Origin: a virus
Taxonomy: Duplodnaviria > Caudoviricetes
Length of the DNA: 25,702 nt
IMG/VR virus record: IMGVR_UViG_3300030613_000030
Span: 1-25,702 of that record
Direction: 5' to 3' (one strand)
Shown: positions 1 to 25,702 of the stretch, piece after piece
Numbering within the stretch: position 1 is the stretch's first letter
Layout: every line of letters starts with the position of its first letter
Position numbers and translations under genes: made by a program
The notes under the pieces: model-generated
Told to the model about the DNA's origin: nothing
The model's input: the letters and a program-made list of their open reading frames with translations, nothing else
Databases searched by the model: none

Positions 1-408
1 GAGCGACAGGACTGGCTCGTCTGGCTGGTCCACGCAGTTGGCGGCCCGGCGTTGGCCGAGTACCTGCGCGTCCGAGACCTGGCCGAGGCCGAGTACAACC
101 GCGTCCAGGGCCCGGCTGAGGCCGAGTACCAGCGCACCAAGGGCCTGGCGTGGGCCAAGTACCTGCGCGTCCGAGACCTGGCCGAGGCCGAGTACGAGCG
201 CGTCAAGGGCCCGGCGTTGGCCGAGTACGAGCGCACCAGGGGCCCGGCTCTGGCCGAGTACTACCGCGTCACGGGCCCGGCGTGGGCCGAGTACTACCGC
301 GTCGCGGACCTGGCGAGGGCCGAGTATGAGCGCGTCCAGGGCCTGGCGGCCAAGAAGGCGCTGACTTGGAAGCGAGTCCTGAAGGCTATCCAGAAGAAGG
401 GAAACTAG
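1..408 (+). CDS. 11-residue (hendecad) tandem-repeat protein, 5' end outside the window
   Basis: Frame 1 is open from base 1 (ERQDWLVWLVHAVGGPAL...). It contains nine AEYxRVxGPAx units and stops at TAG 406-408. Confidence 0.85.
   Translation, partial: ERQDWLVWLVHAVGGPALAEYLRVRDLAEAEYNRVQGPAEAEYQRTKGLAWAKYLRVRDLAEAEYERVKGPALAEYERTRGPALAEYYRVTGPAWAEYYRVADLARAEYERVQGLAAKKALTWKRVLKAIQKKGN
55..351 (+). repeat. Coding tandem array of 9 x 33 bp (consensus GCCGAGTACnnnCGCGTCnnGGGCCCGGCGtnG)
   Basis: GCCGAGTA (once GCCAAGTA) recurs every 33 bp. Units 1 and 4 are near-identical. Confidence 0.95.
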
Positions 409-410
409 TT

Positions 411-1049
411 ATGTCGACCGCGTCCAATATCTGGACCAAGACCCCTTCGTTCGTTAAGTGGCTTCTACTGGTGGCCGTCCTTCTGGCCGCCGCCTTCGAG
501 GCTGGTCGATACTCGAAACCTGACGTGGTTACTGTCCGCACCGAAACTGTCGCGGTGCGCGACGAGGTCTATACTCAGCAGAAGATTGCCGAGTACGTCT
601 CCACACACAAGGACCTCTTCACAGTCACCAAGGTTATCGACCGCAAGGTCGCCGTGCCCTGTCCTACTCCTCCACCTCCTGCGGATGGCTGCAAGTCTCC
701 TTGCGCAACTGACTGCTCAAAGTGCTCCTACCAGATTATCGAAGAGCACGAAGTATACACAGAAAACCATGATTCAACTACTACCATCAACGAGCACACT
801 ACCACTAACACAACCGACGTCACGCACGAAGCTATTCACACCGCTACAACCGCCAGCACCATCAACAACGCTCAGCCAGACTGGCGCATTGGAGTTGGTG
901 CTCTAGTAAAACCCGACCTCAAGGTTGATTTTAGCAAGGCTCAAATCAGTGTGACCGTCGAGCGTCGACTGTTCTGGGGCTTCAGCGCTGGTGTCCAGGC
1001 CATCCCCCAGTCCAACTTGTACGGAGTCAGCATTTCCAGAGGGTTCTAA
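411..1049 (+). CDS. Membrane-anchored envelope protein with C-terminal amphipathic beta strands (spanin-like candidate)
   Basis: ATG 411 follows the upstream stop. N-terminal hydrophobic helix KWLLLVAVLLAAAF, then a Thr/Pro/Cys-rich middle, then alternating-hydrophobic strands ending YGVSISRGF. Function is inferred. Confidence 0.6.
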   Translation: MSTASNIWTKTPSFVKWLLLVAVLLAAAFEAGRYSKPDVVTVRTETVAVRDEVYTQQKIAEYVSTHKDLFTVTKVIDRKVAVPCPTPPPPADGCKSPCATDCSKCSYQIIEEHEVYTENHDSTTTINEHTTTNTTDVTHEAIHTATTASTINNAQPDWRIGVGALVKPDLKVDFSKAQISVTVERRLFWGFSAGVQAIPQSNLYGVSISRGF

Positions 1050-1050
1050 C

Positions 1051-1659
1051 ATGAAGACCTACCTAGGCAATGACGCACCGCTGCCGAACAACGACTGCAA
1101 GCCGCACGCTATCGACATCGTAGTGCACTTGGGTCGCGAGGGCCGCTTCGGTGGCTGGGGCGACAAGACGTGGACCGTGCTGCACCATTCGATGCTCACC
1201 TCGATGCTGTGGATGGCCGCCTACGGAACTCGCGGCATGCACTACGCCCTACTTCACGACGGGCATGAGTACCTCCTAGGGGACACACCGTCGCCAGTGA
1301 AGGCATTCCTAGGCAAGGTTGAGGTTAAGTCGTTTGAGGATATGCTCGACACTCGCATCCGCGCTCTGCTTGGTGGAATTCCTGCGCCCACCGAGAACGA
1401 GCGAGCCAAGGTGAAGTGCGTCGACCTGGCGGCTCTCATCATCGAGGCCTACTACTTCGGCACCAAGGAGACCTTCGAGCACATCGCGGATGTGGACTGG
1501 GGAATCAACCTAGCCAAGACCGAGGAGGAGCAGAATCACATCCGATACATCATCGGAAATCTCTGCCCCGAGGTTGTCGAGGAGATGAATAGACCGAAGA
1601 CGATGAACGACTTGTTGCTCAAGAACAGCGAAAGACACTTCCATCGGCTCTACGCATGA
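1051..1659 (+). CDS. HD-domain phosphohydrolase (YfbR-like 5'-deoxynucleotidase family)
   Basis: Motifs RFGG..W.V.HHS, ALLHDGHEYLLGD.PSPVK and CVDLAAL.IEA. ATG 1051 is preceded by GAGGG. Confidence 0.85.
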   Translation: MKTYLGNDAPLPNNDCKPHAIDIVVHLGREGRFGGWGDKTWTVLHHSMLTSMLWMAAYGTRGMHYALLHDGHEYLLGDTPSPVKAFLGKVEVKSFEDMLDTRIRALLGGIPAPTENERAKVKCVDLAALIIEAYYFGTKETFEHIADVDWGINLAKTEEEQNHIRYIIGNLCPEVVEEMNRPKTMNDLLLKNSERHFHRLYA

Positions 1660-1696
1660 TCATCTTCCCTTGGCTGGGTGACGACGGAGACTGGAC

Positions 1697-1951
1697 ATGA
1701 CACGCACAGTCCTAACGACAAATTACGGCGAGGCCCACTTTCGACATACCGTCCGCATCGCAGCCGACTCGTCGCCTGAGGATGGCCAGCCAGGCTTCGT
1801 CGGGCTCGCTACCCTGGTTCAGACCTTGTCCCAGCAGATGGATTTAGTGCGGCACATTGGAGCCTGTCCGCAGTCGCTCCATTTCTTCTACGACAATGGC
1901 TCCTGGATTTTGGAGTCGACAACAATCATCCCGAGGCCGGTAGAGGCTTGA
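1697..1951 (+). CDS. Hypothetical protein, 84 aa
   Basis: GGAG RBS upstream of ATG 1697. It fills the gap in the + strand gene run. Confidence 0.7.
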   Translation: MTRTVLTTNYGEAHFRHTVRIAADSSPEDGQPGFVGLATLVQTLSQQMDLVRHIGACPQSLHFFYDNGSWILESTTIIPRPVEA

Positions 1952-1982
1952 CATCCAACCCGAATTAAGGTGCACTACAAAC
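1948..1982 (+). promoter_or_regulatory. Sigma70-type leaderless promoter
   Basis: TTGACA (1948-1953), 17 nt, TGCACT (1971-1976), 6 nt, ATG 1983, with no Shine-Dalgarno. Same geometry as the sites at 4917 and 8630. The -10 here is the weakest of the three. Confidence 0.7.
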
Positions 1983-3632
1983 ATGACCAAGACCAAGAGC
2001 AGCGAGAAGGTTACCAAGGAGAGTTTGCTGGCCGAGTATGAGCGCGTCGAGGGCCCGGCGTGGGCCGAGTACAAGCGCGTCCGGGACCCGGCGTTGGCCG
2101 AGTACAAGCGCGTCGAGGGCCCGGCGTGGGACGAGTACGAGCGCGTCGAAGGCCCGGCTCTGGCCGAGTATGAGCGCACCAAGGGCCTGGCATGGGCCGA
2201 GTACCAGCGCGTCACGGGCCTGGCGTTGGCTGAGTACGAGCGCATCACGAGCCCGGCGTTGGCTGAGTACGAGCGCATCAAGGGCCCGGCGTGGGACGAG
2301 TACAAGCGCGTCCAGGGCCCGGCGTTGGCCGAGTACAAGCGCAAGCTCGCCCTGCCGCTCGTGTCCGAGCCAGTGGCGGATTGCTCACGAAGAGGTGTGC
2401 ACATGAAATCCTACTCGATGGTTCGTGAGCGTCCCGCCGACTCCGACGACTTCGTGGTCGTTCCCGACCTCGGTGGCGGGCAACGTGGCACCGGCAACAT
2501 GATCATTCACGGCGAGAACTCGCTCGTTCTCGCTGGTATCGCTGAGAGACTCAGAGGGGCCGTTCGCTGCATCTACATTGATCCGCCCTACAACAATCAG
2601 GAGCGCTACTTCCACTACGATGATGCGCGGTCTCACGAGGAGTGGATTGCCGACCTCAAGAGCCGCCTTGAGCAGCTTGCCCCGCTTCTCAGGGGGGACG
2701 GAAGCATCTGGATCTCCATAGACGACAGAGAGGTCCATTACCTGAAGGTCGCTGCTGATCAGGTCTTCGGTCGCGAGAACTTCGTCACGACGGTCATCTG
2801 GCAGCAGCGCACCACCCGTGAGAACCGTAGGGCGTTCTCGAACAACCATGAATACCTGCTCGTGTACGCGCGGGATGTGAAGCAGTTTCGCGACTCTCGA
2901 AACCCGCTTCCCACGACGGCAGAAGTGCTGAGCCGCTACAAGAACCCGGACGGTGACCCGCGCGGGCCATGGCAATCGGTCTCAGCCAATGTGCAGGGGG
3001 GGCACGGAACCGCATCGCAGTTCTACGTCCTTGTCGCGCCTAACGGCCGCAGGCACGAGCCGCCGAGGGGCCGATGCTGGATCTACACCGAGGAGCGGAT
3101 GAGCCGAGAGGTCCGCGAGAACAGGGTGTGGTTCGGTCGCGATGGCAATGGCGCTCCTAGGCTGAAGCGTTTCTTGACCGGCGCCGCTGGACTCACACCC
3201 GAGACTCTCTGGTTCGCGTCCGATGTGGGCACGAACGACTCAGCGAAGAAGCACCTCCTGAACCTGTTCCCCGACGCCGCGGTGTTCGAGACACCGAAAC
3301 CGGAGAACCTCATAGCTCGGGTTCTCCAGATAGCGACGAACGAGGGCGACTTGGTCCTCGACGCCTATCTTGGATCCGGCACCACGGCCGCAGTCGCGCA
3401 CAAGATGGGTCGGCGGTACGTCGGTATCGAGAGCGGCGCGCACGCCGTCACGCACTGTGCGACGCGGTTGCGCGCCGTCGTGAGCGGTGAGGCGGGAGGG
3501 ATCTCGGCGGCGGTCGGGTGGGTGGGTGGGCGCGGCTTCGACTTCTATCGAGTCGGCGAGCCCGTCCGCCTGAAGGCTGTGCCTGGGAGTGGCTTGCGTG
3601 GCCGTCACGGACGGCGCTCGACGCGACGCTAG
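1983..3632 (+). CDS. Fusion of hendecad-repeat protein (N-terminal ~124 aa) and beta-class amino (N6-A/N4-C) DNA methyltransferase
   Basis: Single open frame with 9.5 AEYxRVxGPA repeats followed by MTase motifs IYIDPPYN and VLDAYLGSGTTAAVAHKMGRRYVGIE. The fusion was created by the insertion at 2349-2355. Confidence 0.85.
   Translation: MTKTKSSEKVTKESLLAEYERVEGPAWAEYKRVRDPALAEYKRVEGPAWDEYERVEGPALAEYERTKGLAWAEYQRVTGLALAEYERITSPALAEYERIKGPAWDEYKRVQGPALAEYKRKLALPLVSEPVADCSRRGVHMKSYSMVRERPADSDDFVVVPDLGGGQRGTGNMIIHGENSLVLAGIAERLRGAVRCIYIDPPYNNQERYFHYDDARSHEEWIADLKSRLEQLAPLLRGDGSIWISIDDREVHYLKVAADQVFGRENFVTTVIWQQRTTRENRRAFSNNHEYLLVYARDVKQFRDSRNPLPTTAEVLSRYKNPDGDPRGPWQSVSANVQGGHGTASQFYVLVAPNGRRHEPPRGRCWIYTEERMSREVRENRVWFGRDGNGAPRLKRFLTGAAGLTPETLWFASDVGTNDSAKKHLLNLFPDAAVFETPKPENLIARVLQIATNEGDLVLDAYLGSGTTAAVAHKMGRRYVGIESGAHAVTHCATRLRAVVSGEAGGISAAVGWVGGRGFDFYRVGEPVRLKAVPGSGLRGRHGRRSTRR
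2031..2342 (+). repeat. Second coding tandem array, 9 full plus one partial 33-bp unit, same family as 55-351
   Basis: GCCGAGTA/GCTGAGTA/GACGAGTA recurs every 33 bp from 2031. The partial unit is at 2328-2342. Confidence 0.95.
2349..2355 (+). repeat. Left copy of 7-bp direct repeat GCCCTGC
   Basis: Read directly. It lies just after the last repeat unit, in frame as GCC CTG C. Confidence 0.75.
2403..3632 (+). CDS. Site-specific DNA methyltransferase, beta class (type III Mod-like architecture), native start
   Basis: GAGGTG RBS then ATG 2403, in frame with 1983. Motif order is DPPY (IV), target-recognition region, TPKPE, then the YLGSG SAM-binding motif (I). Confidence 0.85.
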   Translation: MKSYSMVRERPADSDDFVVVPDLGGGQRGTGNMIIHGENSLVLAGIAERLRGAVRCIYIDPPYNNQERYFHYDDARSHEEWIADLKSRLEQLAPLLRGDGSIWISIDDREVHYLKVAADQVFGRENFVTTVIWQQRTTRENRRAFSNNHEYLLVYARDVKQFRDSRNPLPTTAEVLSRYKNPDGDPRGPWQSVSANVQGGHGTASQFYVLVAPNGRRHEPPRGRCWIYTEERMSREVRENRVWFGRDGNGAPRLKRFLTGAAGLTPETLWFASDVGTNDSAKKHLLNLFPDAAVFETPKPENLIARVLQIATNEGDLVLDAYLGSGTTAAVAHKMGRRYVGIESGAHAVTHCATRLRAVVSGEAGGISAAVGWVGGRGFDFYRVGEPVRLKAVPGSGLRGRHGRRSTRR

Positions 3633-3652
3633 CCGCATGTCGGGACAGTCTC

Positions 3653-4405
3653 ATGGCGCGGCGGAGGACCCCAGTCGGCGCGCGGGCGCGGGTACTCATC
3701 GACGGCGAGTTCGGCCTCCTGGTGGGCGCCGTGCTCGAGGAGTTCGAGCGCAAGACGCACCTGGTCGAGTGGAAGTACGACCCGCGCTTCCGCACGGTGG
3801 AGGCATGGGACTTCGGCTTCCGCCGCCCGGCCGTCCTCTGGGCGCAGCACCTGCCGGAGGGGACGTCCATCCCGGGGCGCGGAGCCGCTCCTCGCGGCGG
3901 CGCCTACGTCCTCTTCGACGAGCTCGTCCGCGACAACGTCACCACCGAGGTGGCGGCGCTGGAAGCGAAGCAGCGCGGCTACCGGGTTGAAAGGATCTAC
4001 TGCGACCCGGCCGGCGACGGGACGCAGTCGGCGAACGGGCTGTCGGACGTCTCGGTGCTGAAGAGCACGCGGTGCGGCGCAGGTGGCCCGCAGGTCCGGT
4101 TCACGACGGAGCCTCGGCTCCGCCACATCCCGTTTGGCGTCTCGCTCCTTCGCGGGATGCTGCGCAACGCCCTCGGCGAGACGCGGCTGTGGGTGGCGAA
4201 GTCGCTCGACAAGCCGAAGCAGGCGCGCGGGGTCGTCAAGGACTTCGAGGGCTACGCCTATCCCGAGGCCAAGGACGGCCGGCCGGTGGGCGACGTGCCG
4301 CTCAAGGACGGCCTGCACGATCACGTCGTAGACGCCTGTCGCTACTTCGCCATCGGCGAGCACGTCGCGACCGGCCAGCTCGTCGAGTCGCACCAGGTCC
4401 GCTGA
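3653..4405 (+). pseudogene. terL: 5'-truncated phage terminase large subunit: C-terminal RNase H-like nuclease domain only, still an open 250-aa frame
   Basis: Linker VLIDGEFG..GAV.EEF followed by AWDFGF, LFDE, IYCDPAG and KDGLHDHVVDACRY motifs typical of TerL nuclease domains. There is no Walker A/B ATPase region upstream. Confidence 0.8.
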
Positions 4406-4413
4406 GAGGTCCC

Positions 4414-4791
4414 ATGGCCCAGGTCTCCGCAGCGCCCATCGACATGGCGGCGGCCGCGGCACTCGATCGCCTGTGGGCCCAGGCCGAGGAGGCCGACCTC
4501 GAGAGCTTCCCGGTGGTCCTGCTCGACCTGCCGGCGCACGTCGCCCTGAGGCTCGACGTCCGGCGGGTGAGCCGGGTCATGTTCCGGGTCGTCGCCGGGC
4601 TGCGGCCGCGCGGTCTGCCGCTCTGGTGGGTGCGGGAGAAGTTCCAGGCCATGGGCCTGCCGGTGCCGATCGCCGAGGCCATCGAGCGCCACTTCTCGCA
4701 CCACAGGCTCTGCCGCCTCAGCGGCGGCGAGTTCCGCGCCATCGTCGCCCCAGGCGACTGGACCCGCCTAGCCGCGGAGAAGGCCTCCTGA
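4414..4791 (+). CDS. Hypothetical protein, 125 aa (gene that followed terL in the donor)
   Basis: GAGAGGT RBS and ATG 4414. Strong GC3 codon pattern like the terL fragment. Confidence 0.7.
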   Translation: MAQVSAAPIDMAAAAALDRLWAQAEEADLESFPVVLLDLPAHVALRLDVRRVSRVMFRVVAGLRPRGLPLWWVREKFQAMGLPVPIAEAIERHFSHHRLCRLSGGEFRAIVAPGDWTRLAAEKAS

Positions 4792-4913
4792 TGACGCCGT
4801 TCAACTTCACCGGCGGAAAGGAAGCCGCCGCGGGGGAGACTGACGGTGCGCGAGGTCCTCGTACCCCGCCAGGCGGCATCGGCCAGTTCGTTCCTGCCCT
4901 GCTCGACGAGTAG
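4791..4913 (+). pseudogene. Chimeric 40-aa remnant: start of a donor gene (possibly portal) ending in the displaced ALLDE-stop of the repeat gene
   Basis: TGATG coupling at 4789-4793 and an in-frame GCC CTG CTC GAC GAG TAG end. Portal identity is inferred only from its position after terL. Confidence 0.45.
4896..4902 (+). repeat. Right copy of 7-bp direct repeat GCCCTGC
   Basis: Read directly. It is followed by TC GAC GAG TAG and then the next promoter. Confidence 0.75.
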
Positions 4914-4916
4914 GAC

Positions 4917-4951
4917 TTGACATCCTCCCATAGCTCTGGTACACTGTTTAT
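4917..4951 (+). promoter_or_regulatory. Sigma70-type leaderless promoter
   Basis: TTGACA (4917-4922), 17 nt, TG-g-TACACT (4940-4945), 6 nt, ATG 4952. Confidence 0.85.
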
Positions 4952-5224
4952 ATGACCCGAGTCAACATCCGCGCCATCTTGGCAGACCCAGACATACGCA
5001 GGAGACTCATGGCCGACTCAGTTATTGCCCTCCAGGCTCGCGAAGAGGTCATGACGACCCAGGTGCAGGCCGAGGCTGCCTACGACAAGGTTCGAGCAGA
5101 GCGTCTGCTGTTGACCTCCAAGTCGAAGAAGAAGGCGCTCGTCCCCGGCGTCGAGGCGGTGGTCGAGTACGCCACCGAGGACAACTCCGGCGGCGAGAGG
5201 CCTATCTCCCTGGTGAAGTCGTGA
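4952..5224 (+). CDS. Hypothetical helical protein, 90 aa
   Basis: ATG directly at the predicted transcription start. The stop overlaps the next GTG (GTGA). Confidence 0.8.
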   Translation: MTRVNIRAILADPDIRRRLMADSVIALQAREEVMTTQVQAEAAYDKVRAERLLLTSKSKKKALVPGVEAVVEYATEDNSGGERPISLVKS

Positions 5225-5310
5225 CCCGCCGCGAAATCGTCCGAGGCTGTCTCTTCCACCTCGCCCTCTTTCTAGCCATTGTTCTCGGCCTTCTTTCCAG
5301 GTCCCTGTGA
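5221..5310 (+). CDS. 29-aa single-pass membrane peptide (not in ORF track)
   Basis: MTRREIVRGCLFHLALFLAIVLGLLSRSL. GTGA overlaps at both ends (5221-5224 and 5307-5310). Confidence 0.7.
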   Translation: MTRREIVRGCLFHLALFLAIVLGLLSRSL

Positions 5311-5657
5311 CCAACCATCTCGTAGCCAGGCTTGCTGCCAAGTCACAGCACAAGAACCATCAGCACGTGGCTATCGTCACCCGCGGCGGGGCTGTGGTGT
5401 CGGTGGGCTACAATGGCGGTCCCAATGGATGCGTACATGCTGAGGCTATGGCCTTGGGGAAGCTCTGGCCATCAGAGCGAGTCGGCACCAAGCTGCACTC
5501 CATCAGGCTCATGAAGAGCGGCAGGATGGGGCTGGCCAAGCCGTGCCCCGAGTGCCAGAAGCTCATCGAGGAGAGCGGCGTCAAGGCGGTCTTCTACTCA
5601 GACAATTGCGGCAACATGGTCCACATCAAAGTGGCGCGCAAGCAGGGTTCGTGCTAG
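5307..5657 (+). CDS. Zn-dependent cytidine/dCMP deaminase-fold protein
   Basis: VSVGYN, HAE and KPCPEC motifs, and C-terminal GVKAVFYS. Confidence 0.85.
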   Translation: MTNHLVARLAAKSQHKNHQHVAIVTRGGAVVSVGYNGGPNGCVHAEAMALGKLWPSERVGTKLHSIRLMKSGRMGLAKPCPECQKLIEESGVKAVFYSDNCGNMVHIKVARKQGSC

Positions 5658-5663
5658 TATAAT
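5632..5663 (+). promoter_or_regulatory. Extended -10 promoter candidate
   Basis: CGTGCTAGTATAATG at 5650-5664 (TGnTAGTAT overlapping TATAAT) upstream of AGGAG and ATG 5700. A 14/15 match occurs at 6985-6999. Confidence 0.6.
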
Positions 5664-5699
5664 GGTAGCGAGATTTCAACCCGAACCAGGAGAAGAATC

Positions 5700-5948
5700 A
5701 TGAAGACCAAGTGGCCGCACGAGTCGAAGGGACAGAACAAGCATAACGCAGGTGTGCACTTCGAGTATACGGTCCACCAGGACCTCCGCGCTCAGCGTCA
5801 GGCTGAGGCGAAGATTCGTCAGGAGGTCACTGCGGCTGAGCCGGTCGCGCAGCGGCTAGCTCGCCTGGACCGGATTCTCGGTGCCGGCGTCGGTGCCAAG
5901 AAGGAGCGAGCCCGGCTCGCTAAGATGGTTGTTGCGGTGACGCCGTGA
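5700..5948 (+). CDS. Hypothetical basic protein, 82 aa
   Basis: AGGAG RBS. Basic helical C-terminus QRLARLDRILGAGVGAKKERARL. Confidence 0.8.
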   Translation: MKTKWPHESKGQNKHNAGVHFEYTVHQDLRAQRQAEAKIRQEVTAAEPVAQRLARLDRILGAGVGAKKERARLAKMVVAVTP

Positions 5949-6109
5949 ACTACTCCCTCTCCGTCTTCATGGGCCTGCTGGCGCTCGCCAACATGTCGGT
6001 GGTCTTTAGTGACGAGCCGAGCGAGCGATACAACCATGTCGCCGCTAGGATTGCTCACTTCCTCGGCGCCGCCCTCTTCGCTCTAGCCGCCTACCAGCTT
6101 TGGCCGTGA
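5945..6109 (+). CDS. 54-aa two-helix membrane protein (not in ORF track)
   Basis: MNYSLSVFMGLLALANMSVVFSDEPSERYNHVAARIAHFLGAALFALAAYQLWP. GTGA overlaps at 5945-5948 and 6106-6109. Confidence 0.7.
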   Translation: MNYSLSVFMGLLALANMSVVFSDEPSERYNHVAARIAHFLGAALFALAAYQLWP

Positions 6110-6969
6110 GCGAGGCTTGGCAGGACGCCCCGAAGGCGCTAGTGTTGGTGGATTTCTCCGCTATAGCATACTCATGTTGGGCCTCAGCCGAAAGGGCCGA
6201 GGCTCAAGGTAAGCTACGCTGGACCGAGCACATCTCCGTATGTGAGTTCTGCATGAACGGAGAGAAGTGTCCGAACCCTCCGCCGAAGCAGTACGACCCT
6301 CACGAAGTGCTGAAGACTAACCTCCGACTCAAGCTGATGACCCTCGTTGAGGCCCTCTCCGTAAGTGGCATTGAGGCGTTGGTGATGGTTCTGGATTCGC
6401 ACTGTCAGTGGAGGTACGACATTTTCCCAGGCTACAAGGGCAAGCGAGACCCGAACCGATTCAACCCGCGACCCGAGGCCGAAGCCTACCTGCGCGAGGC
6501 CTATCCGAACATGAAGTGGTTCACCGCGCCTGGTCACGAGGCTGATGACGCCCTAGCTACGCTGGTGCGCATCAACAAAGGTAAGGTACCTATCATCGTG
6601 GTAACGGGAGATAAGGACCTGTGGCAATTGTTCGACTCTCCGTCCGTCCGTATTTTCAACCCCGTCACCCAAGAGTTCCTGGGCGCCGAGAAGGTGGCTG
6701 AGAAGTTTTGGGGCTTAGACCGACAGCACATCCGAGCGTTGAAAGCACTCTACGGCGACTCATCAGACAGCCTACCGAACTGCGCGCCTCGAACTCAAAA
6801 GCAGCTAGTGCCGCTCATCCGTGAAGCTGGTGGCGACCTCATGAAAACTATTGAGCTAGCTAAGAGTCGAGTTAATGAGACCTGCTTTGGTCACCTGGAA
6901 AAGAATCTCGACCAGATAGTCGTCAACTGGATGCTGGCTGGACTGCGAGACGATGTCGAGTTGATGTAG
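6106..6969 (+). CDS. 5'-3' exonuclease / flap endonuclease (Pol I N-terminal, T5 D15-like)
   Basis: Motifs LVD, WR..FPGYKGKR, EADD, TGDKDLWQL and GDSSD. GTG 6106 is chosen because of the GTGA coupling (ORF track starts at 6100). Confidence 0.9.
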   Translation: MSEAWQDAPKALVLVDFSAIAYSCWASAERAEAQGKLRWTEHISVCEFCMNGEKCPNPPPKQYDPHEVLKTNLRLKLMTLVEALSVSGIEALVMVLDSHCQWRYDIFPGYKGKRDPNRFNPRPEAEAYLREAYPNMKWFTAPGHEADDALATLVRINKGKVPIIVVTGDKDLWQLFDSPSVRIFNPVTQEFLGAEKVAEKFWGLDRQHIRALKALYGDSSDSLPNCAPRTQKQLVPLIREAGGDLMKTIELAKSRVNETCFGHLEKNLDQIVVNWMLAGLRDDVELM

Positions 6970-6995
6970 CAGTAGCCGACCTACCGTGCTAGTAT
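6967..6995 (+). promoter_or_regulatory. Extended -10 promoter candidate
   Basis: TAGCAG, 17 nt, TAGTAT, with CGTGC directly before the -10. Near-identical to the 5650 site. Confidence 0.5.
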
Positions 6996-7011
6996 GATGT
7001 CAGGAGAGGCC

Positions 7012-7437
7012 ATGTTCGGAGCGGCGGACGAGATTCGACACACAGACAAGGATACGGGCGCCCAGAAGTGCATGAAACTGGCTCGCCTGGACCTCATTCC
7101 ACCAATCCCACTGTGGGAGTTGGGTGAACATTTCGGCAAAGGCTCTCAGAAATACTCTGATAATAACTGGCGCAAGGGATATTCTTGGAGTATCAGTTAC
7201 GCAGCGCTTCAGAGACACCTACAGCTTTTCTGGGCGGGCGAAGAGATGGACGACTGTAAGCCCGGCTGCCCCACAGACTGCAAGAATCACACGCACTCAC
7301 CACATATCATCGCCGCTGCGTGGCACTGCTTCGTTCTGCGTGAGTTCATGATTTTGCATCCAGGCAAGGATGACCGCTTTAAAGCCACTCTAGACGCCTT
7401 TCAGAAAATGATGACCACACCACCACAGGGGAAGTGA
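7012..7437 (+). CDS. dATP/dGTP diphosphohydrolase-domain protein (DUF5664-like)
   Basis: Pattern K.AR.DLIP...GSQKY...NWRKG.SWS..YAALQRHL..FW.GE..D...H...AAW. AGGAGAGG RBS before ATG 7012 (alternative start 6994). Confidence 0.8.
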   Translation: MFGAADEIRHTDKDTGAQKCMKLARLDLIPPIPLWELGEHFGKGSQKYSDNNWRKGYSWSISYAALQRHLQLFWAGEEMDDCKPGCPTDCKNHTHSPHIIAAAWHCFVLREFMILHPGKDDRFKATLDAFQKMMTTPPQGK

Positions 7438-7438
7438 C

Positions 7439-7768
7439 ATGAGGCCTACCGAAATGATGCGCGTCGCCCATAAGTACCTCACCCAGTTGGCAACTAGCTC
7501 ACAGACACCCTGGAAGACTCAGGTTAACGAGGTTCTGCCTGGGGCGGCACAGGATATCCAGCGAGAGTCCATCAAGCCGGTTGCGCTGTTCTGGCAGAAG
7601 ACCGTAGCGCCCAAGGGAATCTCGAAGGCACTATGCGACCGCGCCGTGGACCGAGCGCTAAATTCTTCGAAGCCAGTCTCCTTCGATACATTGACCCCGT
7701 CCGAGCGCACCTACGTACTGGCGGTGCTAGGCGAGGTTCGAGGCTGGGCCACCGCTCAGGTCGCCTAA
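7439..7768 (+). CDS. Hypothetical protein, 109 aa
   Basis: ATG 1 nt after the upstream stop, with GGGGA upstream. Confidence 0.7.
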   Translation: MRPTEMMRVAHKYLTQLATSSQTPWKTQVNEVLPGAAQDIQRESIKPVALFWQKTVAPKGISKALCDRAVDRALNSSKPVSFDTLTPSERTYVLAVLGEVRGWATAQVA

Positions 7769-7776
7769 GGAGCCAG

Positions 7777-8067
7777 ATGCGCATCCGCACGCTAGCCAAG
7801 ACCTTCGTCACCTTGAATATTGCGGACGCCCTGCTGACAGCGTGGGCGATTCACACTGGTGGCGGCGAGGTACAGGAAGGTCTCCCTGTCATGGCCCTGC
7901 TAGTCTCACAGGGCCTTGGCTGGTTCTTGGCGGTCAAGATTCTAGTAGGAACGCTGCTAGCTTTCTATTGCTGGAGATTTTACCACCAGAGAGAGCTAAA
8001 GCTAGGCATCTTGTTGCTGGTCGCAGTGTTGACTTGGAATGTACTTCGACTATGGGTACACCTCTAG
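7777..8067 (+). CDS. Small multi-pass membrane protein (DUF5658-like), possible holin
   Basis: TAAGGAG RBS, LN.AD.LLT...E.LP.M...F..K pattern and three hydrophobic segments. The holin role is only inferred from its position next to the endolysin. Confidence 0.65.
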   Translation: MRIRTLAKTFVTLNIADALLTAWAIHTGGGEVQEGLPVMALLVSQGLGWFLAVKILVGTLLAFYCWRFYHQRELKLGILLLVAVLTWNVLRLWVHL

Positions 8068-8621
8068 AACCGCTTCAAAAAGGCCAGGCACGTCCTGCAA
8101 GGCGTTTGGACCGTGCAGTTAGCCCGGACTAGCCACCCTTCAAGAAACCCATTGGAGGCTGGCCTGCTGGCCACAATGCTCTCGTAGAAGTCGACCAGGG
8201 CCTGCCGTAGGTTCTCGATGAAGAGCGGTACGGGCATGGCTACAATCGCCGCAACGGTTTTGGGTCCCATAACGCCATCATCTGCTACGCAAGCAGCGCG
8301 CTGAGCTAGGATAGTTGCTCGGCGCACGCCACAATTTACGGCAACGTCCAGAACCTTGGTCGCTACCAACTGACCAAACTTGTCGCAGTTCATCGGTGCC
8401 CAGTAATTCTTTTCGTAGAGAGCGCAGGCTTCGCCCTGGGTCAACATCGCGATGTCACCGTGGGTGATTAGGTGTCCCAGGAAGGCTGCTAGAGCGGGGC
8501 CGGTAACGCCCCACTTCGTAATTCCGCCCGGGTCATTGAGCCTATCATTTAGCCCCCCATTCGAGTCACCACCGACTTCATGACAGAGGACCGTGCGAAG
8601 AGCTTCGATACAATTAGACAT
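8064..8621 (-). CDS. Endolysin, glycoside hydrolase family 108 with C-terminal peptidoglycan-binding region
   Basis: HEVGG...NDPGGITKWGVT, Y..NYW, D.AVNCG, DGVMGPKT and FL.GWL.R motifs. Confidence 0.9.
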   Translation of the reverse strand: MSNCIEALRTVLCHEVGGDSNGGLNDRLNDPGGITKWGVTGPALAAFLGHLITHGDIAMLTQGEACALYEKNYWAPMNCDKFGQLVATKVLDVAVNCGVRRATILAQRAACVADDGVMGPKTVAAIVAMPVPLFIENLRQALVDFYESIVASRPASNGFLEGWLVRANCTVQTPCRTCLAFLKRF

Positions 8622-8629
8622 AGTACCCC

Positions 8630-8664
8630 TTGACAGCTACATAGGTTTCTGGTAGGCTACAAGC
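8630..8664 (+). promoter_or_regulatory. Sigma70-type leaderless promoter
   Basis: TTGACA (8630-8635), 17 nt, TG-g-TAGGCT (8653-8658), 6 nt, ATG 8665. Confidence 0.85.
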
Positions 8665-9024
8665 ATGAAGACCGCCCTCCTGCTCGCCGCCCTCCTGCTG
8701 CCTGCCCTCGCTTTCGCGGAGGACAATCGGACATGGACCAGGTTCGATACCGCCATGGAGGCTACGACTGCGGTCACCCTAGCTCTCGACTGGAACCAGA
8801 CCATCCGTATCGCAGCGGCGGGACGAGAAATCAACCCCTACCTAGGCCCGCACCCCGCTCGCCACACGGTTAACACCTATTTCGCATCCTGTATCGTTCT
8901 ACACGCCGCAGTCGCCTACGCTCTTCCCAAGCCCTACCGAACCATCTGGCAGGGGGTCTTCATCATGGTGGAGGCCAAGGTAGTTCGCGACAACATCCGA
9001 CTCGGGTGGGGAATCAAGTTTTAG
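8665..9024 (+). CDS. Exported/membrane protein with signal peptide, 119 aa
   Basis: Signal peptide MKTALLLAALLLPALAFA, DW.QT...E.NP.LG.HP motif, and a C-terminus ending GWGIKF. Confidence 0.8.
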   Translation: MKTALLLAALLLPALAFAEDNRTWTRFDTAMEATTAVTLALDWNQTIRIAAAGREINPYLGPHPARHTVNTYFASCIVLHAAVAYALPKPYRTIWQGVFIMVEAKVVRDNIRLGWGIKF

Positions 9025-11516
9025 TTGTCGAGTTGCACCCATGAAGCGCCGGTCCATCCTAAGAAGTGGTGGGTATTCGTGTCGTAATAAATGTCGCCCT
9101 CCAAAGGGGTTGAAGGCGCGACGTTAGGTCCTACGTGAATGGCAGCCTTTGTCGCGTTACCATGCGCCACTAGCCCATATCCAGTGCCACCCACCGAGTC
9201 GGCGAGGACAGCGGTTCCGCTGCCGATGCACGTAGCGTGCACGGCGCCGCCGGAAGCGGTCCCGACGGCATCAACACCGATACCTCCAGCGCCTCCACCA
9301 CTAGCGCTAACACCTGTTCCACCACCAGCGCCGCCGACGCCGTTGACGCCGACACCGGTCCCAGCGCCGCCTGAACCGTAAACGCCAGATCCGTTTGTAG
9401 CTCCGCCAACGCCGAAGACGCCGACGCCTGAGGCGCCGCCCCCCTCACCTCTTACCCCTGTACCACCACCGGCGCCACCGATGCCATAGACGCCTCTACT
9501 GCTACCGCTACCGGCACCGACAACTCCGTCGCCTCCACCAGCGCCGCCAGTACCAGAGACACCTACCGCGCCAGCCGTGGCGCCACCGGTGCCGGAGACA
9601 CCCGAGCCGGTAAGAACTCCTTGTCCTTGTACGCCACCACCACCAGCAGCGCCGCCAGTACCAGAGACACCTACCGCGCCAGCAGTGGCGCCGCCAGTGC
9701 CGTTGACGCCAGCGCCCGTAAGAACCCCTTGTCCTCGTACGCCACCACCACCAGCAGCGCCGCCAGTACCAGAGACACCTACCGCGCCAGCCGTGGCGCC
9801 ACCGAGGCCTACGACACCAGAGCCGATTCCGTCACCCACTCCTTGGACTCCGTAGCGGCCCGCAGTACCCCACCCCTGAACCCCGTCGCCACCACCAGCG
9901 CCGCCAGTACCAGTAATACCTGGCGCTCCTGCGGTAGCTCCGCCAGTACCAGAGACACCCGGGTATGCAAGCGTTCCTTGTCCGGTAACTCCATCGCCAC
10001 CACCGGCGCCGCCAGTGCCAGAGACGCCTCGCGCGCCAGCAGTGGCGCCACCGGTGCCGGAGACACCAGAGCCGGTTCCATTGCCACTGCTGGTCACACC
10101 AACCCCGTTAACGACGCTATTGCTGCTGACAACTCCTTGGTTGACCTGAAGCGAACCAAGAATGGTGGCGAGAATAGCAGCAACTCCGATACTGACTGAT
10201 GTGGTCGTGGCGGTGGTACCAAGGTTCATCGCGCCAGCGACAAAGCGCTGCACACCGTTAGCTACGCACTCATCAGCAGCATTGGTCACAATCACAACCG
10301 GATTGGCTGGTGCCGGAACGTAAGTGTGGTTCAACTGCACGATACCCATAGACGTGTTGGTGGCCGGGATTCCTGGCGCATTCACTTGGGTAGAAGTATT
10401 GCCCACATAAACGGTGGCGCCGTAGCGCCAAGCCAGAATGTAGCGCGAGCCCGGCGTGGCTGGCACTAGAGCAGCTAGGGCTGAGCGCTGGACTTTAGTA
10501 GCCGCGATAACAGCGTTGGCGGTTCGATTCAACTCGACGTAAATCACGTCGCCGTCAGCCATGTCGGTTAGGCCAGGTGACGCGATAACTTGGTCCGCAA
10601 CAGTGTTGAATGTCGCCGTTGAGTTGCCGAAAATGAAGCTCAGACCCTGCCACGTTAGGTTACCGGCGTTCCAGTACCAGTTCTCGCCAGTCAGACCGAA
10701 CACTGCTGCTGGGTCATAAACCAGACGCACGGTACGGTCGTCCGAAGGGGCGTACCAGTGCTCACCGCCGCCTAGCTCCCATAGACGTTGGGCAATGGCA
10801 CGGTTGAAGTCGGATTGACTGATGATGTCCTTGTCCCCGCCAGTGAATCCGCTGGTCGAAGTAGCCTCGTTGCGGTTGAGCCAAGCGTACTGAGCCAGAG
10901 CGCTAGGGGAAGAACCTCCCGTGCCTAGGCGCCAGAACATCTGTCGGCAGTCCGTAACGACGGCGACATTTCCGCCAGCATCAACGGTGACCTTGGCGAT
11001 AGGGCAAAGAGTGGGAGTGAGCCCAAAGTTCGAGGTGGAGATGTTGATTCGGTAGTTGAGAACCCTGCCTAGCGGAACCGTCTGCGTGAATTCTAGGTTA
11101 GTTGCGGCGTCACGGAAGACTACCGAGTCGTTGGTGGTTACGTCCGCGGTGCGAACTAGGTCAATGCTCACATAGTTAACTACACCCGGAGTGAACGAGC
11201 CCACCACATTCGGATTAGTGCCCACTAGGACGTCGTCGGGTTGGGTTGTCGGAACGGTGAAAATAGCTCCAGCCTCGGTCGCTGTGCCGTGTAGGAAAAC
11301 AGCGCTAGCCATACGCAGGATGAGGTTGGCTGCCGGGGCTCCGACCATGCCTACGTCCAGAATAGCTGCACCCCAGGCGACTAGCGCCTTAGTGCCGGTC
11401 ATGAGCGTGCCGGATAGCGCCTGAAAATCGTTGGCGACACAGGACTCGATGAGCCGTAGGGCGGGTACGTCTACACGCTGATTTCCTAGCCAGTTATACT
11501 GACGCTTGATAGCCAT
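9021..11516 (-). CDS. Tail fibre protein with long Gly-rich repeat shaft
   Basis: Last gene of the baseplate operon, with GAGG RBS. GVxGxG repeats over ~300 aa and a C-terminal PSTP.EGDIYYDT...F.GW.G.SW module. Confidence 0.75.
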   Translation of the reverse strand: MAIKRQYNWLGNQRVDVPALRLIESCVANDFQALSGTLMTGTKALVAWGAAILDVGMVGAPAANLILRMASAVFLHGTATEAGAIFTVPTTQPDDVLVGTNPNVVGSFTPGVVNYVSIDLVRTADVTTNDSVVFRDAATNLEFTQTVPLGRVLNYRINISTSNFGLTPTLCPIAKVTVDAGGNVAVVTDCRQMFWRLGTGGSSPSALAQYAWLNRNEATSTSGFTGGDKDIISQSDFNRAIAQRLWELGGGEHWYAPSDDRTVRLVYDPAAVFGLTGENWYWNAGNLTWQGLSFIFGNSTATFNTVADQVIASPGLTDMADGDVIYVELNRTANAVIAATKVQRSALAALVPATPGSRYILAWRYGATVYVGNTSTQVNAPGIPATNTSMGIVQLNHTYVPAPANPVVIVTNAADECVANGVQRFVAGAMNLGTTATTTSVSIGVAAILATILGSLQVNQGVVSSNSVVNGVGVTSSGNGTGSGVSGTGGATAGARGVSGTGGAGGGDGVTGQGTLAYPGVSGTGGATAGAPGITGTGGAGGGDGVQGWGTAGRYGVQGVGDGIGSGVVGLGGATAGAVGVSGTGGAAGGGGVRGQGVLTGAGVNGTGGATAGAVGVSGTGGAAGGGGVQGQGVLTGSGVSGTGGATAGAVGVSGTGGAGGGDGVVGAGSGSSRGVYGIGGAGGGTGVRGEGGGASGVGVFGVGGATNGSGVYGSGGAGTGVGVNGVGGAGGGTGVSASGGGAGGIGVDAVGTASGGAVHATCIGSGTAVLADSVGGTGYGLVAHGNATKAAIHVGPNVAPSTPLEGDIYYDTNTHHFLGWTGASWVQLDN
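9230..10110 (-). repeat. Gly-rich coding repeats with a 108-bp (36-aa) super-period
   Basis: GCGCCGCCAGT(A/G)CCAG recurs at 9541, 9649 and 9757 (108 apart), and at 9898 and 10006 (108 apart). Confidence 0.85.
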
Positions 11517-11562
11517 TTGTTACCTCTGTGTGGGAGCGAAGGTAAACGCACCTCATAGCTGA

Positions 11563-11570
11563 TAGATTGC
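11563..11570 (-). promoter_or_regulatory. Candidate late-promoter motif G(C/T)AATCTA
   Basis: GCAATCTA at the start of the intergenic gap upstream of the tail-fibre gene. The same motif occurs at 22067 and 25174. Confidence 0.45.
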
Positions 11571-11573
11571 TAC

Positions 11574-11999
11574 CTAGGACTTGCTTTCGTTTTCAAAATC
11601 GGAGCCGATAAAGCCGAAGGTGCCCATCACGAGCCCCTTGGGCTGCACAGACCAGGACTGCCGGTCGATAGCGCACCTAGTAGCCTTGAAGAGGGTAGTG
11701 TCCGTGAGTCGGTCGACTAGCTCAATATTGATATACTTCTGTTGCAGCATAGCTCGCCCGCTTGCTACCAGACCGGCCCCTTCGAGGCCTCCAGTTTCTC
11801 GGCCGCGGAGAACCTGGAAAGTGCCAGAGACCCGAAACGAACCTGGAATCAATTCCTGCACCGTGTTGCTGTCGATGCCGCGACCCTCACGCTGAGCCGT
11901 TTCGATATTCCACTGAGGGAGACCGACAATCAGCCCAAACATGACGCCGTTCATATAGCAAACTACGTGCGGCGCGGAGACTGTAAGGGGAAACGGCAT
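11574..11999 (-). CDS. Tail-tube-like / baseplate hub protein, 141 aa
   Basis: TAATG coupling at 11997-12001. Pattern of beta strands with GID...ELIPG...VSGT and QSWSV..KG.V.GTF.F resembling tube-fold proteins. Confidence 0.6.
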   Translation of the reverse strand: MPFPLTVSAPHVVCYMNGVMFGLIVGLPQWNIETAQREGRGIDSNTVQELIPGSFRVSGTFQVLRGRETGGLEGAGLVASGRAMLQQKYINIELVDRLTDTTLFKATRCAIDRQSWSVQPKGLVMGTFGFIGSDFENESKS

Positions 12000-13426
12000 T
12001 AGACCTCCCTCGCCGCAGCAACTTCTGCGTCCACGCCTGACCCAGCAAAGCATTGGACGATGTCCGATAGCGCTTGCGTCCCGTGGGTTGGATGTCCAGC
12101 GTTGCCAACGCCCACATCTCCAGGATAAACTATCGTCTTGGTCACAGTGTACCCGGCCGCAGAAATAGAGTCGATGGCTTCGGCTGCGGCAACTCGGCCA
12201 GCGGGACTGTCCGTCAAGATAAAGTCGCCGATTTCGCCAGCTACCGGCACCGGAGGCTTCTCGTTCACCAATAGGTTCACATAAGAGCCGAGTGGAATGG
12301 TTTCAGGGAAGGTGAATGTCGGGTCGACGAGAATATGGGCGGGCCCCGCCTTGCCCAGATAGACAACCGGCCCAGCCTGAAAATCGTTGCCGTACCCAAA
12401 GACAACCCACCCCTCAACATCGGGGAATAGAGTGCTCGACGCAACCTCAACTAGGCGGTATTGATTCCCGCCAACCAAAGGGATGCCCGCTGTCGTACTG
12501 GCAGCCGCGGTTATAGCGAGCCCCTTATCTACCTCTTCATATAGATAAGGGCCTACACCTGGGGTGACGTTATTGATAGTGACGTAGGCCGCAGAGGTGT
12601 CATTCCGAGCCACGACAACAGATGTAGCCGGGAGGAGCACCTCTACCAAGCCCTTGCCGCGGGTGAGTACGTAGGACGCTCTAGATTGCCCCAGGAGGCG
12701 AGATAGGGTGGTGGCAAGCCCCAGCGCTACCTGAGCCGCCCCGGACGCAACCAGGACAGAGCCACGCGCTCCTAGGGTGCCTGTAAGCAGTACGACGTGG
12801 TTCACTCGGGTAGTAGGAGTCAACTCCACCAGAGCTAGCGCATTGATACCGCGCGAGAGGAATTCTCGGTTGAGGACCGCCGCCACCTCAACAGCCGTAG
12901 CTGCACCGATAGTCACAAAGTCGGCTGTATGGAAGGTCACCGTGACGGTGGTCAGGTTATCGAAGGTGATGACCAGAGTTTGACCATTGACCAGGATATA
13001 GGTCTGGTCTGCCGAGACAAGGTTAGCCTGAACCGCTTCCTGTCCGTAGAACACTCGGAGCATCTCTAGGAAGGCAGGGATAGTCAACTGCCGCGACGAC
13101 GATTGGATAGAATACTGTCGGAAGGCTTCGTCGAGCATACCGACGCCTACCGGACGCTCCAACCCTAAGCCGGCTGCGCGTCGGTTCAGCCAAATGCTGG
13201 AGGCGGTAGCCAGGAACATTTGATTGGCGACTAGAGGAGCGTTGTCCCACGCGAACTGTTCACCTACAGCTAATCCAGCTATGAGGCACGACCATACGTC
13301 GCCCTTCATGCTATCAGGAATCTCGTCGCGCAAGAAAATAGAGGCACTCGGGCTCGCCCCTGAGAAGGGGGCAGCCGCCGGGCCGACTGGCACGCCGAGG
13401 CCAGTAAATAGTGCGTGGGTTGTCAT
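11999..13426 (-). CDS. Baseplate wedge protein (P2 gpI-like N-terminus)
   Basis: FLATAS..WL.R.AA..GL.RP..VGM.DE.FR motif, location in the baseplate operon, and TAATG coupling at 13426. Confidence 0.65.
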   Translation of the reverse strand: MTTHALFTGLGVPVGPAAAPFSGASPSASIFLRDEIPDSMKGDVWSCLIAGLAVGEQFAWDNAPLVANQMFLATASSIWLNRRAAGLGLERPVGVGMLDEAFRQYSIQSSSRQLTIPAFLEMLRVFYGQEAVQANLVSADQTYILVNGQTLVITFDNLTTVTVTFHTADFVTIGAATAVEVAAVLNREFLSRGINALALVELTPTTRVNHVVLLTGTLGARGSVLVASGAAQVALGLATTLSRLLGQSRASYVLTRGKGLVEVLLPATSVVVARNDTSAAYVTINNVTPGVGPYLYEEVDKGLAITAAASTTAGIPLVGGNQYRLVEVASSTLFPDVEGWVVFGYGNDFQAGPVVYLGKAGPAHILVDPTFTFPETIPLGSYVNLLVNEKPPVPVAGEIGDFILTDSPAGRVAAAEAIDSISAAGYTVTKTIVYPGDVGVGNAGHPTHGTQALSDIVQCFAGSGVDAEVAAAREV

Positions 13427-14283
13427 TAGGTGACTACGTTGCCGGCCAGGTCGTGAATGCCACTGACAGTCACGGTGTAGATTACGCCAGGAGTCTGGAC
13501 TCCGGTGGTCAAAAGGTAGCTACAGTCGAAGAGGTGCGAGACTCTCAGTAGAGCTAGCCCGCCAGTGACCGAGTAGTTGGTGATTAACATGGCCTCAGCT
13601 TCATTGACTGGCTCAGAGAAGGTAAGCAACACTGAAGAGGGGGATTGCGGCACAGCGGACAAGAGCGATGGGTAAGCGCCAACGCCCGTAAAGTTGTGGC
13701 TACTCTGAGTATTGGCGACGCCCGACATCGACACAAGCCCCGATGCAATGTTCAGGACGTATAAGCATCCAAATGTCTGTTCTGACGTGGTCAGCGTAAC
13801 GGTGTTAGCTAACACACTTACACCGGTAACGGCTACAGCACTACCCGTAGTTGTAGAAACACCCCAAAACGACGGTACCGCGCCAGCGGCAGTCAGCGAG
13901 ACGACGCCGCTAAACACAACTACTAAGCGACCGGCAGAAGGTGTCACTGACACAACCGTAGGAAATACGATAACGACAGGAATTTCTAGGGTTGTCGCAT
14001 GTCCACCGTCCAAGACAGGTGCTCCGATATTGAATGGCGTACCGGGAGGTGTCGGCGTGAACGCTCCGTTATACACCATGGGGCGGTCAAAACTGACATC
14101 CACTCGGTCAGCCAATGCGACCACCGAGATGATACCTCCTTCGTATTGAAACCCCATTCCACCGGTCTTGCTAAGCTGAATCGGGAACGGAACGCTGCCT
14201 TGCGGCGCGTAACCTAAATCTCCAGAAAGGAGATGGGGCTGGCCGAGGGGGCTTGTGCATCCGCTAGGGTTGATGTCGGGCAT
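13426..14283 (-). CDS. Virion protein with tandem Ig-like domains
   Basis: Repeated V.V.FDRP / VVVFSG.V / LLTFSEPV motifs, plus NYSV and YTVTVSGIHDLAGN. Confidence 0.7.
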   Translation of the reverse strand: MPDINPSGCTSPLGQPHLLSGDLGYAPQGSVPFPIQLSKTGGMGFQYEGGIISVVALADRVDVSFDRPMVYNGAFTPTPPGTPFNIGAPVLDGGHATTLEIPVVIVFPTVVSVTPSAGRLVVVFSGVVSLTAAGAVPSFWGVSTTTGSAVAVTGVSVLANTVTLTTSEQTFGCLYVLNIASGLVSMSGVANTQSSHNFTGVGAYPSLLSAVPQSPSSVLLTFSEPVNEAEAMLITNYSVTGGLALLRVSHLFDCSYLLTTGVQTPGVIYTVTVSGIHDLAGNVVT

Positions 14284-14285
14284 GG

Positions 14286-15341
14286 CTATGTGATGGAGGC
14301 GTTATACGGCAGAATCATCGCATTGGCGGTGACGTACACAATGTTTAACGTGGCTGGGTCGCGGATTGTGGTTCCAGTATTCACCGGTCTGAACGATGAC
14401 GGTACCCCATTGGTAATCGCGCCACTAGAAAGCCCCGTATCCGGCAGTCGCCCGCGAGAATGAATCGCTGTGGCCGAGGCTGCATTACCGACCGTAACAA
14501 AGGCTGGTTTATCAAAAATAGATGCATCCGATGAATCTAGTAGTGAAAAAACGGGAGGAGCGTCTAGGGCTGGGAACTGCGCCGCAACCCCGTTGTAGGC
14601 GGTAGTTGAGCCGCCGCACGACGCAGTAAGAGCGGCGCGAAGATAAAGCCAAGCGCCCGCAAATGGAAACTGACCCCCAGCAGTGTAGGAGGACATGCTA
14701 TGTCCATAAAACGGGCACTGGTCATTGCTCTTGACACCGACCGGCTGGAACATCATCTGCCCGAGACAGAACTCTCCTAAGATTGTCTCCCCGAACCAGA
14801 AGTCGCCGCTAGTACTTAGATTGCCGTAGTATCGACGCGGATTGATGAAATCGGTAGAGTTGTCGGCAGCGACATTCGTCTGAAGTGAGTTAACAAACGC
14901 AATAATCGACATGGTAGGGTCTGTGGTTGCGCTTCCGCCGGTGGGCGTTCCAAGACCCGCTGTAACAAGCACTCGGCCAGTACAGGCCGCACCCCACCCT
15001 CGATTAGATAACAGAAGGTAGACATTGAAGACGGTGATTCCTATAGTCCACTGGCGCGTCAACACCATCCAGCCGTGAGCCCCAGAGCCGACCGGCGAGT
15101 TAGGAATCTTGGTTGCGTCATAGATGTTCGTCCAGCGGTCAACGCCGTCGCCTGGTGTGCCGGTGCCCGGAGCGGTACCGTCGCTTGAATAGTAGACAGT
15201 ATAGAGCCCCAAGGTTGCTCCATGACGGCCGAGGAGCATTTGAGCTAACTCCCACAGGTGCCGAGCGGTTGCGTCCGCAGAAGAGACCGCAACACGCGGT
15301 CCTTGCATCACCATCGGTTGCCAGGTACGTTCGTAAGCCAT
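14286..15341 (-). CDS. Hypothetical virion structural protein, 351 aa
   Basis: AGGAG RBS and G/T/S/aromatic-rich composition. Lies within the tail operon. Confidence 0.75.
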   Translation of the reverse strand: MAYERTWQPMVMQGPRVAVSSADATARHLWELAQMLLGRHGATLGLYTVYYSSDGTAPGTGTPGDGVDRWTNIYDATKIPNSPVGSGAHGWMVLTRQWTIGITVFNVYLLLSNRGWGAACTGRVLVTAGLGTPTGGSATTDPTMSIIAFVNSLQTNVAADNSTDFINPRRYYGNLSTSGDFWFGETILGEFCLGQMMFQPVGVKSNDQCPFYGHSMSSYTAGGQFPFAGAWLYLRAALTASCGGSTTAYNGVAAQFPALDAPPVFSLLDSSDASIFDKPAFVTVGNAASATAIHSRGRLPDTGLSSGAITNGVPSSFRPVNTGTTIRDPATLNIVYVTANAMILPYNASIT

Positions 15342-15350
15342 GCGTTGCTC

Positions 15351-18300
15351 CTATGCTCCGATAAAGCTGACGAGCACATCGTTTGAGGGGTCCAAAATCA
15401 ATGCCTTCTCATGAGGCTGTACCGGGATAGTATCGGCGCTCGTGGTAGCTACGGGGCTCAACATGACCACTGAGGTGACTCCGTCGACTTCACGAACAGC
15501 GGCACTGACAGAAGAGATGTCAATAGGACCCGGAGTGGCCGAGTTGACTACCTTAGCGACAGCCGCTTGAACGCGGGCCACCACGTCGACAGCGCCTGAG
15601 CGTGCTCGAATAGCTAGCGAAACGATGATGCGGCGAATAAGTGGAGCCGACACGTCTATAGCTGCGCCAGCCGAGGCAACACCGGGGTAGGTGACAACGT
15701 CTCGCTCGTCGCCGTAGATAACCCGAGTGACCTCGGCGATGAGACCCGTATTGTAGCGGTAACCGTCTTGGCCCGGTACAAGGGTGGTCGGGAACGATAG
15801 CTTGTCTTGTAGTGTCAGTACCGACCCTGCCACAGCAGAGAAGTGCTCTGCGTTGACTACCGGCAGCAGGCCTAGGACCGTCTGCCCAACGTGCAGGTCG
15901 TCGGTTACTACGGAGCGTACGTTATAGAGCATTCGAGACGGTTTTTCTGCGAGCACGGTTACTAGTGGTAGCGAAGTGCCTAGCGCGCCAGAGACCCAGG
16001 AGGCGCCTCCTTCGATAGTGAACTTGGTGCGATTGTACAGGTCAACAGACAAAACCTTGTAGTTTCCTTGCGGGGCCGTGCCCAGAACTGCCGACGAAAC
16101 TCGTAGCGAATCGTTAGGTAGTACGGAATTGTAGGTGTAAAAAGCAACGTACCCGTAGTCGTGCAGACCTGGCTGGGCGTTGGGCGCCTCAACCATCAGC
16201 CGCTCAGTGCTGACGTTCAGCAGGCGGAACGTACCAATATTGCCGGCGGGAGCAGCTAGCAGACTGGAGTCATACTTGTCGGTGGCTGTAGATGCCACAC
16301 CCGCAGTCGAAGTGCTCTCAGAGACGATGACTTCACTGCCTGAAACTAGCAGGGCTGGTGCATACAGATGGGGGTTGATGGTGGCGGAAGCAAAACCCCA
16401 GGTGCCGGTGGTGGTGGTGAAGACTTCTACCGAGCGCTGAGCTAGAATGGCTGGCGCACCAACGCTCGGTAGGGCGGCGAGTCCACCCCATACGATGGCT
16501 AAGCCGTTCGGAATTGCTGCTCCGGAGGCAGCCGAGCGAGGAATCTGCATAGAACTCGCAGCAACAACGGTATTGGTCGAGGTGTCGTAAATCTCGCAGG
16601 TAGCCTTGGGGTTGGTCCATGTGTTAGCATCCACAGACGCTTCAGCGGTCGAGCCGCCAGCCACCAAGAAGGAGGCCGGAGACAATGCCACTACTGCGTG
16701 GCCGATGCGCGTGGCTCCAGCATCAATCCCGAAAGCGGTGTCTGCCATCCAGACAACGGCTGGGAGCGAGAAGGTCTCATATCCAGTGCCAGCACCACCA
16801 GCGCCACCGATAACTAGCAACTGGTCAGAGCCGTAGGCTTGGGCATGATGCCCACCACGCGCGTGAGCCATAGTCGGTCCAGCAACACAAGCGGAGGCAT
16901 CTAGGTTATAGATGTCCAGGGTGTTGGTGAACGTGGTTGCGGTAGTGGCTCCGCCCACTACCAACACTTCGCCTGTCGACATGACGGTCATCGTATGGTG
17001 CGAGCGAGCGACGTTCAATGTGGCCACACCGACAGCGGTCCAGAGGTTTGTGGAGGGGTCGTACACATAAGCGTCGGTGTGCCAAGCCAGGGCACCCGTC
17101 GAAAGGCCGCCCGCAAAGAGAACTTTGCCGGAAGCTAGCTTGACTGCCGCGCCGAAAGCCCTAGCCGCAGGCAGTACAGCCATCGCAGCCCACGAATCGG
17201 TGCTAGGCGTGTAGGCTTCAACAGCGTTGCTAGCCGCGCCTGTGGCCAAGTTGTGTCTATCCAGCCCGCCAATAGCCAGGACGCGACCATCGTTCAGGGT
17301 GACATACGAAGCGCCGACCACGGCCACAGTTCTGGCTCCAGCAACCTTCCACTTGCCGAGTCCTGGCTCAAAGTGCACCCAAGCTCCGCTGCCAGTCAAG
17401 GTGGGGGCATTGATAGCTGGATAGACCGTTTGGAACTTGCCGGCATTGTCCCAGAGCCACTGTGTCCCGAAACTGGGGTCGACAGGGAACGTCCAAGCTG
17501 AGCCAGCTACGCCGACAGTAACTACGCCCGTTGCGGCGGTCAAAGTAGTTGCGGCGGTCCAGTCTAGAATCTTAGGAAGGGCTACAGCATTGTCGAGGAT
17601 AGCGTAGGCGCGATTCGAGATGGTCTCGATGTTGTCGGTAGTGACGACCGAGGCTGAAATAGCTGTTCCCGAGTTAACTCCCTGTAGAACAGTGAAGCGG
17701 ACGTCGTTAGCAGTGCCGCCAGCTACTTGGACCGCTCCAAGTGAACCTAAGGTGCCAGTAGCAAGCTGCACCCGGTGACCGCTCGAAGAAGCCTGGATTG
17801 AGGCGCCGGTCGAGGCTAGTCCGGTGACCTGACCACGATTCAGGTAATCGGCTACGTTCTTGGAGGTCGTAGGGGCTAGGCGGAACTCTTCGTTAGCCCA
17901 GTCATTGGGGACGGCAGCAAGGGTTGCGTCGGGAGCGAGCTTTAGGGTGATGTCGTAATTAAGGACGCCCACGTTGTAGGCCGCGGAGGAAATATGTAGA
18001 GTGCTGTCGGCGATGATAGCCTGAAGAAGGGTGCCATCCACCTGTGAAATGACGCCGGTGCCGGGGCCACCAGCCAAAGTGGCGGTGACAGAGGAGGTTG
18101 CCAGAGCGTTAATAGCGGCTAGGACCGCATTCGTGGTGTTGGCGGTGAGAGGGTAGAATGACAGGTCCGTTGCGGCGACGACAGTCTTCCAGGCGGAGGT
18201 TAATGTGGTAGCTGCAAACTCGACCCAGTAGAGCGGGGTAGCGACCGGAATTGCGGTAACGCGCAGACGTGACACAGAGTCACTTAGAGCATCAACGACA

Positions 18301-21300
18301 GTCCAGTAAGCGGTGGAGGAAGCGGGCAGGGAAAGTAGGTCACCAACAACGGCACCAGTGAAATCTGTGGGGGTGGCTTGCTTGGAAACATAGGCACCAA
18401 CCACGCTACCACCAACAGCAGCGCCAGCCTCGGTATAGGTGAAGGTGTCGTTCGTGAAGATGGTGGTTGCGACGCCAACAATGGTCTTGAGACCGGAAGG
18501 GAAGTTGACGTCAGTCGTGTTGACATAGACCACGCCGGCTGGAGCGAGGTAGCTGCTAGTAACGGTAGCGGTCGGCTGGGTCAGAGTGACAGTGACCGTG
18601 GCTCCAGCCCGAACAATAGAGGTGAGCGCAAAGGCTGACACAAGGGTTGTTGCTGTCCCAGCGCCTGACTGAGCCATCAGCAACCCGTCACCGACAGTGA
18701 AGGTAATGGCTCTGGCAGCGCCGGAGGCGAGGTAGACCGATACGTCGCCTAGAGGTAGAACGTTCTTGACGCTCAGGGTGGCTGAAGCTGTCAAGGGCGC
18801 ACGCAAGGTCATGTGCTGGGTGTCGTCGCGGCCACACCAGGACTTTAGTCGGAGAAGTAGAGTATCAGTGCTGCCAGGCTGAGTCGCTGACAGGTCGAAG
18901 CGGCTTCGTCCGTGCGCGTGCAGGGCGAAGTTCGAGAAATCGAAGGTCGTACCAAAGGCTGACGCCAAGGACTGGGGTACGCCACCTACGAGATTGTCAC
19001 CATCAGTCAAGCGCAAGCTAGCTCCGTACGGAACCGCTGCGTCTACCTTGAGCCATCGGGTCATCGGGACCGTGTAACCCTTGGTGACTGGGTCGCTGTC
19101 GAAGACCACGCTCAAAGAAGAGAGAGGACCGACACGGAAGCGAGAGGTAATCGCCATCAGGTCGATTGCGGGGCGGGCTGGGGCCAGGAGGTGGTCGAGA
19201 ACCGGATTGGTGGCGGCAGTAGAGGTCCACTCGGCCTTATCGCCAGCATTGGTTCCCCAACTGGGGACGGTAACGGTAGGCTTAGAGAGTAGCCAGAGAG
19301 CGCCTTCGATAAATCCGCTCTTGGCCCGAGACACGTTGGCTAGGGTGCTGCCGATGGTTAGCGGAGGTGTGAAGGACGCTACGGCGAAGCTCTCGACGGT
19401 GTTAGGGGTGCCGATTTCAGAGTTACCAGATTGGACAGCCGCCGCCTCAGGCTCGTCGCTTTGGATAGCAGAACCCACCAAGAAGCCGAGCGTACTGGCC
19501 GCGGATAGGTCCTGGGCAGACAAGGCGATGTCGCCTGTGGAGGCGTAGGTGTTCGTGGTGAGGCGCAGATGCGAAGTTTGGATGGAAGCGGTTGCTCCAA
19601 TCGGCAGGATAGCTGCGACAAGCTGAGCCTGGGTGTAGACCCCCGCGGCTAGACCAATTTGCTGAGGCACCGCAATCGTCCGAACGAAGTATAGCCGGTT
19701 GAAGACCGATTTGGTGGGGTCGTTGAGGCTGTTGCCAGCGCCGGCAGTTGCGTAGTCGCACTTGAACCACGTTCCGGCCGGGTCAACGCTCGATACTCGC
19801 ATCATCGAGTAGGTGACTGGGGCGCCACCAAATCCGCCCCAAGCGTCTTGAGACCAGATAGCCATATCGCCAACCTGTACGTTGGTGAAGCAGGGCACGA
19901 ATGCAGCCCCGCTCCAAGCCCAGAAGGCACGGTCAGTAGCGGTCCAATACTGGTGGACTTGATGGGAAGCGTTCAGAGTGTGGGGTACGGCTACTGCTGT
20001 GCCATCGACCGTCAACCACAGGTTGAGGCCGCCAACTGGCACGGTGACGGTGGCCCCGAGGGAAATCGACTGGATATACCCGCGAGTGAAGGACGTTCCA
20101 GCGGTTAGCTTGTCACCAGCCACTAGCGCATATGTCAAATCAATCTGGCCCCGATTGCGGTCCAGGACGTAATCAGCACCGCGTCCTTGAGCAGTCAACG
20201 CTAGAGCATTGAAGAGGCCTTTGATGGACATGGAGCAGGACGGGTCGATAGAGACGCTGGCACGGACAGAGAGACCTAGATTCGAGGTGAAAACCAGGCC
20301 ACCGCCCGAAACGGTGCAGGTGACCCCAGGAACCTTTGCATTGAAGATGGACGCCCAGGCAGACAGCGGTAGGGTAGAGGTTAGGGTCGCATAGCCGAGG
20401 CCTAGAGCGATAGCGTCCGCATCGGTGAAGGTGTAGGTGCTGTAGGGAGTACCGTCGACCGAAACGATTAGTGTCTCTCCCGAGACCATTGAGGTCCACA
20501 GTGTTTGGTCGTTGGACGCCAGCGAAGCTATCTGGCCATCCTTCGAGAGGAGGTAGTCGTTCTTGTAGAGGCGAAGAGCGTCCACTCGCCCACCCGGGAA
20601 TAGCAAAGCGAGGTTGGCATCGGTGCCAGCAGGGGTCGCTATGACCTCGATATCGTCGTTAACGTTGGCCTTCGCGAAGATAGCCACGTAGGTACCCGCA
20701 CCAGTAGTGCGAGCGGAGAAGGGAATTACAGGATTCGAGTTGATGCTGGCCGTGACTTCGTAGGCGGTGGCGTTGGTGATGTCGCCGAAGCTGCCGACAA
20801 CGAAGGTGTGCGTATAGGTGACGCCGCCAACCTTCACGGTCAGAGTAGCCTGGTCTGATAGGGCGTAGGGGGCAGCCTGTACCGTGAGTAGGCTGGCCTT
20901 AGCAACCGGCTGGCCGTGATTCAGGAAGAAAATGTCCTCTCCGCCAACAGCCGAGTCCATAACGACCTCGTAGGCGATTCCAGAGTCCTTAGCTTCGTAC
21001 CCGGTTCCGTCGTCGATGACCAGCAAGGAGGGCAGGGTAGAGCGATTAACGTACTGCGAAGAAATGACTGTGGCAGATTCGTCTGGCGCCTTGACGCCAT
21101 ACGAAAACACGTTGAGGCCTAGAGTGGTGCCAACTCCATATCGAGAGCGTCGAGCAGCTTTGATGCGCTCGCGGTAGAGGTCGTCGTTTTCAACGTCTTG
21201 ACCATTGGTGATAGGGAGGGGATTGGTTACAGCCAGGCCCGCGAAAGCGGGTGAGGTAACCACTTTGATGCCGGCAGCGGAAGCGTTGCCGTCTGCACCC

Positions 21301-22019
21301 GGGACCTGACTGGACACGGGGACGTTTGCGATGAGGGTCTCGCCGTCGAGGATAGTGGCAGATGAGGTAGTGACGAAGGTAGCTGCGGTGCCCTGGTTAC
21401 CTACGGGGGTTCCGACAACTTGACCTGTAGCGATGATGCGGTCGCCACCTTGAGCTAGGGTGACCGTCTCACCAAGCCCATGAAAATTTGTGGTCGGGGC
21501 AGTGAGGGTGATGGTCCAGTACGCGCCGACGTTCGCCTTGGCGTTGTAGGTTAGGGGGCCTTCAAGATTGGGAGTGCCGCGACCCAAGAACACACTACCA
21601 GTTGCGGTGAAGAGGGTGGCATCAGCTACATAGATGGTGGTGCTCCCAGGAATTGGAGCGGCCTTGCCTTGATACACACGGGAAGTGATTTTGGTGAAGC
21701 CAGTATCTGATAGGTTAACAAGTCCGGAGGCGAAGGTCGCTCCGCGACGAGGAAGCCTCTCGGCTACGCCGATGCGGTCTAGGCGCTCGCCGTGTTCTTG
21801 GTCCAAATCATTCGCGTCAAGGAGAGAAAGGGTCTGTTCCTGCCCGCGGAACTGACTTTGACCTACCGCCTCAAAAATCGCTAGATACGGAGACCCCGGC
21901 TTGAGTGATTGGATTCCGGGAACAATACCCTTGGTATCTAGCTCGCTCAGGAATGAGCTAACCATCGACCCGACGAGTTGGTTCAGAGAATGGAAGACGG
22001 GTACGGACGAAGTGGCCAT
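15351..22019 (-). CDS. Giant baseplate J-like protein (2222 aa) with internal Kelch beta-propeller
   Basis: N-terminal baseplate-J motifs (GE.LDR.G....L.R.GAT.A.G; G.DGN; TNG.D.E.DD.YR.RI) and a C-terminal J-like end (V.EVDGV.SV). ATG 22019 is preferred over GTG 22025. Confidence 0.85.
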   Translation of the reverse strand: MATSSVPVFHSLNQLVGSMVSSFLSELDTKGIVPGIQSLKPGSPYLAIFEAVGQSQFRGQEQTLSLLDANDLDQEHGERLDRIGVAERLPRRGATFASGLVNLSDTGFTKITSRVYQGKAAPIPGSTTIYVADATLFTATGSVFLGRGTPNLEGPLTYNAKANVGAYWTITLTAPTTNFHGLGETVTLAQGGDRIIATGQVVGTPVGNQGTAATFVTTSSATILDGETLIANVPVSSQVPGADGNASAAGIKVVTSPAFAGLAVTNPLPITNGQDVENDDLYRERIKAARRSRYGVGTTLGLNVFSYGVKAPDESATVISSQYVNRSTLPSLLVIDDGTGYEAKDSGIAYEVVMDSAVGGEDIFFLNHGQPVAKASLLTVQAAPYALSDQATLTVKVGGVTYTHTFVVGSFGDITNATAYEVTASINSNPVIPFSARTTGAGTYVAIFAKANVNDDIEVIATPAGTDANLALLFPGGRVDALRLYKNDYLLSKDGQIASLASNDQTLWTSMVSGETLIVSVDGTPYSTYTFTDADAIALGLGYATLTSTLPLSAWASIFNAKVPGVTCTVSGGGLVFTSNLGLSVRASVSIDPSCSMSIKGLFNALALTAQGRGADYVLDRNRGQIDLTYALVAGDKLTAGTSFTRGYIQSISLGATVTVPVGGLNLWLTVDGTAVAVPHTLNASHQVHQYWTATDRAFWAWSGAAFVPCFTNVQVGDMAIWSQDAWGGFGGAPVTYSMMRVSSVDPAGTWFKCDYATAGAGNSLNDPTKSVFNRLYFVRTIAVPQQIGLAAGVYTQAQLVAAILPIGATASIQTSHLRLTTNTYASTGDIALSAQDLSAASTLGFLVGSAIQSDEPEAAAVQSGNSEIGTPNTVESFAVASFTPPLTIGSTLANVSRAKSGFIEGALWLLSKPTVTVPSWGTNAGDKAEWTSTAATNPVLDHLLAPARPAIDLMAITSRFRVGPLSSLSVVFDSDPVTKGYTVPMTRWLKVDAAVPYGASLRLTDGDNLVGGVPQSLASAFGTTFDFSNFALHAHGRSRFDLSATQPGSTDTLLLRLKSWCGRDDTQHMTLRAPLTASATLSVKNVLPLGDVSVYLASGAARAITFTVGDGLLMAQSGAGTATTLVSAFALTSIVRAGATVTVTLTQPTATVTSSYLAPAGVVYVNTTDVNFPSGLKTIVGVATTIFTNDTFTYTEAGAAVGGSVVGAYVSKQATPTDFTGAVVGDLLSLPASSTAYWTVVDALSDSVSRLRVTAIPVATPLYWVEFAATTLTSAWKTVVAATDLSFYPLTANTTNAVLAAINALATSSVTATLAGGPGTGVISQVDGTLLQAIIADSTLHISSAAYNVGVLNYDITLKLAPDATLAAVPNDWANEEFRLAPTTSKNVADYLNRGQVTGLASTGASIQASSSGHRVQLATGTLGSLGAVQVAGGTANDVRFTVLQGVNSGTAISASVVTTDNIETISNRAYAILDNAVALPKILDWTAATTLTAATGVVTVGVAGSAWTFPVDPSFGTQWLWDNAGKFQTVYPAINAPTLTGSGAWVHFEPGLGKWKVAGARTVAVVGASYVTLNDGRVLAIGGLDRHNLATGAASNAVEAYTPSTDSWAAMAVLPAARAFGAAVKLASGKVLFAGGLSTGALAWHTDAYVYDPSTNLWTAVGVATLNVARSHHTMTVMSTGEVLVVGGATTATTFTNTLDIYNLDASACVAGPTMAHARGGHHAQAYGSDQLLVIGGAGGAGTGYETFSLPAVVWMADTAFGIDAGATRIGHAVVALSPASFLVAGGSTAEASVDANTWTNPKATCEIYDTSTNTVVAASSMQIPRSAASGAAIPNGLAIVWGGLAALPSVGAPAILAQRSVEVFTTTTGTWGFASATINPHLYAPALLVSGSEVIVSESTSTAGVASTATDKYDSSLLAAPAGNIGTFRLLNVSTERLMVEAPNAQPGLHDYGYVAFYTYNSVLPNDSLRVSSAVLGTAPQGNYKVLSVDLYNRTKFTIEGGASWVSGALGTSLPLVTVLAEKPSRMLYNVRSVVTDDLHVGQTVLGLLPVVNAEHFSAVAGSVLTLQDKLSFPTTLVPGQDGYRYNTGLIAEVTRVIYGDERDVVTYPGVASAGAAIDVSAPLIRRIIVSLAIRARSGAVDVVARVQAAVAKVVNSATPGPIDISSVSAAVREVDGVTSVVMLSPVATTSADTIPVQPHEKALILDPSNDVLVSFIGA
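16270..17360 (-). repeat. Kelch repeats (about 6-7 blades) within the baseplate protein
   Basis: Repeated R.....L..G.VL..GG....YDP.T..W units, e.g. TLNDGRVLAIGG, KLASGKVLFAGG, MSTGEVLVVGG. Boundaries are approximate. Confidence 0.85.
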
Positions 22020-22066
22020 GAGCACAGTCCAATTATGAAGGGGGCGCTACAGGAGCCTGCTCCACC

Positions 22067-22074
22067 TAGATTAC
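22067..22074 (-). promoter_or_regulatory. Candidate late-promoter motif GTAATCTA
   Basis: Overlaps the HNH stop codon, ~48 nt upstream of the baseplate J start. Confidence 0.4.
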
Positions 22075-22688
22075 TTCCGCCAGTTGAGCTTGTCGCTCTT
22101 ACGGAGGTTGTCGATAGCCCACATCGGCTGTTGGTTGGTATAGTGGAGGACGGTTAGTAGCTGTTCACGGTTCGTGACGTCGATGCTGGCAAATGGAATG
22201 ATGTGGTCGATGTGCCAGCCGTGGACTCCGCGGTTGTCCCAGGTCATCTCTTCACCGGTAACTGGGTGTGGATAGAACCGAGCGGTCATGTGGGCTCGCC
22301 ATTCACCAATAGTACACCCAAGGTCCCGGACTGCTGAGCCGGCTTTATAGTTACCTCGGATAGCTGAGTTAAAACGAGAACGAAGGTCACGAATGAGTTT
22401 AAATTCCAGGTCAATAGCAAGGCGCCTCCTCACGTAAGCCGCCTTTGTAATTGCTATTTCCTCCTTATGAGAAACCACATAGACTGAGTGGGTAACTGCT
22501 ATTTCTTCTTTGTTGGCGGCATAGCGGGCCGACGCTTCTTCCTTGTGCGCTGCGTCGTAGGCTGAATGAGTAGCTAACACTTCTTCCTTGTTTGTCGCAT
22601 AATGAGCCGCGCTGCGAACCTTCCCGCAGGGTCTGCATTTGCCGCTAGGATATCGGTCCGTAGCTCCGCATTTTCGACAAGGCTTCAT
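22071..22688 (-). CDS. Free-standing HNH-type homing endonuclease
   Basis: N-terminal CxxC...CxxC, and C-terminal GSAVRDLGC...MTW.N.G..WHIDHI.P...HYTN.QP.WA.DNL.K. Confidence 0.85.
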   Translation of the reverse strand: MKPCRKCGATDRYPSGKCRPCGKVRSAAHYATNKEEVLATHSAYDAAHKEEASARYAANKEEIAVTHSVYVVSHKEEIAITKAAYVRRRLAIDLEFKLIRDLRSRFNSAIRGNYKAGSAVRDLGCTIGEWRAHMTARFYPHPVTGEEMTWDNRGVHGWHIDHIIPFASIDVTNREQLLTVLHYTNQQPMWAIDNLRKSDKLNWRK

Positions 22689-22723
22689 CCTAGTAACTTA
22701 TCACGGCCTCGCGACCGCCGCTA
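22689..22723 (-). promoter_or_regulatory. Leaderless extended -10 promoter candidate for the HNH gene
   Basis: On the - strand: TAGCGG, 17 nt ending CGTGA, TAAGTT, 6 nt, ATG 22688. It fills the whole intergenic gap. Confidence 0.55.
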
Positions 22724-25162
22724 TCCCTTGACGTTGAAGGTTAAAGGCAGCATCGAATCGACGCCAGCGATACCAAGCTCCAGAGATATCTGGGTCGTGG
22801 GCCCGTTGCGGGTCACAAGAGCAGAGCTAACGCCAGTGAAATTCGAATTGAACTGGAAGACCTTCTTTACGCTCTTCAGAATATCGGCTGCGGTCGAGTC
22901 TGCTAGTGAATCGCCAACCCCTACGTCAATACCGAAGGTGGGGTGCAGGGGGAGCGTTCCGACGCGAGTGTTTAATGCTGTTCTTGCCCATTGGATGAGA
23001 CAACTCATGCCAAAAACTACCGGCCAATCACCATCCGGAGTGATGACGAGGTCGCCCGTGTTCGACAACATTCCGTCTACTTCACCGATAGTCAGAATCC
23101 GGTTGAAGTCGGACTCGTTTGGCACGTACTTGAGGATATCCGGATTTGACGGTGAGTCTGAGGGGATGTAGATGACTCGCTGTGAATTGACGGTCCCCAC
23201 CAAAAACCATTGAATGCTGGCAACGTCGACGGTCTTGAGAAGGTTGAGGTTAGCCTCCCCGTCAACAGTCACTTGCCACTGGGTAGCGCTGAGTTGCTTG
23301 AGAGCCAGTACACGGCGCCGCTCGGACAAGAAGGTATTCGACCAGACGGAGATGTACTGCCCCAGAACCAGGGTTGAAACATCCGTCATGTTCAGGAGGT
23401 TGCCCGAGCCATTCGAAGCAATCAACTGGGTGATGCCGGTCTCATCAACGTATGGTGCGCGAAGTTCGTTCAACTCAGCAATTTCCATCCACCGCGTGGC
23501 GTCGCCCAGGTATTGTTGCGAGAGTCGCTCCAAGGAGGAGCCGTAGGGAAAGGGTACCGCGAACTTGGATTTGGGTACCCGCATAGCAATGCCGTTGGCG
23601 TTAGCAAGCCCAGCCACGTACTCGATGGTCGTAATTGGGATGCGGCTGGGAGCATTCACCACCAGAGCTTGAATAGCTGTAGCCGCCGTAGAAAGGGCCT
23701 GCATAGCTCGGAAGTCGTCTAGGGTCGCATCGCGGACCTTGACCTTAGGTACACGGCCAGTCACCTTGTCGTAGGTTGCGTTGTTAAGGCCGACCACGTC
23801 CGCAAAATCGGTGATGACGCTGAAGAGGTTCTCGGCTGCTGCGCGGAAATCGGTACTAGTAAGCGACAGGGTCTGGTCTAGATAGTCACCAGTAGCCTGC
23901 CTCTGTGCTGGCGACAAATTGAGAGAGTCGGGATGGATAAGGTCGTGGAGGTCTGCCTGGCTGTCATCGCTCAGTGCGGTCGTCAGGGTCGGGGTCGATG
24001 TTGCGGTGCCAGAATTGAGAGCAGCTACTTCGCTCGAAATGCTTTGAACAACTCCTCCTACGCTCGGTGATAACCCATCGAAGGAGGCAGCAATCTCGTT
24101 CCATGATTCGCGAACAGCGGACTCGGCGACCTTGCGAATTTCCTTGGGGAGCGACAGGAAGGTTCGGGAGATTCCGGCGGTTGCGGAGCAGAAGTGAGCT
24201 ACCTGACGAAGTACGTTGAATACGTTAGCGATATCCTTGCGCACAGCGTGCAGGGTGTTGGTGACCGAGTTGGCTAGGCGAATCGCGTTCGAGATGTCTC
24301 GATAGGCCTTGACCAGAGAATAGCTGGTTGAGGCTCTTGCCGAAGGTGCAGAGACCCCGGACGCGCTCACACCGATTTGCCCGATGGAGACTCGCCTCCA
24401 GGCCTGGAACCGTAGGGAGTAGTGATACTCGAAAGGTGTGGCAGCCGTCTTGGTGACGTCGAAAGCTAGGGGAGTAACCAAATACGCCACGTCCTCCTTC
24501 CAGATGAAGATGGCTAGGCGTAGGTCGGCTCCACCTGACTGCTTCTTGGCGTCTGCGTACGTCTCCAGGAACCGCTGAAGGGCGCGGAAATGGTAGTAAC
24601 CTGTGGAGCCCTGCTGGATGTCGGAGTTGGTCGTGTCAGCGCTGGACAGGTTGGCTGTGTACCTCTGGCCACTGCCGAGCGAAGTGGCCTGTGTGGCCAC
24701 CGACGCTGCTGCCGAGAGGGTGCCCGCGAAGATGCCTGTTCCAGCAATCTCAAGACGTTCGTTCTGAAGCTGAGTGGCTGTGGGGCGGTCACTCACAACA
24801 CCGAAAGTGCCCGAGAACGAAATTTGCCGGAAGGGAGCGCCGCCGTGCTGCTCTACCACTCCACCCAGAGTCGCTGAGACGTTTATCGCGAAGGGCGTCG
24901 AGATAACTAGCTGTTCGGGAGAGATGGGAAGGGTGAACTTGAGGCCTTCGTAGATGTCGTAGCGGACCCCGGGCCGCTCGTCGCTGCCGCTCAGGTTGGT
25001 ACTGGTGGACGCCTTGAGTACGGCTAGCTCGTATGGGAAAAACTGATTCCAGAGGCTTTCGTCGATGCTCGTGGCGATGTCGTATCGCTGGCTCCCCGAT
25101 GAGGGAAACAGGTCCGGGACCTCGGTGAAGAGGTTTTTCGCGTTATCGAGGAAGGTAGACAT
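22721..25162 (-). CDS. Multidomain baseplate protein: tube-initiator-like N-terminus, LysM-like domain, gp25/W-like C-terminus
   Basis: FTLPISPEQL.I...ISFSGTFG at the N-terminus, GSSLERLSQQYLGD..RW.EIAELN.L.PY (LysM-like), and GDL...G...L.T..G.LP.HP.FG (sheath-initiator-like). Confidence 0.75.
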   Translation of the reverse strand: MSTFLDNAKNLFTEVPDLFPSSGSQRYDIATSIDESLWNQFFPYELAVLKASTSTNLSGSDERPGVRYDIYEGLKFTLPISPEQLVISTPFAINVSATLGGVVEQHGGAPFRQISFSGTFGVVSDRPTATQLQNERLEIAGTGIFAGTLSAAASVATQATSLGSGQRYTANLSSADTTNSDIQQGSTGYYHFRALQRFLETYADAKKQSGGADLRLAIFIWKEDVAYLVTPLAFDVTKTAATPFEYHYSLRFQAWRRVSIGQIGVSASGVSAPSARASTSYSLVKAYRDISNAIRLANSVTNTLHAVRKDIANVFNVLRQVAHFCSATAGISRTFLSLPKEIRKVAESAVRESWNEIAASFDGLSPSVGGVVQSISSEVAALNSGTATSTPTLTTALSDDSQADLHDLIHPDSLNLSPAQRQATGDYLDQTLSLTSTDFRAAAENLFSVITDFADVVGLNNATYDKVTGRVPKVKVRDATLDDFRAMQALSTAATAIQALVVNAPSRIPITTIEYVAGLANANGIAMRVPKSKFAVPFPYGSSLERLSQQYLGDATRWMEIAELNELRAPYVDETGITQLIASNGSGNLLNMTDVSTLVLGQYISVWSNTFLSERRRVLALKQLSATQWQVTVDGEANLNLLKTVDVASIQWFLVGTVNSQRVIYIPSDSPSNPDILKYVPNESDFNRILTIGEVDGMLSNTGDLVITPDGDWPVVFGMSCLIQWARTALNTRVGTLPLHPTFGIDVGVGDSLADSTAADILKSVKKVFQFNSNFTGVSSALVTRNGPTTQISLELGIAGVDSMLPLTFNVKG

Positions 25163-25173
25163 GAGCTAGATAG

Positions 25174-25181
25174 TAGATTGC
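25174..25181 (-). promoter_or_regulatory. Candidate late-promoter motif GCAATCTA
   Basis: In the 21-bp gap, 11 nt upstream of ATG 25162, where there is no Shine-Dalgarno. Confidence 0.45.
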
Positions 25182-25183
25182 GG

Positions 25184-25372
25184 CTAGGTAACGGTGCCAG
25201 TACCCGTGCCGCCGCCAGCGGGGCAGGTGGTCGCGACGTTAACTACGCCCTGAGTCTGGATGTGGAGGACGATAGCGTTAGCGAGTTTCTCAAATGCCTT
25301 GCGGCGCTGTTTGTTCGTAACGCCGCCGATGGCGATGAGAATTTCCTGAGCAAGCTGGTCTCCGTTCATCAT
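25184..25372 (-). CDS. Small baseplate/spike-associated protein, 62 aa
   Basis: ATGA coupling to the upstream HNH stop. Helical N-terminus and a GGGTGTGTVT C-terminus. Function is inferred from context. Confidence 0.65.
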   Translation of the reverse strand: MMNGDQLAQEILIAIGGVTNKQRRKAFEKLANAIVLHIQTQGVVNVATTCPAGGGTGTGTVT

Positions 25373-25702
25373 ATTTTAGCGCCTTTCTTCAGATTGTCCG
25401 AAGCCCACAGCGGCTGAAGGTTCGTGTAGTGGAGAATAGGTAGTAGCTGTTCACGGTCTGTGACGTCGATGCTGGCAAATGGAATGACGTGGTCGATGTG
25501 CCAACCAGTTTTAGACCAGTTATCCCAGGTCATGTCAGGAAGGAACTTAGCTTCGAGGTATGTCTTGAACTCCTCAATAGTACACCCGAGGTCTCTTACG
25601 GCGGAGCCGGATTTGAAGTTACCTTTGATGGCCATATGGAGACGGCTGCGCATGTTTTTCGTTAGCTTATAAGCTGGGTCAAATTCGCGTCGCATCTTGC
25701 TA
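25369..25702 (-). CDS. Second HNH-type homing endonuclease, probably 5'-truncated by the window edge
   Basis: Same GSAVRDLGC / WHIDHV.P / HYTNLQPLWA motifs. The frame stays open to the window end. Confidence 0.85.
   Translation of the reverse strand, partial: SKMRREFDPAYKLTKNMRSRLHMAIKGNFKSGSAVRDLGCTIEEFKTYLEAKFLPDMTWDNWSKTGWHIDHVIPFASIDVTDREQLLPILHYTNLQPLWASDNLKKGAKI

Follow-up and report, generated by a model that had tools for sequence, protein, structure and literature searches.

We describe a 2547-bp insert of foreign DNA in an uncultured soil phage of ~140 kb, bounded by two copies of the 7-mer GCCCTGC. The analysed stretch of 25,702 nucleotides is called the window throughout. On balance, we favour an origin in which a foreign circle of 2547 bp, present singly or as a head-to-tail concatemer, entered the large phage through a single recombination at this 7-mer. 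An initial annotation of the same DNA had proposed a recent capture at a 7-bp microhomology that left the cargo in sense behind a phage promoter. We retain these elements of it, but the insert appears circularly permuted, pointing to a circle rather than a linear piece of DNA.

Sequence and contig depth together confirm the insert and its direct repeat as real. The left copy of GCCCTGC, the presumed crossover microhomology, lies at 2349..2355 and the right copy at 4896..4902 (both plus strand), where the initial annotation had seen them; by itself the 7-mer is not rare, as its 8 occurrences in the window compare with an expectation of 6.4. Collapsing the two copies yields a 127-aa repeat protein with the C-terminus KRKLALLDE-stop, followed by GAC and the next promoter, as had been claimed. 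The interrupted gene (1983..2355, plus strand) consists of about ten repeats of 33 nt or 11 aa, and its displaced last codons and stop are found at 4903..4913 (plus strand), an exact match to L002, a locus of the same phage lineage. Atlas matches of the repeat protein fall in viral clusters only. Not seen before was that the repeat gene is now fused in frame with a methyltransferase gene of the insert (MTase2), giving an ORF of 549 aa; a contig of 44,262 bp in JGI/IMG and ENA carries this fusion as well (P0121), from a sample that may be identical. Both in-frame fusions, this one included, are within chance expectation and carry no weight as evidence.

The ORFs of the insert contain no Pfam or PHROG recombinase, in line with the reported absence of transposase and integrase, and the integrase and resolvase families PF00589 and PF00239 were not found in the whole window. 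Calling the event recombinase-free is accordingly justified only within the insert and the 25.7-kb contig, the latter corresponding to about 18% of the phage by CheckV. Compared in inverted orientation, the terminal 12 bases of either insert end match at 3/12 positions, which agrees with the claimed lack of terminal inverted repeats. Neither att-like symmetry nor longer homology was found at the insert: beside the 7-mer, donor and target share 11/30 and 7/30 bases. Positions 1600-5700 gave no Rfam match for a structured RNA at E up to 1. No second copy of the insert was found in the phages collection, which gave 3 short MTase matches only.

Support for the junctions comes from Logan contigs of four out of five runs placed on the window, with 31 letters as the bridging threshold. 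X1 and X2 are two runs of one source sample, X3 belongs to a different sample and study, and X4 to another study (2025). Coverage inside and outside the insert, a check proposed earlier, is even in X1: 8.78 in the left flank, 9.34 and 9.73 inside, and 9.33 in the right flank. The right junction is bridged firmly by X1 record 8 (4294-8210) and X2 record 13 (4831-5078). X1 record 6 and X2 record 11, both starting at 2326, cross the left junction and reach 30 letters ahead of the first insert base, one below the threshold. X1 record 6 and X3 record 19 both span the internal junction J1. In X3 we found identical pieces of flank and insert, one of them across J1, and none across the outer junctions among the matches listed; nor was the free-circle joint from 4902 to 2356 among the joints listed for the contigs. 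An assembly or amplification chimera, joining a repeat-rich phage contig to unrelated DNA, would fit the position of the left junction behind a multicopy repeat (depth 119-220), its crossing by just 30 letters in both runs of what is one sample, and the fact that no listed piece covers the entire insert. It is nevertheless very unlikely given the even depth, the right junction bridged in two runs, the identical pieces in an independent sample and study, and the return of both ends to the same 7-mer, which restores a natural 70-bp site.

This site occurs in relatives. L002 matches the collapsed sequence exactly over 70 bp (2306-2355 plus 4903-4922), and the repeat genes of L003 and L004 end like the collapsed site. 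A search with the empty-site motif gave 0 matches in IMG/VR and 8 loci in metagenome contigs, amongst which L001-L004 represent this phage lineage; the other 4 look like chance matches. The empty site described as still readable is natural sequence in relatives, but the copies in reads and relatives belong to paralogous repeat genes and not to this locus. For example, we regard the L002 site as a paralog because a different promoter tail and gene come after it. No orthologous empty allele was found through the two flanking genes, an HD gene and, downstream, a 90-aa gene, neither of which has relatives in IMG/VR.

X1 contains two signals of an empty form, a loose end behind 2355 and a joint to 4898 whose side is 25 letters long, but we do not take them for an empty allele at this locus. 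The joint's side ends at 4922, the point of divergence of L002-type paralogs, and X1 record 8 is unbroken over 4896-4926, with rare alleles invisible in contigs. In X4, depth exceeds 1 in 14 of 20 flank bins compared to 1 of 10 insert bins, which hints at a population without the insert; given the patchy coverage and the lack of a contig across the site, X4 is left out as evidence.

The complete DNA of the insert could be assigned to an MTase, terL, a 125-aa gene and a portal start. The cargo had been taken for host or prophage DNA. The insert is a composite, missed previously, of two donor segments with two internal junctions (J1 at ~3674 and J2 at ~4815) rather than one contiguous stretch. 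The first segment begins with donor sequence 5′ of MTase2 (2356..2402, plus strand), which has no stop in the frame of the repeat gene and carries a GAGG motif that may serve as a Shine-Dalgarno sequence. MTase2 itself (2403..3632, plus strand) encodes an intact N6/N4 DNA methyltransferase of 409 aa (PF01555) with DPPY and GSGTT motifs, 92% identical to P0001 with the same start and 76% to Anaeromyxobacter sp. SG64. A decaying gene was considered and rejected: MTase2 has 3 changes at conserved columns compared to a median of 4 among 120 homologs, and one private change, G377R. The 42 bp 3′ of the gene (3633..3674, plus strand) lead up to J1, an approximate position, and homology to locus L010 begins at 3675.

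In related loci, MTase2 is the third gene of a cassette comprising a PLD nuclease, a D12 methyltransferase (MTase1) and MTase2. An MTase1 motif lies beside MTase2 in 25 of 31 such loci (12 divergent and adjacent, 13 tandem, 6 not found), and two myxococcal MTase2 genes, 73% identical, have no adjacent MTase1. The PLD-like nuclease was found in L017 and L018, where it scores below the Pfam cut-off; the insert has no cognate nuclease and no room for one. An Archangium MAG (G001) carries the same cassette in a prophage ordered terL, portal, head, tail, endolysin, nuclease, MTase1 (minus) and MTase2 (plus), with an integrase later on.

The second segment starts with the C-terminal half of a terminase large subunit (3675..4405, plus strand; PHROG 2), from about residue 208 of 452, which lacks the ATPase motifs and is 79% identical in amino acids to L010. 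Next comes the 125-aa gene (4414..4791, plus strand), located between terL and portal in the donor family, 62% identical in amino acids to its L010 counterpart and without a Pfam or PHROG family. The donor portal gene follows with its first 8 codons (4791..4815, plus strand) and is cut at J2, where the shared bases would be GGCG (4812-4815). Across 1150 columns, up to position 4815, the whole block has 78% DNA identity to L010. The gene at the portal position in L010 is 38-39% identical to genes of L011 and L012, which match the portal family phrog_533 weakly (E 1e-4 to 5e-4). This segment comes from a second, GC-rich phage family. Donor-type phage loci, which are fragments, contain no cassette genes and no integrase was seen in them; none of the 368 genomes searched from the class of the Archangium MAG has this type of terL. 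Against named phages, terL reaches 29% at most, and the exonuclease ~32% at most among the best 10 of 120 matches, neither indicating a host. The insert links the uncultured phage to a cell shared with a second phage family, and we infer that this common host was a myxobacterium.

The last 83 bp of the insert (4813..4895, minus strand) probably derive from the start of MTase1, divergently paired with MTase2, and break off just ahead of the RPIHYLGSK motif. Amongst 4956 frame positions, this frame ranks 1 against the four closest MTase1 starts, with length and gap settings picked after inspection, and 1-30 over 15 settings; the rank drops to 20 with ten references and to 176 of 5004 with distant ones. 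The four references are mutually related, their orientation was not seen, and they were matched to MTase2 genes by equal-sized contigs only. The best frame ends at 4813, at the junction that the loss of portal homology marks independently. The distance between the MTase1 and MTase2 motifs is 244-387 nt in 10 divergent loci measured and ~318 nt in the re-closed circle, by our own count ~14-17 nt below the estimate for the closest relatives. Local alignments to MTase1 were not significant (p 0.09-0.98), a database search with 40 aa gave no match, and back-translated DNA profiles were not above controls (14/120 and 46/120 controls reached the score) and did not discriminate whether the donor carried the 7-mer. 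The assignment to MTase1, and with it the circle, is based on about 20 poorly conserved codons.

Since the last 83 bp best match MTase1, which lies divergent just upstream of MTase2 in 12 of the 31 related loci, the two insert ends were probably neighbours in the donor. This permuted gene order suggests that a circle (or concatemer) went in through one crossover, and the Archangium prophage, whose gene order is that of the circle, counts in favour of it. The source of the circle would be a second, smaller phage or its decayed prophage carrying a restriction-modification-type cassette, with the order terL, 125-aa gene, portal, a part deleted at J2, MTase1 (reverse) and MTase2. The circle would close from MTase2 back into terL at J1, the donor DNA being trimmed before or after integration, in either order. 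A single crossover in GCCCTGC, probably by microhomology-based joining with a host or phage enzyme, would then open it between the divergent MTase1 and MTase2 and duplicate the 7-mer, leaving MTase2 whole, in sense and behind the phage promoter.

If the last 83 bp were not MTase1, one or more composite fragments could have been patched in stepwise or linearly by microhomology repair, with the repair as the source of the 7-bp repeat. We consider this rather unlikely. The 40-aa search, local alignments and DNA profiles give no independent support for MTase1, and the lineage has another short-homology join, L001 and L003 having 98 nt in common, which begin with 7 nt matching the repeat unit. Yet the top-ranked MTase1-like frame sits at a junction fixed by other evidence, and a linear donor requires two copies of the 7-mer, one at either end, or else a step that duplicates it. 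The same circle could also have left a true target-site duplication, through a staggered cut, joining of an opened circle without GCCCTGC and fill-in. The MTase1 frame is open in both versions of the re-closed circle and the DNA profiles rate 0 retained bases no worse than 7. We nonetheless think this unlikely: there is no transposase and there are no inverted ends, and the insert ends are gene remnants and spacer rather than element ends. Moreover, 7-nt matches between circle and phage are abundant in the window (8176), so that a cut-and-fill step is unnecessary.

Lambda-type integrases use a 7-bp overlap, att integration by tyrosine recombinases duplicates an overlap of 6-8 bp, and inverted core binding sites flank this overlap in att sites. 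Off-target integration by such an enzyme acting in trans would explain the length of the repeat, and a circle of phage origin might have encountered its own integrase. It is hardly credible here, as dyad symmetry around the 7-mer is absent (3/12 in the donor, 1/12 in the target), the donor site lies in an MTase spacer and not in an att site, and the window contains no integrase or resolvase.

The way in which phages acquire solitary genes from unrelated DNA is still debated, with relaxed homologous and illegitimate recombination as the options in the available parts of two papers (PMC3945230, PMC8136500). The debate persists in large part because such junctions wear away with time. In our case, the empty site, the two outer junctions and donor remnants remain readable and suggest a route, to circularise and then to cross over once in a few bases. 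The evidence is a single event in one population. The relaxed, Rad52-like route likewise brings DNA from a prophage-like donor, but in the available text it needs diverged yet extended homology, of which there is none past 7 bp here, and our case is an insertion, not a replacement (PMC3945230). Gene flow between temperate and large virulent phages resembles our case in its large acceptor, moved packaging genes and implicated illegitimate recombination; as far as the available text goes, those transfers are inferred from protein similarity, whereas we read junctions at base level (PMC8136500).

A small circle and one crossover have been proposed for gene gain by PeSL mini-circles in the T4-type phages RB49 and phi1, also with many promoter cassettes and no dedicated recombinase (PMC2839356, available in part). 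Those crossovers fall within a conserved cassette and shuffle the phage's own ORFans, in contrast to our crossover in a 7-mer of a coding 3′ end, 14 nt ahead of the -35 box, with a foreign circle of broken genes. MTase2 fits the published phage orphan methyltransferases of restriction-modification origin: it is intact, lacks a nuclease and resembles prophage and host genes that lie in a nuclease and MTase cassette, protection being predicted only. Its retention as an anti-restriction gene is possible, somewhat short of an even chance. The orphan-methyltransferase paper, in its available part, suggested non-homologous recombination with a prophage and claims protection in its title; it reads no junctions or intermediate, compared to both ends, empty site and donor remnants here. 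Methyltransferase capture by phages is thus already known. The readable circular route is new as far as searched: we found no description of foreign circular DNA entering a phage genome in permuted order through microhomology in the literature searched, which leaves out most subscription papers. A short direct repeat with permuted cargo is a simple screening signature for phage collections.

Finally, the insert lies between two phage promoter cassettes found by motif scan. The first (TTGACA-17-TGCACT, 1948..1976, plus strand) probably drives the repeat gene and MTase2. The second (TTGACA-17-TACACT, 4917..4945, plus strand; 1 found compared to 0.3 expected) begins downstream of the crossover at 4896-4902, which is outside the cassette. 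It is tempting, though decidedly doubtful, to see arrays of promoter cassettes and 11-residue repeats as a standing capture platform, in which phage-encoded end-joining or annealing would integrate circularised host or prophage fragments via ~7 nt behind strong promoters. Such arrays would function like an integron without integrase or att sites, and the 7-nt-bordered gain of L001 and L003 would be another product. Near-identical cassettes are found twice in the window, twice each in L002, L003 and L004, and three times in L046.

The 2547-bp insert is flanked by GCCCTGC at 2349-2355 and 4896-4902. Since this 7-mer is common in the window (8 found vs 6.4 expected), the evidential weight lies in what collapsing the two copies produces: as the initial annotation had claimed, the interrupted gene is rebuilt, giving a 127-aa repeat protein that ends KRKLALLDE-stop with the promoter next. 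The empty-site junction was looked for in relatives, and L002, a record of the same phage lineage, does carry it, exact over 70 bp, but L002 runs on into another gene and is therefore a paralog; searches of IMG/VR with either flanking gene turned up no orthologous empty locus. Repeat genes of two further records of the lineage (L003 and L004) share the ending of the collapsed site, and that of L046 ends in RKLALLDKKEQP.

The region is present in five sequencing runs, for four of which Logan contigs were compared. Depth in run X1 is even, as a genuine insertion had been predicted to show (8.78 in the left flank, 9.34-9.73 within the insert and 9.33 in the right flank), and the right junction is bridged in contigs of X1 and X2. 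The left junction is crossed in both runs, but by 30 letters, one below the 31-letter bar, because the contig graph forks there into insert and paralog ends; a 549-aa fusion across it is recorded on a 44,262-bp contig. X3 comes from a different sample and study, dated to the same year and perhaps part of one campaign; its pieces are identical to flanks and insert, and one spans the MTase-terL junction. We consider it very improbable that the junctions are artefacts, and conclude that the insert is real and recent, now at a resolution beyond that of the initial annotation. At position 3684, X1 has one base more than the window, X2 and X3, and the virus record L010 agrees with X1; lack of this base, either a polymorphism or an assembly error, joins the terL nuclease half in frame to an ATG further upstream (3653), forming a 250-aa ORF (3653-4405).

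Within the insert, a Pfam PF01555 methyltransferase (MTase2, 2403-3632) is 92% identical to a stand-alone protein sharing its start and 76% identical to an Anaeromyxobacter sp. SG64 protein, with no excess of changes at conserved columns compared to homologs. The stretch 3675-4815, 78% identical to L010, holds a terL that starts at about residue 208, followed by a 125-aa gene and by eight codons of a probable portal gene. The MTase has a GC3 of 0.77, against 0.93-0.95 for the terL block. These assignments leave 4816-4895 to be accounted for. Relatives of MTase2 occur alongside a PLD-like nuclease and a D12-class MTase (MTase1), as a cassette that is spread widely across phyla in tandem or divergent form. 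Of 31 loci, 12 have MTase1 divergent from MTase2, 13 have the two in tandem, and 6 yielded no MTase1; it is also absent next to two 73%-identical myxococcal MTase2 genes. One such cassette (nuclease, D12 MTase and N6/N4 MTase; locus L017, 1351-5164) is prophage cargo after lysis genes in G001, an Archangium MAG. Searched against PADLOC, the cassette nuclease gave no restriction-enzyme match and matched PbeA weakly.

Judging from sequence, the last 83 bp of the insert are probably the 5′ part of MTase1 on the minus strand, which reads ...HRQSPPRRLPFR and shifts in character where portal homology ends. MTase1 N-termini have 20-40 loose residues, then [FLW]RP[IV]HYLGSK. We scored all six-frame insert positions, each anchored at its end, against P0130, P0133, P0134 and P0135, MTase1 proteins paired with the four close MTase2 matches by equal-sized source contigs. 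For the frame that ends at 4813, these four references, which are kin, gave rank 1 of 4956 under settings initially picked by eye; its rank was 1-30 over 15 settings, and 4, 29, 8 and 30 when each reference was used on its own. A set of ten references placed it at rank 20, and the adjacent frame, which ends at 4814, at rank 2; a set of 20 distant references placed it at 176 of 5004. Local alignments of the 83 bp to MTase1 starts were not significant, a database search with their translation gave no match, and DNA profiles of the MTase1 start did not beat controls on them.

If this assignment is right, the insert's right end (MTase1 start) and its left end (spacer, MTase2) were adjacent in the donor. 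One crossover with a circle yields a permuted insert flanked by two copies of a short sequence. Over the re-closed join the motif spacing would be about 318 nt, and divergent loci (n = 10) range from 244 to 387. In the G001 prophage, terL is followed by portal, protease, capsid, tape measure, tail, endolysin, nuclease, MTase1 (minus) and MTase2 (plus), with an integrase about 10 kb further along; by analogy, the proposed circle is this order with two deletions. We reject this prophage as the donor and use it as an analogy only, because its terL is of a different type. In the simplest history that we infer, a decayed prophage would have lost portal-to-MTase1 at about 4815 (shared GGCG), a 2.5-kb fragment would have closed into a circle at about 3674 while the phage infected, and the closed circle would then have entered the phage by crossover. 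The same sequence would result from a cointegrate of the whole phage that was trimmed later, or from a concatemer in place of the circle.

The joining fits short-homology illegitimate recombination or microhomology end-joining, as these are generally understood. Beside the 7-mer, donor and target share 11/30 and 7/30 bases, and there are no dyad arms, which argues against a tyrosine integrase and against relaxed homologous recombination of the kind treated in PMC3945230; neither an integrase nor a resolvase was found in the window, nor an Rfam RNA in 1600-5700 at E up to 1. The 7 bp could instead, less probably, be a true target duplication, as the reading frame and the DNA score both fit a donor with or without the 7-mer. 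Tested for membership, the event falls outside IS, integrative elements and relaxed homologous mosaics. The proposed capture resembles the reverse of the mini-circle reaction outlined for PeSL, promoter-cassette elements of T4-type phages (PMC2839356), but differs from that outline in two respects: its cargo is foreign DNA, and its crossover lies outside the cassette. Temperate-to-large-phage gene transfer is documented in bulk, according to PMC8136500. The event is a clear case of a known class, with a proposed intermediate that is unusual and testable; we found no earlier description of a permuted-circle signature in a phage in the open-licence literature.

Circle and empty window share 8176 exact matches of at least 7 nt. 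Of these, the match at the crossover is 54 nt ahead of MTase2, which alone in the insert is both intact and of recognisable function, and it keeps this gene in sense after a promoter with its ribosome site retained. This position tentatively suggests selection for methylation, in a single event with junk still present; PMC4190342 offers a precedent in lactococcal phage MTases. MTase relatives place the host in Myxococcota with moderate confidence only, as the insert's terL type occurs in 0 of 368 genomes of G001's class. Some myxophages carry MTases and a full R-M system, according to a preprint (10.64898/2026.09.14.751636).

The window, which makes up an entire virus record of 25,702 bp, is about 18% of the virus genome by completeness estimate and encodes baseplate, endolysin, exonuclease and nucleotide-metabolism genes. 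In L001-L004 and L046, small plus-strand genes follow repeated promoter cassettes and several genes are built of 11-residue repeats. Conserved promoter-plus-start cassettes (TTGACA-17-TACACT, then ATG ACC) precede unrelated small genes in a PeSL-like manner (window 1948-1998 and 4917-4951; also L002, L003, L004 and L046), and Logan contigs attach other genes at 1945, 1963, 1998 and 4914. The 11-residue repeat family (AEYERVxGPAW/L; 1-408 and 1983-2355) is multicopy (depth 119-220 vs 9) with interchangeable ends; it has no Pfam family, and its Atlas matches are unnamed viral clusters only. An L001 gene beside the tail sheath (reverse 1-834) and the 3′ end of an L003 repeat gene (reverse, about 5500-5605) share 98 identical nt. 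The shared stretch begins with AGGCCGA, a 7-mer that also occurs in the repeat unit, and most of it is missing from the same locus in L004. The RKLALLDE ending of the repeat genes may itself have been captured from this L001 gene. Two related endonuclease VII/HNH-like genes (22071-22688 and 25369-25695), 85% alike over 116 nt, lie amid baseplate genes, with relatives in L002 and L003. A 2224-aa baseplate J-like protein (15351-22025) has an inserted Kelch-repeat region, and a probable tail protein of 831 aa (9021-11516) carries 36-residue glycine-rich repeats (108-nt period).

Follow-up and report, generated by a model that had tools for sequence, protein, structure and literature searches.

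The window, by which we mean the whole 25,702-base virus record analyzed here, carries baseplate, endolysin, exonuclease, dCMP deaminase, and dGTP diphosphohydrolase genes as annotated by profile search and appears to be part of a large tailed phage; statements about the phage refer to these 25.7 kb. Soil metagenome runs contain its sequence. The GC content is about 0.57 across most of the window and 0.64 to 0.73 over 2.8 to 4.8 kb. On the minus strand, two related endonuclease-like ORFs lie amid the baseplate genes (22071–22688, which matches the endonuclease VII family, and 25369–25695) and are possibly homing endonucleases, and a third stretch (15351–22025) encodes a 2224-aa protein with a baseplate-wedge-like N terminus and a repeat-rich C-terminal region.

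The plus-strand gene that begins at 1983 encodes a resident protein built of 11-residue (33-bp) repeats, and it is the target of an insertion. Its 5′ part ends at 2355 with the left copy of a direct repeat, GCCCTGC (2349–2355), and its final codons and stop (4903–4913) follow directly on the right copy (4896–4902). The repeat is perfect over its 7 bp and cannot be extended in either direction, as for the direct repeat of a crossover core without loss of target. Excision of the intervening 2547 bases (2356–4902) restores a repeat-protein gene of 127 aa that ends at 4913. With the insert present, the 5′ part of the gene is in frame with a methyltransferase and forms a 549-aa ORF (1983–3632), and an identical 549-aa protein is encoded on a separate contig of 44,262 bases (P0143). 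At the other end, a portal gene start at 4791 reads in frame through to the last repeat-gene codons at 4913, so that both ends of the insert form in-frame fusions. Among 34 longer relatives of the repeat protein, no methylase domain is listed, which is weak evidence on fusions to other foreign enzymes. A second gene with 11-residue repeats lies at 1–408. TTGACA promoter-like sites precede both the interrupted gene (about 1947–1975) and the next phage gene (4914–4945, with the σ70-like promoter itself at 4917–4945 on the plus strand); the 4914–4945 stretch recurs in similar form at another locus in the same sample (X1 and X2), and loose contig ends fall at 4914 and 4945.

The insert begins with a 47-bp donor leader (2356–2402, plus strand) that places a Shine-Dalgarno-like GAGGTG directly before the ATG of a complete N6/N4 DNA methyltransferase of 409 aa (2403–3632, plus strand; Pfam PF01555, E 5e-47). 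The leader has no match longer than 13 bases in 81 loci. Its identity is 92% with P0023, a protein also of 409 aa that shares its start, and 76% with WP_242353924.1 of Anaeromyxobacter sp. SG64. No accompanying nuclease occurs within the 25.7 kb, so the phage shows the feature of an orphan methyltransferase. The 42 bp that follow (3633–3674, plus strand) contain an ATG at 3637 and lack terminase homology (p 0.80); the next donor gene possibly begins here and is broken off at the first internal junction.

At 3675, the sequence passes into the packaging genes of another phage, all on the plus strand: the 3′ part of a terminase large subunit of about 243 codons, including the nuclease domain (3675–4405; PHROG 2, E 4.5e-11), an ORF of 125 aa (4414–4791), and the first 16 codons of a portal gene (4791–4838). 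The terminase piece is 79 to 80% identical to that of locus L002, where a 62% identical counterpart of the 125-aa ORF likewise lies between terminase and portal, and the order of all three genes is the same. Compared with 22 portal relatives, homology ends at 4838, and the invariant portal residues R19, K28, and P29 are missing beyond that point. The packaging piece is thus cut at both ends, at about 3674/3675 and 4838/4839. Its genes have a GC3 of 0.92 to 0.94 (0.92 for the terminase piece), compared with 0.77 for the methyltransferase. The remaining 57 bases before the right repeat (4839–4895), on which the case for a circle depends, are orphans to which we assign no strand. A reading of them as diverged portal was rejected (DNA p 0.51, protein p 0.245), as was an imperfect direct or inverted repeat between 3633–3674 and the right end (p 0.20 and 0.34). 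The insert is therefore a mosaic in which an intact methyltransferase gene is combined with a doubly truncated packaging piece from another phage, apparently a temperate one, and its two internal junctions mean that it is not one continuous donor segment. Near 3684, the window and the X2 and X3 contigs lack a base that restores the terminase frame in X1, and the terminase piece therefore appears to be decaying.

Contigs from public runs (X1 to X5) were used to assess each junction, which we counted as bridged only by contigs with at least 31 letters on each side. Of the two outer junctions, the left is bridged in X4 and the right in X1 and X2; of the two internal ones, contigs of X1, X2, and X3 span that near 3674, and contigs of X1 and X5 that near 4838. 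X1 and X2 represent one sample, which may be the source of the record, and studies may share a site; three of the four junctions are bridged without differences by contigs from other studies (X3, X4, and X5). Contig depth in X1 is 8.8 to 9.7 on flanks and insert alike. All four junctions are bridged and, in X1, the depth of the insert is close to that of the phage itself; the insert is real DNA, and the foreign insertion is confirmed. Over the repeats, X1 depth rises to about 225, compared with 9 on unique sequence, so the repeat family has many copies in the phage or its relatives.

The uninterrupted state of the target may be visible in part. One X1 contig, possibly a paralogous copy of the repeat gene, passes from 2355 straight into the letters of 4903 onward, which confirms the native end of the target gene, and an X4 contig that begins at 4896 after seven unmatched letters would fit an empty allele. 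The empty site has no exact match among viral contigs, and the search for it returned no relative with the HD gene or the ORF at 4952. In a distant relative (L101), five flanking genes occur in the same order with neither methyltransferase nor terminase piece between them, and the repeat gene is missing too. Gene order over positions 1114–5503 of L101 is that of the host phage, and the slot between the ORF at 1697 and the deaminase gene is variable.

To place the methyltransferase, we compared 78 loci that carry a match to it, leaving out the record itself (L033) and its duplicate (L087) and keeping other near-duplicates; the enzymes at these loci are only about 55 to 74% identical. The relatives sit in two-methylase clusters, often with a third gene similar to that of L001, whose product we take to be a phospholipase-D-type nuclease; the L004 member has no Pfam match. 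A motif of the partner, a D12-class methylase, is recognizable in 56 of the 78 loci and in none of the other 22. The partner lies upstream in 55 of the 56, in tandem in 34 and divergently in 21, and downstream in the remaining one. Loci L001 to L077 show the cluster in tandem, divergent, and reversed layouts across many phyla, and in L085 and L086 no partner motif occurs within about 1.5 kb of the methyltransferase.

In the original prediction, the insert was read as circularly permuted, with the 3′ end of the gene preceding the methyltransferase divided, one part at each end of the insert. The sequence features on which this reading was built are present: GCCCTGC stands at both ends, joining 4840–4902 to 2356–2406 yields an open frame of 37 codons, a CxxC spans the join, and the TGA overlaps the methyltransferase ATG at 2403–2406 (ATGA). 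As proof of a circle, however, the joined frame fails, because among 10,000 shuffles of the 111 bases concerned, 44.5% leave it open by chance and 86.4% leave open one or more of the three frames. The other two frames are in fact open across the join as well, one from the portal ATG at 4791 directly into the methyltransferase and the other from 4844. It is the 7-bp core itself that encodes the first cysteine of the CxxC, and the ATGA, taken as a sign of operon coupling, follows from the Met-Lys start of the enzyme, which three of its five closest relatives have in common. The best coding-bias score of the joined frame is not significant under a codon model from the packaging genes (p 0.075 to 0.085), nor does the methyltransferase model improve on this (p 0.44 to 0.47).

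The split gene itself also finds no support, since the upstream partner at 55 of 56 loci is the D12-class methylase and the joined peptide scores below most shuffles against the D12 C terminus. The apparent resemblance of its end to that C terminus was rejected, 289 of 404 scored shuffles (500 given) being as good, and the peptide has no meaningful match in 32 loci. What stands of the circular-permutation reading is a foreign insertion with a clean 7-bp duplication, for which a single crossover with a circle is the leading explanation; the split upstream gene is not supported in an indirect test against relatives only about 55 to 74% identical. Nor can a circle made of one continuous donor segment be right, given that the packaging piece is cut at both ends (about 3675 and 4838); the portal start at 4791–4838 had been overlooked.

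Searches returned no close donor. For the methyltransferase, the best non-self matches in viral, genome, and metagenome collections were 56%, 70%, and 68%, respectively; 4 of 363 Myxococcales genomes matched (best 73%), and the 3 matches among 401 genomes of the phylum included nothing close. The terminase piece gave 2 weak matches in 301 genomes and the portal none in 368. Searched as a whole against phage and plasmid records, the insert matched only in short methylase stretches, in 3 records of each kind. Although the 57-bp piece had matches at E ≤0.01 in 51 of 363 Myxococcales genomes, the 10 loci inspected were unrelated genes and none extends across the join. A 35-residue frame (4798–4902) had no match in 1.84 billion proteins and no usable Atlas match, which is weak evidence for so short a query. 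None of seven packaging-module relatives carries this methyltransferase or its D12 partner, and no other joints of the insert occur among the matches listed from five runs, whose contigs show presence only.

Our preferred, if tentative, reading is a single entry event, in which a crossover at seven shared bases brought a small circle of host or prophage DNA into the phage, with the enzyme likely kept against restriction. The donor would have been an Anaeromyxobacter-like cell in which a single prophage or defence region housed both the methyltransferase and the packaging genes, in the assumed order of 57-bp piece, core, leader, methyltransferase, further genes, terminase, ORF, and portal. A loop-out that fused portal codon 16 with the 57-bp piece would then have set the circle free. 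Before or after integration, a deletion from 42 bp past the methyltransferase to mid-terminase would have removed the ATPase half, and a single illegitimate crossover at the 7-bp core would have placed the circle in the end of the repeat-protein gene, where it is in frame and brings its own ribosome-binding site. At somewhat under even confidence, we regard this as the simplest account of a clean duplication without a transposase, yet it costs one extra deletion. In its favor, one crossover at a short shared core would yield a loss-free 7-bp duplication, and a circle would explain the 57 orphan bases as the methyltransferase upstream region beyond the core, with no third donor. With the methylase upstream of the packaging genes, the donor would also be colinear after rotation. 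Against it, the model needs two internal junctions beside the crossover, and the joined frame is at chance level and matches nothing upstream of related enzymes. The commonest layout of the relatives (tandem, 34 of 56) predicts the C-terminal motif of the partner in these 104 bases, from which it is absent. A common donor region is moreover only assumed, considering the GC3 difference (0.77 versus 0.92 to 0.94) and the seven packaging loci devoid of the methyltransferase. A hairpin at the left junction was considered as a sign that the core is native to the donor leader and rejected; 10 of 200 shuffles fold as well, but so do 200 of 896 GC-matched 7-mers.

A less probable account dispenses with permutation altogether. 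Here, the donor would be colinear, with the leader, the methyltransferase, and a next gene that runs from 3637–3674 into 4839–4902 and may be the D12 partner methylase; the terminase-portal piece (3675–4838) would have inserted into this gene between two AG dinucleotides, in the host or by template switching at the time of capture, and the 7-bp duplication would stem from staggered-break repair or from a fork returning seven bases early. On this account, the native place of the 57 bases is downstream of the methyltransferase, and no permutation is involved. Excising 3675–4838 does open a frame from an ATG four bases past the methyltransferase stop into the frame of the earlier claim, both ends of the removed piece end in AG, and such an ATG with an open frame arises in 5.1% of shuffles. 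The first four residues of this frame are those of the L006 D12 protein, it agrees in length with the D12 leaders of L005, L006, and L036, and its final residues are similar to those ahead of the conserved D12 motif (position-weight p 0.0375); a methyltransferase-then-D12 layout exists in L034. This reading is post hoc and its tests are weak, however, and the circle model explains the ATG equally well. In the profile test, 416 of 2000 shuffles score as well, which is not significant, the log-odds of the end amount to only 0.3 bits, and the Arg of 43 of 44 D12 leaders is a Leu here. A downstream partner occurs in 1 of 56 loci, and two nested non-homologous insertions within 1.4 kb would be required.

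More doubtful still is that end joining or multi-template repair patched three unrelated fragments (methyltransferase, packaging, and 57-bp) into a single staggered break, with both 7-bp copies being target DNA. The two internal junctions and the differing codon use are in keeping with this, and illegitimate recombination and end joining have been proposed for gene flow between distant phages (PMC8136500), but four independent joins and a loss-free duplication would be needed. We consider it very unlikely that a transposase, an IS110-type recombinase, or an integrase acted in trans to mobilize the insert as a non-autonomous unit, even though 7 bp lies within the target duplication range of transposons (<10 bp; PMC2853133) and IS110 elements can move large cargo via circles (10.64898/2026.08.14.744561). 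No transposase or integrase is found among the ORFs of the insert, terminal inverted repeats are absent (4 of 15 positions), and a search of 363 Myxococcales genomes with the right end yielded nothing significant. Integrase att sites have dyad symmetry around the core and integron cassettes a GTTRRRY core; the insert has neither (1 of 10 and 2 of 10 positions for the former), it has no match in Rfam, and its non-coding ends comprise only 47 and 57 bases. Least credible of all is a chimera of assembly or amplification. The target is a multi-copy repeat gene whose depth in X1 climbs to about 225, only the X1/X2 sample, possibly the source, has contigs across the right junction, and the X1 and X2 contigs reach only 30 letters left of the left junction; against this stand the three junctions bridged without differences in other studies and the even depth across the insert in X1.

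The methyltransferase is the only intact, recognizable gene gained with the insert, and the contrast between this full-length enzyme and the truncated, frameshift-polymorphic terminase piece is expected if only the enzyme is under selection. By analogy with the phage methylases described in PMC4190342, the likely reason for retention of the insert is that the enzyme would protect phage DNA by methylation from a restriction system of the host. Virulent lactococcal phages have acquired orphan methyltransferases (the 936-type phages Phi93 and Phi145, and phi50 with LlaPI from plasmid pTR2030), for which protection from digestion was shown and non-homologous exchange with prophage sequence was suggested; packaging-module methylases have been described in other phages as well (PMC4190342). 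Similar to those cases, the window carries a restriction-modification-type methylase without a nuclease. Unlike them, the present locus still displays its junctions, the hitch-hiking packaging genes, and an in-frame fusion to a repeat protein, and its enzyme has a putative activity.

Other systems share individual features with this insert. Region B of wine yeast, a segment from Zygosaccharomyces bailii, likewise integrated without homology, with short microhomology at its breakpoints and a circle inferred from permutation (PMC3053389). That permutation was read from several differently opened copies of a circle able to replicate, however, whereas the phage holds a single copy, with no donor and no origin. 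Restriction-modification insertions with long target duplications also place methylase genes between direct repeats without a mobility gene (PMC2853133). That class comprises both R and M genes and repeats of >30 bp; the phage insert has M only, with no R gene, and a duplication of 7 bp. The locus also resembles phage-to-phage capture, in which the DNA of one phage type is taken up by a distant phage in a shared host, with both lifestyles in the present case inferred. Recombinase-driven homologous exchange does not fit, as there is no flanking homology beyond the 7 bp. Phages are already known to acquire methylases and the DNA of other phages by non-homologous routes (PMC4190342, PMC3945230, and PMC8136500), and whether phages gain genes without homology by illegitimate or by relaxed homologous recombination is debated (PMC3945230 and PMC8136500). 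No report of a phage capturing host DNA by circle crossover was found in the literature searched, most subscription papers lying outside its scope.

Overall, the capture appears real, recent, and well preserved, and a circle is likely but unproven. Without its donor, the insert is one more phage-borne methylase, a well-known kind. As a recent capture with all four junctions readable to the base, it is a testable case of gene gain without homology. A more speculative and doubtful generalization is that this large phage gains genes through small, non-replicating circles of host or prophage DNA by single crossovers at a few shared bases. Its multi-copy repeat genes would then serve as tolerant landing sites that supply expression, and the insert would be a fresh snapshot of this process, delivering an anti-restriction methylase.
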